A DNA stretch of 64,000 nucleotides from an uncultured Myxococcales bacterium (lineage in GTDB: Bacteria > Myxococcota > Kuafuiibacteriia > Kuafuiibacteriales > Kuafuiibacteriaceae): contig CAYYOT010000012.1 of NCBI GenBank assembly GCA_964473255.1, forward strand, positions 17,927 through 81,926, given 5' to 3'. A program made the translations under genes and the position numbers. The notes under the pieces were generated by a model that worked only from the letters and a program-made list of their open reading frames with translations, did no database searches and was not told where the DNA came from. Below are positions 1-64,000 of this stretch, in pieces. Numbering within the stretch: position 1 is the first letter of the stretch; each line of letters starts with the position of its first letter.

Positions 1-801
1 TTCGAGCTCGGGCACACGGAGCTGCCGTCGGCCGACGGATTCGATGCGTTTGCCGTTCGACTGAGCCCCACGGGCACCGCGCTCGAGGTCCAGACCGTAA
101 CCGGCCCCGGAGACACGCGAATGACCGCCGCGACCGTGACGGATGACGGCGGACTGGTCATGGCGGGGCGGTTCGACGGGTCGGTCCGGATCGATGGTCT
201 CGAAGCGGGCACGGGTCCGGCCGGCGTCTGGCTGGCCCACTTCGATGCGCAGCAGAGACCGGTTTGGCTGGTCACCTGGCCGGATGTCGATCTCACCGTC
301 CGCGCCTTGGCGGAGCGGGATGGTCGCTTGTGGGTGGGCGGAGAATTCTCCGGTCCCTTCCTCCGGCCTCCGGTCTCTTCGCGCGGCGCCTCCGACGGCT
401 TTCTTCTCCGCATGGCGACCCGGACCGGCGAGATCGAAGTCGCGCAGCCCTTCGGCGGGGACGGCGATGAGAGCATCTCGGCCATCGCGATCGACGGGCG
501 AGACCAGGCTTGGGTGACCGGCGTTTTTCGCGGCGTGCTCTTCGCGGGCGACGGCGATCTCGACGCCGGGCTGAGCCTGGCCGGTTTCGTCCTCGGATTC
601 GACGAGGAGCTCCGCGAGACCACGGGCCTGAGCTTCGGTTCGAGCGGCGGCGCCGGTGCCGGCGCTCGGGTTGCGCCGGGTCCGGGGGGGAGCGTGGTGG
701 TCGCCGGCGGCTTCACCGACTCACTGCAGGTGGGCGATGCGACGTTCACGACTCGTGGCCGATCCGACGTCGTCGTCTTCCAGCTCCGAACCCGCCGCTG
801 A
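1..801 (+). CDS. secreted beta-propeller-type repeat protein, 5' end outside window
   Basis: Frame is open from nt 1 (FELGHTELPSADGFDAF...). Repeated DG/GxF/VxG motifs. Ends TGA 799-801. Confidence 0.35.
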   Translation, partial: FELGHTELPSADGFDAFAVRLSPTGTALEVQTVTGPGDTRMTAATVTDDGGLVMAGRFDGSVRIDGLEAGTGPAGVWLAHFDAQQRPVWLVTWPDVDLTVRALAERDGRLWVGGEFSGPFLRPPVSSRGASDGFLLRMATRTGEIEVAQPFGGDGDESISAIAIDGRDQAWVTGVFRGVLFAGDGDLDAGLSLAGFVLGFDEELRETTGLSFGSSGGAGAGARVAPGPGGSVVVAGGFTDSLQVGDATFTTRGRSDVVVFQLRTRR

Positions 802-2532
802 GACCAGCCGCTTCCCATGATAGAGGCCGTAGGGCCGATATCCGCGGGCCTCGTAGTACCGGCGCGTCCCGACGGCCGAGATGACGGCGAGGTCCTGAAA
901 CCCGGCGGCTCGTGCCCGCTGCTCGGCTGCTCGCAATAGACGCGAGCCGAGGCCACCGTGCTGGGTCAGGCCTTCGTCCGTCGTGCCGATGCGCGCGACG
1001 GGCCCATAGACGTGCAGCTCTCGAATGATCGCACGCCCGTCGAGTTCCGGCCGAGGGGACCGCTGCCCCGGAGTCGGCAGGGATAGCCGGCAAAATCCCG
1101 CCAGCCGATCGTCGGAATCGACGGCCTCGATGAAGCTCTCGCGCCCGGAAGCGGTGGCGTACTCGCTGTATCGCACCGCGAACTCGGCCCCCATAAACGC
1201 CGCGTTTCGGACTTCGCGCGCACGGATGTCGCGCGCGGGCCATCCCTGGCGCTCGAGCTCCCGCGCGGCTCGCTGGCGAAAATTGGGCTCGCTGTTGCCG
1301 ACCACGATGTCGTGCCCGGGGATGTCCCGGATCACCCGAGAGAGTCGGCAGTAGCGGGGAGTCTCGGACAACGCAGACATCACCACGGCAAGGAGTTCAT
1401 CGTCGTCGTAAGGGCGCCATCCCCCGTCCTCGTACACGCGCATGAGCTCCGCCGACTCGACGAGACTCGTCGGGTACACCTTCAGCTCGTCCGGGCGAAT
1501 CGCAGGATCGGCGAACAGGCGGCGGTAATCCTCACGGTCGGACTCGGGGGTCGCGCCCACCAGGTTCGCCATCCAATGAGCCTGAATCTTGAATCCTGCC
1601 TGACGCAGCCGACGGACGGCGAGCTTCGTCACTTCCACCCCGTGACCGCGAGCGTTGGCGGAAAGGATGGCGTCATCGAGGCTCTGAATACCGATCTGGA
1701 CCTTCGTCGCACCGAGACGCCGAAGCTCGGAAAGGATGCGATCATCGATCTCGTCGGGCCGCGTCTCGAGCGACAGTCCCACGCACCGGAGGCGGGCATC
1801 CTGGTTCTCCGCCTGGGCCGCCTCCAGCTCTTCCCAGGTCGACCCGTCGTCCGGAGCCGGGCGCCCGCGCCAAAAATCCTGCACCACTCGATTGTAGCTG
1901 AGCTCGGGGTGGCGTCCGTCGACCTGGGCCGGGAGAGCCTCGTAGTCCACGTCGGGGAGCGCCACCCCTTCCGCGTCGAAGAAGCCATTCAGGGCATCGA
2001 AGCATCGCTTGATGAAGCCGATGCGATAGGTCTCCGGGTAGTGGGTCCAGGTTCCGCCCAGCACGATGAGCTCGATCTTGTCCAAAGGATGGCCATTCGC
2101 GTGGAGGGCCTTGAGGCGCGTCCATGTCTGGGCGAATGCATCGAAGCGAACCCGCGCAGCCCGCTGGGCTCCCGGCTCCATCGAAAGGTAGCTCTTGGGC
2201 ATGCGCACGTCGTTGGGACAGAAGACGCACCGCCCCGGACACGGGTGAGGCTTCGTCAATACGGTCACCGGAGTGACCCCACTCAGGGACCGCACCGGCT
2301 TCATGCGCAGGCGAGCGACGATGGCGTCCTCGGACCACCCGTATTGCTCCTTCAGGGCCCGGACGCCGCGAATGACTTCGCTCTTGGAAAAAAGCTGACC
2401 CGGGCCCTTGGGATGGTCGACGAACAAGCGATGGAGGCGTCGGTCGTCGAGATCAGGCGCCCTGCGGAGCGTATCGACGAGGCGCACGAGCTGGTCCTCG
2501 TGAGCCCGAACGTCGAATTCGTAGGTCCGCAT
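721..2532 (-). CDS. Elp3-like radical SAM enzyme with C-terminal GNAT acetyltransferase domain
   Basis: CPGRCVFCPN radical-SAM cysteine triad as in ELP3. C-terminal GNAT-like segment (QHGGLGSRLL...YYEARGY). 603 aa. Confidence 0.65.
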   Translation of the reverse strand: MRTYEFDVRAHEDQLVRLVDTLRRAPDLDDRRLHRLFVDHPKGPGQLFSKSEVIRGVRALKEQYGWSEDAIVARLRMKPVRSLSGVTPVTVLTKPHPCPGRCVFCPNDVRMPKSYLSMEPGAQRAARVRFDAFAQTWTRLKALHANGHPLDKIELIVLGGTWTHYPETYRIGFIKRCFDALNGFFDAEGVALPDVDYEALPAQVDGRHPELSYNRVVQDFWRGRPAPDDGSTWEELEAAQAENQDARLRCVGLSLETRPDEIDDRILSELRRLGATKVQIGIQSLDDAILSANARGHGVEVTKLAVRRLRQAGFKIQAHWMANLVGATPESDREDYRRLFADPAIRPDELKVYPTSLVESAELMRVYEDGGWRPYDDDELLAVVMSALSETPRYCRLSRVIRDIPGHDIVVGNSEPNFRQRAARELERQGWPARDIRAREVRNAAFMGAEFAVRYSEYATASGRESFIEAVDSDDRLAGFCRLSLPTPGQRSPRPELDGRAIIRELHVYGPVARIGTTDEGLTQHGGLGSRLLRAAEQRARAAGFQDLAVISAVGTRRYYEARGYRPYGLYHGKRLVSAAGSELEDDDVGSATSRERRIAHLQ

Positions 2533-2584
2533 CTCCGAGGGACGTTTTCAGAGTCGTTCCTCGTCATCAAGTCTTGACCCTGGC

Positions 2585-3325
2585 GTGTTCGGGGGCGTTG
2601 CGTTCTTGGCGTTGCACCCCATCGACGCCCTGAACCGGTCGTTCTACCGCGAACATGCGGACCGCTTCATTCGGAAGCGAGCCCATCCCTGGCCGGGTTG
2701 GAAGCGCGCCTGCGCCGGGATCGGAGGTCGACCGCGAGTACTGGACGTCGGCTGCGGCCACGGTCGCTTTTTGAGGCACTGGATCGAGTCGCACGGTCCG
2801 AACCTGGAGTACGTCGGCGTCGACTTCTCGCCCGAGCTTCTGAAAGAGAGCCAGCGGCAAACGCAAGGCCTCCTGCGCGCCCAAGACCGGGTGCGGTTCT
2901 TGGAAGGAGACGTCTGTGAGATCGACCTGCCGCCCGGGCCCTTCGACCTCATCGTCGCCTTCGGGCTGCTTCACCACGTCGCCGAGGCATCGCGGCGCAA
3001 AGACCTCGTCCGTCGACTCGCCGCCCGCGCCGGACCCGACGGCCGGGTCGTCGTCACCGTTTGGCGGGTGGCGGCCGACCCGCGACTGGCCGGCAAGAGC
3101 CTGCCCCCTCCCTCGAAACCACTTCCCGACGACGAGGGCCGCCTTCTATCGTTCGACGGCGTGGGTCGTCGCTACGTGGTCGCGATTCCCGAGGAGGAGG
3201 TCGCATCCTATCCGGCCGTCGCCGGGAGGGCGGTCGCCGACCGCTTTTTCTCCGACGGAGCAACGAACGATCTGAATCTCTACTTGGTGCTCGAAGGAAG
3301 CGCGACGCCGAGCTCGGCGAGCTGA
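2585..3325 (+). CDS. class I SAM-dependent methyltransferase
   Basis: Motif I VLDVGCGHGRF. Divergent from the Elp3-like gene. Confidence 0.65.
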   Translation: MFGGVAFLALHPIDALNRSFYREHADRFIRKRAHPWPGWKRACAGIGGRPRVLDVGCGHGRFLRHWIESHGPNLEYVGVDFSPELLKESQRQTQGLLRAQDRVRFLEGDVCEIDLPPGPFDLIVAFGLLHHVAEASRRKDLVRRLAARAGPDGRVVVTVWRVAADPRLAGKSLPPPSKPLPDDEGRLLSFDGVGRRYVVAIPEEEVASYPAVAGRAVADRFFSDGATNDLNLYLVLEGSATPSSAS

Positions 3326-4008
3326 CGGGACGCCTGGCCCGGCCAGTCCCGATTCGCCAGGGGCGACGCGGGACTGGGATGAAGGATCCGCCCGACGCTC
3401 AGCGACGTGTCGGCCGTGACCGCCCGCAGGCGCGCCTCGGCAAAAGCCCCCACTCCGACCACGCGCTTCGGTCGCAGGGCCTCGATCGTCGCGCGGAGCG
3501 CTCGATCACAGACCGCCTGGAGCGGGTCACGCTCCGACCGGGGCAGCTTGTCCGGCGTTCGGTTCTTCCCGCTCTCCTCCATGAAGACGAGCGGGCAGTA
3601 GTTCGCGATGAAGAACCGTTCGAAGAAGGCCTCGGGCGTCCCGAACGTGGCTCGGGCCCACCCCCAAAGACGGGCCCCACTGACTTCGCTACGGGCGCAG
3701 CGAAACCCTTCGATGGGACGCTTGGGGTGCTCGACCCCGGGCTTTTGGACCGATCCGTCGATCCGCAGCCAATCGCGGACGAGCGAGACCTCGCCGAAAG
3801 GAACGCCGGTTTGCGCCATGCCCCAGGGCCCCGGATTCATGCCCATGAGGAGGACTTCCTTCGGCCCGCGGCCGAAGCGGGAGAGATAGCTGCAGTGGGT
3901 CTCCCAAGCGTAGGCGAGCGGATTGTAGACATGGGTGACCGGAGGCCCGAAGGAGAGAGCATCCACCGCCGCGGACAACTCGCTGGCGATGCGCACCAGG
4001 TCTTTCAA
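3280..4008 (-). CDS. SMUG1-family uracil-DNA glycosylase
   Basis: GMNPGPWGMAQTGVPFGEV and HPSPASPLANRDW closely match SMUG1 signature motifs. The start overlaps the upstream kinase stop by 4 nt. Confidence 0.85.
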   Translation of the reverse strand: MKDLVRIASELSAAVDALSFGPPVTHVYNPLAYAWETHCSYLSRFGRGPKEVLLMGMNPGPWGMAQTGVPFGEVSLVRDWLRIDGSVQKPGVEHPKRPIEGFRCARSEVSGARLWGWARATFGTPEAFFERFFIANYCPLVFMEESGKNRTPDKLPRSERDPLQAVCDRALRATIEALRPKRVVGVGAFAEARLRAVTADTSLSVGRILHPSPASPLANRDWPGQASRQLAELGVALPSSTK

Positions 4009-4976
4009 CCGACGATCCCGACCTCGGCCTCGGCGCGCGACGCCTGCTCTTCGAGGTCCACCGTCTCACGTTCCCAGTACTGCTCGGAGTTGAAGTGCGG
4101 AAAGCTCCGAGGGAAGGCGGGGTCCGACCATCGTCGCGCAACCCAGCTGGCATAGTACACGTAACGCATGGCGCGCAGCGGCTCGACCAGGCGCAGCCAT
4201 CGGGATTCGAAGTCGCGGAACTGACGGTAGCCCTCGAGGAACACTTCGCGCTGCCGGTTGCCCTCGGCGTCGCGGTCGGGGACCAGCAGCCAGAGGTCCT
4301 GGACGGCAGGGCCCGTCACCATGTCGTCGAAGTCCAAGAAGAACCAGCCCTCCCGACCATGGAGGAGATTGCCGTGGTGGCAGTCGCCATGGATGCGGTG
4401 CGTGGGTACCCCATCGGCGGCGGCCGCATACGCCGCCCCGACGCGCTCGGCCGCCCGCCGATAGCGAGGCGCCCAGTGAGGCGGCAGGAAGGGTCCGCTT
4501 TCGAGAACTCGAAGCGGCTCTTCGATACTGCGTTCCACGGTGAGCTTCGGACGGTGGGGCGCCGAGCCGGCCGCCCCCACGTTGTGGAGGCGCGCCAGCA
4601 GCCGCCCGAGAACCTCGAGCTGGTCGTCATCCAGTTCTTCAGGCGACCGGCCGCCGGTGCGCGGCCACACCGCGTAGTGGATATCTTCCACGGTATGGAT
4701 CGTCTGACCGTCCTCGAACTCCAGCGGCGCACACACCGGGAACTCCGCCTCCTGCAGGTCCAACAGGAACCGGTGTTCGTCGTTGATGGCTTCGATGCTC
4801 CAGCGCCCCGGACGATAGAACTTGGCTACGACATGGCTTTCGTCCTCGAGCTTGAGGTCGTAGACGCGGTTCTCCAAGCAGTTGAGGGCCATGATGTGCC
4901 CCGTCGGCTCGAAGCCTCCGTTTTCGACGGCTCGTAGGACCCAGTCGTAGGTCAGTCCGACAAACCGGTCGTTCAT
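4005..4976 (-). CDS. srkA: stress-response Ser/Thr kinase SrkA (YihE/RdoA family)
   Basis: HGDCHHGNLL catalytic loop and DFDD motif. N-terminal FVGLTYDWVL. The likely start is the internal ATG (MNDRF), since the long ORF track N-terminus is Arg-rich junk. Confidence 0.7.
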   Translation of the reverse strand: MNDRFVGLTYDWVLRAVENGGFEPTGHIMALNCLENRVYDLKLEDESHVVAKFYRPGRWSIEAINDEHRFLLDLQEAEFPVCAPLEFEDGQTIHTVEDIHYAVWPRTGGRSPEELDDDQLEVLGRLLARLHNVGAAGSAPHRPKLTVERSIEEPLRVLESGPFLPPHWAPRYRRAAERVGAAYAAAADGVPTHRIHGDCHHGNLLHGREGWFFLDFDDMVTGPAVQDLWLLVPDRDAEGNRQREVFLEGYRQFRDFESRWLRLVEPLRAMRYVYYASWVARRWSDPAFPRSFPHFNSEQYWERETVDLEEQASRAEAEVGIVG

Positions 4977-5052
4977 TCGGGGCGGTGTAAATAAGCCTGA
5001 CGTGCGTGTCCAGCGGTGCCGGCATCCGGACCGCACCGCCTACGCTCGCCCG

Positions 5053-6390
5053 TCAGAAGTACAGGTTCAGGTGCTCGGGGCGCTCGGGGTTTTTGAGCGA
5101 GCGTCCCGGCTCCGGACGCCGGGCGCGCTTGGTCACCGGGCAGCTGCCGGTCTCGAGGTAGTGAAGCGCCACCCCCAGCATGCCCTCGTTCGGATCTCCG
5201 AAAGCCCCATCGACGTCGTCGCGCACCTCGCAGGATGGCTCGATGCCGTCGACGTAGTGGCCCTCGAAACGCTGATTGACGGTCTGGAAGGTCACGGGGC
5301 GAAGCACCCGGTCCCCGCAGAAACCGAAGCCATGCTGGCCGAAGGGCTTGCCGTAGGTGGACAGTCCGACGGTCGCGACCGACGCGAAGGGTGCGACTCC
5401 GCTGATGACGTGCTCCGACGCCGAGGCGGTGTCGCCCAGGGTGATGGCCACGAGCCGCTCGAAACGCGACAGACTCTGGTCCAGGGGAAGCAGCCGGTCG
5501 CTTTCCAAGCATTCGAAATTGTTCAGATTGAAGACCCGGCGAAAGAGCACTTGGCCTCGGGCTGGACGGCCGGCCAACAGGTTTCCCAAAAGACGAGCGA
5601 CCGTGATCAAGCCGCCACCGTTGTAGCGAAGGTCGAGAACGACGGTGTCGACGGCCTGTCTTTCGAAGTCGGCAAACGCCTCGCGGAGCGGCGCCTCCGC
5701 CGGCTGGATGAAGCTCCGAAGGAGGAGGTAGCCCACTTTTTCGCCCTCGACGTCGAGGATCCGGTGCAGGGGCAAGGGCGCAAAGACATGGAAGTCACGG
5801 ACCAAGGTGACTTCCCGCTCCTCGCCCGCCGGAGAGCGTACGCGGACGACGGCACGGGTCCCGGGGTCGGAGGGTCCGAGGGCTCGCGAAACGGACTCTT
5901 TGGCGGCAAGGATCTCGGAGACCGGCCGCCCGTTGATCACGACGAGCTCATCGCCCCGACGCAGCCCCAGGTCAGACGCCGGGCTCGGGGGCTCGCCCGG
6001 CTCGGTCCCGAGGACGTCGACCAGGCGCACGGTGTCGTCGACTACGCGCATCGAAAAGCCCCATCCCAGGACTTTGCCCTCTTGGAAAAAACCGACCTCG
6101 GACGAACGCGTGGTCACGTAGCTGAAGCGGTCGCGCGGCTGGATGTCGGCCAACATCGCCCAGAACAGCTCGTCCGCGGACTCATAGTCTTCGAAAGCCA
6201 GCTCGGGAAGTTGTTCGTTGAAGAGATAATGCCGGCGCAGAACGCCGTCGACGAAGCGCATCTCGTCTGCCACCGTGCAGTTCGAACTCGGGACGGAAGG
6301 AACGTCGAGCGTGCAGTTCCTGAGCTGGAGCGCGTCGTCTTCACCGCAGCTCAGCAAGCTGAGAGCGACGGCAAAGGCGAAGGGACGCAC
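5053..6390 (-). CDS. S41 family C-terminal processing peptidase (lipoprotein)
   Basis: Signal peptide plus lipobox LLSC. PDZ-like region. LDLRYNGGGL S41 motif. Confidence 0.7.
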   Translation of the reverse strand: MRPFAFAVALSLLSCGEDDALQLRNCTLDVPSVPSSNCTVADEMRFVDGVLRRHYLFNEQLPELAFEDYESADELFWAMLADIQPRDRFSYVTTRSSEVGFFQEGKVLGWGFSMRVVDDTVRLVDVLGTEPGEPPSPASDLGLRRGDELVVINGRPVSEILAAKESVSRALGPSDPGTRAVVRVRSPAGEEREVTLVRDFHVFAPLPLHRILDVEGEKVGYLLLRSFIQPAEAPLREAFADFERQAVDTVVLDLRYNGGGLITVARLLGNLLAGRPARGQVLFRRVFNLNNFECLESDRLLPLDQSLSRFERLVAITLGDTASASEHVISGVAPFASVATVGLSTYGKPFGQHGFGFCGDRVLRPVTFQTVNQRFEGHYVDGIEPSCEVRDDVDGAFGDPNEGMLGVALHYLETGSCPVTKRARRPEPGRSLKNPERPEHLNLYF

Positions 6391-6393
6391 CCT

Positions 6394-6798
6394 TCAGGCC
6401 TCGGCCGCGGGACTGGCGAAGGGTACGGCCAAGAGAAACGGCGAGATCTCCGCATCGAAGTGACTGCCGTCGGCACGGTACATTTGATAGCTGCCGTTCA
6501 TGGTTCCCCACGCGGTCCTCAGAATGCACCCCGATGTGTACTTGAAGGACTGCCGAGGCTGAAGGACCGGCTGCTCACCGACGACTCCCTCGCCCTTCAC
6601 CTCCTCGACGCGACCCTCGGCATCGGTGATCACCCAGTGTCGGCGCCTCAGCTGCACCGTGCTGGTCGACTCGTTCTTGATGTTTACGGTGTACGTGAAG
6701 GCATAGCGGTTCCGGGCCGGCTGCGACTGCTGGGGGACGAACCGCGACTCGACCCGAACCCGGACCCCGTCGGTCACTGCTTCTGACTTTCCCTCCAT
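6394..6798 (-). CDS. apaG: ApaG (DUF525) protein
   Basis: YAFTYTVNIKNES...LRRRHWVITDAEGRVEEVKGEGVVGEQPVL...GCIL matches the ApaG fold signature. Start taken at the second Met (MEGKSE). Confidence 0.75.
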   Translation of the reverse strand: MEGKSEAVTDGVRVRVESRFVPQQSQPARNRYAFTYTVNIKNESTSTVQLRRRHWVITDAEGRVEEVKGEGVVGEQPVLQPRQSFKYTSGCILRTAWGTMNGSYQMYRADGSHFDAEISPFLLAVPFASPAAEA

Positions 6799-6970
6799 GA
6801 CGCTCGGAGCGTACACACCTGGCACCCGGGCCTCCACAACAACGAGCTGATGGAGAAAACAACGAACTCATGGAGCCGATTGCTCCCGAGTCGAGCCCTC
6901 GGCCCACGCCCCGGCCCGGGCCCAGGCCCGGTCGATTCTCGATGAGGCCCCTTGGATCCCGGGTGATTAC

Positions 6971-8029
6971 GTGCCGAAAATCCGGGCGTACGCGACTCGT
7001 CATGAGGTTTCGCACGTGAAGCTCGCCCGCTCACTGGTACGCGACGCTGCGGGCCTCGCGCTCTATCGAAGCGGTCTGACCCGCCCGCTTCGGCGGTTGC
7101 GGCGTCGACTGACCGTCGTGACGTTTCATCGGGTCCTCCCCGCCGAGCAGCTTCGACGATACCCCCTTCGGGGTCTGGCGATGGAGCCCAAGGATTTTCG
7201 GTGGTTCGTCCAGTACTTCCGCCGGCACTTCGATTGCCGGACGCTCGCCGACGCCCACCAGGCCGCGAGGGCGGACGGCGATCCGCCGCGCCCTCTTCTC
7301 GCGGTGACGTTCGACGACGGTCAGATCGACAATTTCCGGTACGCGCGACCCATTCTGGACGCGTGCGGCGTTCCCGCGACCTTCTTCGTTCCGGCCGATG
7401 CCGCGCGCGGAGGGGACCCGCTGTGGCACGACCGCCTCGCCTTCGGACTTCAGCGTCTTCGGGACCGCAGCGCCCGCGAATTCGCCGAGCAATGCCGGGC
7501 TCGGGCCCAGGAGGTCGGTTCGGTGAGCGAGATGGTCGAGGCGGCGAAATCACTCGGTCCCGAGACCCGGCGGGCTTGGATCGCAGAACTCGAAGCCCAG
7601 GGCGGAACCGCCGTTCCCACTTGGGACGGCTTCATGGGCGGCGCCGAGCTCCGAACGCTGGCCGGCAGCGGGCACGAGGTGGGCTCCCACGGCGCGAGCC
7701 ACGAGCTCCTGACCGATGTGGCTCCGGACCGACTCGCGGAGGAAACCGGGGGCTCCCGGTCGGCGCTGGAGGAGCTCGTACAGGAGGCGGTGACTGCGTT
7801 CTGCTACCCGAACGGGACCCACGACCCGACCGTCCGGGCTTCGGTGAAAGCGGCGGGCTACGCTCGAGCGGTCACGACCGAATGGGGGAGCAACGACCGC
7901 ATCGACGACCCGCTCCGCCTCCGCCGATGCGACATGGCCGACGCAAACACGCGAAGGACGACCGGCGGCTTATCGGAGTCCCGTTTGGCGTGGCGGCTCT
8001 CGGGCTGGCATCCGGGACTCTCGGCGTGA
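6971..8029 (+). CDS. polysaccharide deacetylase (NodB homology domain)
   Basis: VTFDDGQIDN, ATFFV and CYPNG motifs typical of the NodB/PgdA family. Confidence 0.75.
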   Translation: MPKIRAYATRHEVSHVKLARSLVRDAAGLALYRSGLTRPLRRLRRRLTVVTFHRVLPAEQLRRYPLRGLAMEPKDFRWFVQYFRRHFDCRTLADAHQAARADGDPPRPLLAVTFDDGQIDNFRYARPILDACGVPATFFVPADAARGGDPLWHDRLAFGLQRLRDRSAREFAEQCRARAQEVGSVSEMVEAAKSLGPETRRAWIAELEAQGGTAVPTWDGFMGGAELRTLAGSGHEVGSHGASHELLTDVAPDRLAEETGGSRSALEELVQEAVTAFCYPNGTHDPTVRASVKAAGYARAVTTEWGSNDRIDDPLRLRRCDMADANTRRTTGGLSESRLAWRLSGWHPGLSA

Positions 8030-8129
8030 TGTCGATCAAGGCATTGAACCTGAAATTCAGAGAAAACTACACCTTCCAAAAATGGACGTAATCCAGCAGG
8101 ATATGTCACAAGTCCTGGTTGGGGTCGCC

Positions 8130-8375
8130 ATGCAGCATATTCGAAAGTTCGTCTTCACCGCGACGCTCGTCGCCGTCTTCTTCGGTCTCGCTCCGGGCGT
8201 CCCGATGGGCGAAGCCGAAGCCGGCTGGCTCAAAGACCTGATCCATAGGATTCGGGCGAGCCGCCAGGCCCGACAGGCCGCTCCCGAGCTCGATCCGGGC
8301 ACGGCGGGGCAAGCCATGGTGGTGCTGGCCGGCGGGGCCTATCTGATCGCTGGCCGTCGTCGTAAGAACGTCTGA
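8130..8375 (+). CDS. exosortase target mini-protein with VPEID-like C-terminal sorting signal (APELD motif, TM helix, RRRK tail)
   Basis: Signal peptide MQHIRKFVFTATLVAVFFGLAPGVPMGEAEA. C-terminus APELDPGTAGQAMVVLAGGAYLIAGRRRKNV has the PEP-CTERM-like tripartite architecture. The ORF track starts at 8082, but a GGGG RBS precedes the ATG at 8130. Confidence 0.6.
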   Translation: MQHIRKFVFTATLVAVFFGLAPGVPMGEAEAGWLKDLIHRIRASRQARQAAPELDPGTAGQAMVVLAGGAYLIAGRRRKNV

Positions 8376-8455
8376 TCGAAACGCAGGGAACTTCAGGCGA
8401 GGCGGGGCTCTCGCCTCCGCCGCGGACGCCTCCGGCGCCGCCCCTCTCCTGGGCG

Positions 8456-9991
8456 GTGTGGGCCGGCGTTCTCCTGCTGGAGTACCTGACGGTATCGTTC
8501 CTTTTCGATGCCCAGCCCCTCCGCGACGCGGCGCACGGCTGGTTTGGATACACCGGCGCGCTCGGCCCAGCCCTGGTCGCCGTCGGGGCCGGAGCTCTGG
8601 TCGTCGGCGCCGGCCCGGACCGTCGCGGGTTGGCCCTGCCCCGTGCGCCGCGGCGTCAGGCTCTGATCGCGGCGATGTGTCAGGTCTCCGCTTTCGCGAT
8701 CCTCGTCGCGGCAACCGCCGCCGTCGTCGCCGACATGACCGGGCCGGTCCTCATCGTGTGGCTCGGGGCGCTCTTGGCCGTGCTGGGCGCGACGTTTGCG
8801 GCGGTCGTCGATCTCCGCACCGGAACCGCATTCGATGGGCAGCTCGCCCGGACCGTCGGCCTCGCCGCCGCCGTCGGCATCTCCGCCTACGTCGCCGGGC
8901 AGGCGGCAACCCAGCTATGGGAGTTCCTCGCCGCCATCTCGCTGCGAGGCGCGGCGCTGTTGCTCCTACCCTTCGGTGATCTTCGGGTCGTCATACCGGA
9001 GGAGCGCCTCCTGGGCCTCGGCAACTATCTGGTGGAAGTCACGTCGGTCTGCTCCGGCGTCGAGGGTATCGGGCTCATCGTGGTCCTCGTCGGCGCCGAC
9101 CTCTGGCTCCATCGGCGACGCATCCCGCGCGCCAAGGCGTTTGTCGTGCTCGGTCTCGCCGTCGTATTCGTGCTCTTCGCCAACGTGGTGCGCATCGCCC
9201 TCTTGGTCTTCGTCGGGGCGGCCGTCTCGCCCGGGATCGCGCAGGGCGGATTTCATTCCAAGGCGGGATGGGTCCTTTACTCGCTGGTGGCCTTGGGCTT
9301 CGTCGCCGTGAACCATCGCCGACTCTATAGCCCCGAGGTCCGACCCGAGCCGTCCTCCTCGCCCGCCGCCCCGTACCTGGTTCCGGTCGTGGTCGTCGCC
9401 GCAGCCAACCTGGTGTCCAGCCTGTTCACCGTCGACTTTCCCAGCAGCTATCCGCTCACCGCGCTCGCCGGAGGAGTCGCCATCGTCTGGGCTTACAAGC
9501 ACTGGCCGGAGACCCTCCGCGCTCCGAACTGGTCATGGGCTTTCGCGGTCGGGCTCGTTGCCTACGCGCTCTGGCTCTTCCTCCTCCCCGAGCCTGAACT
9601 GGCGCGTACGCAGGCTCGAGTGGACAGCATGTGGGCGGGAGGCCCTTGGTTTTGGGCGCCCTGGATCTTCGCTCGGATCGCCGGATCCGTGCTCGTGGCT
9701 CCCGTGGTCGAAGAACTGGCTTTCCGTGGCTTCCTCCTCCGCTGGGTCGCAGATGCGGACTTCAGCTCGGTGCCCTACGACCGCTTCGTTCCGGCCGGCA
9801 TCCTCGTTTCGTCGGTTGCGTTCGGGCTCCTTCACTCGGCGGCCCTCGCCGGCGTCGCCGTGGGCATCCTGTACGCAGCCGCGCAGCTGGTCAGTGGACG
9901 ACTCGAGACTGCAGTCGTCGCTCATGCGGTGACGAACGCCTGTCTGGTCGTGCACGTGTTGGCCGGCGGAGCCTGGTGGCTCTGGCTGTGA
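8456..9991 (+). CDS. exosortase fused to CPBP/CAAX-type intramembrane protease (XrtE-like, VPEID-CTERM system)
   Basis: Polytopic N-terminal half carries the exosortase Cys (VTSVCSGVEGIG) and Arg (NVVRIALL). The C-terminal half carries the CPBP motifs EELAFRG, FGLLH and HAVTN. Confidence 0.7.
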   Translation: MWAGVLLLEYLTVSFLFDAQPLRDAAHGWFGYTGALGPALVAVGAGALVVGAGPDRRGLALPRAPRRQALIAAMCQVSAFAILVAATAAVVADMTGPVLIVWLGALLAVLGATFAAVVDLRTGTAFDGQLARTVGLAAAVGISAYVAGQAATQLWEFLAAISLRGAALLLLPFGDLRVVIPEERLLGLGNYLVEVTSVCSGVEGIGLIVVLVGADLWLHRRRIPRAKAFVVLGLAVVFVLFANVVRIALLVFVGAAVSPGIAQGGFHSKAGWVLYSLVALGFVAVNHRRLYSPEVRPEPSSSPAAPYLVPVVVVAAANLVSSLFTVDFPSSYPLTALAGGVAIVWAYKHWPETLRAPNWSWAFAVGLVAYALWLFLLPEPELARTQARVDSMWAGGPWFWAPWIFARIAGSVLVAPVVEELAFRGFLLRWVADADFSSVPYDRFVPAGILVSSVAFGLLHSAALAGVAVGILYAAAQLVSGRLETAVVAHAVTNACLVVHVLAGGAWWLWL

Positions 9992-9998
9992 GCTCGTC

Positions 9999-10787
9999 TC
10001 AGAAGATACAAAAAGCCTCGGCCGGTCCGCAGCACACCTCCCGGTCCTCGTCGCTCGCGTTGATGCACTGAGACCCTTGAATCCGGCAGAGCGGCTGCTG
10101 GACGATATCGCACACCGCGCAGTTGCAGGGCACGACCACCAAGGGGTCACAGGCCCGTCGAGCCGTCGTACAGCACGCCGAATCCGGACCGTCGGCGCAC
10201 TCCTGGGCGTCGAGCTGGCATGCACCCACCCGGTCCACGGCGCCGCACCGCTCTTCGCACGCGCAGGGATCGGGCTCGGCCCGAAGGCAGGCCAGCGAGG
10301 CCAACAGCACGCGTCGAGTACAGGTGAGATCGTTGCACTGGCGGTCCGCCTGGCAATCGGCAGCATCGGCCGCTAGCTCTTGGCAGCGTGGGTTGTCCCC
10401 GGTGAAGTCGCTGCAGTCCTGCCTGCAGTTTTCGAGCTCGCCCTCTTCCAGCTCTTCGCACTCCACGCGGATTTCGCAGGCTTCCTCGCACACCTCGACC
10501 ACGGTGGGTGGTGGAGAGGCATCGGCAACCATCGCGTCGCGACGAGTCTGGGCATCGGGAAAGGAAGTGGCATCGGGACGACCCGCATCCACACCCCGGG
10601 CGTCGGGTCGATCGATCGACGCATCGGGTGTCGCGCGGGCGTCGGAGCTCTCGGCGTCGACTCGAGCGGCATCGGTGCGGCCAGCGCCGCCGTCGTCCGA
10701 GTCGCTGCAGGCCGACGCGACCAGGGCCAGAGTGACGAGAGGGAAAAGTGCGCGAGTCACGGACCGGTGATACCACGCAAGCTTCAC
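9999..10787 (-). CDS. cysteine-rich secreted lipoprotein
   Basis: Lipobox LVASAC. D/A/P-rich linker followed by more than 30 Cys in CxxC/CxC patterns. Confidence 0.45.
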   Translation of the reverse strand: MKLAWYHRSVTRALFPLVTLALVASACSDSDDGGAGRTDAARVDAESSDARATPDASIDRPDARGVDAGRPDATSFPDAQTRRDAMVADASPPPTVVEVCEEACEIRVECEELEEGELENCRQDCSDFTGDNPRCQELAADAADCQADRQCNDLTCTRRVLLASLACLRAEPDPCACEERCGAVDRVGACQLDAQECADGPDSACCTTARRACDPLVVVPCNCAVCDIVQQPLCRIQGSQCINASDEDREVCCGPAEAFCIF

Positions 10788-10793
10788 CGGGCC

Positions 10794-13700
10794 TCAAAAG
10801 AAGTTCCGTGAGACCGCACCGGGGGTGGGACCGGCCAGCGGCTCGAAGCGATCGACGATGACGTTGCTGACCTGGTGCCGTCGCTCGAGCTTACCGACCG
10901 CAGCCAGCAGCACGGCATCCCGGACCCACGAACGGTGCCGTTCCCACACGTGGGAAAAGACCACCAGGTTCATCTGTCCGTCTTCATCCTCGAGCGTCAT
11001 GAATATGACGCCTTTCGCCGTTCCCGGTCGCTGGCGGACGGTCACCAAGCCCCCCACCTTCACCCGGCGACCGGGAGTCGTCGCTTCGACTTGGCGGTAG
11101 CCCATGATCCCCTGGCGCTTCAGGTCTTCACGAAGAAGCGCAACCGGATGAACCCGGGTCGACAGTCCGAGCGATCGAAAGTCTGCCTGCATCTCCTCCA
11201 CCGGGTCCATCGTCGACAGCCCACGCGCTGGAAGAGGGGTGGATACGGTTCGTAGGAGCGGAGCGCCGCGATCGAAACCCAACACCTGCCAAAGCGCCTG
11301 TCGGCGGTCGCAGCCCAGACCGGAAAACGCATCGGCGGCGGCGAGCTGGACCGCGGCATCCAGCGGCACATCGGCTCGGTGAAGAACGTCGGTGACGCTC
11401 TCGAACGGTCTCTCGGTTCGCGCCAGGACGATCCGCTTCGCCACCGGCTCGCTGAGCTGACCGACTTGGTCGAGTCCGATGCGGACCGCCGGTTGGACGG
11501 GCCGACCGAAGCTCTTTCGCCCCTCGACATGGTCGGCCCAAGGCGTGTGACGTTTTTCCCGATGGGGACTCTCGTCGTACCAGGGCGGGATACGCTCGTC
11601 GTCCGGCACTTCGAGGGTCGTCTCCGCTTCGCTGTTCACGACGCAGGGGGGGCGCACCTCGAGGCCGTGCCGCCGACCGTCTTCGATCAGAGTGTGCACG
11701 CCGTAGAAGCCCATCGGCTGGCTATTGATGAGCGCGGCGAGAAATGCCGCCGGGTGATAGCGCTTCAGATAGCAGGAGGCGTACCCGATCAGGGCGAAGG
11801 ATGCCGCGTGAGACTCGGGAAAGCCGTACCCGCCAAAGCCCTGGATCATCTTGAAGATTCGCTCGGCAAAGTCCCTCTCCATACCGTTTTCGAGCATTCC
11901 GTCGATGATGCGGTCGCGCATCTTGTCGATGTGGAGCTGTGAGTTCCAGCCGATCGCTCGCCGAAGATGATCGGCTTCGCCTGGAGAAAAGCCCGCCACC
12001 TGTACGGCCACCTTCATGACCTGCTCTTGGAACAGCGGAAGTCCGTAAGTTCGACCCAGGATCTTCTCCAGGTCCGGGTGGGGATAATCGACGGGCTCGG
12101 TGCCTTCCCGTCGCCGCAGGTATGGATGCACCATGTCACCCTGGATCGGCCCGGGCCGAATGATGGCCACCGCTACCACGAGATCATAGAACGTTCGCGG
12201 GCGCAGCCGCGGGAGGGTCTGCATCTGGGCGCGGGACTCGACCTGAAACGTCCCCACGGTGTCGGCGTCGCCGATCATTTCGTACACCGCCGGCACTTCC
12301 GCGGGTACGGTCGCCAGCGATAGGTCTCGTCCTTCCGTCTGGCGAATCGCGTCGAACGCCCGGCGCACGACGGAAAGCATTCCCAAGGCGAGAAGGTCGA
12401 CCTTGACCAGCCCCAGCGTCTCCACGTCGCGCTTGTCCCAAGCGATGACCGTCCGATGCTCCATCGTTGCGTTCTCGACGGGGAGCAGCTCGACGATCGG
12501 ATCCTTGGTGATGACGAATCCACCCGAGTGTAGCCCGAGATGACGAGGAAAGCCGCGAAGCTCTTCGGCCCAGCGAACCAGAAGACGCACGCGGGCATCG
12601 CGAGGGTCCATCCCGGCTTGGCGAACTTCCTCGTCGGTCATGTCCGGTGCCGACCAGTGGCCACGGCCGTCCGTGATACGGTCGATCTGGTCTTCGCCCA
12701 GCCCCAAGACCTTGCCCACTTCGCGGTACGCGAGCTTGCTCCGATAGCAGATGACGTTGGCGACCATCGCCGCCCGGTCCCGGCCATACTTTTCGAACAC
12801 GTACTGCATGACTTCCTCTCGGCGCTGATGCTCGAAGTCGACGTCGATGTCCGGCGGCTCGCCTCGCTCCGCGGAGATGAAGCGCTCGAAGAGCAGGTTC
12901 ATGCGCACGGGATCGATGGCCGTGATCCCCAAGCAAAAGCAGACGATGGAGTTGGCGGCCGAACCGCGGCCCTGGCAAAGAATCCCGCGCGAACGCGCGA
13001 AGCGCACGACATCCCAAACGGTGAGAAAATAGCCCTCGAAGCCGAGGTCTTCGATCAGCTTCATCTCGTGGTCGATCTGGTCCTCGACCTCACGCGGAAT
13101 GCCCCGAGGATAGCGCTCCTGCGCGCCCTTTCGGACCAGCTTCCACAGATAGCCGAGCCCGGTTTCGCCTTCGGGCAGCACTTCCAGGGTGAAGTCGTGG
13201 ACCAGCTCGTCCAGGCGGAATCGGCAGGCATCGGCGAGCTCGACCGTCCGGGCAACGGCAGCGGCGTGCTCGGGGATCAGCCGGTACATCTCTTCGGCGC
13301 TGCGAAGGTAACCCATGCCGTGGGGCAACAGGTGTCGTCCCGCTTCGTCGAGCCGTTTCCCCACCCGGACGCCCGTCAAGATATCCTGCAGCGGCTTTCG
13401 CTCCCGCGCATGCATGACCACGCCGCCGGTGGCGACCACGGGGATTCCAAAACGCTGGGCGGCCGCCGTCACCTCCGCGATGCGCTCCGGGTCGTCGGGC
13501 CGAAACGCCCGCTCCACCGAGAGATGAAGCCGGTCGCCGAACAGGTCGCGTTCGCGGGCGAGCGAAAGATGGTCCGGCGGACCGACGTGGATGGCGAAGA
13601 GCCCGGCGGCCTGCGCGGCGACGTCGTCGAACGAGAGCTCGAACCCGCCTTTGCCGGTCTTCAGGCGGGCTTCACTCAAGAGCCGACAGAGTCGGCCGTA

Positions 13701-13979
13701 GCTGGCGCGATCCGAGGGCAGAAGAACCAGCCCCGGACCGGTCGTGGAAACACCGGTCAGGCGGACTTCGGTGCCGACCAGGATCTGAACGCCGTGCTCT
13801 TTACCCGCGTTGAAAGCACGGACCACGCCGTACAGGCCGGCATGGTCGGTGATGGCCAGCCGGTCGTGGCCGAGGCGCGCCGCGGTGGCGACCAGCTCTT
13901 CCGGATGGGACGCCCCCCGCAGGAACGAGAAGTTCGACGCGCACCGCAGCTCGACGTATCCGGCCACCGGAGAGAACAA
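10794..13979 (-). CDS. dnaE2: error-prone DNA polymerase DnaE2 (ImuC)
   Basis: 1061 aa. N-terminal YVELRCASNFSFLRGAS PHP signature typical of DnaE2. Pol III alpha core. TTG start in the track. Confidence 0.85.
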   Translation of the reverse strand: MFSPVAGYVELRCASNFSFLRGASHPEELVATAARLGHDRLAITDHAGLYGVVRAFNAGKEHGVQILVGTEVRLTGVSTTGPGLVLLPSDRASYGRLCRLLSEARLKTGKGGFELSFDDVAAQAAGLFAIHVGPPDHLSLARERDLFGDRLHLSVERAFRPDDPERIAEVTAAAQRFGIPVVATGGVVMHARERKPLQDILTGVRVGKRLDEAGRHLLPHGMGYLRSAEEMYRLIPEHAAAVARTVELADACRFRLDELVHDFTLEVLPEGETGLGYLWKLVRKGAQERYPRGIPREVEDQIDHEMKLIEDLGFEGYFLTVWDVVRFARSRGILCQGRGSAANSIVCFCLGITAIDPVRMNLLFERFISAERGEPPDIDVDFEHQRREEVMQYVFEKYGRDRAAMVANVICYRSKLAYREVGKVLGLGEDQIDRITDGRGHWSAPDMTDEEVRQAGMDPRDARVRLLVRWAEELRGFPRHLGLHSGGFVITKDPIVELLPVENATMEHRTVIAWDKRDVETLGLVKVDLLALGMLSVVRRAFDAIRQTEGRDLSLATVPAEVPAVYEMIGDADTVGTFQVESRAQMQTLPRLRPRTFYDLVVAVAIIRPGPIQGDMVHPYLRRREGTEPVDYPHPDLEKILGRTYGLPLFQEQVMKVAVQVAGFSPGEADHLRRAIGWNSQLHIDKMRDRIIDGMLENGMERDFAERIFKMIQGFGGYGFPESHAASFALIGYASCYLKRYHPAAFLAALINSQPMGFYGVHTLIEDGRRHGLEVRPPCVVNSEAETTLEVPDDERIPPWYDESPHREKRHTPWADHVEGRKSFGRPVQPAVRIGLDQVGQLSEPVAKRIVLARTERPFESVTDVLHRADVPLDAAVQLAAADAFSGLGCDRRQALWQVLGFDRGAPLLRTVSTPLPARGLSTMDPVEEMQADFRSLGLSTRVHPVALLREDLKRQGIMGYRQVEATTPGRRVKVGGLVTVRQRPGTAKGVIFMTLEDEDGQMNLVVFSHVWERHRSWVRDAVLLAAVGKLERRHQVSNVIVDRFEPLAGPTPGAVSRNFF

Positions 13980-13996
13980 CAGAACACTTGTTCAGC
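13980..13996. promoter_or_regulatory. putative LexA operator (Myxococcus-type box) abutting the dnaE2 start
   Basis: CAGAACACTTGTTCAGC matches the recalled consensus CTRHAMRYBYGTTCAGS at 16 of 17 positions. Confidence 0.45.
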
Positions 13997-14137
13997 TCAA
14001 TCAAGCCCGAAACGGGGAACCCGGGGCGTGCGAGGTTTCTGCGGCTCCGCCCCGTCCACCCGCGCCCTCCGCCCTCCGGTCTTTCCGCGCCCTCCGGTCT
14101 TTCCGCGGCCCCGACCGGGGCGAGCCCCGACAGCTCA

Positions 14138-14902
14138 TCAGCATCCGGCTTGAGTGTCGGGGACCTCGGTCGTCACGAATGCTTCGCGCACGAAGGTCGT
14201 GCCGCCGGGGACCGGGACCTCGACGCGATATCGGTCGACCTGGTCGGCGATGTCGGAGGGACGCGTGGTCTGACCGACGCGGGCGCGATTGATGATCAGC
14301 TGGACCGCCCCACCGTCGATCGTCACTTCGCCCGGCACGCCGAAGTCGAAAGCGAAGACCAGTGAATCGGGGAGGGCGAGCTCGGTCCCGGCGACATCGA
14401 GCATGACCAGCCGCGTGCCGAGCTCCAGCTGCCGCTGCTCCTCTGAAGTGAGGTTCGTGACCTCGGGCGTCACCAGACGAAACCCAGACCAAATGTGGCC
14501 GATGCCGTCCTCCTGGGAACCACACTCCCAGAGCAAAAGGTCACCTTGGCGGACGTCGGATTGCTCCTTCAGACGCTGCGGGTCGGGATTCATGGCCGAT
14601 GTGATCGTGAGCTCCGGGTCACCGCTCGGCGGGTCGCCCGGCGTGTACCGTCCGGCGTCTTCCACCATGGCGTCACCGGACGCGTCGGCGCCCCCGTCAT
14701 CCCTCCCAGCGTCGGGCTCGCCCGCGTCGATAAGACCCGCCTCGGCCCGGGCGTCGGGACGGTCGACCGCCGCGTCAGGGCGTACGTCCGGACCCGACGT
14801 GGCGTCATCCGACGCGCGTGCGTCGGCCGCTCCCGACGAGCCATCGTCGTCGGAGCACGCGAACAGCGCGAGGATGAATACCGCAGGTAAGCACCGTTGC
14901 AT
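14138..14902 (-). CDS. secreted lipoprotein with D/A/P-rich linker
   Basis: Lipobox LALFAC after the second Met. Low-complexity PDA-rich N-terminal region. Confidence 0.4.
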   Translation of the reverse strand: MQRCLPAVFILALFACSDDDGSSGAADARASDDATSGPDVRPDAAVDRPDARAEAGLIDAGEPDAGRDDGGADASGDAMVEDAGRYTPGDPPSGDPELTITSAMNPDPQRLKEQSDVRQGDLLLWECGSQEDGIGHIWSGFRLVTPEVTNLTSEEQRQLELGTRLVMLDVAGTELALPDSLVFAFDFGVPGEVTIDGGAVQLIINRARVGQTTRPSDIADQVDRYRVEVPVPGGTTFVREAFVTTEVPDTQAGC

Positions 14903-14958
14903 GGAGGACCGAGGATGGGCGAAACCGGCGAAGCGGGCAAGCATCGTGCATTTTACCG

Positions 14959-17712
14959 ATGCCGGAGCGCGTTCGGTTTAACCGAGTCGAGCTCCCGTCT
15001 GGTAGATCCTACGGGTCGATGCGGGCATCGGGAATTCTGTTCGGCGGGCTGTTGGCCCTGACCGCTGCTGCCTGCAGCGAATCCTCGGGCGGCGGGCTTC
15101 CTTCCGACTGCCGGGGCGCCGCCGACGGAACCACCTGCGACGACGGCAGCATCTGCACCACGGCCAGCGAGTGCCAGGGCGGCGAGTGCGTGGGCACCGC
15201 CGAGGTCGGATGCATCACTTCAGATCCATGCCTGGTCGCGTTCTGTGAGGACGGCGCCTGCGCCACCGCTCCTGCCCCGGACGGCGCCCTTTGCGCGGAC
15301 GCGAATCCCGAAACCTGCGAGCCCGCAGGACTGTGCCGAGCCGGTGTGTGCGAACGTCCGGCGCTCGACTGTCCGGACGTCGCGGGGTGCCAGGTTCGCA
15401 CCTGGTCCGGAGAAGACTGGGCGCTCGCCGCGGTCGACGACGGCACCATCTGCGAGGACGGTGACCCCTGCACCGATGGCGATACCTGCTTCGACGGGCT
15501 CTGCCAGGCGGGCGATCCCACGGTCTGCACCGCAAGCGGGCCCTGTACCCGAGCGCTGTGCGATCCGGAGACTGGCTGCGTCGAGGAAAGCGTGCGGGAC
15601 GGCACCCCCTGCGAAGACTCCGACCTCTGCACGCTGGAAACCGTCTGCTCGGGGGGCGCGTGCGTGGCCACCCGTGAGGTCGAGTGCCTGACGGGTTCCT
15701 GCATCGAAAGCTCGGCCTGCGTTCCCGAGACCGGGCGCTGCGAGTTCGCGTTCGTGGCCGACGATACCCCGTGCGACGACCGCGACATCTGCACCGAGGG
15801 CGACCACTGCATGTCCGGCAACTGCTCGCCGAGGGTCGAGCTGCCGTTCGACGCAAAGCCGTGCACCGAGGGCATTTGCTTTCAGGAGGTGGCGGCCGCG
15901 GCGGGTCTGGACTTTCGAGGCCGCCCCCCGATCGTGAATGCCCATGGGGCGGCCGTCGCTCTCTTCGACATGGACGGCGATGGCGACCTCGACATCGCGG
16001 CCGCCACCGAGACCACGCCCATCCAGCTCTACGAAAACCGCGGACAGCTTCGCTTCGAGAACGTGACCGAGGGCTCGGGTCTCGACGGCGTGGTCCAGTC
16101 GGCGTCGGCGCGCCTGTTCGCCATCGCAGTGGGCGACATCGACAACGACGGAGACTCCGACCTCTACCTGGGGATGCAGGACGTCGAGGACTACCTGTTC
16201 GAAAACGAGGGCAACGGTACCTTCACCGACGTCACCGCCGAGAGCGGGCTGGCCGGAACCCTCGACACCAACGGCGCCGACTTCGGTGACTTCGACAACG
16301 ACGGCGACCTGGACCTCATCGTGGGCAACTACATCAAGATCTCGCGTTTTCCGAACCACGTCCCCGAGCCCAATCAGCTGTACATGAACCTCGGTGACGG
16401 ACGCTTCGAGGATGTGACCACAAAGGCGCGGGTGGGCGGGGGCGACATCGGCGGCGAGGGCACCACGCTGATCGTGCGCTGGTCGGACTACGACCGCGAC
16501 GGCGACCTCGACTTGTTCGAGTGCAACGACTTCGGGGCCAACGTGGGCAAGAGCCGCCTCTACCAGAACACGGGAAAGGAGAGCCTCGGCGAGCGCTTCA
16601 TCGACGTCTCGGAAGCCATGAATATGGACCTCGAGATCTACTGCATGTCGGTCACGACCGGCGACCACGACCGCGACGGCGACATCGACTACTACTTCAC
16701 CAACATCGGCCGCCACCAGATGTTCGAGAACCGCGCCCCGGCGCCGTTCGTCGAGGTCACGGATGCGATCACGTCGCTTCAGTACGACCAGTGCCGGGTG
16801 GATGAGCTCGCCGCCGGCTGGTCGGCGCTATGGGTCGACCTCGACCAGGACGGATGGCTGGATCTCTTCTCAGCCAACGGCCACGTGAACGCCTCCGACG
16901 AGTTCGTCAATAGCGAGGTGGTCCGGAACTCGGTGCTGAAACACGACGGGCCTTCGCTGACGTACACCGACATCACCCGGAGCACGCGGGCCGGCACGCA
17001 AAATCAGTCCCGCGGTGCGGCGGCCGGCGACCTCGACGGGGACGGTGACCTCGACATCGTCGTGGGCAACATGATCGGCCCGCTGGAGCTCTTCGAGAAC
17101 GTCTCGCCCGACCCGGGAGGCTACATGGTCGTGGACGTCAGGGGGACCTCATCCAATCGAGACGGATACCACGCCTTCATCGAAGTCTTCTTCGAGGACG
17201 GGACCCGGATGTCCCACGAGGTCGACCCCCACGTGGGCTACCAAGGTGTCTCCCAAAAGGCCGCCCACTTCGGTCTCGGTCCCGGCTCGCATCCGGAAGA
17301 CGTCATCGACGAACTCCGCGTCACGTGGCCCGCTACCGGCATCGAGCAGAACCATTACGGATACCTGGGTTGGAACTCCACGCAGACGCTGGTCGAGCCC
17401 AGCGTGACCCTGGACGCCGTGACGGTCTTGGGCGCCTGGTTTGCGGGTCAGACGACGCCGGTGCAGTTCGACGTCACCAATCACGGTGCGACGAACAAAG
17501 AGATTCAGCTGTCGCTCCTCCACTTTAGCGACGACCGGGTGAACGCCGTGGTTCCGCCGGGGAAGACGACGGTGGACCTGGAAGCGACCCTCGAGGAAGG
17601 CAGCGAGGGCACGTGGGAGTTCCTGTTCACCCTGCGGGAGCTCGAAAACGGCAGCAGCCTGGTTGGGGTCGGCGACATGGTTCGACGCGTGGTGACGGTC
17701 ATTGAACCCTAG
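14959..17712 (+). CDS. CRTAC1-family lipoprotein (FG-GAP/VCBS repeats plus ASPIC/UnbV domain) with N-terminal Myxococcus cysteine-rich repeats
   Basis: Lipobox LTAAAC (alternative start 15019). About 8 copies of CxDGxxCTxxxxCxxGxC. Multiple DxDGDGDLD FG-GAP calcium-binding motifs. C-terminal UnbV-like segment. Confidence 0.6.
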   Translation: MPERVRFNRVELPSGRSYGSMRASGILFGGLLALTAAACSESSGGGLPSDCRGAADGTTCDDGSICTTASECQGGECVGTAEVGCITSDPCLVAFCEDGACATAPAPDGALCADANPETCEPAGLCRAGVCERPALDCPDVAGCQVRTWSGEDWALAAVDDGTICEDGDPCTDGDTCFDGLCQAGDPTVCTASGPCTRALCDPETGCVEESVRDGTPCEDSDLCTLETVCSGGACVATREVECLTGSCIESSACVPETGRCEFAFVADDTPCDDRDICTEGDHCMSGNCSPRVELPFDAKPCTEGICFQEVAAAAGLDFRGRPPIVNAHGAAVALFDMDGDGDLDIAAATETTPIQLYENRGQLRFENVTEGSGLDGVVQSASARLFAIAVGDIDNDGDSDLYLGMQDVEDYLFENEGNGTFTDVTAESGLAGTLDTNGADFGDFDNDGDLDLIVGNYIKISRFPNHVPEPNQLYMNLGDGRFEDVTTKARVGGGDIGGEGTTLIVRWSDYDRDGDLDLFECNDFGANVGKSRLYQNTGKESLGERFIDVSEAMNMDLEIYCMSVTTGDHDRDGDIDYYFTNIGRHQMFENRAPAPFVEVTDAITSLQYDQCRVDELAAGWSALWVDLDQDGWLDLFSANGHVNASDEFVNSEVVRNSVLKHDGPSLTYTDITRSTRAGTQNQSRGAAAGDLDGDGDLDIVVGNMIGPLELFENVSPDPGGYMVVDVRGTSSNRDGYHAFIEVFFEDGTRMSHEVDPHVGYQGVSQKAAHFGLGPGSHPEDVIDELRVTWPATGIEQNHYGYLGWNSTQTLVEPSVTLDAVTVLGAWFAGQTTPVQFDVTNHGATNKEIQLSLLHFSDDRVNAVVPPGKTTVDLEATLEEGSEGTWEFLFTLRELENGSSLVGVGDMVRRVVTVIEP

Positions 17713-17756
17713 GACGAACGCCGTCGACGGATGCGTCCGGCATTCCGGCGATCCAC

Positions 17757-18209
17757 TCAGAGCGGCGCTTCGATGAGGAGGCCTGCTGCGAAGACACCGA
17801 GCGCGTCGTCCCGCGATATCTGAAGCGCGGCGTTTTCACGCCCGCGCTCCGGATCGATCCGAACCAGCGCTTCGAGCGCCGCTGCACGGAGCGCCTGCGG
17901 CTCATCGTGCGCAACGACGATGCTCTCGAGAACCGGAATGGCGCCCCGAAATCGGCGCTCTCCCAAAAAGGCTACGGTCAGCTCTCGATACGGCGCCGAA
18001 GGCCAGGCGACGCGCTCCACCATGGCGGCCTCGAGCCCGTGCGGAGGGTGAGCCAAGACACGTCGCGCATCCTCGACGGTGGGCGACGATTCATACAGGG
18101 CGAGGACCTTGAGCGGGGACGGTCCCAGCGAGAAGGCATAGACGATGGCCGCCGCCGGCAACAGAGACGCCAGAGGGATGACCTTTCGCTGTCGGCTCCA
18201 GTCCCGCAT
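17757..18209 (-). CDS. hypothetical membrane-anchored alpha-helical (HEAT-like) protein
   Basis: N-terminal hydrophobic segment and Ala/Leu-rich helical repeats. No recognisable motif. Confidence 0.3.
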   Translation of the reverse strand: MRDWSRQRKVIPLASLLPAAAIVYAFSLGPSPLKVLALYESSPTVEDARRVLAHPPHGLEAAMVERVAWPSAPYRELTVAFLGERRFRGAIPVLESIVVAHDEPQALRAAALEALVRIDPERGRENAALQISRDDALGVFAAGLLIEAPL

Positions 18210-18377
18210 TCGGCCTGTAGGTGTTACGGCAACCAGGGTAGGACGGCAAGTTCCATGTCACACTCGTCAGCGTTCGTACGACGGTGTGCGCAACTGAACG
18301 TGCATTCCGGTCCTTGATGGCGGACACGATCCGCGGGGGGAGGACCCATCCGCCGAGGAACAGGCTAGATCCGACCC

Positions 18378-19358
18378 ATGACGGCCATGGGAACGCTCTC
18401 GGCCTGGCTGGTGGCCGCGGCGATCAGTGCACCCGAGTGGGTCGTGCTGACCTTCGACGGACCGAAAGATCTCGCGGAGGAACGAAGGACGTTTCGCGTG
18501 CTGTTCGATAACGCCCTTCGCGACGAGGGCCAGCGGGTGCGAGCCACCGGCGGCAGTGCCATCTGCGGCGATGCGGCGTGCGCGCTGGGCGCGGCGCAGG
18601 CCATCGGGGTCGACCGTGCGGTCGGCGGGTCTATCGGTCGCTTCGGGTCCAAGCTCATGGTCACCGCCTTTCTCGTCGACGCGGGGCGGGAGCGACAGAT
18701 GCAGTCCCGCCAGATCACCGTCGACCGCCTCGAGGATCTCGATGTGGCCGCGGTCCGCCTGGCGGCCGCCTTGGTCGGAGACTGCAGCGCCGATTCGACC
18801 GTCGAGCTCGGAAACATCACTGCGCTCGAGACCGAACCTGACCGGCGCCGGCGCGGGACGGGCGGGCTGAGTCTCCTGCTGGGCGCGATGTTTCCCCTGA
18901 GCGAGACCTACGGCGGAGCGAGCGGCGGGCTCGGCGTCGACCTCGGCTACTGGTTCGAGACGCGTCACTTCGCGATCGAGCCCACGCTCGGGTTCCGCGT
19001 CTCGACCGACGCGGGCGGCGAGCGACGCTTCTACGAGGTTCCGATCGACATCGGCGGCTACTTCATCGCCGGCCGCGGCGACGTTTCAGCGTTCTTGGGG
19101 GGCGGGGGCGGTCTGCGCTACATTTGGGTGAGAGAGCCCGGGACGGTGCGCGTGGGTTCAGTCATCCAGACCCAGCACCAGGGCGAGCTGACCGACGACC
19201 GGGCGGGCGCCGGTGTCTTCGGCCGGGCCGGTCTTCTCTTTTTGCGAACCTATCGCGTTCGTCTCTCGGTCAGCGCCCGCTACGAGGTCACGTTCATCGA
19301 GCTCAACGGCGGCGCGTTTCCCCAAGCGCTGTCCGCCCAGCTCGCGGTTCACTTCTAG
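18378..19358 (+). CDS. putative outer-membrane beta-barrel protein
   Basis: Signal peptide. Gly-rich alternating beta-pattern. C-terminal aromatic residue (…LAVHF). Confidence 0.4.
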   Translation: MTAMGTLSAWLVAAAISAPEWVVLTFDGPKDLAEERRTFRVLFDNALRDEGQRVRATGGSAICGDAACALGAAQAIGVDRAVGGSIGRFGSKLMVTAFLVDAGRERQMQSRQITVDRLEDLDVAAVRLAAALVGDCSADSTVELGNITALETEPDRRRRGTGGLSLLLGAMFPLSETYGGASGGLGVDLGYWFETRHFAIEPTLGFRVSTDAGGERRFYEVPIDIGGYFIAGRGDVSAFLGGGGGLRYIWVREPGTVRVGSVIQTQHQGELTDDRAGAGVFGRAGLLFLRTYRVRLSVSARYEVTFIELNGGAFPQALSAQLAVHF

Positions 19359-19367
19359 GAGACCGCC

Positions 19368-19820
19368 ATGAGACGCTGGATCTTCGTTCTTTTCGTGACG
19401 GTAGGCTGTGACCTCGACCTGGACCGGCCGGACCTGATCGACTACCGGTCCCCGAGCTGCCGAGGCGATGCGGCCGAAGTGGGCGGCACCTGGACCATCA
19501 CCGGCCGCGGCTCCCGCAGCGGATGTGACGACGAAAACCTGAACGCGCCAGGCCTGACCCTCGGTTCTACGGAGCTGTCGGTCACCCAGAGCGACTCCGC
19601 GCTTTTTTCCGCGGGGCCGTCCGCGGGTTTCTTTTTGTCGGGAGAAGTCGAAGGCCTGTGTGTTGGCTTCATCTCCGAGGAAACATGGGAGGACGAAACG
19701 TTGACCTATTTCTTCTCGGGAGAGGTTCGGGACTTGACGACGATCGTGGGCACCTTCGAGGGGCGAGGTCCCGAAGACTGTAAAACCGCGGGAAGTTTCG
19801 AAATCCAGCGGCGTCCGTGA
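19368..19820 (+). CDS. small lipoprotein
   Basis: Lipobox VTVGC. 150 aa. Confidence 0.4.
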   Translation: MRRWIFVLFVTVGCDLDLDRPDLIDYRSPSCRGDAAEVGGTWTITGRGSRSGCDDENLNAPGLTLGSTELSVTQSDSALFSAGPSAGFFLSGEVEGLCVGFISEETWEDETLTYFFSGEVRDLTTIVGTFEGRGPEDCKTAGSFEIQRRP

Positions 19821-19917
19821 GCGGGCGGTCTCGGCTTGCTCGAACCGGTGGGTCGCGAGACGGTATGCTGGCCGCAGCTTGACGCGGCCACACTCTAAGT
19901 TTAGAACGAGTCTAGAA

Positions 19918-20400
19918 ATGAGCGAACTAAACCCAACGAAGAACGACCTAGCCCTCGACGTCCGCACGAAGATGGTGGACCTCCTCAACGCCCGCTTGGC
20001 CGACGCCATCGATGCCCACAACATGGTGAAGCAAGCGCACTGGAACGTGAAGGGTCCCAACTTCATTGCCCTCCATGAGCTCTTTGACGAGGTCGCCGAT
20101 CGCTTGATCGAATACGTGGACACGATCGCCGAACGCGCCGTCATTCTCGGGGGCATCGCCCAGGGCACGACGCAGGCCGTGGGAGCCAATACGAGCCTCA
20201 CGCCCTATCCTCTCGAGCTGCAGAATTCAGGGAAGACGGTGGAAACGCTCTCCAACGCACTCGCCGACTTCGGAGCCAAAGTTCGAAGCTCGATCGATGC
20301 TGCCGACGAGGTGGGCGACAAAGATACCGCCGACCTGTTCACCGAGGTGTCGCGCGGCGTCGACAAGGACGTGTGGTTCATCTCGGCCCACGCCTCCTGA
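19918..20400 (+). CDS. dps: Dps (DNA protection during starvation) ferritin-like protein
   Basis: HNMVKQAHWNVKGPNFIALHELFDE ferroxidase-site signature. ATG at 19918. Confidence 0.85.
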   Translation: MSELNPTKNDLALDVRTKMVDLLNARLADAIDAHNMVKQAHWNVKGPNFIALHELFDEVADRLIEYVDTIAERAVILGGIAQGTTQAVGANTSLTPYPLELQNSGKTVETLSNALADFGAKVRSSIDAADEVGDKDTADLFTEVSRGVDKDVWFISAHAS

Positions 20401-20402
20401 GC

Positions 20403-22136
20403 CTAGTCGAACCAGCCGTGCACGTACGTGCGGCCTCTTTCGGCTTCGAAGACCCATAGGCGCCGACCCCGCTCATCGACCCCCACCCGATAGTCCCGCT
20501 GCAGGGGCTCGGCGCACCACCACTCGCCTTCGAGCCGTTCGAAGGTGGTCAACGTCAACCCGTGCTTCGAGCGCAGCGGCTCCGGATTTTCGGCCAAGCG
20601 ACTGGGGCGAGGCGGAAGCGGAGGTGGAGGTTCGTCCTCCGCTTTTCGCGGGATCGGCTTCGGCCAGGCTCGAACCGACGAGGACACGTTTTCGGTCACC
20701 GGGGCGGCACAGCCGGTGACCGACAACCGCTCATCGACGTCCGGCAGAGACGACAACTCGACCGGTTCCGACCACGGAAGTCGCACGAGTTGCGGACCGG
20801 CTGGAGAACGCTTTTCGACCCGCGGTTCCGCCAGCGCCCGTTCGAAGTCGAAGGGGACGAGCCGCCACGCGTTCTCCGGTCGATGGGTATCGACGAGCTC
20901 CGCTGCGCCCACTGCGTCGGGACCGAGGCGGGCCTGCAGCCGACTGATCAGGCCCGCAGCCTCCTCGATCTTCTTGGGCGCCCGGTGGAACAGATCGAGT
21001 TGAAGGCCGGGATCCGAGGTGACGGCCGTCGCCTCGAGGACCAAACTCCGCACGAAGCCGATCACGGCGAGCTGTTCGCGCATGATCTCGAAGATCAGCT
21101 TCGGATCGCGGGTCGGGCGCGCGAAAGAGAAAGAAAACGGCTTTCGCCGGCGCGACGAGCGGGGTCGCAGGACGCCAGCATCGACCGTCCGCTCGTGGTC
21201 GGGCTCGTAGTCCAAGACGAGCTTCACCTCGGCGGTTGCTGCGTGCCGGGCTTGGAGTCGCGCACACAAACCCGACAGCAATCGGCGCACGACGAAGAGA
21301 AGCGGTTCCAGCTCGTCGGTCCCCTGCTCCAGGTCGAACGATTCCCGAATCTCGGGCGGGGGCACGTAGGCTTCGAGAGGCCGTCGTACCTCTGCGCGTG
21401 CTCGACGCAGCAGCGTTCGCCCTGCGGCTTCGAACCGCGCGGGAAGGGCCCGCTCAAAGAGCAGCAGCATGTCGCGCACCGTCTTCCAGCCGAGCGTATG
21501 GGCGATCCGAACGGCTTCGACGAGCTTGGTTTCCTCTCGCTGGTCGGGATCCCGGCGACGATCGGTCCAGGCCAGTGCCATCAAAGGGAGCGGCGCCAGC
21601 GCTCGGCGGCTTTCTCCGGGACGCACGACGTGCTCGACCGAAGCAGGCGTCTTCGTCGCGCAACTGCGGACGAGCGTCTGCGCGGTCTCGACATCGTCGG
21701 CGATGGCGATCGCCGCTTCGTGCCCGCGCTCGGCGAGCCGCTGTCGGATCGCAACGGCGATCGACGGCTCGTCGTTCGCGCCGAGCGTAGTCGCGAGCGA
21801 GGCTCGACTGGCCGACAGCTCCATCGCGATGATGTTCGGCGGCTGAACTTCCACTTCGGAGCTGAAGAGGAGCATCGTCTCCGCCGCGGCTTCGAGTCGC
21901 TCTCGCTCGCGCTCCCTGCGCTGGTCGCGCACATCCAGGTCGGGGCATCGGGCTCGGGCTTCACTCTCCGTCATGCCGACGCGAATCCCGGCCTCGGATG
22001 CGGCGCGGTCGGCGGCGACGAGAATCCAGCGGCCCCGAACCCATGCCCGGACTCCGCGAGGCATCACGGGCGACGCCCCTTCGAACGCACACTCCAACGG
22101 CAGAGCCGCCAGCTCCACCACACCCACTCGAACCAT
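20403..22136 (-). CDS. imuB: ImuB (Y-family polymerase-like mutasome subunit)
   Basis: N-terminal VVELAALPLECAFEG like ImuB (MLWLALHLP.LPLEA). About 570 aa with a Pro-rich C-terminal region. The true start is possibly GTG at V6/V7. Confidence 0.7.
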   Translation of the reverse strand: MVRVGVVELAALPLECAFEGASPVMPRGVRAWVRGRWILVAADRAASEAGIRVGMTESEARARCPDLDVRDQRRERERERLEAAAETMLLFSSEVEVQPPNIIAMELSASRASLATTLGANDEPSIAVAIRQRLAERGHEAAIAIADDVETAQTLVRSCATKTPASVEHVVRPGESRRALAPLPLMALAWTDRRRDPDQREETKLVEAVRIAHTLGWKTVRDMLLLFERALPARFEAAGRTLLRRARAEVRRPLEAYVPPPEIRESFDLEQGTDELEPLLFVVRRLLSGLCARLQARHAATAEVKLVLDYEPDHERTVDAGVLRPRSSRRRKPFSFSFARPTRDPKLIFEIMREQLAVIGFVRSLVLEATAVTSDPGLQLDLFHRAPKKIEEAAGLISRLQARLGPDAVGAAELVDTHRPENAWRLVPFDFERALAEPRVEKRSPAGPQLVRLPWSEPVELSSLPDVDERLSVTGCAAPVTENVSSSVRAWPKPIPRKAEDEPPPPLPPRPSRLAENPEPLRSKHGLTLTTFERLEGEWWCAEPLQRDYRVGVDERGRRLWVFEAERGRTYVHGWFD

Positions 22137-22149
22137 ACATGTGTTCAGT
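22133..22149. promoter_or_regulatory. putative LexA operator at the imuB 5' end
   Basis: CCATACATGTGTTCAGT matches CTRHAMRYBYGTTCAGS at 15 of 17 positions. Confidence 0.4.
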
Positions 22150-22245
22150 AGGATCGAGGTTTAGACCCCGTGAAGAGATCGGAAGCCCCGCGTTTCGCGA
22201 TTACGACCAGGGGATCCGATCTATGACGGACATATTCTGTCTGCT

Positions 22246-24222
22246 CTAGGGCACGAAGGCCGCGCGGATCGTGCCCCCCTGCTCGACGACCAGCGCCTGA
22301 TTCGCCCGCACGTCTCCCAGGCTTTGGACCTCGCCATCCGGCCAGTCGATCGTCACGTCGGCCGCCCCGGTGTCGCCGCCCAGTCCGAAGTGGAGCCAAC
22401 GACTGGGCTGCGTGTTGTAGTGACCTTCACCGCCGACGACCTGTCGAATCTGAGAGCCGACCGATGTTCGCAACCTGACCTTCGCCCCGACGGCATCACG
22501 CAGCGTCCGACCTTCGAGTCGAACGCGGAGCCATCGACCCACTCCGGCATCGTTTCTGAAGACACGCCAGCGGCTCGGATTGGCCTCGGTTCGAAAACGG
22601 CCGCCGGGCATGAAGAAATCGAGATCTCCATCGCCGTCGAGGTCGGTCCAAAGGGTCGGCCCGGGCCGAGCGATGTCGATGCCGGTCGTGGCCTGAGCCT
22701 GCCGCACGAAGACCTGATCGTCACCTTGACGATAGAGCTCCAGCTTCGTTCCTCCCCGAAGGCGCGAGACCGCCAGGTCCAGCCGACCATCCTGATCGAC
22801 ATCGACCCACGCGGCGTGGATCTCGTCTTCCGCCCATTCCAACCCGCGTACGCGACTCTCCTCGGCGAACGCCGTGCCGTCGCCCGGGTTCACGAACAGG
22901 AGAGTCCGGTCGCTCTGCAGATAGTCGGGATGCCCGATGGTGGGCGTGATCAGGTCGAAGTCCCCGTCGTTGTCGAAGTCGCCGAAGCTGCAGCCAAAAC
23001 CGTTGCCCCCGATCGGGACCGGCCAGCGCCGGCCCCCGAAGTCCAGGGGGGGCTCGTTCTCGATCAGCGAGCGCGGATCGAATCGATCGGTGACGGTCCC
23101 CCTCAGGGTCGCCGAAACACCGAGCTCGGCACCCACGTCGACCAGCTGGAGCTCACCATCGTTTCGCCAGAGGAGGTTGTGGTCCCAGTAGCGGGGAGGA
23201 CTGCCGAGAGCCGGTCGACCTGCACCGTAGTTGTGGACGAATAGGTCCACGTCACCGTCATCGTCATAGTCGGCCATCGCCAGTCCGTAGGCTGCACGAC
23301 CGGTGGTTTCGGGATTTTCGTCGGGGGGCTCGGATGCGGTCAGGGGGTTCAGCTGAGCCGGCAGCTCTACCGGCCGGAACGAGCCATCACCGAGGTTTTC
23401 GTAGAACCGGTCGAGGGTGGGGTCGGTCTGACCGATCGCACCGTCGCTCCGCAGGATCTGCGCATAGAAGTGGCCGACGTAGAGGTCGAGGTCGGCATCA
23501 CCGTCCAGGTCGACGAGTGCGACCGCTGCGGGTTCATGGTGGACTCGGCCGGCCAAGCTCACCCGAATGAGAGACGGCAGGAGCCCTCTCGTTCCGGCGA
23601 AGGTGAAGCGACCCCGACCATCGTTGAGCCACACGCCATCCTCGCCTTGCCGGGACCGGACCCCGGTCAGCGCGACCAGGTCGGCATCGCCGTCACCGTC
23701 GACGTCGCCGAAAACGGCGAGGGTCATCTCGGCTTCGGCCAGGCCGCTATCCGCCGTGATATCGTCGAAGCCGAAGCCGCCGTCACCGGCGCGGTTTCGG
23801 AAGAGGCGAGGACGGAGAGGCGTCGACGTCACGGGGACGGTGAAGAGATCGTCGTGACCGTCTCCATTCACGTCGACGAGCATCGCCCGGGAGTCCGGTC
23901 CGACGTCGACGAAGCCGGCAGTGGGGCTGACCTCCGCGAACCAGGGGGCTTCGAGGGCAGCGACGGTCGTCGTCGTGATCGGACCGACGTGCTGATAGAA
24001 GGCGGGCTCCGTCGCGGCGTCGGCTCCGCCAGCCCCGGCGTCGGTCGAGGACGCACCATCCACCACCGACGCATCGAGCCCCGAAGATGCATCCGGTCGT
24101 ACCACGGCATCGGCGGCCGGCGCTCGGTCGCCCGCTCCTGCCGCGTCGACGCCTCTCACGTCGGTCGCCGAGTCTCCGCAACCGACGACAAAGATGAGCG
24201 CTGCCCAGCTCGATACCCGCAC
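22246..24222 (-). CDS. CRTAC1-family FG-GAP/VCBS repeat lipoprotein (paralog of the 14959 gene)
   Basis: Lipobox FVVGC after a GTG at about 24222. The track N-terminus is Arg-rich junk that overlaps the upstream gene. FG-GAP DxDGDGD motifs. C-terminal UnbV-like segment. Confidence 0.55.
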   Translation of the reverse strand: MRVSSWAALIFVVGCGDSATDVRGVDAAGAGDRAPAADAVVRPDASSGLDASVVDGASSTDAGAGGADAATEPAFYQHVGPITTTTVAALEAPWFAEVSPTAGFVDVGPDSRAMLVDVNGDGHDDLFTVPVTSTPLRPRLFRNRAGDGGFGFDDITADSGLAEAEMTLAVFGDVDGDGDADLVALTGVRSRQGEDGVWLNDGRGRFTFAGTRGLLPSLIRVSLAGRVHHEPAAVALVDLDGDADLDLYVGHFYAQILRSDGAIGQTDPTLDRFYENLGDGSFRPVELPAQLNPLTASEPPDENPETTGRAAYGLAMADYDDDGDVDLFVHNYGAGRPALGSPPRYWDHNLLWRNDGELQLVDVGAELGVSATLRGTVTDRFDPRSLIENEPPLDFGGRRWPVPIGGNGFGCSFGDFDNDGDFDLITPTIGHPDYLQSDRTLLFVNPGDGTAFAEESRVRGLEWAEDEIHAAWVDVDQDGRLDLAVSRLRGGTKLELYRQGDDQVFVRQAQATTGIDIARPGPTLWTDLDGDGDLDFFMPGGRFRTEANPSRWRVFRNDAGVGRWLRVRLEGRTLRDAVGAKVRLRTSVGSQIRQVVGGEGHYNTQPSRWLHFGLGGDTGAADVTIDWPDGEVQSLGDVRANQALVVEQGGTIRAAFVP

Positions 24223-24272
24223 GAGACGACAAAGGCCGAGGAGACCACGACCGGCAACCCCTTTTCCCGGAG

Positions 24273-24881
24273 TCAGCGACGGCTGCCGATCGGCCGGGCG
24301 GGGACCCCGGCGACGATCGCCCCCGGCTCGACGTCTCGGGTGACGACGGCGCCCATCCCGACCACCGCGCCGTCCCCGATCATCACACCGTCGGTGATGC
24401 CGGCGCCGCTTCCGACCCACACGTCACGACCGATGCGGATCCCTCGGGACCGCACCGGCTGCTCCCGGATCGTGCGCTCGGGGGACAAGCCGTGATCGAA
24501 CGCGTAGGCGCGAACGCCCGACGCCAGACGACTATCGTCGCCGATGTCGATCCCCGCCGAACCGCCGTCGAGATGAACGCGCGGATTGATGCTCACGCGC
24601 CGACCCAACCGGACCGGGCCGTGAACGAAAGCCTCGGCCGCCACGAAGCTGTGGGCCCCGATGACGACGGCCCGCCCCGGTTCGGCAAAGATCCTCGCCT
24701 CGGGAGCGATGAACGCGGTGGCATCGACGGACACCGTTTCCAGCGTCATGAGTCGAGCCCTCACCCGGGCCTGCCAGGGCTCGGCCCACGCTCGATGCTC
24801 GGGCTTGAGGCGCGCGTAGAGCCACGGCATCCAAGACAGACGTCGCCGGTGCTGTACGCGATACCGTCGAGCATCGGTCAT
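24273..24881 (-). CDS. hexapeptide-repeat (left-handed beta-helix) acetyltransferase
   Basis: [LIV]GxxxxIxxGxxIG hexapeptide repeats (IGDDSRLASGVRAY, IGRDVWVGSGAGI). ATG overlaps the upstream stop (ATGA). Confidence 0.7.
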   Translation of the reverse strand: MTDARRYRVQHRRRLSWMPWLYARLKPEHRAWAEPWQARVRARLMTLETVSVDATAFIAPEARIFAEPGRAVVIGAHSFVAAEAFVHGPVRLGRRVSINPRVHLDGGSAGIDIGDDSRLASGVRAYAFDHGLSPERTIREQPVRSRGIRIGRDVWVGSGAGITDGVMIGDGAVVGMGAVVTRDVEPGAIVAGVPARPIGSRR

Positions 24882-25756
24882 GGGGCGGACTCGAGACGAA
24901 GCCCCACGGGGTCGATGCCGACGGGAAGGCGTTCGATGCCGACGTCCCGCCCGAGCTGGTCGGCATCGACGTCGGCGGGAAGCCAGGCCACGGCCACGTC
25001 GCCGCCCCCGGCGCCCGATGTCTTGGCCACGCCGCCGCGGTTCATCGCCGCCCGCGCGAGGGCCTGCGCGGACTCGGTGACGATGGGAACGCCGGCGGAG
25101 GATCCGAGTCCGTCGAGCGCACGGAGGTAGCGGGCCACCGCGCTGCGAAATGGATCGAACCGGCCACGGGCGTAGGCCGTGATCCCTTCTTCGGCCAGCT
25201 CGACCAGCACAGCGTGCCAGCGCTCCCAGTCGGGACTGGCCCGGCACTTGGCCACCAACTCCGACGTCGTGACCGGCGGCCCCAGCCGGAAGACGTGAAG
25301 CGTGACGTTGGCGAAGCCGCTTCGTGCGGGCGCCACTGGACCGGGTTGACGCCCGAGCACCACGACCCCCCCGTGATAGCTGGCGGCGACATCGACCCCG
25401 CTGCCCGTCCCTCCCGAAGCGACGGCGTGACCGGCGAGAGCAACCGAGAGAACCTCGTCGTCGGTCGACGCGAGCAGGATGGCGGCCGACGTCACCGCGG
25501 TCGCCGCCGATGACCCGAATCCGTACTTTCGGCCGTGGTCGTCTCGGAACGCGCGCGTGTCGACATGGACGCCGCGCTCGGCCGCGGGGCTCCCGATCGA
25601 CGACCGGACGCCGGCGATCACCGGAGACTCGGTTCCCCCGGGCGGCATGGCCCGCGCGTGTGCGCGAACGTCGACCGCGGCCACCAGAGCTCGGCCAGCC
25701 TGCGTGACGGCGTACTCGCCCAAGAGCAGCACCTTGCCCGGCGCCGAAACGATCAC
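24878..25756 (-). CDS. phosphomevalonate kinase (GHMP kinase family)
   Basis: VIVSAPGKVLLLGEYAV N-terminal motif (GEYA is PMK-like rather than MK GEHA). GHMP motif YGFGSSAA. Likely GTG start overlapping the mvaD stop (GTGA). Confidence 0.55.
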   Translation of the reverse strand: MIVSAPGKVLLLGEYAVTQAGRALVAAVDVRAHARAMPPGGTESPVIAGVRSSIGSPAAERGVHVDTRAFRDDHGRKYGFGSSAATAVTSAAILLASTDDEVLSVALAGHAVASGGTGSGVDVAASYHGGVVVLGRQPGPVAPARSGFANVTLHVFRLGPPVTTSELVAKCRASPDWERWHAVLVELAEEGITAYARGRFDPFRSAVARYLRALDGLGSSAGVPIVTESAQALARAAMNRGGVAKTSGAGGGDVAVAWLPADVDADQLGRDVGIERLPVGIDPVGLRLESAP

Positions 25757-26757
25757 GACCGGCCTTCGACGAGGCTCGCGTCGCCCCCCGGCCGGCACGA
25801 CCGGATCTCGTCGACGCCGTCCGCGCCCCGGAGTTCCGCCGCAACTTCGTCGACTCGGGAGAGCGGAGTGAACACGACGACGTGCGGACCGGCGTCGATG
25901 GTGAAACACACGGGGACGCCGTCGGCGCGCATCCCTCGTACTCGATGGATCAGCGAAACGGTGGGCGGCTCGAAGTACACGAGACCCGGGCGAGCCGCAA
26001 AAGCGTTGGCGTGCATCGCCAAGCAGTTGCCCTCCACGATCGCGGCCAGCGCGTCGAAGTCCGCCTCGCGGAGCGCGGTCTCGGCGCGGTCGAGGTCGAC
26101 GGCGACGAGCTTCAGCCAAGCCTCGTGGTACGGGCTGGTCGTTCGCGTCAGCTCCATGCCGTCGGTCGAGCCCACCGACTTCGGGGTCGACCGTACGACG
26201 CACACGACCGCCCCGAGCTCCAGGCGCGAACCGAGGACTGGCTCGGCATACGGGTCAGGCTCTTCCCCTCGGATCTTGACCAGCCCCCCGAAGATCGACC
26301 GGGCGGCGCTTCCCGAGCCTCGACGCGCTAGCCGACTGAGCTCGCGTCGGTCGGGGGTCGCACCGAATGCTGCGGTCGCCGCCACGGCCAGCGCGGCGAA
26401 GGCCGAGGCCGAAGACGCCAATCCCGCGGCGGTCGGGAAGTCGTTTCGACTCTCGACCCGCACGCGTTCCGTGCGGCCGGTCGCCCGGCGAACGATGTCC
26501 ACGAAACGAGACACCCGGGCGAGAGCCCGACCCGACTGGGGCTGGCCGTCCAGCACCAGAGCATCGTCGCCGGCCTCCGGTGCCAGCTCCACGGTGGTCT
26601 CGGTATCCAGGCCCTGGAGCGTCAGCGACAGACTTCCGGCGGCGGGTACGTTGTCGTGGACCGTCCGCTTTCCCCAGTACTTGACCAGGGCGATGTTGGC
26701 GTGGGCTCGGGCCGTGGCCATGGAGCGAAGGCTGTCCCGCGGTGACGCTCGAGCCAA
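25753..26757 (-). CDS. mvaD: diphosphomevalonate decarboxylase
   Basis: ANIALVKYWGKR and GLASSASAFAAL signatures. Track start is TTG. An ATG (MATARAH) lies 12 codons in. Confidence 0.8.
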   Translation of the reverse strand: MARASPRDSLRSMATARAHANIALVKYWGKRTVHDNVPAAGSLSLTLQGLDTETTVELAPEAGDDALVLDGQPQSGRALARVSRFVDIVRRATGRTERVRVESRNDFPTAAGLASSASAFAALAVAATAAFGATPDRRELSRLARRGSGSAARSIFGGLVKIRGEEPDPYAEPVLGSRLELGAVVCVVRSTPKSVGSTDGMELTRTTSPYHEAWLKLVAVDLDRAETALREADFDALAAIVEGNCLAMHANAFAARPGLVYFEPPTVSLIHRVRGMRADGVPVCFTIDAGPHVVVFTPLSRVDEVAAELRGADGVDEIRSCRPGGDASLVEGRS

Positions 26758-26778
26758 CCGGGAAAAGGAGCAAACCGA

Positions 26779-28602
26779 TCAGACCGTGCGTTTGGGGCGA
26801 AAGGCGGAACGGAGCTCGCGCTTCCTCAACCGAATGGCACCCGGGGTGACCTCGACCAGCTCGTCCTCGTCGATGAACTCGATCGCCTCCTCGAGGCTCA
26901 TGTCCTTGATCGCGGTGACGATCACGGCCTCGTCTTTTCCGGCGGCGCGGATGTTGGTGAGCTTCTTCTCCCGGCAGACGTTCACGTCGAGGTCGTTCTC
27001 ACGGGCATGCTCGCCGACGATCATGCCCTCGTACACTTCCGTGCCCGGCCGAATGAGCATCTTGCCTCGCGGCTGTAGGTTGAAGATCGCGTAGGGCGTG
27101 GCGGTGCCGGCTCGGTCCGAAACGAGGGCTCCCGTCGGACGACGCGCGACCTGGCCTTGATGTGCGGCCCAGCCATCGAAAATCGTGTTGAGAATGCCGG
27201 TTCCCCGGGTATCGGTGAGGAACTGGGAGCGGTAGCCGATCAAACCGCGCGACGGGATCCGGTACTCGAGACGGACACGGCCCCCGTGATTGCGCATGTC
27301 AAGCATCGAACCCTTCCGCCCCGACATCTTCTCCGTGACGATTCCCATGTGCTCGTCCGGGATATCGATGATCGCTCGCTCCATCGGCTCCTGCAGCTCG
27401 CCGTCGACTTCACGGGACACGACCTGCGGCTTGGACAGACCCAGCTCGAAGCCTTCGCGCCGGAGCGTCTCGGCCAAGACGGCGAGCTGTAGTTCGCCGC
27501 GGCCGGAGACCTCGAACTGGTCCGGTAGTTCGGTGTCCGTCACGCGGATGGCCACGTTTTGCTCCGCCGCTCGGAGGAGCCGCTCTCGGATCTGGCGACT
27601 GGTCACGTACTTGCCGGAGCGGCCGGCCATGGGGGACGTATTGACGGAAAAAATCATCCGCAGGGTCGGCGGGTCTACGCGGATGCGTTCGAGCGAGGGC
27701 ACTTCGGGGTCGGCCACGATGGTGTCGCCGATCTGGACTTCATCGACGCCGGCCAAAGCCAAAATGTCGCCGGCCGAAACCTCGTCGGCTTCGACCCGCC
27801 CGAGCCCTCGAAACGTGAAGAGCTTGGTCGTTCGAAAGGGCAAGACCTTGCCGCCGTCCTGATGGAGGTAGACCTGACTATTGCGCTTGACCGAGCCGGC
27901 CACCACTCGGCCGATGGCAACCCGTCCCAGGTAGTCGTCGTACTCGGTATTCGCGATCAGCACCTGAAGTGGTTCTTCACGGCGGTCTTCAGGCGCCGGC
28001 AGCTCGGCGAGCACCGTTTCGAAAAGGGGGCGCAGGTCGGTGGAGTCGTCGTCGAGCGAGCTCTTGGCCACGCCGTCGCGGCCGATCGCATAGACGACCG
28101 GAAAGTCGAGCACGTCTTCGTCGGCCTCAAGGTCGATGAAGAGGTCGTAGATCTCGTCCAAGACCTCCTGGGGACGGGCGTCCTGTCGGTCGATCTTGTT
28201 GACGACCACCACGACCGGAAGATGGGCGGCGAGGGCTTTCGAAAGCACGAACCGAGTCTGAGGGAGCGGTCCCTCGGCAGCGTCCACCAGCAGGAGTACT
28301 CCGTCGGCCAGCTTCAATACCCGCTCGACTTCGCCGCCGAAGTCGGCGTGGCCCGGCGTATCCAGGATGTTGAGCTTCGTGTCCTGAAAAGTGACCGCCG
28401 TGTTCTTGGCCAAGATGGTTATGCCCCGCTCGCGCTCTTGATCGTTGCTGTCGAGCACGCGCTCGACCCGAGCCTCGTTGGAGCGAAAAATCCCGGCCTG
28501 GCCCAGCATCGCATCGACGAGGGTCGTCTTGCCGTGATCGATGTGGGCGACGATGGCGAAGTTTCGAATGTCTTCCCGCGGGGACACGCGCGGCATGAAC
28601 AC
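26779..28602 (-). CDS. typA: translational GTPase TypA/BipA
   Basis: [16 protein letters not shown]1 motif. About 600 aa EF-G-like architecture. Confidence 0.9.
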
Positions 28603-28641
28603 CGAGGCGCCGGGAAGGTCAACCAGTTCCCCGCGGGGCGG

Positions 28642-30918
28642 CTAGAGCAGACCTCCCCGTCGGCGAAGCCACCATTCTGCGGTCAGGAGCCCGAGGAGAA
28701 GCAGAAGCGGCACCGGACCGTCCCATATGGACAAGGTTAGGGTTCGATCGACTTCGACGCGCCGAGGATCCTCGAGCGCTATCGGTTTCAGAGGCTCACG
28801 GACGTCGGTGTAGGTTCCACCCGAGGCTTCGGCGATCGCCTTCATCAGGTCGGGCCGAGGGAAGGGCGACTGCATCTCGACGTCGCTCGCCTGGACGATC
28901 ACGGGTTCCCGCGCAGTGCCCACCGACTCCCCGCCGTCGTAGGCGCGAATCTCGAGCAAATAGCTGCCCGGTGCCAGCCCGTCGAAGCTGAGCACCGCCA
29001 GACCGTCGGGTCCGGTCGTGACCGCCTCGCCCCGGCCCTCGACCTCCGCGTCGAGAGGCACGAGTGAGGCTTCCACCTCGGCGCCTTCAATGCCGGAGTA
29101 GTCGAGGCCGAGCACACGGATCTCCGCGGATACCGGCTCATCCCGATAGACCACCGAACGGCGAAGGTCGGCCCGGACGCGGGAGAGCTCGGGATCGCGG
29201 ATGAGCCAGCGGAGAGACTGCTGCCAAAAACGCTCGTACTCGCGGCCCGAAGTCCCTTGCCCGACCGCCTCATAGCGCCAAAACCACAGGCTGTCCGTAG
29301 CCACGGCCATCGAGCGCCCGTCACCTACTTCGCGGATCGACACGACCGGCGGATTGCCGGGCAGAGTGGGGTGGGCGAGCAACGCTTGCGCTCCGGGCAT
29401 GAGCCCGGTCGATCCATTGAAGCCCTCGAGCTGCGGCAGGCGCTCGAACGTCGACGACGGAGCGACGCCGGGCTCCCCGATGCGAGTCACGGGATGGCGG
29501 CGGCCCTCGCCGGTGAGTCGGGGGGTGAAAGGCGCAGGGTCCCACGCCAGACCACCCCCGAGCCGTACGGGCAGAATCTCGGCGATCGGTGTTCCTGCGT
29601 AGAAGCCCGGTTCGAAGGACTGGTCACCCCCGATCATCAAGAAGCTCCCGCCGTCCAGGACGTAACGCCGGATGTTCCGGAGGTAGTGAGCCATTCGATA
29701 CGGTCGGTACGAGAAGTTTTGATAGATCACGACGTCGAAGCTGGGGAGCTCGGTCGTAAACAGGTCATTCACCGGAAACGGTATGAGCGCCAGCTCGTCC
29801 TGCGATGCCTTGTGTACGTCGGTGACCGACCGGAGGATGAAAAACGATATCAGGTCGACGTTCGGATTGCGTTTGAGCAGCTCGCGAAGAAAGCGGACGT
29901 CCCACGATGGACGGCCCGCCACCTGGAGGATGCGAATGCGGTCGCGAATGACGCGCAGCACGACGTCCTTCTGATTGTTGGCTTCGATCGCCTCCCCAAC
30001 CTGCACGGGCGTCGAGACCCCGTAGACCTCGCGGCCGACCTGGCGGGGCTTGAACTCGAAGGTCACCCGACCGACGCCGTCCTCAAGCTCGACGTCCTGG
30101 GTCTGCAAAACCGCCCCGTCCCGGCGGAGGGTCACCGGGACCTGAGAAAATCGAAGGCCGCGCGCCTCCACCTCCACGTCCATCGTCACCGTGTTGTGCA
30201 CGAAAGCGAAGTCGTCGACGCGAACCCGACGGATGGCCAGGTCTTTGGCCGAGTCGCGACGCGAAAAGCCAATGGTGTGGATCGGCGCCTCGACCTGCTG
30301 CGCCAAGCGTTCGGCTTCCTCACGGGTCAGCCCTTCGCTATCCGCTCCGTCGGAGTAGAGGATGACGGCGCCAACGTCGCGTCCCGCCGCCTGCCACTGA
30401 AGCTCCTTGAGGAGCCGGCCGAGCTGGGTCCGGCCCTGGTCGGCGGGCAGAGGGTTCGGCTGTTCGGCGATCGGCTGCATCCCTCGGCCGAACACGTAGC
30501 TCTCGAGGGTCGCTCGCGCGCTCAGGTCACGAAAAACACGGTCGTTGTCGGTCCGATGCGCCACGACCGCCTCCGCTCGGGTTTGGTCGCGGTCGCCCAA
30601 CCCCATCGACCGCGACCCGTCGTAGACCACCAAGACCTGGCCACGGATGGGGGAAACGGCCCGCAGCTCCACACCGGGCTGCAAGAACAGGATGAAAAGC
30701 AGTCCGGCCGAGGCCAGGCGCAGGACGAGCACCGGATAGCGAACTCGAGACGGCAGTCGCTGTGCGCCCCACGTGCTTCCGAGCACGGCGAGCGCCAGGA
30801 GACCGGCGGCCGCCCACCAAACCCCGAGCGGCCACTCGTTCAACCAGACGAATCGCCAGTCGTTGTAGAGGTCAGCCGTCCCCGGAGCCAGCCACGACAC
30901 GAGCCACTGCAAGAACAC
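28642..30918 (-). CDS. membrane protein with vWA domain and glutamine-amidotransferase-like domain (BatA-like)
   Basis: N-terminal TM helices. vWA MIDAS motif VVYDGSRSMG. Central ThuA/GATase1-like region (VVIYQNF...FLMIGG). Confidence 0.45.
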   Translation of the reverse strand: MFLQWLVSWLAPGTADLYNDWRFVWLNEWPLGVWWAAAGLLALAVLGSTWGAQRLPSRVRYPVLVLRLASAGLLFILFLQPGVELRAVSPIRGQVLVVYDGSRSMGLGDRDQTRAEAVVAHRTDNDRVFRDLSARATLESYVFGRGMQPIAEQPNPLPADQGRTQLGRLLKELQWQAAGRDVGAVILYSDGADSEGLTREEAERLAQQVEAPIHTIGFSRRDSAKDLAIRRVRVDDFAFVHNTVTMDVEVEARGLRFSQVPVTLRRDGAVLQTQDVELEDGVGRVTFEFKPRQVGREVYGVSTPVQVGEAIEANNQKDVVLRVIRDRIRILQVAGRPSWDVRFLRELLKRNPNVDLISFFILRSVTDVHKASQDELALIPFPVNDLFTTELPSFDVVIYQNFSYRPYRMAHYLRNIRRYVLDGGSFLMIGGDQSFEPGFYAGTPIAEILPVRLGGGLAWDPAPFTPRLTGEGRRHPVTRIGEPGVAPSSTFERLPQLEGFNGSTGLMPGAQALLAHPTLPGNPPVVSIREVGDGRSMAVATDSLWFWRYEAVGQGTSGREYERFWQQSLRWLIRDPELSRVRADLRRSVVYRDEPVSAEIRVLGLDYSGIEGAEVEASLVPLDAEVEGRGEAVTTGPDGLAVLSFDGLAPGSYLLEIRAYDGGESVGTAREPVIVQASDVEMQSPFPRPDLMKAIAEASGGTYTDVREPLKPIALEDPRRVEVDRTLTLSIWDGPVPLLLLLGLLTAEWWLRRRGGLL

Positions 30919-30924
30919 GCCGGT

Positions 30925-31791
30925 CTACCTCCGCCTCCGCAAAATGAATGGCGTGTGGACGAGGTCGTCCTTGTAGTCGAGGCACAGCGCATACATCGCG
31001 ATGTTGACGCCGAGTCGAAACGCCATCTCCCGCTGATCGTCGCCACCCGGAAGCACCTCGTGCTCCCACCGCCCGAACGCGTCGCGAGCCCAGGCCCCAC
31101 CGAGGTCGTTGTTCGAGTAGATCACGGCGTATCGCCCCTCGAGCTGTGAGCCCCACAAATGCGGCACGGACAGCACCCGCCCCGTCTGACCGGGGACCAG
31201 GTAGAACGTCTTGAAGAGGACGTGATCGACCGGGATCGGCGCGAGTTCCTCGCGCGGCAAGAGCGCCCGGAGCGTGCGGCGCACCGAGCGGTCGAAGGCC
31301 CCTCCGGCCACGGCGTCGGCATCGTCCACCAAGAGCACGCCGCCGAACGACAGATGCCGCCGCACGTTGCGCAGCGCCGCCTCCGACCACTCTGGCTCGG
31401 ACCCGGAACCCGCCCAGTACAGGAACGGATGGCGAAAAATCTGGGGCGATTCGGGCTCGAGGGCGGCCGGCTCGAGGGACACCTCGATGGACGTACGCTG
31501 GCCGATCTCCCACAGCAGGCGCCGAAGCGCGGTGGGCCGCGGGTCCCAGGTGCCCCCGGTCTTGAGCTGCCCAATGTGCAGGTCGGAGGGCGATGCCGCA
31601 CGGGTCGAGCGAAGGCCAGCCAGGCCGCCCATCGGTCCCAGCAGGCCGATGCCGGCCGATCCGAGCAGTGCGCGGCGCGTCGAACAGCCGAACCGCGAAC
31701 GTCGCTGTCGACGCGTCACCGCCTCATTCCTCCCGACAATAAGGCTGAGGCCAACCAATTTCGTGCCGCCGATCGCATCCGCGGAGTCCAT
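30925..31791 (-). CDS. DUF4159-like Tat-secreted protein
   Basis: Twin-arginine-like signal RRALLGSAGIG. HPFLYWAGSG and LGGAWA motifs recalled from DUF4159. Confidence 0.45.
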   Translation of the reverse strand: MDSADAIGGTKLVGLSLIVGRNEAVTRRQRRSRFGCSTRRALLGSAGIGLLGPMGGLAGLRSTRAASPSDLHIGQLKTGGTWDPRPTALRRLLWEIGQRTSIEVSLEPAALEPESPQIFRHPFLYWAGSGSEPEWSEAALRNVRRHLSFGGVLLVDDADAVAGGAFDRSVRRTLRALLPREELAPIPVDHVLFKTFYLVPGQTGRVLSVPHLWGSQLEGRYAVIYSNNDLGGAWARDAFGRWEHEVLPGGDDQREMAFRLGVNIAMYALCLDYKDDLVHTPFILRRRR

Positions 31792-31826
31792 GGCCTTCCC
31801 GCTCCATTCGTCCTAGCGTCCGGCGC

Positions 31827-33449
31827 ATGACGTTTCGAGGTATCCGCGCGTTATGGATGGTCTTCGGCCTGTTCGTCGCCGCTCCAGCCGTGGCGGCCGA
31901 AGGCATGTCGACGGTTCTGGTCTTGCCGGCAGAAGGTGAGGGTCGAGCCCTGGGGGACGCGGCAGACGCGGTTCAGCTGCGATTTCAAGGCGTCCTGCGC
32001 GCGGCCGGCGGCACGAATGTCGTCCACACCAAGATGTATCTCCGCGTCATGGAGCGATACGCTCGTCGGTTGACGGATCTGGACGGCGACCGGCGGATCC
32101 AGACCCTCGGTGAAATCCTGGGCGCCGATGTCGTCGTCGCCACCACGGTGCGGGTCGCGGCGCCCAATACGGTGCTCGACATTCGCGCGATCCCCGTCAT
32201 CTACAAGGACCTGTCGGGCAGTGAGACCCGGGGACAAGCTTCCGCCGGGTCCCTGCTGAAAGCCCTCGACCAGTCTCCGACGACGCTCCTGACGCTGCTC
32301 AAGGGTACCGGTCGTGTCCCCGACCTTTCCACGCCGGAGCCGGAGGCGATCGGCCCCCGTACGAGTTCGGAGCCCGCACTCCTGGCCTATTCAGCCTGCA
32401 ACATCGCCTTGATGGCCCAGCCGCTGGGTCTGCGTAACCCTGTCGTGATCGATGACGTCGTGCTGTCGCAATCGGAAGAGCTCTGTCGGGAGGCGCTCGC
32501 CAAGGATCGTACGATGGAGCAGGCGCACGCCGAGCTGGCCCTGATTCACGCCCTCCGCGGAGAGCAAGAAAAGGCCGAAGCCGCCCTCAAGAAGGCAAAG
32601 AAATCCCGCGCCTTTTCGACCAGCTATTGGCTCGCAAAGTTCTGGGTGCTCAGCCGCTACTATGACGTCGACCTCGCGCTGACCAGCCTGCGAAAAGCCA
32701 TCGAAACCAATCCTGGATTCATGCTGGGCCGCGGCTATTTGGGGGAGGCCCTGATCGCGCTCAAGAGACCGGCGGACGCGGAGACCGTTTTCCGCGAGTA
32801 CCTGACGGCCGCACCTCGGCAGTCTTGGGTGATGGGTCAGATCGGATACGCGCTCGCCAAGCAAAAGCAGTACGACGAAGCCATCGAGTGGACGGAAAAA
32901 GGACTGCGCATGGCTCCCGGCGACCCCGAGCTGCTGCTCCAGCTCGCCAGCCGCTTCATCGACGCCGGGCGGTACGCCGAGGCTTCGACTCTGCTCAAAC
33001 GCGTGGTCTCCCAGGGAGGGGCCCGCGGGGAAGTTCACCTGCGTTTGGGATACGCCTACCTGAAGCTCGGCAAGTTCAACGAAGCCGAGCAGGAGATGAT
33101 CCAAGCGATCAACAAGGCCGACAGTTCGTCCGAGTGGAGGACGCGAGGACGGGCGCGCTACAACCTGGCCGTCCTCTGGCTGGAGTCGGATGCTCCGGAG
33201 AACGCCCTGCGCCAGCTTCGAATGGCCGTGCAGGAAGGCTTTCGCGACAAGGGAGCACTGCAGGCGCGAGCCATGGCTCCGCTTCGCACAAAGAAGCAGT
33301 TTCAGGCGCTGATGAAGGCGCCCCCCAAGACCGGTATCGCGCCCCAGTTCGTCAGCCCGCTCGGCACGACGAGCGAGTCCGGCGAGCTCATCATCGACGA
33401 ATCGAAGGGCAAGAAGAAGAAGAACCCGAAGGTCCTGGAGCAGTTCTGA
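31827..33449 (+). CDS. secreted TPR-repeat protein with Lys-rich C-terminus
   Basis: Signal peptide plus multiple TPR-like helical repeats. Confidence 0.5.
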   Translation: MTFRGIRALWMVFGLFVAAPAVAAEGMSTVLVLPAEGEGRALGDAADAVQLRFQGVLRAAGGTNVVHTKMYLRVMERYARRLTDLDGDRRIQTLGEILGADVVVATTVRVAAPNTVLDIRAIPVIYKDLSGSETRGQASAGSLLKALDQSPTTLLTLLKGTGRVPDLSTPEPEAIGPRTSSEPALLAYSACNIALMAQPLGLRNPVVIDDVVLSQSEELCREALAKDRTMEQAHAELALIHALRGEQEKAEAALKKAKKSRAFSTSYWLAKFWVLSRYYDVDLALTSLRKAIETNPGFMLGRGYLGEALIALKRPADAETVFREYLTAAPRQSWVMGQIGYALAKQKQYDEAIEWTEKGLRMAPGDPELLLQLASRFIDAGRYAEASTLLKRVVSQGGARGEVHLRLGYAYLKLGKFNEAEQEMIQAINKADSSSEWRTRGRARYNLAVLWLESDAPENALRQLRMAVQEGFRDKGALQARAMAPLRTKKQFQALMKAPPKTGIAPQFVSPLGTTSESGELIIDESKGKKKKNPKVLEQF

Positions 33450-33470
33450 GGCCTCGCCAAGGGCGAGAGG

Positions 33471-34817
33471 CTAACCGCTCGGCGTCAGAACGACCGGAAT
33501 GCTGACGAACACCGAGCCCCCATCGGGCTTCGGGAATCGCCAATACTTCGCTCGCTTCTTGATGCAGCTCTCGACGTCCGAGGAGCGGAGCGACCCGCCG
33601 AACTCGACCATCGACGTGCGCCCGTTTTCCAGGATCTCGAACTCGATGAGCAGCTTGCCCTTTAGGCTGGGGTCCCGCTTCAGGGCCCGCTCGTAGCAGC
33701 TCTTGATCGCACTCATGTTTCGTTTCATGACGCGATTGATCTGGGCGGCGGTGAGTTCGCCGTCGACTTCCGGCGCTTCGGCCACGGCACGGCCGGCGAT
33801 CGATGCTTCGGTCTTCTTGCCCGACGCCACGGAGCCTCCGCCCGACGTTCCGAGCTCGCCGATCCCGACGCCTTCTCCCGAGCCCCCGCCGCGGGTGCCG
33901 GCCCCGCCGTCGGAGGCGATGTCGACCCCTTGCACGCCGGAAAAGGCGTCGGACAGGCTGGATTCGGTGTCATCACCTTCGGAGAACACGTCGGCCAGGG
34001 CCCCGCTGCTTCCCTGGCGCGTCGAGCCCAGGACCTTGAGCAACCCCTTGCCCGCGACCTTCTTTGCGAGCTCCTCTTTGGGAGCCTTGGCTGGTTTCCC
34101 GCTGCTCGCCTTGGCCGGCTTCTTCTCCGGCTTCTTCTCCGGCTTCGCCTTCTTCTTGGACGCTTCCTTTTTGGCGCCGTCGTCGACCTCGGCCACCCGC
34201 TTCTTGGGCGGCTGAGGAATGCGGTCGGGCATGATCAGCTTCTGAAAGCGCGTATCGATTTCCTCGATCGAGGTCGGCTCGACGTAGGGGAGCGAGCGGG
34301 CGTACGTCACGACGGAGACGCAGACCACGGCGACGATGGTCAAAATCGTTGCGAACTGCGTGTCGATCGTCTGCAGGAAGGAACCACGAAGCTCGGCCGG
34401 AAGGACGGGCTTGACCGGTGCTGCCGCCTGGCGCTTGAACTGAAAGAGGACGGTAACGTCGCCGATGACGACTTTGCCGCGCGCGGTGTCGGCGATCTTG
34501 ACCGACCGGGCTCCACCGCGATCGACCACCGTCCCGTCGGCTTCCAGGGCCTGAAAATGGCTGACCTTCCCGCCGTCCATCTGGACCCGACCATCCATGC
34601 CGGGGAGATATCGGATGTGGTACGACGTTCCGTCGTAGTCGAAGAGGTTGAAGTTTGCGGGCAGAGCCTCGGAGCTCACGGTGAACGTGGCCTTGTTATC
34701 GGTGCCGATGGAGACCGACTCGCGACGCTTCAGCTCGCGCTCATCGATGATCTTTCCCCGCTGAACGATTCCGATCCGGAGGACCTTCGGTTCGCCGTCG
34801 CTCTTGGACTTCGACAT
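33471..34817 (-). CDS. GltG/NfsG (PglI)-like protein with N-terminal cytoplasmic domain, TM helix, Lys/Pro-rich linker and TonB-C-like domain
   Basis: Single TM (ILTIVAVVCVSVV). KKPEKKPAK linker. C-terminal AgmX/PglI-type domain (INRVMKRNMSAIKSCYERALKRDPSLKGKL). Confidence 0.5.
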   Translation of the reverse strand: MSKSKSDGEPKVLRIGIVQRGKIIDERELKRRESVSIGTDNKATFTVSSEALPANFNLFDYDGTSYHIRYLPGMDGRVQMDGGKVSHFQALEADGTVVDRGGARSVKIADTARGKVVIGDVTVLFQFKRQAAAPVKPVLPAELRGSFLQTIDTQFATILTIVAVVCVSVVTYARSLPYVEPTSIEEIDTRFQKLIMPDRIPQPPKKRVAEVDDGAKKEASKKKAKPEKKPEKKPAKASSGKPAKAPKEELAKKVAGKGLLKVLGSTRQGSSGALADVFSEGDDTESSLSDAFSGVQGVDIASDGGAGTRGGGSGEGVGIGELGTSGGGSVASGKKTEASIAGRAVAEAPEVDGELTAAQINRVMKRNMSAIKSCYERALKRDPSLKGKLLIEFEILENGRTSMVEFGGSLRSSDVESCIKKRAKYWRFPKPDGGSVFVSIPVVLTPSG

Positions 34818-34825
34818 GGGATTAC

Positions 34826-35095
34826 CTAAAAGGGCTCCTTATCGACCGACTCGAGAATCTTGGGAATGAAGCTGTTCTTGAGCTCCAGACCTTCGAAGTT
34901 CAGGTTCGAGCGCTGGAGGATGTAGAACGCCTGCGGTTTCTGGATTCGCCCTTCGATCCTCGTTTCTGCCAATCGAACCACCCTACGTCCGCGCCTCGAC
35001 TGCTGCGCCGACGCCTGGGAAGCGGTGAATACCATCAACCCGAGAGCGAAAAAAGGAACGGTCCGCCATGCGGATGACATCTGGACTCGCGTCAT
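34826..35095 (-). CDS. small secreted protein (GltF/NfsF-like by position)
   Basis: 89 aa with a signal peptide. 4-nt overlap with the upstream gene. Confidence 0.35.
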   Translation of the reverse strand: MTRVQMSSAWRTVPFFALGLMVFTASQASAQQSRRGRRVVRLAETRIEGRIQKPQAFYILQRSNLNFEGLELKNSFIPKILESVDKEPF

Positions 35096-36570
35096 TTCGG
35101 TCCTGCTCCTGGAGCACCTGGCTCATCAGACGTATCGGTCCCCGATTCGGTCTGTCGGGGAGCCGCGCCGGGCGATTCGGCCTGGCTCTCCTCCGTCTCC
35201 CGAGCCTTCCTCTTGGCTTCGCGAAGACGCCGCCGCTCCTCTCGCTCCATCGCTTTCTTCTCACGCTCGAGCCCGCGTTCGGAATCCGTGATGTAGCTCT
35301 GCACTCGCTGCTGCTCGTCCTCGGAAAGGCCCTCGACCTCGGCCAGGTAGGTCTCGAGGTAGGAACGGGCCTTCTTCCAGCGATCGAGGCGCTCGACTCC
35401 GGGAAGCTGATTGTCGAGGTGGAGAACCCCGAGATTGAAGACCACCTCGTGAAGGCTCGGATCCAGACTGGACGCCTTGATGTAGGCCTCCTCCGCCTTG
35501 GCGAACTCCTTGGCGCCCTTGTAGGCGTTGCCTAGGTTCACGTAGGCCTTCGCGAAATCGGGGTAGAGGGCCAAGGCGCGGTCGAGGACATCGATCGCCC
35601 CCGCGAAGTCGTTCGCCTCGACGTAGAGCGCGCCGAGGTTGTTGTAGACGCCGGGAAGATCCTGGCGGAGCTGAGTCGCGCGCTGAAATGCCTCGACGGC
35701 CTCGCTGCGCTTGTCTCGCGCCAGATAGACGAAGCCGAGATTGCTCCAGACCCGGGCTTCTTCCGGGTCTATCTCACGCGCTCGGTCGAGAACGGAGCTG
35801 GCAAGCTCCAGCTGACCTCGCTGATAGAAGATGATGGCGAGGTTCAGCAGGGCTCCGACGTTGCGCTCGTCGGTCTTGAGCACCTTCTTGGCCTCCGCTT
35901 CGGCCTTCTCGGTCTTCTGAGCCGCGATCCAGACCGAGACCAAGCGATTACGAAGCTGGGTGCTGCCGGGATCACGCTCGATGGCCTGGAGCAACCGGCG
36001 CTCCGCTGCGTCGAAGCGACCGCGACGGACGTCGAGATTGGCGAGATTCTCGATGGCAGCCACGTACCGGGGGTCGAGGTTCACGGCCTTCTGGTATTCG
36101 GCTTCGGCTTCGTCGTACCGGCCGGCCCGTTCGAGCATGACTCCGGCGTTGAAGTGAGCCGGCGGATAGTCCGGGGCGTCGCGGGCGACCTGCTGAAAAT
36201 CTGACAGAGCGGCGGACGGATCCGCGGTGGCCCGACTGAGGCCTCGCTCGAAAGTTCGGGCCGTCCCGCCCGAGAGCGTGGGGTACGCCGGAGCCGACGG
36301 CGAAGCGGCCGTCGGAGGCTGCACCTCGGGCGGCGGGGTCGCCGCTGCCTCGGACGTTGCCTCGGACGTTGCCTCGGGCGCTGCCGCGGGCGCTGGCTGG
36401 ACCGGAGGGGTTGAGTCGGCCGCCGAGGACGGCGACGCCGTCGTCGTCTCGGACGAGCCGCCGGCCGGGGAATCGGGAGGCGGCGTCGAACCGCTGCAGG
36501 CCACCGCTGCGGCCGCGACGATTGCAGTGATCCAGACGGGTATGGACTCGAGCCGGCGCATCGCCCTCAC
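35092..36570 (-). CDS. TPR lipoprotein (GltE/NfsE-like)
   Basis: Lipobox AAVACSG. Pro/Ala-rich linker. About 8 TPR repeats. C-terminal acidic/basic tail. Confidence 0.5.
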   Translation of the reverse strand: MRAMRRLESIPVWITAIVAAAAVACSGSTPPPDSPAGGSSETTTASPSSAADSTPPVQPAPAAAPEATSEATSEAAATPPPEVQPPTAASPSAPAYPTLSGGTARTFERGLSRATADPSAALSDFQQVARDAPDYPPAHFNAGVMLERAGRYDEAEAEYQKAVNLDPRYVAAIENLANLDVRRGRFDAAERRLLQAIERDPGSTQLRNRLVSVWIAAQKTEKAEAEAKKVLKTDERNVGALLNLAIIFYQRGQLELASSVLDRAREIDPEEARVWSNLGFVYLARDKRSEAVEAFQRATQLRQDLPGVYNNLGALYVEANDFAGAIDVLDRALALYPDFAKAYVNLGNAYKGAKEFAKAEEAYIKASSLDPSLHEVVFNLGVLHLDNQLPGVERLDRWKKARSYLETYLAEVEGLSEDEQQRVQSYITDSERGLEREKKAMEREERRRLREAKRKARETEESQAESPGAAPRQTESGTDTSDEPGAPGAGPK

Positions 36571-39500
36571 CCTCCCGTCTTGGGCGCGCCGCCTGGAGCA
36601 CCCGGGGTCGAGCCGCCGCGGACTCCGTCGTCGGTCGCACCGTCGCTCGGGTCACTCCCCGACGACGGCATGGAGGCCGCTCTCGGTCCCGCGTCCAAGC
36701 CCTCACCGGACACGACGTAGGTCTGGATCATCGACTTGCCCTGTTTCTGAATGGGGAACTCCCGCGGAGCGTACTTGTTCAGACCCTCGAGAATTCGCTG
36801 CGTCCATTCGTTGGTGACCTTCGTGCGACGCGCTTCCTGATAAGCCTTTCGGTACGCGGTCTCGGCCTTACGCTCCAGGATCGCCGCCCGGTCCTCGAGC
36901 TGTGCCTTGTACTCCATGGCCAGGTCCTCGTCGTTTTCGAACTCCTTCGGGATGGGAGCCGCGAAGAGCGATTCGGCGAATCGCTCGTAGCTGTGGCCCA
37001 CGCGATACGATGCCGCCAGGGTCGTTTCGACCCGCTTGTAAGCGAACACCGCCTTATAGGCGTTCTCGACGTCCCGCTGCGCCTTGGCCTTGGCCTGCAG
37101 AGCCTGAACCTGACGTCGTCCCGTACCCTCGATGGCGATCGCGTCGTATGCTCGGAACTTGGCCTCGGCCAACTCGAAGGCACAGCTGGCGGCATCCGCT
37201 CCTGCTTTGCTGCGCACCGACAGTCGGCTCTGGCGGAACTCCTTCAGACAGCGTGCATAGGCCGCCTCGGCTCGGTCGAACTTCTTCTGACTCTTTTCCG
37301 CATCACCGATCTTTCGGTACGCGAGGACGAGGCGCTCTCTCTGCTTCGGGTCGCGCCGGTACGTAGCGACGAAGGACTCGAGCGTGGCGATCATCCGCGG
37401 ATAGTCTTCCATCTTCTCGTAGACCAGCGCCGAGCGGAAGTAGACTTCGCCCGCGTCGTCGCGCTTGGAAAATATGGTCGCGTACTGCTTGTAGGCCGCG
37501 GCGGCCTCGTCGTACCGCTGCATGTTCTCCAGGACGACCGCCTGGTTGTACATGGCGTCGGCTCGGTTCTCCGAGTTCGGGTATCGTTCGGCGAGCCGAC
37601 CGTAGGCCGAGATGGCCGTCGCGAAATCGAAGCCCTGCTCCGCGTTGATCCCGACGCGAAACAGCGCCCGTGGCGCCAGCTCCGACTTGGGATAGTCGTC
37701 GTAGATCCGCGCGTACACCTGGGAAGCAGAGTCGTAGCGCTTGACCTTCTCGAAGGCGATGGCGGCGTTGAACAGCGCCTTGTCCGCGAACTCGTGCTGG
37801 GGATTCTCGTCAACCAGTCGCACGTAGGTCTCGGCGGCCTTTTCGTACTCTCCCGCCGAGTCGTACTTTTCCGCCTGCTTGAACTGAGCGCCAACCTTGA
37901 AGACGGAAAGCTGCTCCACGAAGTCTCGACGCTGAACGTCGTCCGTCTCGCTGGCTTCGGCTACGGCCATCAGGCGATTGGACACCTTCTCCACCGCTTC
38001 CCAGTCTTCGACGGCCAGATAGCTCTCGATGATCAGGTTCGACGCGTACCGAGCCACTTCGTTGTCTGGATAGTTGCTGACGATCGACTCGAAACGTCGG
38101 CGAGCCTCTGGGAAACGGTCATGGCGGTAGTACACCTCGGCGGCGCGATACGCGATCGCCGGTGACCGAGAGCCGTCGGGAATCAACGTGAGATAGCGGT
38201 CCGAGGCAGCGACCAGCTGCCCTCGAATCTCGACGAGATCCTTCGGTGCAACCGGCTTGGCCGCGCGTTCCGCCGCGGTCTGCAGCGGATACTCCGGGAT
38301 GCTGCCGGCCTCCACCTTCTGATCGATGAGCTTCTCGTAGGTAATGACGGCGGACAGCGCGGCTGCCTCCAGATGCTTGTTGTTTAGCGTGCTGTCCCGG
38401 ACCGACTCGTACTGGACGGCGGCGGCGGCGAACTGGTCGGAGTAGAACAGACACTCCGCCAGGTAGAACTCGAAGTCGTAGGCGTTCGATGATTTTGGGA
38501 ACCGCGTGAGGTACTGCTGGTAGGCACGCGCCGCCGCCTGATAGTTGCGGCTCGCGTCTGTGAGCCGACCGTCGGCCTTGTAGGCTTGGGCCTGCTGATG
38601 CCGGAAGATGGCCGCCGTGTACAAGGAACGCTCGGTGAGCGACTCTGCCTTTCTGATTGCGTCTTCGTCGTTCTGGTTCGCGACATACCAGAGTGAGCCC
38701 TGGGAATAGTCGGCCACGAGCTTCTCTCGGGCCACGGTCGCTCCATCGAAGTCTCGAAGCTGCTCGTGCGCGCGAACGATCCGGTCTTGGGCTTCCGGAT
38801 TATCGCGGTCGTTCGGGTATTTGGCGATCGCGAAGGCCAGAACTTCGATCGCCTGCGCGTAGCGCGTCTGGTCATATAGCACTTGACCGTATTGCTTCCA
38901 AATCTCGCCAGCGTACGGCTTGTCGTCGATCGTAGCGAGAACCGCCTTGGCCTTGGGAACGCCGCCCCAAACGTCGTCGGCCAGCGAGATGGCGACGTAC
39001 TGGATGGCCTCCGCCCGCAGCTCGGATCCCGAAACCCCGGTGAGCTCCTTCTGCCGATCTGCATAATCGATCAGCTCGAGAAACGATGCGACGGCTTCGT
39101 CGTAGCGGTCGAGACGATAGTAGGTCCATGCGATCTTGTAGAGCGCCTTGTCGTAGTAGGGACTCTCCGGGAAGTTCTTGACCTGAGCGTAAGCTTCGAT
39201 CGCCTTCTCCAGGGAAGCGACGTCGGAACGGTCGAAATAGATCTCTCCGATACGGGTCCATACCTCGGCCCGGAAATCGCTCGTGGGGTGATTCGCGACC
39301 AGCTGTAGATAAGCCTCCAGCGCCAGCTCGGGCTGACCCTGTTCGGAGTAGCTATACCCCAGCAGGTACCAAGCAGCGTCGGCCAATCGATAGTCGGGAA
39401 ATCGGGCGAGCAGTTGCCGATGGAGAGCGATGGTCGCCTCGTAGTTCGGCTCCGGGGCCACGGGTTCGGTCTCACGACGCCCTTCGTCATATGCGAGAAG

Positions 39501-40097
39501 CTCTTCGTCGTACTGGCGACTCGCCTGTAGGAATTCGTCACTCGATTTTTCGAAGTACAGCTCGGCCAGCCGGAACATCGCGTCGGGCGTGTACAGCGGG
39601 TCGTTGGGGTAGCGCTCGAGGAAGGCTTCGAAGCGAGCGATCGCTTCCAGGCGGCGCAAGCGCTCCTCGTCCTCGAGCTCCTGTATCGCCTGCTCGTACT
39701 GTAGGGCGAGAGCGGTCTTTTGCTGCTCGTACTGGAGCTCGATCTGGTCGCGGAGGTCGGCCGCATACGACCTGGCCACCGTTTCATAGCGCTCCATCTC
39801 CAGAGCCAGGGCCGCCACCTGGTCTTCGAAGCTGGTGATGAACTCATCCCCGACGGCGCCGAGCGGACGCTTGGGTAGCGCCTCAGTGCTGTCGATCAGC
39901 GAGCCGGGACCGCTCTCCGGGCGATCCGCGTCGTCCATTGCCGACGTGGTCGAGGTTGCGGTCGGCTCCGACGCGGTCGGTAGCGACCGCGCCCCGACGT
40001 CGGAGGTCGGCGGTTGTTCCTGCCCGCGGGCGAGGGGTCCCGCCGCGAGGAGTACGAACAGCGCGGGGAGCGCCACTGTGGACTTCGGCATCGTCAT
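36567..40097 (-). CDS. giant periplasmic TPR protein (GltD/AgmU or NfsD-like)
   Basis: 1176 aa. Signal peptide. TPR repeats along the whole length. Gly/Pro-rich C-terminal tail. Confidence 0.5.
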   Translation of the reverse strand: MTMPKSTVALPALFVLLAAGPLARGQEQPPTSDVGARSLPTASEPTATSTTSAMDDADRPESGPGSLIDSTEALPKRPLGAVGDEFITSFEDQVAALALEMERYETVARSYAADLRDQIELQYEQQKTALALQYEQAIQELEDEERLRRLEAIARFEAFLERYPNDPLYTPDAMFRLAELYFEKSSDEFLQASRQYDEELLAYDEGRRETEPVAPEPNYEATIALHRQLLARFPDYRLADAAWYLLGYSYSEQGQPELALEAYLQLVANHPTSDFRAEVWTRIGEIYFDRSDVASLEKAIEAYAQVKNFPESPYYDKALYKIAWTYYRLDRYDEAVASFLELIDYADRQKELTGVSGSELRAEAIQYVAISLADDVWGGVPKAKAVLATIDDKPYAGEIWKQYGQVLYDQTRYAQAIEVLAFAIAKYPNDRDNPEAQDRIVRAHEQLRDFDGATVAREKLVADYSQGSLWYVANQNDEDAIRKAESLTERSLYTAAIFRHQQAQAYKADGRLTDASRNYQAAARAYQQYLTRFPKSSNAYDFEFYLAECLFYSDQFAAAAVQYESVRDSTLNNKHLEAAALSAVITYEKLIDQKVEAGSIPEYPLQTAAERAAKPVAPKDLVEIRGQLVAASDRYLTLIPDGSRSPAIAYRAAEVYYRHDRFPEARRRFESIVSNYPDNEVARYASNLIIESYLAVEDWEAVEKVSNRLMAVAEASETDDVQRRDFVEQLSVFKVGAQFKQAEKYDSAGEYEKAAETYVRLVDENPQHEFADKALFNAAIAFEKVKRYDSASQVYARIYDDYPKSELAPRALFRVGINAEQGFDFATAISAYGRLAERYPNSENRADAMYNQAVVLENMQRYDEAAAAYKQYATIFSKRDDAGEVYFRSALVYEKMEDYPRMIATLESFVATYRRDPKQRERLVLAYRKIGDAEKSQKKFDRAEAAYARCLKEFRQSRLSVRSKAGADAASCAFELAEAKFRAYDAIAIEGTGRRQVQALQAKAKAQRDVENAYKAVFAYKRVETTLAASYRVGHSYERFAESLFAAPIPKEFENDEDLAMEYKAQLEDRAAILERKAETAYRKAYQEARRTKVTNEWTQRILEGLNKYAPREFPIQKQGKSMIQTYVVSGEGLDAGPRAASMPSSGSDPSDGATDDGVRGGSTPGAPGGAPKTGG

Positions 40098-42451
40098 TCG
40101 CTCAAGACATCGGCGAACTCGGCCTCCAGGGCCTGCGCCTGCTCCTGATACTCGCGGATTTTCGTGTCGACGCGCTCGGTCTCGGCCTGCTTGCGAGCCC
40201 AGGCGACGTCGATCAGCCCGACGTCCGCTCGCAGCAAGAGTTCGCCAAGCTCCGAATCGACGTTTCGTAAGGTCACGTCCGCCACCGGATCCAGCACGGC
40301 CTGTGCCGCGCCGCTCACCTGGGCGTACCTCGCTTCGAGCTCCTGAAGCTGAACCGACTCTCGAGCCAGCAGCTGCTGGAGCTCGACGACCCGATCGCGG
40401 ATCTGGCCGTCGATCCGGGCATCCAGCGCGTCCACCTCCCGCTGGATCGTCATGAGCTGCTGTCTCTGCTGGTCGTACCGAGTCACGAGCCCCAGCACTT
40501 CGGTGGCCACCGAGCCTCGAGCCTCTCGCAGTACGCCGAGCTCCTGGTCACGAAGTTCCTCGTACTGCGCCCTGAGCCGGGCGATCTGGAGAACGGTCGC
40601 GTTCGACTGAGCCAGGGCCCGCTGCCGCCGAAGCTGGGTGAGAACCTGGTCGAGCTGCTCTTCCAGCCGGGCGATGTTCTGCTGGCTCCTTTGAATTCGC
40701 GCCTCCATCACCTTCTGCTCCTCGTCGGAGAGCGTGTCTCGGTTGCGCGACAGCCACGATCGGACCGCCACGAGCTGGGCCCGCATCCCCGAGATCTTAT
40801 AGGTGAGCTGGTAGGCCCGTAGGTCGGCCTTTTCGAACACCTCTCCCACCTCTTGGCGGCGACCCTCGACCTCGTCCGTGGTCTCGGGAAGCTGCCGAAT
40901 CTCTGCGGCGACCCGCTTCAGCTCCGCATGGATCCGGTCGGCTTCGGCTTGCCGGTCCGCGGCGAGCACCTCTCGCGTCAAGCCGCGCTCCATCTCGAGG
41001 AGCGCGAGGTCGGCCGTGAGAACCCGGGCGCGCAGGGAGACCATCTGATCTCGAGGCCCTACCAGCCCGGGAAACATTCGATACTTCTGCTCGCCGGCCA
41101 GGGCCTCTCCCAGAAGCTCGACGAGTTCCCGGCTCTCCGCGAGATTCTTCCGCGACCGCACGAGATCGCTCTCGATGCGGACGGCTCGAGTCAGACCTTC
41201 CTGCTCGAGCGCATACTCCACGGCGATCTCGGGCAGGTCGCCCGGACGCTCTTGCCGCTCGAGCTCACTCGCTACGAGCGCATCGAAGAAAGCGTCCGTA
41301 TCCGCGGACCGACGCAGGAACGAACGTAGCTCACCTTGGGCCTGCCCGTACCGATCGATGATGCTCTCGAAGGTCTGGTAGGCCGTCTCCGGAGCGCCCA
41401 GGCGAATCTGGAGGTTGCCTTGAAGGATCCGGGCGTCGGGGTACAGCGTCGGGGAGGGTACCGTAGCCATGAGAAGCTCGGTGGCATCCAGGGCACGCTC
41501 GTACTCTCGACGCTCGACTCCGGGATCCGACGCCTGATTGGCGGCCCGAACGTGGGTCCAGGCCTTCTCGTACAGCATCTGCGAGTAGAGCGCCGAAGAC
41601 GGCTGCAAGTGCCCGTAGGCTTCGTCGCTCGCCTCGATGTGGCCGAGCTCCTGGTGGAGGCGTCCGAGCGACAGCCAGGCGAGCTCGCGCAGGGGACGCG
41701 TCTCGTCATCGGTCGGATCGAGCAGGTCGAGGACCTGACGGAACTCACCGATGGCGGCGGGATAGTTGTTCATGCGAACGAGGGTGACGCCGGCGTAGTA
41801 GCGGGCCCGCGGCCCCTGTTTCGAGGTGCCCGACACCCGGCGAAACGTCTCGAGAGCCTCGGGCAGGCGAGTCGAGTCCGTCCGAGCCGCGGCGAACAGC
41901 GCCTTTCCGTACGCATACTCGAGTTCGGGCCGGGCCTGGATGACCCCGGCCGGGAGGTAGCCCAGCACCCGGTCGAGATCATCGAAACGCCCATCCTTGG
42001 CCACGAGCTCGAGCAACCCCTCGACGACCTCGTCCAGCCGGTTTCCGGTCGAACGCGGCGCGACCTCTTCGTAGTAGCGCCAAGCGGCTCGATCGTTACC
42101 GGAGAGCCGCAGCGCTTCCGCGAGCTTGAAAACGGCCTCGTCGCGTCGGGGGTGCGTGCGCAGGGCCGGGTCTTCAACGACATCGATCAGAAGGATCGCC
42201 GCTCGAAGATAGTCCCCGACGATGAACTGCACCTCGGCATCCCCCAACCGAGCGTCCATGCGGCTCACGCCCTGCTGGGCACTGATGTGGGCGCTCTGCG
42301 AAGCCCGCTCCAGATCCACGCGCATCTGTCCGATGCGGCGATCGACATCGTCGGCGAGGCTCCGGCCCGCCTTGGTATCCGAAGCGCTCGCCCGGACGCT
42401 CGTCGCCAGAGCGAGCGTCGCGGCGGCGGCGATGCAAGCCCTTCTCGTCAT
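40094..42451 (-). CDS. secreted TPR plus coiled-coil protein
   Basis: Signal peptide. N-terminal TPRs. C-terminal long coiled-coil heptads. 4-nt overlaps on both sides. Confidence 0.45.
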   Translation of the reverse strand: MTRRACIAAAATLALATSVRASASDTKAGRSLADDVDRRIGQMRVDLERASQSAHISAQQGVSRMDARLGDAEVQFIVGDYLRAAILLIDVVEDPALRTHPRRDEAVFKLAEALRLSGNDRAAWRYYEEVAPRSTGNRLDEVVEGLLELVAKDGRFDDLDRVLGYLPAGVIQARPELEYAYGKALFAAARTDSTRLPEALETFRRVSGTSKQGPRARYYAGVTLVRMNNYPAAIGEFRQVLDLLDPTDDETRPLRELAWLSLGRLHQELGHIEASDEAYGHLQPSSALYSQMLYEKAWTHVRAANQASDPGVERREYERALDATELLMATVPSPTLYPDARILQGNLQIRLGAPETAYQTFESIIDRYGQAQGELRSFLRRSADTDAFFDALVASELERQERPGDLPEIAVEYALEQEGLTRAVRIESDLVRSRKNLAESRELVELLGEALAGEQKYRMFPGLVGPRDQMVSLRARVLTADLALLEMERGLTREVLAADRQAEADRIHAELKRVAAEIRQLPETTDEVEGRRQEVGEVFEKADLRAYQLTYKISGMRAQLVAVRSWLSRNRDTLSDEEQKVMEARIQRSQQNIARLEEQLDQVLTQLRRQRALAQSNATVLQIARLRAQYEELRDQELGVLREARGSVATEVLGLVTRYDQQRQQLMTIQREVDALDARIDGQIRDRVVELQQLLARESVQLQELEARYAQVSGAAQAVLDPVADVTLRNVDSELGELLLRADVGLIDVAWARKQAETERVDTKIREYQEQAQALEAEFADVLSE

Positions 42452-43230
42452 GGCTGCGTGGAACCGGGTGCCTTCGTCTGATTTGCATCGACGGCTGAGT
42501 CGGTCGTCTCGGCCGCTTGCGCATCCTGCTTGACCTTCACGTCGTAGCGTACGGCCAAGCGCTCGGTCACGTCGGTCGTGAACCCACCCTTTTCGTAGGC
42601 GACGACCTTGACCGTAGTCATCCGACCCTCTTCCGCAGTGAAGGCGAAGCTGCTCGGGATCCGGAACTTATAGGCCCGAAGATAGCTGAACACGCCGTAA
42701 CCGCTGCCCTGGAAGTGCATCATCACCGAGAGGTTGTGATTGCCGGGTACGATGCTGCCGTTGAAGAGTTCGATCTCCCGCTGATTATCCAGGCTGCCGT
42801 CGGTGGCCGCCTTAGAAAACAGTGGCGACCCGTCCAGCGAGTAGTCGAGCCGAGTGAGGTTGAAGGCACTGCCCACATCGTTGACGTGCATGATTCGGGC
42901 ACGGGCTCCCGAGATCACGCCGTTCAAGACCGTCTCTCGGAGGATCAGCAGCCGAGCCTTGCTCCGAAAAACCTGCTCTTTGAGCTCGTTCACGCGCTCT
43001 TCCAGCCCCCGAAGCCGGATCGCCTGGTCGGTATCCTCGACGGCGGGACGCATGGGCTCCGAGGTAGCTTCGGCATCGGCGGCTTCTGCTCCATCGGTCT
43101 CGTCGCCGGCCTCGGCAGCCGCGGACTCGGACTCCGGCGGCGGCTGAGCATCGGATTCGGTCTGGGCAGAGGCCGGCACTGCGACGAGACACAGGGCGGC
43201 GAACATCGGGACAGTGAAACGGATCGTCAC
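42448..43230 (-). CDS. secreted protein with acidic N-terminal region and coiled-coil; first gene of the glt/nfs-like operon
   Basis: Signal peptide MFAALCLVAVPASA. Acidic low-complexity region. LEERVNELKEQVF coiled coil. Beta-rich C-terminal half. Confidence 0.4.
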   Translation of the reverse strand: MTIRFTVPMFAALCLVAVPASAQTESDAQPPPESESAAAEAGDETDGAEAADAEATSEPMRPAVEDTDQAIRLRGLEERVNELKEQVFRSKARLLILRETVLNGVISGARARIMHVNDVGSAFNLTRLDYSLDGSPLFSKAATDGSLDNQREIELFNGSIVPGNHNLSVMMHFQGSGYGVFSYLRAYKFRIPSSFAFTAEEGRMTTVKVVAYEKGGFTTDVTERLAVRYDVKVKQDAQAAETTDSAVDANQTKAPGSTQP

Positions 43231-43409
43231 GGCACTACCTCGCCGGCCCCGAGGCGACCCCGAAGCACGGCCGCGCCAACCCTAGCATCAAGCCGTCCTG
43301 TCCATAACAGACCGGCCGGAAAAGGTGGTCCGGGGCTCGCGGCAACGGTCCAACGAAGCGGGTTCGATTGCCTTGCGACCACATCCGCCGTTCCGATACC
43401 ACCGGACCA

Positions 43410-43610
43410 ATGACCAGCGAAGTCCGTCGGCGCCACGACGAAGCCGTCCAAAAGGGTGATGCTGGTTACGAGGATCCGGAGACCGGTTTGTTCGTGCTCA
43501 CATCGGCGTTTCTGAAGCGCCGCGGCTACTGCTGCGGGCGTGGCTGTCGTCACTGCCCGTATGGTCCGGAGGAGCAGCGGCGGGCGGGGCGCCCCGGCTC
43601 GGAGAGCTAA
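43410..43610 (+). CDS. small cysteine-rich protein (DUF5522-like, CCGRGCRHCPY)
   Basis: 66 aa. C-terminal CCxxGCRHCPY motif. Confidence 0.4.
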   Translation: MTSEVRRRHDEAVQKGDAGYEDPETGLFVLTSAFLKRRGYCCGRGCRHCPYGPEEQRRAGRPGSES

Positions 43611-44880
43611 CGGGCGGAGTCGACCAGGCGAATCGGGGTGCGCGGATCGATGCGATACCCACTACGGTCACCCACGATGGCGCCTCCAAAGCCCATCTTC
43701 CTCAGGGTCGAGATGGCAACCTTCAAGCGGTTCTTGGCCGACGAAACGGAAATGCGCTGATCGGGCCAGCCCGCAGCGAACAATTCGTCGCCGGGAATGG
43801 GCCGACCCGGGTGCTCGATCCGCTGTCGGGCGAGCTCGACCAGGAGCCTCCGCAAGACCGGACGACGCTCACAGCCGACCGTCGGCGAGTCGGGCGCTCG
43901 GAACCAGGCGCCGTCGGCCGCGACCTCGACCACCCGCCCCGGCTGATGGTCCGCCGGTCGGGGGCGGCGGAGCTCATTGAGGGCTTGCGCGAGCAGGGCC
44001 CGCTGCACGTGGCGCTCGGGTCCCGCCCACAGACGCGCAGTCCCGGCGTCCCGGGCCAGAACCTTCGCCCGTTCGGCCCGCGTCTCCGCACCTGCGGTAT
44101 CCCCGCGGTCGAGGGCCCAATGGGCCTCGCTCATGGAAACGAGGGCTTCGGCCAATTCGAGGAGCGGCAGCACGGCCCGCGAGCTCGTCACCCGGGCCGA
44201 AGCCAACCGACGTTGGGCTCGAGCCCCGTGAAACCAGCGGCCTTCCGCCGCAGCGCACAGAGCATCGAAGGCGACGGCCTCCTCGACTTCACGTTCGCGG
44301 AGGAGCGTCTGAATCGCGTGGTCCAGGTGGCTTATCGCCGCCGAGCCGTCGGGCCCGCAGCTTTGCACCCAACCGAGAAAGCCGCGGCACCGGGCTTCGA
44401 GCTTCGTCGACCCCTCGGGACCTCGGGCCCAACGGCACGCCGCGGCCAGGCGCGTCTCGGACAGGGCGCGGTCGCCCTGGATGAACGCGGCCAACCCCAG
44501 CCAGAGGAAGGCCTCGATGTCGATCGGATCGGCGACCCGGCCCTTCTCCGCCGTCGCCAGCGCGGCATGAAACAGGGGTCCCGCTTCAGCGGGGCGACCT
44601 CGGGCGAGACACACCTGGCCGAGGAGCACCACCGCAGACCGTAGGTCGGCCCCCGGCCGCTGACGAAGCGAAGAATGCGCCCAGCGGGCCAGCTTCTCGG
44701 CGCGGTGGAGCCGGCCGCGCCGCGCGGCGCGGTACCCGAGCTCGAGGGCCCGATGGGCCGCTTCGCTCGATGCGCGGTCGAGGTTCGCGGGGTGAGACCA
44801 GTTGGCCCCAGGCAGCGGGGTCAAAGCCCCGGCATCCCCCCATACGGAAACGGCTTCGGACCTGGTCACCACGGGGAGGT
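43607..44880 (-). CDS. transcriptional regulator with TPR-like N-terminal domain and C-terminal OmpR/PhoB-type winged helix
   Basis: C-terminal ...SSAKNRLKVAISTLRKMGF...GYRID resembles an OmpR effector domain. The track ORF (to 45598) overlaps the upstream same-strand gene, so the real start is downstream of 44926 and is unresolved. Confidence 0.45.
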
Positions 44881-44925
44881 CTACCCGGAGGGAGGGCGTC
44901 TCGGGCCTGAAACTTTTTTTCCTGA

Positions 44926-45948
44926 TCAAACTGTCGCGGTCGCGACAGGACCGGCCGCCTGACCCGCCAGAAGATAGGCAAAAATCAGGGGGGCGACGAT
45001 CGACGCATCCGACTGGATCATGAACTTGGGCGTCCCGACGTCGAGCTTTCCCCACGTGATCTTTTCGTTGGGAAGGGCCCCTGAATAGCCACCGTAGCTC
45101 GCCGGAGCGTCGGAGATCTGAGCGAAGTAGCCCCAAAACGGCACGTCGTCGCGCTGGAGGTCCTGGATCAGGCACGGAACGGCGCAGATCGGAAAGTCCC
45201 CGGCGATGCCCCCCCCGATCTGGAAAAAGCCAACGCTGGGGAGCCCGCGCTTGGCCCCGTGGTTGTCGAGGTACCAGCGCATCAGATGCTCCATCTGCTC
45301 GGTCCCGGTCCGGACGCACGCGTGACCAGGGACCGCTCGGCGAAACACGGCGGCGGCGAAGAGGTTGCCGGTCGTGCTGTCCTCCCATCCCGGAGTGTAG
45401 ATCGGAATGCTCATGTCCCGGGCCGCGACCACCCAGCTTTCGACCGGGTCGCGGGCGAAGGCCTCGTGGACTCCAGGGCTCTCGAGAATGCGAAACAGGT
45501 ACTCCGACGGAAAGTGACTGCGACCTTCCCGTCCGGCGGCCGACCACGCGTCGATCAGGCGCTTCTCCAACTCGCGCATCACCGTCTCCGGAATGCACGT
45601 GTCGGTGACCCGGTTCATCCCGCGCTCGTACAGAGCCTTTTCGTCCTCCGCCGAGAGCGACATCCAGTCGGGCACGAACTCGTACTCGGGCCCGGCGAAG
45701 AGGTTGAAGAGGTCTTCCTCCAGATTGGCTCCCGTGCAGCTCACGGCGTGGACGTAACCGGTGCGGATCAGCGGAGCCAGCAGTCGTCCGAGTCGCGCCG
45801 TACTCATCGCGCCGGCCAGCGTGACGAGCATCTTTCCCCCGGCGAGCACATGCTGCTCCCAGGCTCGCGCGGCGGCGACGACTTCCCGGCTATTGAAGTG
45901 CAGAAAATGGTCCTCCATGAAGGACCGTACGCCGTCCAGGTTGCGCAT
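44926..45948 (-). CDS. deoxyhypusine synthase-like protein
   Basis: DHS-family Rossmann motifs (TLAGAMSTA..., GGIAGDF). Confidence 0.7.
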   Translation of the reverse strand: MRNLDGVRSFMEDHFLHFNSREVVAAARAWEQHVLAGGKMLVTLAGAMSTARLGRLLAPLIRTGYVHAVSCTGANLEEDLFNLFAGPEYEFVPDWMSLSAEDEKALYERGMNRVTDTCIPETVMRELEKRLIDAWSAAGREGRSHFPSEYLFRILESPGVHEAFARDPVESWVVAARDMSIPIYTPGWEDSTTGNLFAAAVFRRAVPGHACVRTGTEQMEHLMRWYLDNHGAKRGLPSVGFFQIGGGIAGDFPICAVPCLIQDLQRDDVPFWGYFAQISDAPASYGGYSGALPNEKITWGKLDVGTPKFMIQSDASIVAPLIFAYLLAGQAAGPVATATV

Positions 45949-46051
45949 GGGCCAGCAGCGTGGCCTCTGGGACGACCGATATCAAGGCGCTGGGTCGAGT
46001 GCCTTTACCCACGTCTCAGGCCCGGAGTAGATGGGCGGCGGAGGCACGCCC

Positions 46052-46255
46052 ATGAGCGACCACGAACGACTGGCCGAGCTGGAGCTCCGCTACATGGAGC
46101 AGCAGGAGGTCCTGGAGGAGCTCGACCGCCAGCTCATGGAGGCGGACCGCACGATCTCCCTTCTCCGGCGTCGCCTCGAGCGACTGGAAACGACGAACGA
46201 GGAGCTGGTGCGAATCGTTTTGCCGCCTTCCAACGAAAAACCCCCCCACTACTGA
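46052..46255 (+). CDS. slyX: SlyX family protein
   Basis: Coiled-coil (ELRYMEQQEVLEELD...) ending in PPHY as in SlyX. Confidence 0.65.
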   Translation: MSDHERLAELELRYMEQQEVLEELDRQLMEADRTISLLRRRLERLETTNEELVRIVLPPSNEKPPHY

Positions 46256-47418
46256 TCGGGATAGAGAAGCCATGCCTGCCGAGCTTCGGCAAAGGCGTCG
46301 ACCTCCTGATCGAGTCGAACCGCAATCTCGTCGAAGCTCACCCGCGCCTCGATCATCGAGCGTATCTCGTCGGTGCCGAAGAGCAGGTCGATGGCCAGCC
46401 GATCGGACACGAACTCGTACGGTTCGGTCCTCCAGGCGAACGATGCTTCTCCCCCGACCGACCACAGGAGAGCGGCGGCCGAACGGACCGACCGGAAGCG
46501 GTCCCGGTCGACCACGTGCAGCTGGAGTCCTCGACATGTCTGCCCGCCGAACTTCTGGAACATGGGCTTGAACTCGGTCGGTCGGAGGCGCACGCCATCC
46601 GAGACCAAAGGTGTGGCCGCCCGTCGCCACGCCTCCGGATCGACCCACGGCGCTCCCACCAGCTCGAAGGGACGCGTCGTCCCGCGCCCTTCCGACATTT
46701 GCGTTCCTTCGAACAAGCACTGGCCCGGATAGACGGTCGCCGTATCCAAGGTGGGCATGTTGGGTGACGGCTGGACCCAGGGCACGCCGGTGTCGTCGAA
46801 GAAGCTCTGTCGCGACCAGCCCTCCATCCGCACCACTTCGAGCTCCAGATCCAGGCCGCGTTCATCTTTCGTCATCACCGCGAGCTCGCCGAGCGTCAGT
46901 CCGTGGCGGATGGGTACGGTGAGCTCGCCGACGAAGGATCGAAAGCGCTCGCTCAGGATGGGTCCCTCCAGGTCCGCCCCGCGCCCCCCCAGCGGATTCG
47001 GACGATCCAGGATCACGACCGACACCGAAGCTCGGGCGGCCGCCTCCATGACGTAGGCCACGGTGGCGGCATACGTGTAGTAGCGAGCCCCGACGTCCTG
47101 GAGGTCCACGACGACAACGTCCAGGCCGGACAGATCGTCGGCCGAGGGTCTCAACGACGATTCGTCGTCCCCGTACAGGGAGAGGACCGCAGGTCCGCTC
47201 GACCCCACGGGCTCCATGTCCTGGGCCACGCCCGAAAAGCCATGCTCGGGTCCCAGGAGCAACGGAACGTCGATACCAGCCGACAGGAGAAGGTCGAGTG
47301 CGTGATGAAGATGGGCGTCGACCGATGCCGCGTGGGCCAACAGACCCACCCGACGGCCTTTCAGTCGGGAAAACGACTCGCGGGCAAGGATGTCGAGACC
47401 ACAACGGACCTGAGCCAT
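46249..47418 (-). CDS. DUF1343 (NamZ-like exo-beta-N-acetylmuramidase) family protein
   Basis: LLGPEHGF and VVDLQDVGARYYTY motifs recalled from the DUF1343/YbbC family. Confidence 0.65.
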   Translation of the reverse strand: MAQVRCGLDILARESFSRLKGRRVGLLAHAASVDAHLHHALDLLLSAGIDVPLLLGPEHGFSGVAQDMEPVGSSGPAVLSLYGDDESSLRPSADDLSGLDVVVVDLQDVGARYYTYAATVAYVMEAAARASVSVVILDRPNPLGGRGADLEGPILSERFRSFVGELTVPIRHGLTLGELAVMTKDERGLDLELEVVRMEGWSRQSFFDDTGVPWVQPSPNMPTLDTATVYPGQCLFEGTQMSEGRGTTRPFELVGAPWVDPEAWRRAATPLVSDGVRLRPTEFKPMFQKFGGQTCRGLQLHVVDRDRFRSVRSAAALLWSVGGEASFAWRTEPYEFVSDRLAIDLLFGTDEIRSMIEARVSFDEIAVRLDQEVDAFAEARQAWLLYPDQ

Positions 47419-47491
47419 GGAAGAGAGGTATCGGTCGACGGCGCCTCCATCAAGATTGACCGAGGCCGGCGTCGCTCGCTAGGGCGGCTCC

Positions 47492-48358
47492 ATGGCGCGA
47501 GCCAGCATCATCGACGGCAAAGGCATCGCGGCAAAGGTTCGCTCGGAAGTGAAGGCCCAGGTGGCGGACCTGGAGCCGAGGTTCGGCATCACCCCCCACC
47601 TGGCCGTGGTGCTGGCGAGCGACGATGGAGCCAGTGCGATCTACGTCCGCAACAAAGGCAAGGCGGCCGCTGAGGTCGGTATACGCTCGACCCAGCATAC
47701 CTTGGATCCGGCCACGAGTGCCGAGGAGCTACTGCTCCTGATCGACCGGCTCAACGCCGACGACGACGTCGACGGGATCCTGGTCCAGCTTCCCTTGCCC
47801 GGGCAGCACGACACCGAAACGGTCATTCAACGGATCCGGGCGGACAAGGACGTCGATGGCCTACATCCCATCAACGCAGGTCGCCTCAGCCGCGGGGACG
47901 AGTCGTCCGCCCTCGTTCCCTGCACGCCGCGCGGGAGCATACGCCTCCTGGAGGAGGCCGACACCGAGATCAGCGGGGCGCGGGCCGTCGTCGTCGGACG
48001 CTCGCGACTCGTCGGCCGACCGATGGCCGATCTCTTGGTGAACCGGCACGCCACGATCACGATCTGCCACAGCCGCACCCGGGACCTCCCGGACCGGGTT
48101 CGCGAAGCCGACATCGTCATCGCGGCTCTCGGACGGGCCGAGTTCATCAAGGGGAGCTGGCTGAAGTTCGGAGCGACCGTCATCGACGTGGGCATCAACC
48201 GGAACGACGCGGGAAAGCTGGTGGGAGACGTCGCATTCGTTCCCGCCCTCGAGCGGGCGCGAGCCATCACGCCTGTGCCCAAGGGTGTGGGGCCCATGAC
48301 GATCGCCTACCTCCTGAAGAACACCGTGGTCGCCTTCGAACGACGGAGATCCGCATGA
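47492..48358 (+). CDS. folD: bifunctional methylene-THF dehydrogenase/cyclohydrolase
   Basis: GILVQLPLP motif and VVVGRSRLVGRPMA NADP-binding motif. Confidence 0.9.
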   Translation: MARASIIDGKGIAAKVRSEVKAQVADLEPRFGITPHLAVVLASDDGASAIYVRNKGKAAAEVGIRSTQHTLDPATSAEELLLLIDRLNADDDVDGILVQLPLPGQHDTETVIQRIRADKDVDGLHPINAGRLSRGDESSALVPCTPRGSIRLLEEADTEISGARAVVVGRSRLVGRPMADLLVNRHATITICHSRTRDLPDRVREADIVIAALGRAEFIKGSWLKFGATVIDVGINRNDAGKLVGDVAFVPALERARAITPVPKGVGPMTIAYLLKNTVVAFERRRSA

Positions 48359-49455
48359 CCGATTCCAAGCTCGCCCAGACGCCTCTTCACGCGTCCCACG
48401 TCGCCGCCGGAGCCAAGATGGTTCCGTTCGCCGGCTACGAGATGCCGGTGCAGTATACCGGGGTCATCGACGAGCACCTCAACGTGCGAACGAACGTCGG
48501 TCTCTTCGACGTATCGCACATGGGGGAGGTCGAGTTCCGTGGTCCCGGGGCGGCCGAAGTCCTGAGCACCATCGTGACTCAGGACATCACCTCCCTAGCG
48601 GATGGCCAGGCCTGCTATACCGTCATGTGCACGCCCGACGCCGGCATCATCGATGACCTGGTCGTGTACCGCTTCGCTGCCGACCACGTGCTGATCTGCG
48701 TGAATGCCGCCCGCCGTGAGCGTGATGTCGCATGGATGCAGGAGCAGAATGCTGGGCGCTGTGATGTCCACGATGTCAGCGACCAGTTTGCGCAGATCGC
48801 GGTGCAGGGACCGAAGGCGGCCGAGCTCATCCGTCGGGTGGCCGAGCGGGACCCGACCGCGACCGCGACGTATCACTTCGTGACGGGCGGGGTCCTGGGC
48901 GCCGATTGCATCATCGCCCGAACGGGCTACACCGGTGAGGACGGCTTCGAGCTGTACGTTCCCTCCGAACGGGGAAACGACGTCTGGAACGGTTTGATGG
49001 AGCACGGGGCGGAGCTCGGCGTCAAACCCGCAGGTCTCGGCGCTCGCGACTCCCTTCGCCTCGAGATGTGCTTCCCGCTGTACGGCAACGACATCGACGA
49101 AACGACCCACCCCTACGAAGCAGGTCTCGGCTGGGTCGTGAAGCTCAAGAAGGGCCCCGACTTCATCGGCAAGGCGAGACTCTCGGAGCTCAAACAGGAA
49201 GGTCCCCGTCGCAAGCTGAGCCCCTTACGGATCCTCGGCCGCGGCATCGCGCGTCCTGGTTACGAGGTGATGGACCAAGGACGAACGGTCGGCGTGGTCA
49301 CGTCGGGCACGAAAGGACCATCGGTGGGCGAAGCGATCGCCCTGGCGTATCTCCCCGCGGAGTCATCATCCCCGGGCTCTCGAGTGGATGTTTCCATCCG
49401 CGGCCGGAACGTCGAAGCCGAAGTGGTACCTCGTCCCTTCTTGAAGAGGCCGTGA
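48355..49455 (+). CDS. gcvT: glycine cleavage system T protein (aminomethyltransferase)
   Basis: TPLH...[18 protein letters not shown]-terminus. 4-nt overlap with folD. Confidence 0.9.
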
Positions 49456-49534
49456 GCATCGTCCCGCATCGAATTCAGAAGCCCGCTGGGCTTGACCTAG
49501 AGCGAATCCTCTCCCAACCATCCTTTCGGCCATC

Positions 49535-49930
49535 ATGGACAAACACTTTCCGGAAAACCTCCTGTACACCAAAGAACACGAATGGTGCCGCGTCGAAGGC
49601 GACGTCGCGACCATAGGAATCACGTGGCACGCGCAAGACGCGCTCGGGGACATCGTTTTCTGCGAGCTCCCCAATCCGGACGAAGAACTGGTTGCAGGTC
49701 AGGCTTTCGGCGTCGTCGAGTCCGTCAAGGCCGTCTCCGACCTGTACGCTCCGCTGTCGGGGGTCATCACCGAGCGCAACGACGACATCATCGAGTCGCC
49801 CGCCGGACTCAATGACGACCCGTACGACGACGGGTGGCTGCTCAAACTCAAGCTGAAGGACGCCTCCGAAGTAGACAAGCTCATGAGCAAGGCAGACTAC
49901 GAAAAGTTCTTGGAAGACAGCGAGACCTGA
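49535..49930 (+). CDS. gcvH: glycine cleavage system H protein
   Basis: Lipoyl-lysine motif VESVKAVSDLYAPLSG. Confidence 0.9.
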   Translation: MDKHFPENLLYTKEHEWCRVEGDVATIGITWHAQDALGDIVFCELPNPDEELVAGQAFGVVESVKAVSDLYAPLSGVITERNDDIIESPAGLNDDPYDDGWLLKLKLKDASEVDKLMSKADYEKFLEDSET

Positions 49931-49933
49931 GCG

Positions 49934-51250
49934 TCAGCGTCCAAAGAGAGACGGCGGACGCATCACCACGACGAACTGAAAGCTGAACCGAATGCTCCCG
50001 TCGGATTCGACGATGCCCGACGGGGGATTGGGGAACGGCTGAGCCTCGCGTATCGAAGCAATGGCGGCGCGATCCAGGAAATCGAGCCCGCAGGACTTGG
50101 CGACCTCGACTGAATCCAAACGCCCCTCGCGGTCGAGAACGATGGAGAGCAACGTGGCCCGGTTCCGCTGGCCGTAGATGGCACCGGTCGGGTCGCGTCG
50201 ACTGTACTCTCGCTGGGTGATGTCCCGCCAGTACCCCTCGACGCTGTCCTTCACCCGGATGAAGAACGTGGCGTACTTGAACTCCTTGGTGTTGAGGAAC
50301 GTCCCCTCACCCTCGGGCACATTCTCCACGTAGTCGGTGGAGGGCGACCCATTCAGTCGCGCAACCGTACCCAACGTCGGGCGCAAGGCCTCCAGGGAAG
50401 GAAGTCCACTTCCCCCACCCCGGCGGCCACGGCTCTTGCCATCGCCGTCGTCGTCGGAGCTGCCCCGTCCCGAGGGGTCGCCCATCTGGTAGCGAAAGCG
50501 GTCCGCGTTACCGCGGAGCGCTTCCGTCCCGGTCTGCTCCCGCAGGGACTGCGTCATGCCCGGGAGCTCCGACAACTTGAGTTTCAGCTCCCGCTGCTTC
50601 TTCAGGTCGGGCACTTCGAGGACAAACTGTTTTTTGCCCTTCCCTTTGCCGCCTTCCCCGTCCGTCTTCCCGCCGCCCTTACCCTCGCCGTTCGCCTCGA
50701 GCCCGAACGTCTTCTGGGCGTTGGGCCGCGGAGTCACGGCCTTGCGTTGAAGCTTGTTGGTCCGCCGCTTGAGATTCGGATCGCGGTCTTCGAGTCGTGC
50801 CGTCGTCTCCTTGTCGACGTTGGAGTTATGCCGCCCGAGGTACTTCGCGTCGGGGTTGGGAGAGTCGTCGCGGGTCGCAGGCACGTCGACGACCTGACCC
50901 CGGGGGCGATCCGACTTCGGTGACTTCTTTTCGGGTTCGGGGGTTGGCTCGGCAGCCTTGCGGGCCGTGCTCGCCGAGGAGCGCTTCTTTTGGGCTCTCT
51001 CGGACCGGGCTCGCTCGGCGATCGAACGGGCGCGGGACAGGCCCTCCTGCCAGGCGGCCGCGGGGAGGCGGACCATCTTCACCGGTTCGTCCGGCCGATA
51101 GGTCGGTGCCATATACCGGACGAGCATGGACCGGACCGGGATGTACAAGGCGGCGTGGATGCTGGCCGACAGCCCCAAGGCGATGGGAAGGGTCCAGGAC
51201 CCCCATGAAAGCCTGCGACGCCGCATCGGAGGGTTTTCGGAAATTAGCAC
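49934..51250 (-). CDS. TonB-family energy-transducer-like protein
   Basis: N-terminal TM. Lys/Gly/Pro-rich periplasmic linker. C-terminal TonB-C-like fold (LLSIVLDREGRLDSVEVAKSCGLDFLDRAAIASIREA...IRFSFQFVV). Confidence 0.55.
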   Translation of the reverse strand: MLISENPPMRRRRLSWGSWTLPIALGLSASIHAALYIPVRSMLVRYMAPTYRPDEPVKMVRLPAAAWQEGLSRARSIAERARSERAQKKRSSASTARKAAEPTPEPEKKSPKSDRPRGQVVDVPATRDDSPNPDAKYLGRHNSNVDKETTARLEDRDPNLKRRTNKLQRKAVTPRPNAQKTFGLEANGEGKGGGKTDGEGGKGKGKKQFVLEVPDLKKQRELKLKLSELPGMTQSLREQTGTEALRGNADRFRYQMGDPSGRGSSDDDGDGKSRGRRGGGSGLPSLEALRPTLGTVARLNGSPSTDYVENVPEGEGTFLNTKEFKYATFFIRVKDSVEGYWRDITQREYSRRDPTGAIYGQRNRATLLSIVLDREGRLDSVEVAKSCGLDFLDRAAIASIREAQPFPNPPSGIVESDGSIRFSFQFVVVMRPPSLFGR

Positions 51251-51400
51251 CGGGGTCGCGAGCCTGCCAACGGAACCCGGACGCTTGTGCTTCTTGACGA
51301 GGGCAGTTCCGACCTCTAGGGTCCGCCGTCTCGTAGCGTCCGAGTGCCGCCGAGGCGCCCCGTGCGGGGCCTACCCGGTTCGGACCGAGGAGATAGCGAC

Positions 51401-52070
51401 CATGGAACGGTTGGGATTGATCGGAAAGAAAATTGGCATGACCCAGATCTTCGAAAACGGGGTCCGGATTCCGGTCACCGTCGTGGAGCTGGGCTCGAAC
51501 GTGGTCGTCCAGAAGAAGACCACCGAGTCGAAAGATGGCTACGCCGCCCTGCAGTTGGGTTTCGACGAGGTCGAACACCGGAAGGTCTCGAAGCCCATGC
51601 AAGGGCATTTCCGGAAGTCTGATGTCAAACCCGTGCGATTGCTGCGCGAGTTCCGTCTCGGGGACGAAGACGTACAGGGCTACGAGGTCGGGCAGGACAT
51701 CACGGCCGACATCTTCTCCGAAGGCGAGATCGTCGACGTCACCGGAACGTCCAAGGGTAAGGGCTTTCAGGGCGTGATTCGCCGGTACGGCATGAAGGGT
51801 GCGAAGCAGGCGACGCACGGCACGCACGAGCAGTTCCGACACGTGGGGTCGATCGGTTGCCGTACGACACCCGGTGAGGTCCACAAGGGCAAGCGACTGC
51901 CGGGCCACATGGGTAACAAGCGAGTAACCACCCAAAATGTTCGCGTGGTGAAGATCGACCTCGACAATGGCCGGCTCCTGATTCGCGGGTCGGTGCCGGG
52001 TCCCCGCAACGGGTACGTCGTCGTCCGCAAATCGGCCAAGAAGCCCGGCAAGGTCGTCGACGCCGCCTGA
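51401..52070 (+). CDS. rplC: 50S ribosomal protein L3
   Basis: GLIGKKIGMTQIF...VTGTSKGKGFQGVIRR...HGTHEQFRHVGSIG matches uL3. GAGGAG RBS at 51387. Confidence 0.85.
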
Positions 52071-52078
52071 TCGCCTTC

Positions 52079-52720
52079 GTGTCCCGCTCTCGCTACGAGA
52101 AACAGGACCGTTTCCACCAACAAGCCAAGAAGGACAACTGGGCGGCGCGCTCGGTGTACAAGCTCGAGGAGCTGGACCGTCGGTACGGTCTGGTTCGCCG
52201 TGGCCAGCGCGTCGTGGACTTCGGCTGTGCCCCGGGGTCGTGGCTTCAGTACCTGGGTCGAGCGGTCGGAAAGCGCGGTGCGGTCGTGGGATACGACGTC
52301 GAGGCGGTGTCCGTCGCGGGGGGGCCTCACGTCCGGACCTTCGAGGCGAGCGTGACCCAGCTGGACGCCGACCGGATCCTCAGGGACCTCTACGAGCTGG
52401 CTCACGGTCGGACCGACGACCATGTTCCGCCGTCTTTTCGAGCCCACCTCGTCGTCTCCGACATGGCCCCGAAGCTCACGGGCATCCGGGATGCCGACCA
52501 GGCCAAGTCGGTGGAGCTGGTGACGTCAGCGCTGTCTCTCGCCGCCGAGCTCCTGCCGGCCGGCGACGGCAAGTTCGCCGCCAAGCTCTTTCAGGGCCGG
52601 GACACCGACGCCTTCCTGAACGACGTTCGAGCGCGCTTCAAGACGGTCAAGCTCGTCAAGCCCGAAGCAACCCGAGCCGGAAGTCGAGAGGTCTTCGTGA
52701 TCGGAGTAGAGCGCCGCTGA
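52079..52720 (+). CDS. rlmE: 23S rRNA (Um2552) 2'-O-methyltransferase RlmE/FtsJ
   Basis: YKLEELD...VVDFGCAPGSWLQY...DMAP motifs. Confidence 0.85.
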   Translation: MSRSRYEKQDRFHQQAKKDNWAARSVYKLEELDRRYGLVRRGQRVVDFGCAPGSWLQYLGRAVGKRGAVVGYDVEAVSVAGGPHVRTFEASVTQLDADRILRDLYELAHGRTDDHVPPSFRAHLVVSDMAPKLTGIRDADQAKSVELVTSALSLAAELLPAGDGKFAAKLFQGRDTDAFLNDVRARFKTVKLVKPEATRAGSREVFVIGVERR

Positions 52721-52721
52721 C

Positions 52722-54020
52722 CTATCGGTCGCACTCGCCGCCGATCATGTTGATGGAGCCAAACGTCGGAACGACATCGGCGAGCATCTGCCCCTGAACC
52801 AGCATCGGCAGCGAAGCGGTTAGCACGAAAGAGGGCGGACGCACGCGGATCTTCCAAGGGCGGCCCCCACCGGTCGAGACCACGTAGAATCCCAGCTCAC
52901 CGTTGGCCCCTTCCTGGTAGGCGTAGGCTTCGCCGGCCGGGACCTGGATACCATCGATCACCAGCTTGAAGTGGTTCATCAACTCTTCGATGGCCACGTG
53001 CACCTTGCTCTTGTCGGGCATCATGACGCGCGCATCATTGACCATGATGTCCGGCTCGGTGTCGCCGATCTGGTCCAGGCACTGGAGAATTATCTTCCGA
53101 GACTCCTGGAGCTCGGCCATGCGCACTAGGTATCGGTCATAGTTGTCGCCGTTTTCACCAACGGGGACATCGAAGTTCAGTCGGCCGTAGACATCGTAAG
53201 GGGACGAGCGACGGACATCGTAGGCCACGCCGGTGCTACGGAGGCAAGGACCGGTCCATCCCCAGTCGATGGCGTCACGAGGTTTCATGGCGCCGATCCC
53301 GACCGTGCGCTGCATGAAGATTTTGTTCTTCGTGAGCAGCGTGTGGACGTCGTCCATCAGCATTGCGACGCGGTCGAGCCGCTGGCGCAGCGAAGCAGCG
53401 AAGCCCTCGGGCAGGTCGGCCACGACGCCCCCGATGCGGGCATAGGCCACCGTCAGTCGAGCACCACACAACTCTTCCACGGCATCCCACAGCGTGTCCC
53501 GAGCCTCGATGAGGTACAGCATCCCGGTGAAGGCACCGAGTTCCATGGTCGCTGCGCCGACGCACGTGCAGTGATCGCTCATCCGCGAGAGCTCGGCTGC
53601 GATCGTGCGCAGGTACTTGGCCCGCTCCGGGATGTCCATGTCGAAGAGCTTCTCGACCGCGGCCGCGTACGCGTTGTTGTTGATGAGCGGCGACACGTAG
53701 TTGAGTCGGTCGGTATACGGAAACACCATCGTCCAGGTCGCGTTTTCGCAGCTCTTCTCGAAACCGCGATGCAGGTAGCCGGGCTCGACGTCCAGCTGCT
53801 CGATGGTCTCGCCATCGACCACGACCCGCATCTTGATGGTCCCGTGCATCGCGGGGTGCGATGGGCCCAAGTCGATCATCATCTTGCTGGAGCCCTCGGG
53901 GGGCTCGTCAACGGGCCCGATCAGAGGCAGCGAGCTGCGTTCCCCTTTGGGAACTTCGACCGTCTGGCGAATCGGTGCGTCCATCGCTCGCAATGTCCTG
54001 AATGCACTCCGAGCAGTCAA
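52722..54020 (-). CDS. nuoD: NADH-quinone oxidoreductase subunit D-like protein (orphan)
   Basis: MMIDLGPSHPAMHGTIKM...EPGYLHRGFEK matches NuoD/Nqo4. The start is possibly at an internal Met. Confidence 0.7.
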   Translation of the reverse strand: MTARSAFRTLRAMDAPIRQTVEVPKGERSSLPLIGPVDEPPEGSSKMMIDLGPSHPAMHGTIKMRVVVDGETIEQLDVEPGYLHRGFEKSCENATWTMVFPYTDRLNYVSPLINNNAYAAAVEKLFDMDIPERAKYLRTIAAELSRMSDHCTCVGAATMELGAFTGMLYLIEARDTLWDAVEELCGARLTVAYARIGGVVADLPEGFAASLRQRLDRVAMLMDDVHTLLTKNKIFMQRTVGIGAMKPRDAIDWGWTGPCLRSTGVAYDVRRSSPYDVYGRLNFDVPVGENGDNYDRYLVRMAELQESRKIILQCLDQIGDTEPDIMVNDARVMMPDKSKVHVAIEELMNHFKLVIDGIQVPAGEAYAYQEGANGELGFYVVSTGGGRPWKIRVRPPSFVLTASLPMLVQGQMLADVVPTFGSINMIGGECDR

Positions 54021-54469
54021 ATCAAACCCCGTAAGCGGCGGCGGATCAGTCGGGTCCGGTTTCGCATGAGGCGCGCCTCCTCCGGGGCGTCATGGTCGTA
54101 GCCGAGGAGATGAAGCGTTCCGTGGACGGCGAGAAGCTCGAGCTCAGCATCGAGCTCGGTTCCTCGCCCCGTCGCTTGGGCCCGGGCTCGTTCCACGCTG
54201 ATCACGACGTCTCCGAGCGGCGCGTCGACGGCAGGCGCGGCGGGGGCCTCGCCTTCGTCGAAAGCGAACGCCAGGACGTCGGTCGCCTGGTCACGGCCGC
54301 GGTAGACCCGGTTCAGCTCTCGGACCTCTCGGTCGTCCGTAAGCAGGACCGACACTTCCCGCTCGCTGGCGTTCTCGACGGCCAAGGTGGCCTCGATCGC
54401 CCGACGAATCTGGCGGGCCGACCCGCCGCGAGCCCCGACCCGGCGACGGCGGGTGAGACCGATGCTCAC
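54017..54469 (-). CDS. ybeY: rRNA maturation endoribonuclease YbeY
   Basis: HGTLHLLGYDH zinc-binding motif. The track ORF is N-terminally over-extended, with a likely GTG start at about 54469. Confidence 0.7.
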   Translation of the reverse strand: MSIGLTRRRRVGARGGSARQIRRAIEATLAVENASEREVSVLLTDDREVRELNRVYRGRDQATDVLAFAFDEGEAPAAPAVDAPLGDVVISVERARAQATGRGTELDAELELLAVHGTLHLLGYDHDAPEEARLMRNRTRLIRRRLRGLI

Positions 54470-54538
54470 CCGACCCCCGGGACCGCTCGTGTCAAGCGAG
54501 CCTGGACGGGACGGGACGTTGTCGGTAGACGAGCGCTC

Positions 54539-56515
54539 ATGACGCCTTGGACCACGCGGGATTCCGCCGAGCTGTACAACATCGGTGGCTGGAGCAACGG
54601 CTACTTCGACGTCAGTGACCAGGGCAACATCGTGCTCACCCAGGCCGTCACCAAGAAGCACGACCTGGACCTGAAAGACCTGGTCGATGATCTGGTGCGT
54701 CGAGGCCTCTCCATGCCTCTACTCCTCCGCTTCTCCGACATTTTCAGCCGCCGCATCGAAGAGCTCCACACGGCCTTCCGCGAGCGCATCAAGGAGTATG
54801 ACTACCAGGGGCGCTATCAGCTCGTCATGCCAATCAAGGTCAACCAGCAGCGCCATGTCGTCGAGGAGCTCCTCGAATTCGGGCGCTCCTACGACGTGGG
54901 CCTCGAAGCCGGCAGTAAACCGGAACTGCTGGTAGCGGTGGCTCTCCTTGGTCAGAGCAATGGAATCATCGTTTGCAACGGCTACAAGGACACGGCGTAC
55001 ATCGAGACCGCCCTCCTGTCCCAGAGGCTCGGGGTGAAAACGTTGATCATCGTCGACCGATATCAGGAGCTGAAAGAGATCATCGATGCCTCCAAGCGCC
55101 TCGGCATCGAGCCCAACATTGGCTTACGAGCCAAGCTGAGCACCAAGGGCAGCGGTCGGTGGGCCGAATCGGGAGGTGACCGCTCGAAGTTCGGCCTGAC
55201 GGCCGGCGAGATGGTGCGCGCGATTCGCCAGCTCGAATCGCAGGACATGGTGCAGAACCTCCGCTGTCTGCACTTCCACATTGGCTCGCAGATCACGGCG
55301 ATCCGGGCCGTGAAGGACGCCCTGAGCGAAGCGACTCGGATATTCATCGACCTTCATCGCATGGGCGCGAAGATGGACTACATCGACGTCGGCGGCGGCT
55401 TGGCCGTGGACTACGACGGCTCCAAATCCAACTTCCATGCTTCAAAGAACTACAGCCTGGAAGAGTACGCGGCCGACGTCGTCTATTCCCTGAGCGTGGC
55501 CTTGGACGAAGCCGGTGTTCCTCACCCCACCATCATCTCCGAGTCGGGACGGGCACTGGTGGCCCATCACTCGGTGCTGGTGTTCGACGTCCTCGGCCAC
55601 AGCGAAAATCCTCCGGCCATGCCCCCCCCGCCGGCCGACGACGAAACCGAACATCAACTGCTCGAGGAGTTGCGCGAGGTTGCCGCTACCGTCACCCGAA
55701 AGAACTACCAGGAAGCTTATCACGACGCGGTACAGCTGAAGGAGGATGCGATGTCGCTCTACCGGCACGGCATCCTCGATCTCGAGGACCGAGCGATCGT
55801 GGAGCAACTGTTTCGCGTGACGGCCCGAAAGATATGGAAGCTCGTCCGGGAGCTGGACTACGTGCCCGAGGACGTCGAATCACTCGAGCGCCACCTCTCG
55901 GACATCTACTACTGCAACTTCTCGCTATTTCAGAGCGTGCCCGATTCTTGGGCCGTCAAGGCACTGTTTCCCGTCGTGCCTCTCCACCGCCTGAACGAAG
56001 AGCCCACTCGAAGAGCGATCCTCGCCGACCTGACGTGCGACAGCGACGGAAAGATGGACCAGTTCATCGGTCTCCACGACGTCAAGGACACGCTGGAGCT
56101 GCACGCCCTGAGTGACGAAGAGCCGTACGTCCTCGGTGTGTTCTTGGTTGGCGCATACCAGGAGGTCCTGGGCGACCTACATAACTTGTTTGGCGACGTG
56201 AACGCGGTGCACATCGCCTGTACGGACGATGGGTATCGGGTCAAGCACGTGGTCGAAGGAGACACGGTCAAAGACGTTCTCGGCTACGTCGCCTATGACC
56301 AGCGCCTGATGATGACTCGGCTGCGCGACGGCATCGAGTCGGCCTTGAATCGCGGCAGCATGACCTTCGAGCAGAGCGCTGCCCTGGTGCGACACTACGA
56401 GGCCGGTCTGGCCGGGTATACCTACCTCGAGAATCGAGCCCACGCCGAGCGCCTGCTGGGCGCCCTGGGCTCGCATCCCCCCCTGCGCCTGGTCGACCGC
56501 TCTCAATCTCCTTGA
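54539..56515 (+). CDS. speA: biosynthetic arginine decarboxylase
   Basis: 658 aa from ATG 54539. SpeA-type PLP fold-III decarboxylase (MPIKVNQQ, GGGLAVDYDG). Confidence 0.85.
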   Translation: MTPWTTRDSAELYNIGGWSNGYFDVSDQGNIVLTQAVTKKHDLDLKDLVDDLVRRGLSMPLLLRFSDIFSRRIEELHTAFRERIKEYDYQGRYQLVMPIKVNQQRHVVEELLEFGRSYDVGLEAGSKPELLVAVALLGQSNGIIVCNGYKDTAYIETALLSQRLGVKTLIIVDRYQELKEIIDASKRLGIEPNIGLRAKLSTKGSGRWAESGGDRSKFGLTAGEMVRAIRQLESQDMVQNLRCLHFHIGSQITAIRAVKDALSEATRIFIDLHRMGAKMDYIDVGGGLAVDYDGSKSNFHASKNYSLEEYAADVVYSLSVALDEAGVPHPTIISESGRALVAHHSVLVFDVLGHSENPPAMPPPPADDETEHQLLEELREVAATVTRKNYQEAYHDAVQLKEDAMSLYRHGILDLEDRAIVEQLFRVTARKIWKLVRELDYVPEDVESLERHLSDIYYCNFSLFQSVPDSWAVKALFPVVPLHRLNEEPTRRAILADLTCDSDGKMDQFIGLHDVKDTLELHALSDEEPYVLGVFLVGAYQEVLGDLHNLFGDVNAVHIACTDDGYRVKHVVEGDTVKDVLGYVAYDQRLMMTRLRDGIESALNRGSMTFEQSAALVRHYEAGLAGYTYLENRAHAERLLGALGSHPPLRLVDRSQSP

Positions 56516-56558
56516 AGGCCCGCAAGCTCGGCTGCTATAGGGTCGAGCGGCGCATCCG

Positions 56559-58052
56559 ATGGATCTCCTGGTCGAGACCCTGCGCGTCGTCCGAGGCATT
56601 CGTGACTGGGCCAACGACCGCTCCCGGCAGTCCGCCGGAGCTCGTCGAACCCGACTAGCCTTGGAGCGCGCAACACGAGCCACCGAGGACGCTTTGGCGG
56701 TTCGAGTCGACGCGGTGGAGCCGCCCGGCCCAGCGAAGCCGCCGGAGGCCGCGCCGCCTCGCCGTCCCCTCCTGGACACCAAGCAGCTCGACCCTCACGC
56801 CGTTTCGGCCGTGCGACGGCTCCAGCGACACGGGCACGCTGCCTACCTGGTGGGGGGCTGCGTCCGGGATCTGCTCCTCGGATTTCACCCCAAGGACTTC
56901 GACGTCTCCACCGATGCTCGCCCGGAGGAAGTCAAAGCACTGTTTCGCAACAGCCGGGTCATCGGACGCCGGTTTCGCCTCGTGCACCTGTACTACCGGG
57001 GGGGCAAAGTCATCGAAGTCTCGACCTTCCGCGCCCAGGCCGAGGCCAACAATGGCGGCGAGGACGACCTCCTGATCCGCCGCGACAACGTCTTCGGAAC
57101 CGAGGAAGAAGACGCGCTTCGACGCGACTTCACGATCAACGGCCTGTTCTACGACGTCGCGAAGGGCCGCATCATCGACCACGTCGGCGGTCTACAGGAT
57201 GTCGAGCAGCGACTCCTGCGAATGATCGGGGACCCCGATATTCGCCTCCGAGAAGACCCGGTTCGGATCCTCCGGGCGGTCCGCTTCGTGGCCAAGGCGG
57301 GCCTTTCCGTCGATCCCGAGCTCGAGACCGGTATCCTCCAACACCGGGAAGATCTGCGGCGGACCGCCCCGGCGCGGCTGCTGGAAGAACTGCTCAAGCT
57401 CCTGCGCTCGGGCTACGCCGCTCGGACCCTGCAGCTCATGGAGCAATGGGGAATCCTCGAGGTCCTCCTCCCCGAGTTGTCCGAGTATCTCGGTGGAGTG
57501 CCGCCGCTGCCGGGTCCCGCGGGCAACGACGCCGACGTGAATCGCGCTCGTCTTTCCGCCCACGTCGAGGCCCTCGATGCCGTCGTCGAACGCATGCCGG
57601 TCGATGACGCGGTCGTACTGGCAGCTCTGGTCGCCGCCCCGTGGGCGGATCTTCAGGAAAACGCGGAGGCCAGCAACGTAGAGCGCAGTCGCGCCGTCGC
57701 CGAGTATATATCGAGGTTCGGTGCTCAGATCTCGCTGACCAAGCGCCTCAACGAGGGCCTGCGACAGAGCTTTTCGCTACAACGGCATCTGGTTCGAGGT
57801 GCGAAGTCTCGACGCCGCCGCCGAGTCTCGCCGGCGGCGCTCGTCCGCCGGCCCTACTTCGCGGAGGCGCTTCATCTGTTCGAGGTCCGCCAACGCGCTC
57901 GCGGGTTACCCGTCGATGACGTCGCCAGCTGGCAGGTCAAGGCCCGTCGGGAGCGGGTCGACGTGGGGCCGCTGCTTCGGCGCGCGCGCCAGGAGCTGAC
58001 CGAGCGAACCTCGACCAAAGAGTCAGACCCGACCGCGACCGAGCTCGACTAG
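56559..58052 (+). CDS. pcnB: poly(A) polymerase I / CCA-adding enzyme family nucleotidyltransferase
   Basis: AYLVGGCVRDLLLG...DFDV...RRDFTINGLFYD head domain. Probable PcnB by length and Arg-rich C-terminus. Confidence 0.7.
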   Translation: MDLLVETLRVVRGIRDWANDRSRQSAGARRTRLALERATRATEDALAVRVDAVEPPGPAKPPEAAPPRRPLLDTKQLDPHAVSAVRRLQRHGHAAYLVGGCVRDLLLGFHPKDFDVSTDARPEEVKALFRNSRVIGRRFRLVHLYYRGGKVIEVSTFRAQAEANNGGEDDLLIRRDNVFGTEEEDALRRDFTINGLFYDVAKGRIIDHVGGLQDVEQRLLRMIGDPDIRLREDPVRILRAVRFVAKAGLSVDPELETGILQHREDLRRTAPARLLEELLKLLRSGYAARTLQLMEQWGILEVLLPELSEYLGGVPPLPGPAGNDADVNRARLSAHVEALDAVVERMPVDDAVVLAALVAAPWADLQENAEASNVERSRAVAEYISRFGAQISLTKRLNEGLRQSFSLQRHLVRGAKSRRRRRVSPAALVRRPYFAEALHLFEVRQRARGLPVDDVASWQVKARRERVDVGPLLRRARQELTERTSTKESDPTATELD

Positions 58053-58165
58053 CTCGCCTTCTTTTCGGCCTGTTCAGCCCGTACGGCCTTGGCCCGCTTC
58101 TTTCGAATGCGGTGCCTGATCTTTCGCTTCATCCTAAGGCGCTTGTGCTTGCTCTTGGATCGCAT
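58049..58165 (-). CDS. 38-aa highly basic microprotein, bS22/DUF1713-like (not in ORF track)
   Basis: ATG 58165 to TAG 58049 encodes [38 protein letters not shown]. The pattern resembles mycobacterial bS22 (KKKHRKLL.RTR.QRR). Confidence 0.45.
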
Positions 58166-58228
58166 GGGGTTCGTCCGTGATACGACCTCTGTTCCGGGTA
58201 GGCAACCGCGGTGCCGCGTCGCGCCCGG

Positions 58229-59167
58229 TCAGCGACGGCGCTGCCGGATCCGGTCGAGCAGTGCTTCCAGACGCTGTCGACGAGTTGGCCCCCGCCGCCG
58301 AGGTGAACCGATGGCCGCGGCAGGCGGGCGACGCGCTTCGGCCTTCTCCTCCGCCTGACGCCGGGCCTCCGCCTCGGCCGCTGCCCGGGCCCGTTCCTCC
58401 GCCTGACGACGGGCCTCCGCTTCGGCCGCTGCCCGGGCCTCTTCCTCCGCCTGACGACGGGCCTCCGCTTCGGCCGCTGCCCGGGCCCGTTCTTCCGCCT
58501 GACGCCGGGCCTCCGCCTCGGCCGCTGCCACTTCCTCCGCCTGACGACGGGCCTCCGCCTCGGCCGCCGCCCGGGCCCGTTCTTCCGCCTGACGCCGGGC
58601 CTCCGCTTCGGCCGCTGCCCGGGCCTCTTCCTCCGCCTGACGCCGGGCCTCCGCTTCAGCCTCCGCCCGGGCCTCTTCCTCCGCCTGACGCCGGGCCTCC
58701 GCTTCAGCCTCCGCCCGGGCCTCTTCCTCCGCCTGACGACGGGCCTCCGCCTCGGCCGCTGCCCGGGCCTCTTCCTCCGCCTGACGCCGGGCCTCCGACC
58801 GCACCGGCGCGTCAGCGGCTATGCCTTGCCGCGCATCTCGCAATTGCCGGGCGACGTCCAGAGCAAGCTCGCGCACGGCGTCATTCGACGGGTCTTTGGC
58901 CAAAGCGTTTCGCAGCAGCTGGAGTCCTTCGGCCAGTCGGCCGGCCCGGATGTATGTCTGGGCGAACCGGACCGGATCTTCCTTGATACTCTTTTGGACC
59001 GATAGCTGGCGCCGCAGGTGCTCTTCGATCTGGGTCAGCCGCCCTCGCCATCGCTCGTCATCCGGACGATGCTGGAGCAGAACCAGCACCGTGCCGCGCG
59101 CCCCCCGAAGGTCGCCGGCTCGCAGCTGCTCTAGCGCCTGACGCTCCAGGTCGGCGAAAGTAGCCAT
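58229..59167 (-). CDS. repeat protein with TPR-like N-terminal domain and 16-aa [16 protein letters not shown] tandem repeats
   Basis: Non-repetitive N-terminal domain plus about 10 tandem repeats plus a basic C-terminus. The opposite-strand Pro-rich ORF was judged less likely. Confidence 0.5.
58345..58800. repeat. 48-bp tandem repeat, about 9-10 copies
   Basis: Unit ccgcctgacgccgggcctccgcctcggccgctgcccgggcccgttcct, repeated with minor variants. Confidence 0.7.
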
Positions 59168-59208
59168 GGGGTTTTAGGTACCGTCGACTCGAAGCCCAAA
59201 CAAGGGCT

Positions 59209-59940
59209 TCAGAGAAACATGCGCCCCATCAGCACCACCGAAAAGCGTCCCGTATCCGTGTTGTCGGCGTCGGTATCGATGTTCAGGATCATCATCCGTG
59301 CGGTGCGGGTCGCTTCATAGTCGACGCGGATGCGCACGTTCTCGCCGGGACGCACGAGCGGATCCGAGCTTTCCGGGAGGATCGTGAAGGCCTCGGGATC
59401 GTAGCCCGACGTCGTCGTACCCGCCGGTCCGTAGTTGACGCTGTACACCCGCACGGCCTCGGTCCCGATCGCTTCGAGCTCGATGAAGTCGAACGAATCC
59501 TCTTCCGCGGTCGACGGCGTGAAGACGAGTTGTTGCGGCGTTACTCGCAAGGAGCGAGGCGGGAGTTCGATCCAGGGCTCCGGGTCGGGGAGCCGGGTAA
59601 AGAAGGCGTCCACGAGATCCGATCGTCGGCCCGCGTCGTCGAGGGCCACGGCATGAAGCAGTGTAGACTCGGTAAGACGAATGGGACCGGTGTAGACCGG
59701 AGAGTCGACCGTGGGAAGGCGGCCGTCGAGGGTATACTGAATGGTCGCGGGACGGCTCGCCTCGAGAATCACCACGATGGCTTCGGCGAACTGAGCGCCT
59801 GGCGGGTCGGCCCAAACCTCGAGCTCCCCCGCGCGCTGGGCCGGGTCGGCCTCGTCACCACAAGCGGCGACGACCGCGATGACGACCACGACACGTCCGA
59901 CGATGCTACGCTGAGCTCCGGTCATTGGACCTCCGATCAC
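59209..59940 (-). CDS. lipoprotein with chitobiase/hexosaminidase-C-like segment
   Basis: Lipobox AVVAACG. ATIQYTLDGRLPTVDSPVY resembles a CHB_HEX_C-type domain. Confidence 0.4.
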   Translation of the reverse strand: MIGGPMTGAQRSIVGRVVVVIAVVAACGDEADPAQRAGELEVWADPPGAQFAEAIVVILEASRPATIQYTLDGRLPTVDSPVYTGPIRLTESTLLHAVALDDAGRRSDLVDAFFTRLPDPEPWIELPPRSLRVTPQQLVFTPSTAEEDSFDFIELEAIGTEAVRVYSVNYGPAGTTTSGYDPEAFTILPESSDPLVRPGENVRIRVDYEATRTARMMILNIDTDADNTDTGRFSVVLMGRMFL

Positions 59941-60911
59941 TCATGCAAAACGATTGGTCTCATCCCCACTCGGCCGCCTCCATCATGAAGGAATCCGAGG
60001 CCCGACGACAAGCCTGGGCCCTCCAGGCAAACATCACGGCATTTCGTATCTTCAACGGACGAAACGATGGCGGTCCTGAGGGGATCGCCGTGGACGCCTA
60101 CTCCGACCATCGTGTCGTCTGGCATCGAGAGGAGGCCGATCCGGCCGCGGTCTCGGCGTGTGTCGACTTCGCCCAGCGCGACGGCGCGAGCGTAACACGG
60201 AAGTGCCTTCGGCGAGCAGGTGCGAGCAACAGCCAGCTCGTCGCTGGTTTCGACCCGAAGACGATCATCGTGCAGGAGGGTTCGCTCCGCCTCGCGACCC
60301 GGCCGGCGGCGGGACTACAGACCGGCCTTTTCCTCGACCTACGCCCCGCTCGACGATTCTGCGCGGAGAACGCCAAAGGCCGCAAAGTGCTCAATCTCTT
60401 CGCCTTTACCGGGTCGTTTTCGGCGGCGGCTTTGGTCGGCGGAGCCGAGCAGGTGACGTCAGTGGATGCGTCCCGCAAGAGCCTGGACTGGGCGCGAAGC
60501 CAGGCGACCCTCAATGATTTCGATCCTGACGCCCACCGCTGGTTTTCGGACGACGTCGTCACCATGCTGAAGCGTCAGCACCCGGGACGTTACGACGCGA
60601 TCGTGTGCGATCCTCCCGTCTTCGGACGCGCCGGCAACAAGACTTTTTCCCTGGCTCGCGACCTGAACGTCGTCCTCGAAACGACGGTACGGGCACTCGC
60701 CCCAGGCGGGTGGCTGTTGTTTACCTGGCACGACCCCAAGCTGACCTTCGACGGCGTGACGGCCGGCCTGAGGTCGGCGGCGACGCTCCAACGTCGGGGG
60801 GTGCGAGCCACCTGGCGGTTCGCGCCAGACCCGGACATGCCGGGACTCGACCAGCTCCGCCCCAACGAGGTCTCGGTGGCGGTCGACGGCGCGGCCTACT
60901 TGCTGAACTGA
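59925..60911 (+). CDS. class I SAM-dependent rRNA methyltransferase (RlmI/RlmK-like)
   Basis: VLNLFAFTGSFS motif I and DPPVF motif IV. The start is possibly at the internal Met at about 59985. Confidence 0.6.
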   Translation: MDLRSLMQNDWSHPHSAASIMKESEARRQAWALQANITAFRIFNGRNDGGPEGIAVDAYSDHRVVWHREEADPAAVSACVDFAQRDGASVTRKCLRRAGASNSQLVAGFDPKTIIVQEGSLRLATRPAAGLQTGLFLDLRPARRFCAENAKGRKVLNLFAFTGSFSAAALVGGAEQVTSVDASRKSLDWARSQATLNDFDPDAHRWFSDDVVTMLKRQHPGRYDAIVCDPPVFGRAGNKTFSLARDLNVVLETTVRALAPGGWLLFTWHDPKLTFDGVTAGLRSAATLQRRGVRATWRFAPDPDMPGLDQLRPNEVSVAVDGAAYLLN

Positions 60912-60968
60912 GGCGACAGAGATGGACGGGACGCGGCCGAGCCTCAGGCGCTCGGCCGCTCGACGAAC

Positions 60969-63900
60969 CTAGCGGAAGATACCTTCAGCTCGCTCCGTGA
61001 ATTTACGAAGCATGTTGAGGAAGCCGACTTCGTCGGCGACTCGTGTCCGGGCCTGCTCCCATGCCGTGCATTCCGGCGTGGTGGCCAGCGTCGGCTCTTC
61101 ACCGCCCGCCGAAGCCACGCACGCATCGAGACGCGGCATGTAGACGTTCTCCGTGTACTCGTTCAGGTCGTTCACCAGTTCGGCCGCCACGCTCCACTCG
61201 TGGAACTCGCCCCGGTTACGGCTAGCTCGGTCGCCATAGAAGGCCTCCGGAATTAGCGGCAACAACGTCGGCTCGCGGAACGGCGGGATGATCGGCGCCT
61301 GATACTCGAGCAGCGTCTCCGGATCCTCGAAACTCACCACGTCGGAGTTCACGAAGTCGGTGAAGCCGGGCAGCCCCTCGATCGCCACCTTCGTCAGGCG
61401 GTAGTAGTCGATCGCGTAGTCGGCGCCAGACCAATTCGAGAGGCCAAAGGCCAGCGCGTACAGCCGTAGCGTGTAGTCCCAAGCGGGCTCGATCGCCGGG
61501 TACAGCGGATCACCATTCTCGTCGGTCTCGGTGAGCACCGTCCGTATATTTTCGCCCTCGCGCGGATGTCCGATGGGATACTCGCCCGCCAGGAACGGAA
61601 TCGGCTCCACGAAGCGTAGCGCCTCACCGTCGTCGCCAAGGATCGGCTCGCCGTTCTCATCCACTTCAGGCACGAGACGGGGCCTGTATCCTTCGAAGTC
61701 ACCTCGGATCAGCGCCGAGAACCGCTGGAACACCGGGTCTCGGAAGACTCGGATGTACGGAAGACTGAAGGCACGGCGGTCGAAGATGGCCGACAGATCG
61801 AACTGCAGGAAGCCGGTCGACCGCGTGAGCAGCAGGATGGCGGCCAACTTGTCCCAGAAGGACCCCAGCACCGTCGTGTTGAAGTAGTACTGCTCGTCCC
61901 AGAGATTTCCGAGGTAGGCACCACCTCCGTAGCCGACGGTATTGAGCTCATATGGCTCGCTGCACGTTTCGGTCGCCGCCAGCGACTCCTCGAGGCGGTA
62001 CACGTTGTCGCTGCCGAGACAGTAGGTGCCCGGCTCCGGCGTGTTCAGAATCCGCTCCAGGAAGTTCAGGCCCTTGATCGCCGCCGCGCGCCAGTCGTCG
62101 TACCGCGGCGCCGCGAACGCAGTCTCGCGGGTGAACAGGAAGTACTGGAAGACGTCCGTCATCGGCTTGAACCGCCGGAAAATCACCCGCGACAGATACG
62201 CGTTCGGATTTCCGAATCCGTACCAGGGGTCGCGGTCGCGGCGGAAGTGGTCGAAGAGGAAGTCCCGGTCGTACCGGGTCACGTGGTTCTGAATCTGCTC
62301 TTCGAAGTCCCAGCCCGCATCCCAACGTTGGCAGAACGGGTTGGAGAAGCCTGCAAAAATGTCCGTGCAGTAGGCGTAGTCGACCGCGTGAACGTAGGTT
62401 CCCCAGTCGTAGCCCTTGTCGTCGGGAATGCCGTCACCGTCGTCGTCGATGCCGTTCGTGGCCTCGTTCTCCTCGGTCATGGCGTCGTCGCGCTCCGGCT
62501 GATTCGCGAGGACGCTCCGCTCCTGCTGGATCATGAAGTCGACGGTCCGCAGCATGCGCCCCTCGTAGAGGTTCGTGGGCTTGGAGGGGATGTCGACCAG
62601 GTCGTTTTCACCCTCCAGCGCCTCGAAGATCGGGTTCCAGGCCAAGATGCCCGCGCCGCAGTAGTACTCGATCCCGAGCTGCTCAGCGGTGTTCCCGACG
62701 AAATCCGCCATCTCCTGGAAAAAGTCGTCGAGCTCGGTGTTGCAGCAGCCCGTGTCGAAGTCGGTGCCGGCAGCACCCATGCAGGCATCCGCCGGAAGGG
62801 CGGCGCACTCTTCGCGCGAGGTGTCCGGCGTGACCGGGGCGTTACCGAAAATCTGCGGCAGGTGACGCGGGTCGGTGAAGAACACGAGGGTGTTTAGCTC
62901 GAGGTTCGGCTTACCCACGAAGCCTTCCGTAACCCCGCAGTGCCGGGCGAACTCGCCGTAGCGGCGGGGGTCGGGAAGCGAAACCTTCTCCGGATCCCAC
63001 GCATCGATGAGCTGACCGTACATGAAGCGGATCGCCGCCTGGTCGTAGCTGCCGAGCCCGTGCCACCCATTGATCGTGAAGTCGAAGCCGTAATCCATGA
63101 CGGATGCGTACTTGTACTCCTGCGACCGGACCGAGTTCTCCGGAGTGGGCAAGCCGTCCTCCAGCTGGTCGAAGTACTGGTCCCAGAACTCGGGCCGGTA
63201 GTTGATGGGGTCCATCGAGCCTTCGAAGTTGTGCCGAAGACCCACGGCGTGCCCCACTTCGTGAGCCTGAACCGCCTTGAAGAGGTTGGTCTGGAGGAAG
63301 TCGAAGATGTCTTCGCGCTCCCAGCCCTTCACTTCGTTGGCGAGGCCGTCGACGACGGGGTCGAAGAAGTCCGCCATGTCCCACGCCTGACCACCGAGGA
63401 CCGTGACCGCTTCGCTGTACACATTGTAGTTGTCGACGAAGGCCCAGTTGAGCGGTGAGGCCTCGGCGTACGCCTCGGGGCCGACGCTCCCCGGCATCGT
63501 CGTCGCGCCCGAGGCCGCGATTCCACCCTGACGCGCCCACGCCGGGAGGACGTCGCGCCCGGCGATGGTATTGCCGGTCGCCAGGATTCCCTGGGACGCC
63601 GCCGAGCTGAACAGGCTCGGACCCGCGAAGGCGCGGAGGATGTCATCGGTAATCAGGAACTCTCGCTCGAGCTCCGAGCCAGCGAACATGACCTCGTACT
63701 TTTCGGAATCGGTGAGGCCACCCACGCCGACCGAGCCGCTCCGGTCGCCCGATCCCCCGCTGGTGGCAGGGTTCGACGCCTTGTGGCTGACCGGGTTGCC
63801 GGGAGCGAGGGCGCTCTTGATCTCGTCGGTCAGGTCGTAGCCGTTCGCCGCTCGGTTGGAGAGGACGATGTCGCGGACGTATTGGCCGCGCATGAGCTCC

Positions 63901-64000
63901 TCATCCGAGAGGTCGCCGTTGGTCCACTGCAGTTGGTCGACCGAGCGCTGCGAGATGAGGTCGCCGGCGTTGCTGAAGTAGTTGGCGTTGTTGGCGACGA
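60969..64000 (-). CDS. secreted zinc metalloprotease (zincin HExxH), 5' end outside window
   Basis: HEVGHAVGLRHNF zinc-binding motif. The frame remains open upstream of the track start (63893) to the window edge. Confidence 0.6.
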   Translation of the reverse strand, partial: VANNANYFSNAGDLISQRSVDQLQWTNGDLSDEELMRGQYVRDIVLSNRAANGYDLTDEIKSALAPGNPVSHKASNPATSGGSGDRSGSVGVGGLTDSEKYEVMFAGSELEREFLITDDILRAFAGPSLFSSAASQGILATGNTIAGRDVLPAWARQGGIAASGATTMPGSVGPEAYAEASPLNWAFVDNYNVYSEAVTVLGGQAWDMADFFDPVVDGLANEVKGWEREDIFDFLQTNLFKAVQAHEVGHAVGLRHNFEGSMDPINYRPEFWDQYFDQLEDGLPTPENSVRSQEYKYASVMDYGFDFTINGWHGLGSYDQAAIRFMYGQLIDAWDPEKVSLPDPRRYGEFARHCGVTEGFVGKPNLELNTLVFFTDPRHLPQIFGNAPVTPDTSREECAALPADACMGAAGTDFDTGCCNTELDDFFQEMADFVGNTAEQLGIEYYCGAGILAWNPIFEALEGENDLVDIPSKPTNLYEGRMLRTVDFMIQQERSVLANQPERDDAMTEENEATNGIDDDGDGIPDDKGYDWGTYVHAVDYAYCTDIFAGFSNPFCQRWDAGWDFEEQIQNHVTRYDRDFLFDHFRRDRDPWYGFGNPNAYLSRVIFRRFKPMTDVFQYFLFTRETAFAAPRYDDWRAAAIKGLNFLERILNTPEPGTYCLGSDNVYRLEESLAATETCSEPYELNTVGYGGGAYLGNLWDEQYYFNTTVLGSFWDKLAAILLLTRSTGFLQFDLSAIFDRRAFSLPYIRVFRDPVFQRFSALIRGDFEGYRPRLVPEVDENGEPILGDDGEALRFVEPIPFLAGEYPIGHPREGENIRTVLTETDENGDPLYPAIEPAWDYTLRLYALAFGLSNWSGADYAIDYYRLTKVAIEGLPGFTDFVNSDVVSFEDPETLLEYQAPIIPPFREPTLLPLIPEAFYGDRASRNRGEFHEWSVAAELVNDLNEYTENVYMPRLDACVASAGGEEPTLATTPECTAWEQARTRVADEVGFLNMLRKFTERAEGIFR

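Follow-up and report, generated by a model that had tools for sequence, protein, structure and literature searches.

We propose that the genes at 8130-8375 and 8456-9991 of the 64-kb stretch of DNA analysed here, referred to as the window, constitute a two-gene sorting module of the exosortase E (XrtE) type in a Myxococcota-like bacterium, and we put the probability of this reading at roughly 75%. All four open reading frames (ORFs) of the locus that had been named in a first-pass annotation of this DNA were found in the ORF list of the window with unchanged coordinates (Table 1).

Table 1. Features of the putative sorting module and its flanks, with positions in the window.
Feature	Positions	Strand	Basis
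Polysaccharide deacetylase family gene, 352 aa	6971-8029	+	Pfam PF01522 (Polysacc_deac_1), 75.6 bits; flank only
Putative XrtE substrate precursor gene, 81 aa	8130-8375	+	ORF, gene-like codon-position GC, HMM match
Predicted Sec signal peptide MQHIRKFVFTATLVAVFFGLAPGVPMGEAEA	8130-8222	+	Basic n-region, hydrophobic core, AxA site, read by eye
Mature cargo region GWLKDLIHRIRASRQA, ~19 residues before the tag	8223-8279	+	From sequence
Signature motif APELDP	8280-8297	+	Clade consensus V-P-E-L-D-P
Hydrophobic transmembrane segment GTAGQAMVVLAGGAYLIAG, central GG	8298-8354	+	Sequence
C-terminal basic cluster RRRKNV, predicted cytoplasmic stop-transfer signal	8355-8372	+	RRR conserved
xrtE-type gene, 511-aa exosortase/CPBP glutamic-protease fusion	8456-9991	+	TIGR04162, PF09721, PF02517
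Exosortase domain, residues 20-284	8513-9307	+	Pfam PF09721 (Exosortase_EpsH)
Candidate catalytic Cys199	9050-9052	+	Invariant, 37-sequence alignment
Candidate catalytic Arg246	9191-9193	+	Invariant, 37-sequence alignment
Candidate catalytic His267	9254-9256	+	Invariant, 37-sequence alignment
CPBP (Rce1-like) domain, residues 303-510	9362-9985	+	Motifs EExxxR, FxxxH, HxxxN
E419-E420-x3-R424 of the CPBP domain	9710-9727	+	E419, E420, R424 invariant, 37 homologs
F456-x3-H460 of the CPBP domain	9821-9835	+	F456 invariant, H460 at least 90% conserved, 37 homologs
H490-x3-N494 of the CPBP domain	9923-9937	+	H490 invariant, N494 at least 90% conserved, 37 homologs
Cys-rich acidic putative lipoprotein gene, 262 aa	9999-10787	-	Lipobox-like ASAC; flank only

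The exosortase-protease fusion

The product of the larger gene matched the exosortase E/protease model TIGR04162 over residues 81-509 (154.6 bits, E 4.6e-45) with a narrow margin of 4.6 bits over the cutoff of 150, the first ~80 residues of the enzyme being unaligned. Together with the fusion architecture and the presence of all catalytic residues, this score bears out the earlier assignment to XrtE. The exosortase domain with Cys and Arg active-site residues, which had also been described before, was recovered as well, and Asn243 proved to be as invariant among the 37 aligned sequences as the three candidate catalytic residues. The Cys/Arg/His triad is used here as defined by Haft (bioRxiv 10.1101/2023.06.07.544157). 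In the C-terminal half, Pfam placed the Rce1-like family PF02517 at residues 403-495, and TIGR03008 scored 110 bits (cutoff 81) over residues 303-510. The three CPBP motifs as defined in PMC11980579 are intact. Accordingly, the fusion with a CPBP domain stands, but its description as a metalloprotease had to be corrected, since CPBP/Rce1-type enzymes are now classified as glutamic intramembrane proteases (PMC11980579).

A single confident AF2 model of the enzyme (pLDDT 90.4, pTM 0.79) is all-helical and polytopic. The family comprises 888 clusters at 50% identity (E<=1e-30), and JGI or NCBI already lists many of its members under the name exosortase E/protease. No other known sequence shares more than 41% identity with the window enzyme. 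Judged by its sequence, this enzyme is a divergent, lone-lineage member of the catalogued exosortase E family and otherwise ordinary, so the window copy itself only adds a divergent lineage to what had been catalogued.

The small partner gene and its occurrence in related loci

The small ORF extends from an upstream ATG at 8082 to 8375 on the forward strand (97 aa); the true start is likely the ATG at 8130. With this start the protein agrees with the first-pass description of a product of about 80 aa that directly precedes the enzyme and ends in APELD, a transmembrane helix and RRRK. Its C-terminal end reads AAPELDPGTAGQAMVVLAGGAYLIAGRRRKNV. The signal peptide would be cleaved after A-E-A, and the AEA/GW junction recurs in the partner protein of the related locus L015, to which the small protein is 37% identical over its full length (E 4e-19). 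The cargo region is cationic, with a net charge of +3 when counted through the PE of the tag. The GC content by codon position (72/50/76) is like that of the neighbouring real genes and unlike that of shadow ORFs. No promoter-like site was found, the single terminator-like site lies inside the small gene, and a hairpin between the two genes was not significant as an attenuator (z = -1.23).

Leaving the window out, we built an HMM of the clade's tag from the tags that the partners of homologous enzymes carry (45 distinct sequences). It matched the C-terminus of the small protein with 46.1 bits (E 2.2e-12), the next best window ORF reached an E-value of 0.54, and among the 1138 ORFs of the 64-kb window there was no second copy of the tag. 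Nor did the window hold any other tripartite C-terminal signal in a plausible reading frame. Among the 45 partner tags the P and the E of the motif are kept throughout (45/45), followed by L (35), D (34) and the final P (25); the two glycines of the central GG are kept in 41 and 40 tags and the three RRR positions in 42, 43 and 37. The window tag matches every conserved column. The curated VPEID-CTERM model TIGR04161 (cutoff 33 bits), by contrast, gave no match to the small protein at E<=10. On the partners of other XrtE homologs it stayed below the threshold as well, with 17-22 bits, and the VPEID partner of Aquisphaera reached 22 of the required 33 bits. This model is therefore too narrow for the clade, and the substrate assignment accordingly draws on the clade HMM and on synteny. 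The curated model misses most Myxococcota partners, so many genomes probably contain small partner genes that lack an annotation or a name.

For synteny, 6 kb around the enzyme were examined in 68 related genome loci, mostly from Myxococcota. A tagged partner, usually equally tiny, lies within this distance in 53 of them. Counting the window, there were 56 tagged ORFs, of which 42 are located immediately upstream on the same strand, seven immediately downstream and seven at 2-3.5 kb, not adjacent to the enzyme. No tagged ORF was found within 6 kb in the other 15 loci; adjacency is therefore common and not obligatory. When all neighbouring ORFs in these loci were clustered, nothing emerged beyond the partner gene, shadow ORFs of xrtE and small groups specific to a lineage. 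The mature regions of the partners, delimited by a crude cut rule, comprise about 6-60 aa (median 36) and show no conservation across lineages; Arg, Lys, His or Trp is abundant in many of them. The hydrophobic moment is high in a few relatives (L015, L035). Thus, the VPEID-CTERM-like substrate proposed earlier holds with respect to its tag, which is homologous to the partners in 53 of the 68 loci, but not with respect to the curated model: of the two NCBIfam models at issue, TIGR04162 scored above its cutoff and TIGR04161 did not match. Synteny was similarly divided, as the partner recurs in these 53 loci and the flanking genes in none of the 68.

Alternative explanations

The enzyme could be non-dedicated and serve several xPELD-tagged proteins elsewhere in the genome, with the miniprotein as one of them, which we consider unlikely. 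Loci L020 and L025 carry two tagged genes each, and several related loci hold a cargo of 200-300 aa, in some cases of the choice-of-anchor type, so that not every member of the family has a one-to-one pairing or a tiny cargo. The seven distant tagged ORFs fit this explanation too, as do the 15 loci lacking a partner within 6 kb, because partners can be remote, and our tag scan covered 64 kb of this genome. What speaks for a dedicated pair is that the tag occurs only once among the ORFs of the window and that three quarters of the tagged ORFs (42/56) are a single small gene immediately upstream, the pattern described for dedicated systems, which are defined as an enzyme with a single target (Haft, bioRxiv 10.1101/2023.06.07.544157). 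It is distinctly unlikely, in our view, that the miniprotein is a functional product or regulator in its own right, be it a cationic peptide that is released for signalling or as an antimicrobial and for which the CPBP domain provides maturation or self-protection, or a pseudo-substrate controlling the protease. The shortness and composition of the mature regions would suit such a role, the mature part is conserved within the closest pair, i.e. the window and L015 (AEAGWL...), and the CPBP family includes bacteriocin-related members ('bacteriocin-processing/immunity', PMC11980579). However, anchoring systems use this kind of tripartite tag as their standard signal. Choice-of-anchor families are named after interchangeable C-terminal anchors, and as the same tag is found on ordinary choice-of-anchor K or L surface proteins in related genomes, it behaves as a real sorting signal. 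The idea of an amphipathic or antimicrobial helix was rejected for the window peptide, whose hydrophobic moment of 0.38 was matched by 64% of shuffles, and the 68 loci have no conserved gene for a transporter, for immunity or for a regulator near the enzyme.

Both flanking genes reported by the first-pass annotation are real, the deacetylase by its Pfam match and the lipoprotein by its lipobox-like ASAC at Cys27 and a total of 27 Cys, although no Pfam or NCBIfam model assigned the latter to a family. The deacetylase had been taken as a hint of a link to exopolysaccharide, in which case the pair would belong to a cell-surface polysaccharide module with this NodB-type enzyme and perhaps the lipoprotein. 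The deacetylase gene shares the strand of the pair and ends 100 nt before the ATG at 8130; a divergent intergenic region separates it from apaG, and it may thus be co-transcribed with the pair; moreover, XrtA systems have an associated deacetylase family, TIGR03006. The window deacetylase, however, scored 25.8 bits with that model (cutoff 276), and no glycosyltransferase, Wzx/Wzy or export genes were present among the neighbours. The lipoprotein gene is convergent to xrtE and directly follows dnaE2 on the other strand, and is therefore part of another transcription unit. In a tblastn search of 6 kb around the enzyme in the 68 loci, no homolog was found of the deacetylase, the lipoprotein, DnaE2, ApaG, the S41 peptidase, the APH kinase or two more neighbours. 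The polysaccharide link is thus unsupported and we regard it as very improbable; the deacetylase and the lipoprotein are not part of the two-gene module. That the small ORF arose by chance in GC-rich DNA and resembles a tag by accident has a negligible probability. Spurious ORFs are indeed numerous in such DNA (67 ORFs of at least 40 aa overlap positions 5000-13000), but the HMM E-value, the full-length identity to the L015 partner, the gene-like codon-position GC and the conserved position beside the enzyme effectively refute this explanation.

Proposed mechanism and comparison with known systems

For the XrtE-type module we suggest the following course of events. The precursor of 81 aa would be exported by Sec and lose its signal peptide after AEA. 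Its C-terminal helix would then hold it in the inner membrane with RRRK in the cytoplasm, a topology suggested by the tripartite tag. By analogy with related enzymes, the exosortase domain may recognise APELDP at the periplasmic end of the helix and cut by means of Cys199, Arg246 and His267; as in a sortase reaction, and on the model of ArtA and XrtA, an acyl-enzyme might hand the peptide over to an acceptor, either a lipid or a glycan. The CPBP glutamic protease to which the exosortase is fused (E419/E420/R424, H490/N494) would presumably act on the same molecule, most likely by clearing or further cutting the leftover GG-containing helix. As the cargo comprises ~20 residues, is cationic and contains Trp, the product would be a short, probably envelope-attached peptide and not a folded surface protein. 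We offer a tentative and rather doubtful extension to the clade, in which the module would mature a ribosomally made, cationic, Trp- or His-rich peptide of ~20-35 residues rather than sort a surface protein, with the exosortase transferring the peptide to an envelope lipid or glycan and the CPBP domain disposing of the GG-containing anchor helix. If true, exosortases would mature a class of envelope-linked peptides that has so far gone unrecognised, and the module would be the simplest natural system for finding the attachment acceptor of an exosortase. The two-gene module bears on exosortase chemistry, namely on where the protein is cut and what the cut protein is attached to, and few exosortase substrates could be smaller or easier to handle than its cargo of ~20 residues, which is suited to synthesis, mass spectrometry and heterologous co-expression.

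The closest known system is exosortase E/VPEID-CTERM (TIGR04162/TIGR04161), which was catalogued by comparative genomics and for which we know of no experiment. No experimental test of XrtE members was found in the searchable literature, in which VPEID-CTERM, TIGR04161 and TIGR04162 are not mentioned and all matches to 'XrtE' are unrelated. The window pair shares with it the fusion of an exosortase with a CAAX/CPBP-like domain, a TIGR04162 score above the cutoff and a small gene immediately upstream, the tag of which consists of P-E-x-D, a transmembrane helix and an Arg cluster. It differs in its tag, which has the sequence APELDP and escapes TIGR04161, in the low identity of the enzyme to anything known and in the Myxococcota-like host; the model was built on other lineages. 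XrtA/PEP-CTERM (TIGR03109, TIGR03008) belongs to the same enzyme superfamily with the same catalytic residues and has a PEP-like tag (VPE...), and the C-terminal half of the window enzyme resembles the CAAX-protease-like protein of these systems, as it passes TIGR03008. However, XrtA has many substrates, is located in EPS loci and works with a separate CAAX-protease-like protein, whereas the window holds a two-gene module with a fused enzyme. An EPS-linked XrtA identity was rejected since TIGR03109 yielded 19.6 bits (cutoff 208), EPS genes are absent from the neighbourhood and no other ORF of the window is tagged.

The 'myxosortases' MrtJ (JDVT-CTERM) and MrtX (MYXO-CTERM) share the CPBP motifs EExxxR and HxxxN with the window enzyme. 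They have no exosortase domain, and their tags contain an invariant Cys, for which lipidation ahead of cleavage is assumed. In contrast, the window tag AAPELDPGTAGQ... contains no Cys and the enzyme scored 33.3 bits with the MrtJ model (cutoff 75), for which reasons a myxosortase-type identity was rejected. MrtJ itself has been described as a dedicated gene pair of an enzyme and a single target (Haft, bioRxiv 10.1101/2023.06.07.544157; PMC11980579). The archaeosortase ArtA/PGF-CTERM of Haloferax volcanii differs from the window pair in its archaeal origin, its motif, its large S-layer glycoprotein cargo and the lack of a fused CPBP domain. Nevertheless, it is a homologous Cys/Arg/His enzyme, and because it couples removal of the C-terminal helix to lipid attachment (Haft, bioRxiv 10.1101/2023.06.07.544157), ArtA offers the best experimental parallel to the chemistry suggested here.

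The exosortase E fusion and its small neighbor

The first-pass annotation had described four genes between 6971 and 10787, and its coordinates and descriptions proved accurate (table below). Its main identification, an exosortase E next to a tagged miniprotein, was right as well. The window enzyme (XrtE) scored 154.6 bits against TIGR04162, the NCBIfam model of exosortase E/protease (curated cutoff 150; residues 81-509 covered), and the small protein reached 46.1 bits (E 2.2e-12) with an HMM of the tag. Moreover, the C-terminal half of the enzyme matched TIGR03008, the CAAX-protease-like protein of PEP-CTERM systems, at 110 bits (cutoff 81), and the remaining exosortase subtype models stayed far under their thresholds (e.g. 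XrtA with 19.6 versus 208). The predicted fusion to a CAAX/CPBP domain was recovered with Pfam, which placed Exosortase_EpsH at residues 20-284 and an Rce1-like domain at residues 403-495, and the catalytic residues of each domain are intact. In an alignment of the window enzyme with 36 homologs, C199, N243, R246 and H267 were invariant. Cys, Arg and His form the proposed catalytic triad of exosortases and archaeosortases (Haft, bioRxiv 10.1101/2023.06.07.544157), and C199, R246 and H267 fall within this set. E419, E420, R424, F456 and H490 were likewise invariant in the same alignment, with H460 and N494 at least 90% conserved; E419/E420/R424, F456/H460 and H490/N494 make up the EExxxR, FxxxH and HxxxN motifs described for CPBP glutamic intramembrane proteases (PMC11980579). 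AlphaFold2 returned a single confident all-helical model (pLDDT 90.4, pTM 0.79). By the positive-inside rule, the Arg-rich loops 53-67, 218-227 and 287-303 put C199 at the end of its helix that faces the periplasm, a topology read from the sequence and the AlphaFold2 helix boundaries and not computed; such a position fits cleavage on the outer face of the membrane.

As a kind, the window enzyme is not unusual. A scan of 1.84 billion cluster representatives yielded 888 clusters of relatives at E<=1e-30, essentially all of them full-length fusions of 500-570 aa, and many carry the JGI or NCBI label 'exosortase E/protease (VPEID-CTERM system)'. The window genes were also found in SRA run SRR6462991. 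The 68 loci encoding a relative in representative genomes came nearly all from Myxococcota MAGs (Polyangiales, Sandaracinaceae, Kofleriaceae and others), with a minority from Planctomycetota, Gemmatimonadota and Hyphomicrobium. By sequence identity the window enzyme is a lone lineage, with 41% to its best non-self match. Against 36 family members its median identity was 35%, close to the 38% among those members themselves. The finding is real, and the pair belongs to the exosortase E family as a divergent member, in a genome that is Myxococcota-like. The family is catalogued, no experimental test of it was found in the searchable literature, and the window copy contributes little besides a new lineage.

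Features of the window and of related loci (L numbers) that encode XrtE homologs
Feature	Coordinates	Strand	Description
Window, polysaccharide deacetylase, 352 aa	6971-8029	+	Pfam domain, 75.6 bits
Window, small ORF, 81 aa from ATG at 8130	8082-8375	+	start MQHIRKFVF..., a typical signal-peptide start
Small protein, signal peptide			MQHIRKFVFTATLVAVFFGLAPGVPMGEAEA
Small protein, short mature stretch			GWLKDLIHRIRASRQA
Small protein, signature motif			APELDP
Small protein, hydrophobic segment			GTAGQAMVVLAGGAYLIAG
Small protein, basic tail			RRRKNV
Window, polytopic membrane protein, 511 aa (xrtE)	8456-9991	+	ORF, NCBIfam and Pfam matches
Window, acidic putative lipoprotein, 262 aa	9999-10787	-	lipobox-like ASAC at Cys27; 27 Cys
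Window, DNA polymerase III alpha-type, 1061 aa	10794-13979	-	PHP, NTPase, finger, HHH and OB domains; size of DnaE2 (error-prone)
Window, ORF upstream of dnaE2-type gene	14138-14944	-	no Pfam match
Window, large secreted-type protein, 917 aa	14959-17712	+	multiple FG-GAP/VCBS-like repeats, ASPIC/UnbV domain; unrelated to the pair
L015, gene just upstream of the miniprotein gene	4369-5115	+	product ends ...GCQGVTASSLLWLLLPFGLRRRRSCA
L020, two tagged genes	1254-2804, 5421-5771		clear paralogs, tags near-identical
L025, two tagged genes	5291-5824, 7801-8175
L036, large tagged partner	2329-3219	-
L050, large tagged partner	2228-3109	+
L062, low-complexity partner	5241-5507
L038, low-complexity partner	5608-5907
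L044, low-complexity partner	5033-5653
L047, low-complexity partner	5189-5509
L057, shortest-cargo partner	5187-5384		KPFWYCPP, then VPEFD
L066, shortest-cargo partner	5125-5325		RPFWWCPP, then VPEFD

The tag and its partner proteins

The likeness to VPEID-CTERM substrates noted in the first-pass annotation was not recovered by the curated substrate model, as TIGR04161 gave no match to the small protein even at E<=10. The partners of other XrtE homologs that were tested did not get beyond 17-22 bits, under the cutoff of 33, and one of these is an Aquisphaera protein whose tag spells out VPEID; TIGR04161 is hence too narrow a model for the clade. With such low scores, most small partner genes of Myxococcota will probably receive no name in annotation. 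With a tag HMM of 45 distinct tags from ORFs adjoining homologous enzymes, the window left out, we searched every ORF of 25 aa or more from the window and all 68 loci; the weakest true match (34.7 bits) was well separated from the best other ORF (12.9 bits). Its consensus is x-V-P-E-L-D-P-x-x-A-G-x-A-L-x-L-L-x-G-G-(6)-R-R-R, in which P and E are present in 45/45 tags, the two glycines in 41/45 and 40/45 and the three arginines in 42/45, 43/45 and 37/45. The small protein agrees with every conserved column, its A for V at the first position being a common variant. The window tag is a variant, APELDP, that the curated model overlooks. GC by codon position was 72/50/76 in the small ORF versus 73/50/83 in the enzyme gene, and overlapping shadow ORFs differed. 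A chance ORF is excluded by the tag HMM score, this gene-like codon-position GC and the full-length alignment with the partner of L015, the closest relative (enzyme 44% identical; partner 37% identity, E 4e-19), which takes in the junction AEA|GWL and the beginning of the mature part.

Most partner precursors have 65-120 aa. Signal peptide and tag PE are separated by about 6-60 residues (median 36) according to a crude signal-peptide rule that breaks down on the few large partners. The cargo regions show no conservation between lineages, and many have a high content of Arg/Lys, His or Trp (e.g. RRRPRRPRRRPRPRPRP, GHGHGHGHG, SWWSRVRRAWRAR). In four partners the mature region is of extreme low complexity (e.g. 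GHDNGHGHGHGHGGG, RRRPRRPRRRPRPRPRPRPRP, DRDRGHDQGQNRGQGHERDRGNGHGQHGH), a composition suggestive of binding to metals or polyanions and not of a folded domain. The shortest conserved cargo, about 8 residues including a Cys, was seen in two Hyphomicrobium/Proteobacteria MAGs. A minority of loci, several of them in Polyangiaceae (L036, L050, L042, L052, L054, L032 and L034), encode tagged partners of 200-290 aa; choice-of-anchor domains, L in one and K in another, were recognized in two large partners (254 and 114 bits), and five further ones share an 'ETVSYDFTA...LPSSL' domain without a family match. In choice-of-anchor families the C-terminal anchors differ between organisms. The xPELD tag on the L and K proteins thus offers independent evidence for a genuine sorting signal. 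Besides, the product encoded just upstream of the L015 miniprotein gene ends in a Cys-containing tag that resembles MYXO-CTERM, as would be expected if its Myxococcota host has several sorting systems.

Gene neighborhood

Comparative synteny supported the proposed pairing: 53 of the 68 loci have a tagged ORF no farther than 6 kb from the enzyme gene; in the other 15, some of them truncated, none was present within this distance. Including the window there were 56 tagged ORFs, of which 42 lie immediately upstream of the enzyme gene on the same strand, seven immediately downstream and seven at 2-3.5 kb. For the ORFs immediately upstream, the median gap to the first possible enzyme start was 27 nt in 40 measurable cases, and the gap is 80 nt in the window. 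Two tagged genes occur near one enzyme gene in L020 and L025, so strict one-to-one pairing does not hold across the family.

Unsupervised clustering of neighboring ORFs returned the tagged gene as the only widely conserved partner. The first-pass annotation had seen in the deacetylase a hint of a link to exopolysaccharide or cell-surface processing. However, the deacetylase has no homolog in the 68 loci, nor do the Cys-rich lipoprotein, DnaE2, ApaG, the S41 peptidase or the other neighbors, and the surroundings (methyltransferase, UDG-family protein, APH-type kinase, S41 peptidase, ApaG, DnaE2-type polymerase, FG-GAP/ASPIC protein) include no polysaccharide synthesis or export genes. A polysaccharide module of pair and deacetylase thus has no comparative support, and the genes flanking the pair are incidental. 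The gene for the lipoprotein converges on xrtE, the two stop codons being 7 nt apart, and lies directly behind dnaE2 on the strand of the latter; it is part of a separate transcription unit from xrtE. Its product has 50 D+E and 24 K+R, and 26 of its 27 Cys fall within the C-terminal 163 residues. Neither Pfam nor NCBIfam has a family that it matches, and its place next to a mutasome gene is odd.

Alternative roles and proposed mechanism

The window enzyme may serve additional substrates encoded elsewhere in the genome; within the 64-kb window, however, no second tag was found among 1138 ORFs, the next best scoring 9.6 bits (E 0.54). Alternatively, the small peptide may be released and itself have a bioactive or regulatory role, yet it has no significant amphipathicity and no transporter or immunity gene is conserved nearby.

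For the processing of the small protein, with its cargo of about 20 residues, by the adjacent enzyme, the fusion architecture, the intact catalytic residues of both domains, the Sec-type N-terminus and tripartite tag of the adjacent product and the conserved adjacency are established. We infer that the precursor would be exported and then held by its C-terminal helix, and that the exosortase domain would cleave at APELDP, the motif adjoining this helix. The CPBP domain would next act on the same substrate, and our preferred guess is that it clears the GG-containing helix, because the conservation of GG almost equals that of PE. By analogy with ArtA and sortases, the exosortase domain may transfer the C-terminus created by the cut to an acceptor in the envelope.

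Follow-up and report, generated by a model that had tools for sequence, protein, structure and literature searches.

Exosortase E was reportedly described in a 2012 paper on archaeosortases and exosortases. A literature search for this system returned no mention of VPEID-CTERM, no experimental work on exosortase E systems, and the name XrtE only in an unrelated use. To our knowledge, experiments on relatives or analogues have been limited to ArtA/PGF-CTERM and rhombosortase/GlyGly-CTERM. We know of nothing comparable for any bacterial exosortase, and of none whose cleavage site, acceptor, or product has been defined; to the best of our knowledge, XrtA is no exception with regard to where it cleaves, what it uses as an acceptor, and what the CPBP domain does. 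In the ArtA and rhombosortase systems, a lipid-containing anchor is attached as the C-terminal helix is removed, the two steps being coupled (PMC11980579). A dedicated enzyme with a single adjoining client is a recognized pattern of C-terminal sorting, and the MrtJ/JDVT-CTERM cassette, which occurs sporadically across lineages, consists of one sorting enzyme with a CPBP glutamic protease domain and one adjoining client (bioRxiv 10.1101/2023.06.07.544157; PMC11980579). Here, we compare with these systems a pair of genes from a 64-kb window (the whole stretch of DNA analyzed, whose numbering is used throughout) and conclude that the pair belongs, as a divergent and unannotated member, to a two-gene system that is known but uncharacterized.

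An exosortase E/CPBP fusion enzyme beside the small gene

The larger gene of the pair (8456..9991, + strand) encodes a protein of 511 amino acids in which exosortase E is fused to a CPBP protease, and we assigned it as the cognate processing enzyme of the small gene upstream of it. It matches the family model TIGR04162 (exosortase E/protease, VPEID-CTERM system) over model positions 92 to 515 of 516, with a score of 154.6 bits that exceeds the cut-off of 150 by a narrow margin (E = 4.6e-45). The TIGR04178 signature (cut-off, 23) scores 50 bits at residues 193 to 285, TIGR03008 scores 110 bits at residues 303 to 510, and Pfam finds both Exosortase_EpsH (PF09721, 44.6 bits) and Rce1-like (PF02517, 54.7 bits). 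Relatives of the enzyme carry the NCBI and JGI name “exosortase E/protease, VPEID-CTERM system.” The original prediction had read the product of the small gene as an exosortase substrate, and the neighbor's passing of the TIGR04162 cut-off supports this.

Alignment with homologues places the exosortase triad (9050..9256, + strand) at Cys199 (9050-9052), Arg246 (9191-9193), and His267 (9254-9256), which are kept in 59, 61, and 62 of the 66 aligned homologues, respectively. The EExxxR, FxxxH, and HxxxN motifs of the CPBP domain (9710..9937, + strand) are present as Glu419-Glu420...Arg424 (9710-9727), Phe456...His460 (His at 9833-9835), and His490...Asn494 (9923-9937), with Glu419, Glu420, Arg424, His460, His490, and Asn494 each kept in 56 to 59 of the 66. 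Judged by these residues, both active sites are intact. We found no solved structure related to the enzyme by sequence.

Extent and coding status of the small gene

The small gene lies within the ORF at 8082..8375 (+ strand), which is present as originally described. It is called in public data as a protein of 97 amino acids (P0001), is nameless there, and matches no curated family. The ORF is real and coding-like: its GC content at the three codon positions (0.72, 0.45-0.50, and 0.74-0.76) matches that of the flanking genes. The nearest in-frame stop codon on the 5' side is at 7845-7847, and the interval from there to 8082 contains no start codon, so that the protein can have at most 97 residues and the true start cannot lie far upstream, the outcome that would have counted against the original prediction. 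The product is probably shorter. The spacer at 8030..8129 (+ strand) is AT-rich, with a GC content of 0.46 versus 0.657 for the window and an in-frame GC3 of 0.21, and homologues begin where ATG 8130 aligns. For these two reasons we take ATG 8130 as the likely start and 81 amino acids as the likely length, which leaves the N-terminal extension of the 97-amino-acid form, MDVIQQDMSQVLVGVA (8082-8129, + strand), outside the product and probably noncoding. The AT-rich spacer excepted, we found no compositional sign of horizontal transfer. No σ70 consensus promoter was found 5' of the small gene, and no terminator or attenuator was found between it and the enzyme gene (z = −1.6 for the intergenic RNA fold).

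Given that the ORF is short, without a curated family match and without a public name, it might be a chance ORF or a miscalled piece of a larger conventional surface protein. The probability that we leave to this explanation is close to nil. It is refuted by the coding-like GC pattern, by homologues retrieved with phmmer (one of 57% identity and eight further small ones), and by synteny with exosortase E; the upstream in-frame stop codon without an earlier start also speaks against it. When all six frames of the window were scanned, this was the single ORF combining a PE motif, a truly hydrophobic helix, and a basic C terminus. The sole ORF with a sorting signal in 64 kb lies 80 nt upstream of an exosortase E gene, and 43 of 68 related loci have this arrangement, which goes beyond what chance would produce.

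Architecture of the precursor

In the precursor, a signal peptide is followed by a cationic cargo of 19 residues and a tripartite sorting domain (APELD, transmembrane helix, and RRRK). AlphaFold2, run on the 81-amino-acid form with an alignment of database proteins (A2) as input, predicts the succession helix, loop, helix, loop, and transmembrane helix. The predicted Sec signal peptide, MQHIRKFVFTATLVAVFFGLAPGVPMGEAEA (8130..8222, + strand), has a basic n-region, a hydrophobic core of 15 residues, and an A-x-A box; its helix covers residues 2 to 19 in the AlphaFold2 model, and both its start and its A-x-A box align with those of homologues. Based on the (-3,-1) rule and on the conserved A-x-A box, signal peptidase is predicted to cleave after AEA. 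If the N-terminal helix were instead to stay uncleaved as an anchor, a fragment of ∼50 residues would result, anchored at its N terminus.

The C-terminal part shows the full tripartite layout, with APELD, 20 hydrophobic residues, and RRRKNV followed directly by the stop codon. The signature motif APELD (8280..8294, + strand), a variant of VPEID, is the presumed site of recognition and cleavage by the exosortase. In 116 related sorting domains, the consensus around Pro-Glu is [AV]-P-E-[LIF]-[DA], where Pro-Glu itself is fixed by construction, the domains having been chosen for xPExx; PE[LI]D is also carried by all nine other phmmer matches, which were not chosen on the motif. The transmembrane helix that follows, PGTAGQAMVVLAGGAYLIAG (8295..8354, + strand), is 20 residues long, with a Gly-Gly pair in its middle that is found in 78 to 81% of the 116 domains. 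In the AlphaFold2 model, a helix extends over residues 56 to 80 with a pLDDT of about 90. The predicted cytoplasmic basic tail, RRRKNV, occupies 8355..8375 (+ strand) together with the stop codon, and an Arg cluster occurs in 82 to 95% of the related sorting domains.

The gene pair recurs across phyla

Relatives were gathered by synteny, by an exhaustive phmmer search, and by a profile search. A word-seeded protein search with the mini-protein returned no match beyond itself; the phmmer search, covering 1.84 billion proteins, returned the nine other matches mentioned above, all of them 82 to 99 residues long. One or two mini-genes are present in each of the 43 loci, giving a total of 44. Of these, 40 directly precede the enzyme gene and three closely follow it; the remaining one is an additional copy located 3 kb upstream. 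The encoded mini-substrates have a median length of 82 residues. With cargo length counted from the predicted signal-peptidase site to the xPExx motif, the 45 mini-substrates (the one from the window plus the 44 from related loci) have predicted cargos of 3 to 57 residues, with a median of 24. The cargo is thus peptide-sized throughout the family, and the comparison of orthologs proposed with the original prediction revealed no large mature regions.

The reciprocal search led to the same pairing. Of four mini-proteins retrieved with a profile and not through adjacency, three have an exosortase E gene within 2 kb, and two directly adjoin the genes of enzymes that score 242 and 221 bits with TIGR04162. 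Canonical exosortase E enzymes of other phyla (221 to 242 bits) hence adjoin VPEID-CTERM proteins of 54 and 73 residues, and it is on this ground that we class the pair in the window as a divergent member of the same system. The same gene pair also occurs in the cultured planctomycetes Tundrisphaera sp. TA3 and Aquisphaera insulae. An adjacent mini-gene is absent from about 13 of the 68 loci, and substrates of about 200 to 290 residues are encoded nearby in 8 loci, which means that exosortase E does not always have a single tiny client.

The pair alone is conserved across phyla, with nothing around it. None of the 20 neighboring proteins of the window has a homologue in the 68 related loci, and all-against-all clustering of the ORFs of these loci yielded no further gene family present in over about 10 of them, wrong-frame artifacts aside. 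No export, transporter, immunity, or receptor/kinase genes are conserved near the related loci. A polysaccharide deacetylase encoded upstream in the window (6971-8029), which could be linked to the pair through an amine acceptor for transpeptidation, is absent in all 68 loci and was rejected as a conserved feature.

A variable, mostly cationic cargo

The cargo in the window, GWLKDLIHRIRASRQARQA (8223..8279, + strand), has a net charge of +4 (4 Arg, 1 Lys, 1 His, and 1 Asp), a calculated pI of 12, and a monoisotopic mass of 2274.29 Da. A mature part that is only peptide-sized and cationic, as originally proposed, is therefore borne out for the segment predicted between AEA and APELD. The further proposal of an amphipathic helix stands only in part. 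AlphaFold2 predicts a helix over residues 32 to 45 of the 81-amino-acid form, with block pLDDT values of 79 and 67. Trp2, Leu3, Leu6, Ile7, and Ile10 of the cargo fall within a 140° arc of this helix, and the closest relatives retain hydrophobic residues at these five positions; the pattern [GS]-W-L-x-x-[LVF]-[ILMW]-x-[RK]-[ILQ] is kept in P0020, P0025, P0023, and L015, with Ile replacing Trp in P0021. However, the hydrophobic moment of the cargo is not significant, given that shuffling its residues gives at least its best 11-residue value (0.57) in 49.5% of cases; the moment is borderline in P0020 and L015 (4 to 6% of shuffles).

Across the family, the cargos are mostly cationic and of low complexity, with a net acidic charge in 6 of 45. 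They include Gly/His-rich and Trp/Ser-rich segments and Pro/Arg repeats, and in several proteins the cargo is nearly absent (DER, ALAISV, and GVSST). This diversity argues against one shared antimicrobial or signaling role, and the antimicrobial or signal-like function suggested originally does not hold as a general reading, considering also the lack of conserved export, immunity, or receptor genes around the pair. A specific form of this idea is that the exosortase frees a cationic helical peptide with bacteriocin-like or signaling activity, with the CPBP domain acting in processing or self-immunity. Such a function would agree with the charge and predicted helix of the cargo and with its fast divergence between lineages; moreover, CPBP genes have been noted 3' of bacteriocin structural genes, with self-immunity suggested as their role (bioRxiv 10.1101/2023.06.07.544157), and the exoproteome contains at least one PEP-CTERM protein, namely, ZepA (PMC10957091). 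Nevertheless, many cargos could not form a pore-forming helix, being Gly/His or Gly/Asp/Lys repeats, only 3 to 9 residues long, or net acidic. Together with a hydrophobic moment no higher than that of shuffles, the lack of conserved transporter, immunity, and receptor/kinase genes nearby, and the need for a route across the outer membrane, this makes a released bioactive peptide quite improbable in our view. As a separate point, we considered ZepA, a zinc exoprotein, as an analogue for the His-rich cargos and rejected it, since it is a folded protein with >150 aligned residues and is not comparable.

The same variability raises the question of whether the segment is cargo at all. The mini-protein could be a regulatory or priming pseudosubstrate, or a small subunit of exosortase E, in which case the sorting domain would be the functional part and the variable segment a mere spacer. 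The sorting domain is indeed the best-conserved part of the mini-substrates, far more so than the cargo, which is hypervariable, of low complexity, and nearly gone from some of the proteins (DER in Aquisphaera, ALAISV in L003, no more than 5 residues in P0095 and P0098, and AAMQVAA in P0099). In favor of such a role is also the strict pairing of one gene with one gene. Against this, the A-x-A box is conserved too, indicating that a free N terminus is produced, and the cargo is conserved within subclades, namely, the GWLxxLIxRI group, RGWQKARQ..HVRVH..GFG in L010, L017, and L058, and GSWWRRARR in L035 and L045. In addition, Arg, Lys, His, and Trp are 1.5 to 4 times more frequent in the cargos than in the background, while Leu, Val, and Glu are depleted, suggesting that there is some selection on the cargo. 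We therefore consider a noncargo role unlikely.

Proposed processing and its implications

Our best explanation, which we hold to be probable, is that the exosortase E/CPBP enzyme encoded 80 nt downstream has the 81-residue product of 8130..8375 as its dedicated substrate and that the two genes form a self-contained cassette. The processing of this substrate can be outlined by analogy with sortase-like systems, i.e., ArtA/PGF-CTERM, rhombosortase/GlyGly-CTERM, and the exosortase model. The precursor would be exported by Sec and lose its signal peptide after AEA, while its C-terminal helix would tether it in the inner membrane with the Arg cluster in the cytoplasm. The exosortase domain would then cut at APELD by means of Cys199, Arg246, and His267, and a lipid or glycan of the envelope, not water, would most likely accept the new C terminus. 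A second cut by the fused CPBP domain might dispose of the helix-RRRK stub or trim the product. The end product would have ∼19 to 24 residues (2.3 to 2.8 kDa), with an amphipathic helix of 10 to 14 residues and a short basic linker, held by its C terminus at the envelope surface. Whether the product stays anchored or is released is something we can only infer, and by analogy with the systems above we favor a lipid-anchored peptide. The mainly cationic, low-complexity composition of the cargos fits a tether at the envelope surface, or one that modifies charge, better than it fits a specific ligand.

Extending this to the family, we tentatively propose, as a possibility that we consider less likely than not, that exosortase E cassettes carry out gene-encoded peptide conjugation and not protein sorting. 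The exosortase, acting as a Cys-transpeptidase, would attach a cargo of 3 to 57 residues (in the window, a 19-residue cationic helix plus linker) to a membrane lipid or envelope glycan, yielding ribosomally encoded peptidyl-lipids or peptidyl-glycans that tune surface charge or chemistry, with the CPBP domain completing maturation. If the cargo were indeed conjugated in this manner, this would represent a new route of envelope modification by ribosomal peptides. More generally, the recurrence of this gene pair in dozens of bacteria makes it appear that the system acts on peptides and not on surface proteins. A client whose product is only ∼2.3 to 2.8 kDa, encoded beside its own enzyme, would be a near-ideal substrate for defining the cleavage site, acceptor, and product of an exosortase.

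Comparison with known sorting systems

The mini-protein of the window is not matched by TIGR04161 (VPEID-CTERM; cut-off, 33 bits) even at E ≤ 10, and the matches of this model in 10 of 43 relatives reach 31.4 bits at best, below the cut-off. Because they fall under the cut-off of the curated VPEID-CTERM model, clients with VPELD or APELD, which occur in the Myxococcota, the Planctomycetota, and several other phyla, are left as “hypothetical” or wrongly named LPXTG anchors, constituting an annotation gap. Two other assignments were rejected. The protein is not a PEP-CTERM substrate (TIGR02595), since its motif is P-E-L and not Pro-Glu-Pro; it has no match with this model, and its relatives reach E = 0.074 at best. 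Nor is it an LPXTG-type sortase substrate, given that it has no LPXTG motif and that NF058582 matches only its helix and Arg part (17.3 bits versus a cut-off of 27).

Among the systems with experimental or genomic description, ArtA and rhombosortase act on large folded clients (an S-layer glycoprotein and proteases), and rhombosortase is an unrelated serine protease. The XrtA/PEP-CTERM system (TIGR03109, TIGR02595, and TIGR03008, with a separate CPBP protein) shares with the locus homologous exosortase (Cys-Arg-His) and CPBP domains. In contrast to the fusion described here, however, its exosortase and CPBP proteins are separate; its motif is PEP instead of PEL, and it serves many, mostly large clients in exopolysaccharide loci, whereas the locus has one peptide-sized client and no conserved exopolysaccharide genes. 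MrtJ/JDVT-CTERM resembles the locus in its two-gene neighborhood of one enzyme with a CPBP domain and one client, but JDVT-CTERM has an invariant Cys and a CPBP-only enzyme, while here the motif contains no Cys and an exosortase Cys-protease domain precedes the CPBP domain. The closest likeness is to exosortase E/VPEID-CTERM (TIGR04162, TIGR04161; PF27847), with which the locus shares the fusion of exosortase and CPBP, the tripartite domain with a P-E-aliphatic-D core, and the small adjoining client. It differs in carrying APELD (VPELD in most Myxococcota relatives) in place of VPEID, in having a client below the TIGR04161 cut-off, and in an enzyme that barely exceeds the cut-off of TIGR04162. 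Between A-P-E-L-D and V-P-E-I-D, Pro, Glu, and Asp are identical, the changes from Val to Ala and from Ile to Leu are conservative, and both variants adjoin exosortase E genes.

Anatomy of the mini-substrate and its exosortase E partner

The small open reading frame (ORF) at 8082..8375 (+) exists as originally described, which we confirmed by translation. It comprises, all on the plus strand, an N-terminal extension, MDVIQQDMSQVLVGVA (8082-8129); a predicted signal peptide, MQHIRKFVFTATLVAVFFGLAPGVPMGEAEA (8130-8222), in which a basic n-region precedes a 15-residue hydrophobic core and an A-x-A box; the cargo, i.e., the segment between the predicted signal peptidase site and the xPExx motif, GWLKDLIHRIRASRQARQA (8223-8279); the signature motif APELD (8280-8294); a hydrophobic segment, PGTAGQAMVVLAGGAYLIAG (8295-8354); and the basic tail RRRKNV with the stop codon (8355-8375). 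In all six frames of the 64-kb window, this is the sole ORF in which a PE motif, a truly hydrophobic helix, and a basic end come in succession. Its GC content by codon position (0.72/0.45-0.50/0.74-0.76) is like that of the flanking genes, and that it is a chance ORF is very improbable.

A true start far upstream, which the original prediction had considered, is ruled out because an in-frame stop lies at 7845 and no start codon occurs in this frame between that stop and 8082. Given that the stretch upstream of 8130 (8030-8129) is AT rich (GC, 0.46; in-frame GC3, 0.21) and that homologues begin at the position of ATG 8130, the product is probably 81 amino acids (aa) long rather than the 97 aa of the public call (database protein P0001). 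This stretch, directly 5' of the mini-gene, is also the sharpest GC dip of the 6- to 11.5-kb region (0.46 versus ∼0.66), so that the gene may have its own promoter; a sigma-70 consensus was looked for in 8030..8129 and not found.

The gene 80 nt 3' of the mini-gene (8456..9991, +) encodes a 511-aa membrane protein in which an Rce1-like glutamic protease (CPBP) domain is fused behind the exosortase domain. The protein scores 154.6 bits with TIGR04162 (“exosortase E/protease, VPEID-CTERM system”; cutoff, 150), 110 bits with the PEP-CTERM-system CPBP model TIGR03008 (residues 303-510), and 50 bits with the exosortase/archaeosortase signature (residues 193-285), and its Pfam matches are Exosortase_EpsH and Rce1-like. 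When it was aligned with 65 homologues, the exosortase triad (Cys199, Arg246, and His267) was conserved in 59 to 62 of the 66 sequences and the CPBP motifs (Glu419-Glu420-x3-Arg424, Phe456-x3-His460, and His490-x3-Asn494) in 56 to 59, where the sequences lacking such a residue include clearly misframed ORFs such as that of locus L067 and probably others. Database relatives at 34 to 45% identity consistently bear the name exosortase E (JGI and NCBI); no solved structure was found among the relatives. With every testable defining feature present, the protein is by its sequence an exosortase E. The original prediction of an exosortase substrate with a peptide-sized cationic cargo thus holds, with a predicted cargo of 19 aa and net charge +4 next to an enzyme that passes TIGR04162.

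Recurrence of the gene pair

Relatives of the enzyme were sought with tblastn in one genome per species, which gave 68 loci, mostly from metagenome-assembled genomes (MAGs) of Myxococcota or Polyangia, with some Planctomycetota and Alphaproteobacteria and one Gemmatimonadota. Six-frame scans found 44 mini-ORFs of the same layout in 43 of these loci: 40 directly upstream of the enzyme gene, 3 just downstream, and 1 a second copy 3 kb upstream, with apparent gaps of 250 to 700 nt where the tblastn match begins only at about residue 100 to 180 of the query. Together with that of the window (n = 45), these mini-substrates have a median total length of 82 aa and a cargo of 3 to 57 aa (median, 24), which is ≤30 aa long in 32 of them.

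A phmmer search of 1.84 billion representative proteins (E ≤ 0.001) returned 10 matches including the query, all 82 to 99 aa long, and PE[LI]D is present in all nine nonquery proteins. A profile search yielded 80 proteins, 76 of ≤113 aa and four of 129 to 184 aa, none with a functional name (unnamed, “hypothetical,” “uncharacterized (TIGR03382 family),” or “LPXTG anchor”). Since the profile search favors small proteins, we take the synteny scan as the unbiased evidence. In a reciprocal test of four mini-proteins from the profile search that lie on long contigs, three have exosortase E encoded no more than 2 kb away, and two directly adjoin enzymes of 242 and 221 bits (TIGR04162). In the cultured planctomycete Tundrisphaera sp. 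TA3, the gene for a 66-aa client, whose cargo is GDPPFIPNA, precedes the annotated exosortase E gene by 127 nt. The large mature regions that would have spoken against the original prediction are therefore not a feature of the orthologues.

Some loci have two mini-substrate genes for one exosortase E gene: in L071 they are in tandem (L071:1279-1509 and L071:1918-2181; 76 and 87 aa, each containing CKPVPELS), and in L020 two paralogues (L020:620-919 and L020:3572-3886) lie 3 kb apart. One mini-protein of 98 aa, with APELD in its sorting domain (L073:2501-2797, P0078; 727-kb contig), has no gene for exosortase E closer than 2.5 kb; downstream of it is encoded a 472-aa protein (L073:3277-4695) that has neither an NCBIfam match nor a Pfam record. 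Given that six exosortase E loci (L001, L004, L009, L018, L060, and L063) have no adjacent mini-substrate, their clients, if any, must be encoded elsewhere. These six share a conserved upstream ORF, by eye apparently a short-chain dehydrogenase.

Within 24 kb, the window has 18 further genes, for none of which was a homologue found in the 68 loci; this holds also for the polysaccharide deacetylase immediately 5' of the mini-gene (0/68). Clustering of all ORFs gave no extra family in more than ∼10 loci, wrong-frame artifacts aside. As no other neighbor is conserved, the unit is a two-gene cassette of mini-substrate and exosortase E. Its unrelated surroundings encode a radical SAM/GNAT protein, a methyltransferase, a uracil-DNA glycosylase family protein, a kinase, an S41 peptidase, ApaG, and a DnaE2-like polymerase. 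Convergent with the exosortase E gene and 8 nt downstream lies 9999..10787 (−), encoding a Cys-rich protein of 262 aa whose N terminus resembles a signal sequence and which has no Pfam or NCBIfam match and no homologue in the related loci. The DnaE2-like DNA polymerase III alpha subunit (10794..13979, −; PHP, NTPase, finger, HhH, and OB domains) and the adjoining 268-aa ORF without a family match (14138..14944, −) might form a mutagenesis cassette.

Exosortase E clients are not confined to mini-proteins, since xPEL[DS]-CTERM proteins of ∼200 to 290 aa are found in its loci (L011, L032, L034, L036, L042, L050, L052, and L054; e.g., L052:801-1430 and L042:824-1441), several with a common N-terminal “YDFTA...” domain. 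Six of the eight loci, and also L053 and L065, encode a ∼700-aa protein of one family between the substrate and enzyme genes; in L011 it is downstream on the opposite strand.

Sorting domain and annotation

The sorting domain is far better conserved than the cargo, with the consensus [AV]PE[LIF][DA][PG]x[GA]AxAALAL[LI]xGGAA[IVL][VLI]x[SG]RRRR, in which the Pro-Glu pair was preset by the selection filter, so that its invariance carries no weight. The window protein gives no hit with the curated VPEID-CTERM model, and no more than 10 of 43 relatives give any, the best of them staying below the cutoff (31.4 bits; cutoff, 33). By its sequence features, the client would function like a VPEID-CTERM protein, yet it fails the curated model. 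Since canonical VPEID-CTERM proteins (PF27847 match) are equally small (e.g., 54 aa, adjoining a 221-bit enzyme), a peptide-sized cargo is a trait of the known family and not an oddity of the window, which makes this client a divergent, unannotated addition to the known exosortase E/VPEID-CTERM system. Public pipelines give the mini-substrates P0017, P0019, and P0098, from MAGs labeled Deltaproteobacteria and Verrucomicrobiae, the name “LPXTG cell wall anchor domain-containing protein,” which appears to be a misannotation caused by the common transmembrane helix and Arg tail.

Properties of the cargo

The cargo is positively charged in 33 of the 45 mini-substrates, neutral in 6, and negative in 6. 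Compared with the window's own proteins, it is enriched in Arg (13.9% versus 9.1%), Lys (5.8% versus 1.5%), His (5.5% versus 2.0%), and Trp (4.4% versus 1.6%), as well as Gly and Ser, and depleted in Leu, Val, and Glu. In the closest relatives, i.e., P0020 (57% identity by phmmer), P0021 (Ile for Trp), L015, P0025, and P0023, the A-x-A site is directly followed by the pattern [GS]-W-L-x-x-[LVF]-[ILMW]-x-[RK]-[ILQ], then by 8 to 14 polar, basic, or Gly-rich residues and [AV]PE[LI]D.

The predicted amphipathic helix fared less clearly. AlphaFold2 (37 sequences; 81-aa form; mean pLDDT, 75.6; cargo blocks, 79 and 67) places helices at residues 2-19, 32-45, and 56-80, and cargo residues Trp2, Leu3, Leu6, Ile7, and Ile10 fall within a 140-degree arc of the helical wheel. 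However, the best 11-residue hydrophobic moment of the cargo (0.57) is not exceptional: because 49.5% of same-residue shuffles reach it, the helix, plausible and supported by the conserved pattern, is statistically undemonstrated.

Across the family, an antimicrobial or signaling role of the predicted cargo is not favored, and a released peptide of bacteriocin-like or signaling type, with the CPBP domain in processing or immunity, is quite unlikely. Other cargos consist of SWSWSW-type Trp/Ser runs, (PR)n, GHGHGH or GDKGDK repeats, or KPFWYCPP, while some amount to next to nothing, as a cargo-less pseudo-substrate with a regulatory or priming function would; we consider this reading unlikely for the window protein. 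Repeat cargos are seen in L007, L014, L026, and L031 (Trp/Ser runs), L038 ((PR)n), and L062, P0045, and P0053 (GHGHGH or GNGNGN). Their composition hints at differing physicochemical roles, e.g., at the membrane interface or in metal binding, within one processing system.

Proposed mechanism and comparison with known systems

Established at the sequence level are how the precursor is built, that both catalytic domains are intact, and that mini-gene and enzyme gene form a conserved, exclusive pair. By analogy with studied sortase-like systems, the precursor would be exported by Sec and lose its signal peptide, the C-terminal helix would retain it in the membrane, the Cys protease domain would cut at the motif, and the new C terminus would be passed to an envelope acceptor. 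The CPBP domain presumably cuts a second time, for stub clearance or product trimming. As early as 2006, the fusion of exosortase-like and CAAX protease-like domains was read as a Rosetta-stone hint of common clients (PMC1569441). As summarized in the literature, the C-terminal helix is cut off by the archaeosortase ArtA, with attachment of a prenyl-derived lipid, and rhombosortase substrates finish with an attached anchoring moiety. We thus favor, with somewhat better than even confidence, an anchored peptide of ∼19 to 24 residues at the envelope surface as the end product, a confidence that rests mostly on a cognate substrate being processed to a peptide and far less on its being anchored.

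The main value of the pair is a minimal natural substrate from which to learn what exosortases actually do; a further one is the correction of present annotation. Exosortase E was reportedly introduced in a 2012 paper. The exosortase E/VPEID-CTERM kind is known purely from computation, and no mention of VPEID-CTERM was found in the literature searched. The closest conceptual analogue of the window pair is the two-gene cassette of MrtJ/JDVT-CTERM (bioRxiv 10.1101/2023.06.07.544157).

Follow-up and report, generated by a model that had tools for sequence, protein, structure and literature searches.

The cluster described here is a single operon of six genes. Our ORF calls in the 64-kb window, by which we mean the whole stretch of DNA analysed, place six co-directional ORFs in one tight block on the minus strand of positions 33471-43230. 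Read from the upstream end and all on the minus strand, they encode W1 (42448-43230, 260 aa), W2 (40094-42451, 785 aa), W3 (36567-40097, 1176 aa), W4 (35092-36570, 492 aa), W5 (34826-35095, 89 aa) and W6 (33471-34817, 448 aa). A non-coding leader of 376 bp (43231-43606, minus strand) lies upstream of W1 and may hold the promoter. No sigma-70-like promoter above background was detected in this leader by the promoter scan, and the promoter and terminator scan gave nothing exceeding the shuffled background.

The genes are tightly packed, with 4-bp overlaps at most of the junctions. When the longest-ORF starts are used, the first four junctions overlap as ATGA, ATGA, GTGA and ATGA, and at the fifth a spacer of 8 nt (TAG GTAATCCC ATG) separates the 89-aa from the 448-aa gene. 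Such overlaps are found at 4 of the 5 operon junctions versus 2 among the 20 remaining same-strand junctions in the window, hence the tight packing is real, with two of the overlaps hinging on the choice of the start codon. The database copy of W3 (P0001) starts at the second ATG and has 1174 aa. The true start of W4 is possibly the ATG at 36561, three codons into the ORF and preceded at 9 nt by a GGGAGG Shine-Dalgarno sequence. For three related loci (L001-L003) gene calls are available; their spacing is mostly tight, but the exact overlaps are not kept. The initial annotation was therefore right about an operon and its tight packing, but it counted seven genes, although its own list has six items too, and it placed an overlap at every junction. 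Its proposal of tight stoichiometric co-translation reads too much into a feature that is common in operons. We also considered the ORF at 43227-43553 as a seventh gene. This ORF has a GC3 of 0.62 compared with 0.73-0.84 in the six genes, its GTGA overlap notwithstanding, and no tblastn match at any related locus, and we treated it as spurious.

The sequence features of the proteins bear out how they were initially described, i.e. as secreted, TPR, lipoprotein and TM plus TonB-type C-terminal proteins. Signal-peptide-like N-terminal segments are present in W1, W2, W3 and W5. W1 consists of a signal peptide, an acidic disordered linker, a long helix (68-102) and an eight-stranded beta-sandwich (109-235). 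Its AlphaFold2 model has a mean pLDDT of 75.6, with most of the folded part (71-240) above 80. W1 has no Pfam or NCBIfam match. The 50 Foldseek matches listed for it are only weak ones to transthyretin-like and Bacteroides 'cell adhesion' sandwiches and include no outer-membrane barrel; the protein is a beta-sandwich by AlphaFold2 and Foldseek, not an OmpA-like barrel. We collected 1083 homologues of W1, and those named by NCBI are called 'dihydrolipoamide acetyltransferase'. The gene precedes the GltC-like gene, across phyla, at all related loci whose length suffices to show that position. W1 is the conserved first gene of this cluster type, without a recognised Glt counterpart.

The following four proteins resemble components of the Glt machinery. 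W2 combines a TPR region at its N-terminus with a C-terminal coiled coil, with SMC-like coiled-coil matches at 470-779, and it matches the NCBIfam GltC model at 5.1e-12 (45 bits, cut-off 450). We predict it to be a GltC-like component, which the initial annotation had not assigned. W3 carries a signal peptide and multiple TPR/YbgF-type repeats (Pfam and NCBIfam), and is 44% identical over 1043 residues to an 1111-aa Myxococcus protein encoded next to mglBA; its sequence, together with a size within the roughly 1100-1200 aa of GltD-like proteins, identifies it as a secreted GltD-like TPR scaffold. The best NCBIfam match of W4 is GltE (2.1e-34, 119 bits, cut-off 225), covering 331 of the 411 model positions, and with its lipobox AAVAC|SGS it is predicted to be a GltE-like TPR lipoprotein. 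W5 matches the CglF model weakly, over nearly the full model length (0.0068, 16 bits, cut-off 90). CglF is GltF (PMC4488436), and W5, which is small and secreted, is probably GltF(CglF)-like. For W2 and W5, the assignments as GltC-like and GltF-like have weak scores, are stronger via the Myxococcus orthologues and fit the gene positions.

W6 is a GltG-like bitopic inner-membrane protein, with its FHA domain predicted to be cytoplasmic. The AlphaFold2 model shows an FHA fold (11-129), a TM helix (153-175) and a TonB-type C-terminal domain (341-447). One TM segment is predicted from the sequence at about 150-177, and the linker between it and the C-terminal domain is predicted to be periplasmic, being disordered and rich in Lys, Pro and Gly. 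Residues 30-448 match positions 223-649 of the GltG model (9.8e-45, 153 bits, cut-off 650), and W6 passes the cut-off of the AgmX/PglI C-terminal domain (NF033768) with 91 bits versus 40. Foldseek matches W6 to FHA domains (TM-score on target 0.6-0.67) and to the H. pylori TonB C-terminal domain (6sly, 5lw8), and a sequence search of the PDB gave no meaningful match. W6 keeps the central FHA domain, TM helix, linker and TonB-type C-terminal domain of GltG, whereas GltG (640 aa) has an extra N-terminal FHA domain and W6 (448 aa) has a single FHA fold. The central FHA domain and TM helix of GltG form the region predicted to bind AglR (PMC11761067). A representative search for true GltG returned mostly short W6-type proteins of ~450 aa; two matches of 630-635 aa were considered as true GltG and rejected, with only 112-121 bits on the GltG model.

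The cluster belongs to the Glt/Nfs family but is neither Glt nor Nfs, as our data indicate. Five of the six proteins have family-level homology to GltC, GltD, GltE, GltF and GltG, and the gene order C-D-E-F-G mirrors nfsC-G and gltD-G, so that the resemblance proposed at the outset is correct at the family level. Our reference set for such transducer clusters was Group B of Luciano 2011 together with GltF. The similarity is not of the generic TPR kind only, since W6, which is not a TPR protein, gives the GltG match above. None of the four equivalog cut-offs (GltC, GltE, CglF and GltG) is reached, which argues that the cluster is neither of the two systems. The components are homologous to those of the Agl-Glt gliding transducer and the D-E-F-G gene order is the same, while W1 is an extra gene here and the GltC-like gene lies inside the same operon. 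A true gliding-motility machinery, orthologous to Agl-Glt, is nevertheless very improbable. The phylum, Myxococcota, and the best NCBIfam names of the proteins would suit it, but the scores are far under the cut-offs, W6 has no counterpart of the N-terminal FHA domain of GltG, and neither AglRQS nor a homologue of GltA, B, H, I, J or K was found in the window. In addition, a Myxococcus genome, which according to the literature contains true Glt as well, has a separate cluster that shares the low scores and the gene order.

This separate cluster is G4, and by sequence and gene position the window cluster is the positional orthologue of M. xanthus G4 (MXAN_1919-1924). The locus of Myxococcus sp. 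Y35 has the order mglB-mglA-234-809-1111-489-91-447 aa, and its six G4 genes are collinear with those of the window (260/785/1176/492/89/448 aa), with protein identities of 52, 29, 44, 40, 53 and 36% in the order W1 to W6. Five of the Y35 sizes equal the MXAN_1919-1923 entries within one residue (Luciano 2011 Table S2), and mglA and mglB are MXAN_1925 and MXAN_1926. MXAN_1923 (809 aa) is listed among the glt homologues in Table S2 of Luciano 2011, where the counterpart column appears to be inverted, and we read MXAN_1923 as gltC. The Myxococcus 809-aa protein matches GltC at 2e-18, the 489-aa protein has 119.9 bits on the GltE model, and the 91-aa protein matches CglF at 9.3e-8. The pattern of sub-threshold Glt scores is the same in the two clusters, near-identical for GltE and GltG and lower in the window for GltC and CglF. 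The gene order and sizes of G5 (Luciano 2011 Table S2) differ from those in the window. Among the best 120 W3 matches listed, the Myxococcaceae have one ~1110-aa match per named species or strain. MXAN_1922, to which the 1111-aa Myxococcus protein corresponds, has been named the G4 gltD homologue, and its polar mutant has normal gliding motility (PMC3169522), a further point against the gliding reading. In our literature search, MXAN_1919-1924 were found to be covered by Luciano 2011 only, and the main text of a 2026 Tn-seq preprint does not mention them.

The two clusters differ in their neighbourhoods. G4 of Myxococcus adjoins mglBA and is followed by a cNMP-binding gene, an MXAN_1917-like gene, WzpB and WzaB, none of which accompanies the window cluster. 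Upstream of the latter lies a 398-aa gene, kept in the four closest relatives; on its downstream side come a convergent TPR gene and then DUF4159 and GATase1-like genes. A search for sequence continuing the contig past the window gave only short Logan contigs.

No motor or outer-membrane module accompanies the operon in the window. The initial annotation had advised looking elsewhere for the GltA/B/K module and the AglRQS motor. We searched the majority of the ORFs that have GC3 support and a length of 130 aa or more against Pfam and NCBIfam and ran tblastn with AglRQS-like, barrel and OPX queries; these searches revealed neither a MotA/ExbB or ExbD gene nor one for an outer-membrane barrel or OPX protein in the 64-kb window. 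Among the window ORFs, none was found to encode the GltA/B/H/K module or GltI/J, and none gives a GltJ-grade match. MotA/ExbB, ExbD, barrel and OPX genes are also absent within 10 kb of the cluster in the related loci L002-L012. One other protein in the window has a TonB-type C-terminal domain (49934-51250), and it is unlinked to the operon.

These data also bear on whether the operon encodes an Nfs-type machine for spore-coat assembly, which we regard as extremely improbable. The single locus with C-D-E-F-G is common to the window and Agl-Nfs (nfsA-H), whose motor is encoded elsewhere, AglRQS being shared. However, the window has neither NfsA/B-type barrels nor NfsH, the product of the first gene is a beta-sandwich and not a barrel, and W6 is followed by a convergent TPR gene. 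In Myxococcus, the closest counterpart is the mglBA-adjacent G4 and not MXAN_3371-3378, and Nfs has a nearer paralogue than the window cluster. Because Nfs has its closest relative in Glt and vice versa, the missed Glt cut-offs count equally against Nfs.

It is also unlikely that the operon encodes a Tol-Pal/CpoB-like or TonB-type system for envelope integrity or uptake, functionally unrelated to Glt. The TPR units do match the YbgF/CpoB and BamD models, W6 has a TonB-type C-terminal domain and its homologues are annotated as 'energy transducer TonB'. But this domain is of the AgmX/PglI subtype, no TolB, Pal or TonB-dependent receptor gene is found nearby, and the six-gene set co-varies with Glt-type clusters having an AglQ/AglS-type ExbD pair.

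Related loci extend this cluster type beyond the Myxococcaceae. The three homologue searches were dominated by the window's own clade, and the six-gene order is kept in 11 loci of this clade as well as in Bradymonadales, in Microvenator and in unclassified MAGs. The loci L013-L020 of Bradymonadales and unclassified MAGs, grouped with the 'core complex' of Geobacter and Gammaproteobacteria, have the same W1-C-D-E-F...G order, with 23-48% identity to the window proteins in L013. L013 and L016 encode a MotA_ExbB and two ExbD proteins, i.e. an AglRQS-like motor, between the F-like and G-like genes, where the window has only the 8-nt spacer. Downstream of the cluster in Myxococcus, Bradymonadales and unclassified MAGs lie a WzpB-like barrel gene and a WzaB-like class-3 OPX gene, and for Bradymonadales and the MAGs the OPX identity is 41-44%. 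In M. xanthus these two genes are MXAN_1916 (WzpB) and MXAN_1915 (WzaB).

This arrangement raises the possibility, which we hold tentatively, that the operon encodes a G4-type transducer for class-3 OPX/porin secretion of a BPS-like polysaccharide, a motor-driven machine moving or organising the exported polymer as Agl-Nfs does for the spore-coat polysaccharide. Besides the barrel and OPX genes after the G4-type clusters, the ties of both Glt and Nfs to secreted sugar polymers are consistent with it. On the other hand, the window and its ten closest loci have no adjoining barrel and OPX genes, the synteny is seen in three lineages only, and the WzaB/WzpB paper makes no mention of Glt, Nfs, TonB or AglR.

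The explanation that we consider probable is a single operon whose six genes encode the periplasmic and inner-membrane transducer of a Glt/Nfs-like trans-envelope machine and are orthologous to G4 of M. xanthus. Its mechanism is modelled here by homology with Agl-Glt, including the protein-protein contacts, the motor coupling and the cargo. W6 would sit in the inner membrane and dock through its FHA-fold domain and TM helix on a TolQ/ExbB-type pentamer, paired with an ExbD-type heterodimer, this AglRQS-like motor presumably being encoded elsewhere in the genome. Its disordered linker and TonB-type C-terminal domain would grip the GltD-like scaffold W3, which W4 (GltE-like), W5 (GltF-like) and W2 (GltC-like) may extend toward outer-membrane partners, with W1 as an additional lineage-wide accessory. 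The proton-motive force would thus drive movement or conformational work at the envelope. Coupling to a motor has to be assumed for this organism, because no motor, barrel or OPX gene lies in the window or near the L002-L012 clusters. As for the cargo, it is presumably neither gliding nor spore-coat assembly as such, and the best lead is the handling of a secreted polysaccharide.

Taken alone, the window operon is one more ordinary orthologue of a cluster that had been catalogued before. With it, the G4 type proves to be a six-gene unit that is stable and widely conserved in uncultured Myxococcota. To our knowledge, no bacterial system outside the Glt/Nfs class uses a Tol/Exb-type motor for directed surface transport. 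We speculate, with some doubt, that the G4 type could have arisen anciently as a third specialisation within the Agl-Glt/Nfs class, present in at least two phyla and combining a PMF-driven TolQRR-like motor, a GltG/D/E/F/C scaffold, the hitherto unrecognised subunit W1 and a class-3 OPX/Wzp porin and acting on a secreted, BPS-like polysaccharide. The window would then be a derived form, with the transducer operon parted from the motor and the outer-membrane module, and this form would imply sharing of the motor in trans, as with Nfs. The related loci add leads of their own, i.e. the extra subunit W1, the embedded motor and the recurrent link to WzpB/WzaB-type export, and these make the hypothesis on G4 function directly testable in M. 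xanthus.

The minus strand at 33471-43230 carries six co-directional ORFs encoding proteins of 260, 785, 1176, 492, 89 and 448 aa (W1 to W6 in gene order), with GC3 values of 0.73-0.84 that are usual for genes of this window (65% GC). The initial annotation announced seven genes and listed six, and six is the number we found. A candidate seventh gene, the ORF at 43227-43553 abutting the cluster by GTGA, was dropped for its GC3 of 0.62 and for want of any match among the related loci. The first four junctions are 4-bp overlaps with longest-ORF starts (ATGA, ATGA, GTGA and ATGA), two of them decided by the choice of start, and the last is an 8-nt spacer, so that the earlier claim of an overlap at every junction holds for four of the five. 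The database copy of W3 (P0001) starts at the second ATG, and in the gene of the W4 lipoprotein a GGGAGG Shine-Dalgarno sequence is positioned for an ATG three codons inward. The packing is truly tight, since 4/5 of the operon junctions overlap by 4 bp versus 2/20 of the other same-strand junctions in the window. Spacing is tight for the most part in the Myxococcus locus (L001) and two loci of the window clade (L002 and L003), and the exact overlaps are not kept. The junction evidence supports an operon and nothing beyond.

A Pfam search of the operon proteins gave TPR repeats only, and NCBIfam tells more. The best models are GltC for W2 (E 5e-12, 45 bits against a cut-off of 450), GltE for W4 (E 2.1e-34, 119 against 225, aligned over nearly the full length), CglF, i.e. 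GltF (PMC4488436), for W5 (E 0.0068, 16 against 90) and GltG for W6 (E 9.8e-45, 153 against 650). W6 exceeds the cut-off of the AgmX/PglI C-terminal domain model (91 vs 40 bits). Signal-peptide-like N-termini were found in W1, W2, W3 and W5, a lipobox in W4 and a single transmembrane segment in W6.

Myxococcus xanthus has four gltD homologues, namely GltD (G1), NfsD (G3), MXAN_1922 (G4) and MXAN_1327 (G5); the functions of G4 and G5 are unknown and their mutants show normal motility (PMC3169522). The best named matches of W3 are Myxococcaceae proteins of ~1110 aa with 43-45% identity, one of which sits in a locus of the order mglB-mglA-234-809-1111-489-91-447 aa. As mglA and mglB are MXAN_1925 and MXAN_1926, and MXAN_1919 to MXAN_1923 have 447, 91, 490, 1111 and 809 aa in Table S2 of Luciano (PMC3169522), the mglBA adjacency and the sizes identify this locus as G4. 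The 'homologue of' column of that table appears inverted in print for MXAN_1919-1923; e.g. MXAN_1922 is paired with MXAN_4868, and the main text makes it the gltD homologue (PMC3169522). All six window proteins have positional counterparts in the Myxococcus G4 locus (52, 29, 44, 40, 53 and 36% identity for W1-W6). The Myxococcus G4 proteins score 66, 120, 32 and 159 bits on the Glt models, equally far under the cut-offs, as expected of paralogues in a genus that, per the literature, also has the true Glt. G5 differs from the window cluster in gene order, and its FHA-bearing GltG homologue has 749 aa (PMC3169522 Table S2). The six counterparts and the differing G5 therefore argue for the G4 type over G5, and the cluster is most probably a G4-type orthologue rather than Glt, Nfs or G5. 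The Glt/Nfs resemblance proposed initially was correct at the family level, and the specific counterpart should be G4.

In the AlphaFold2 model of W6, residues 11-129 form a beta-sandwich and residues 341-447 an alpha/beta C-terminal domain, both modelled with confidence; between them lie a transmembrane helix (153-175) and then a disordered linker of ~130 residues. In Foldseek, the N-terminal sandwich matched FHA domains (TM-scores of 0.6-0.67 relative to the target), and the C-terminal domain matched that of H. pylori TonB. This layout is that of the central FHA, transmembrane helix, linker and TonB C-terminal domain of GltG, which has an additional N-terminal FHA domain that W6 lacks (PMC11761067). 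In the model of Cambillau and Mignot (2025), the FHA domain and transmembrane helix of GltG dock on the AglR pentamer and its linker wraps around GltD (PMC11761067). One other window protein (49934-51250, minus, 438 aa) also ends in a TonB-type C-terminal domain (TIGR01352 6.6e-11), and its gene is unlinked to the operon.

W1 has no family match in profile searches. Its model, in which a long helix precedes an 8-stranded beta-sandwich, gives weak transthyretin-like matches only, and no outer-membrane barrel is among the 50 structural matches listed. Where NCBI names members of this family (42448-43230 and homologues P0128, P0134, P0138 and others), the name is 'dihydrolipoamide acetyltransferase', probably a misannotation due to an Ala/Pro/Glu-rich linker since no such domain was detected. 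W1 is not among the Glt homologues of the 2011 table (PMC3169522 Table S2), and it lies 5' of the GltC-like gene in all related loci long enough to show that position. In a Polyangiales MAG (L023:72-8768), the W1 homologue has 47% identity and the GltC-, GltD- and GltE-like proteins only 24-26%; from this contrast, the W1 family may not be confined to a single type of Glt-like paralogue.

Eleven loci of the uncultured Myxococcota clade to which the window belongs share the six-gene order, as do Bradymonadales and Microvenator and a group of unclassified MAGs. Some of these MAGs are labelled 'Spirochaetales' (L016-L021), reflecting either a doubtful taxonomic label or horizontal transfer.

In the window clade, DUF4159 and GATase1-like genes (288 and 758 aa; window 28642-31791, minus) lie 3' of the cluster in 10/11 loci, i.e. 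all that extend far enough; in the window and L002, typA comes next. The DUF4159 and GATase1-like genes may have a functional tie to the cluster or be merely syntenic. A convergent gene for an exported 540-aa TPR protein (31827-33449, plus), directly after the operon, separates these genes from the cluster in the closest relatives; its position is kept in L004, L005 and L012, and it is missing from L002 and L003. Directly upstream on the operon strand, a ~398-aa gene (43607-44803, minus) is kept at this place in the four most closely related loci (L004, L005, L006 and L012; 38-43% identity). Its product has only a weak profile match, to TPR, and a C-terminus resembling, by eye, a winged-helix DNA-binding domain; it may be a regulator. 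The remaining window genes have housekeeping and unrelated functions. Among them are a 511-aa fusion of exosortase (EpsH) and CAAX/Rce1-like protease domains (8456-9991, plus), and a DnaE-type polymerase alpha subunit (10794-13979, minus, 1061 aa) 6 kb from an IMS/ImuB-like Y-family protein (20403-22160, minus), which may be parts of an error-prone 'mutasome'.

Two loci, from Bradymonadales and the unclassified MAGs, have one MotA_ExbB and two ExbD genes between the F-like and G-like genes (L013:14994-16947 and L016:15117-16943), an AglRQS-type motor. In both, the G-like gene is followed 3' by a small gene of unknown kind, a beta-barrel porin gene and a gene for a Poly_export/SLBB lipoprotein of ~200 aa, as is G4 in Myxococcus; the WzpB-like porin and WzaB-like class-3 OPX genes are at L013:18657-21184, L016:18491-21325 and L001:17048-19569. 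The Myxococcus pair agrees with the published lengths and positions of WzpB (MXAN_1916, 421 aa) and WzaB (MXAN_1915, 204 aa), which serve BPS secretion as its outer-membrane module (PMC9603273, PMC12819527). No motor, porin or OPX genes lie near the cluster in the window or L002-L012. In the literature searched, we found no discussion of the linkage of G4-type clusters to motor and WzpB/WzaB-like genes.

With homology, domain architecture, a conserved operon and, in relatives, linkage to a motor and a porin/OPX pair established, we propose that W6 would couple a stator, encoded in trans, with the scaffold protein W3, which W4, W5 and W2 would extend outward, and that such a machine may perform PMF-driven work at the envelope. 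Polymer handling is the best lead for its cargo, a tentative and rather doubtful suggestion made because of the recurrent WzpB/WzaB linkage and because Glt and Nfs both have ties to polysaccharides. The interest of the cluster is moderate and lies chiefly in what these comparisons suggest about the role of G4-type clusters, a long-standing question.
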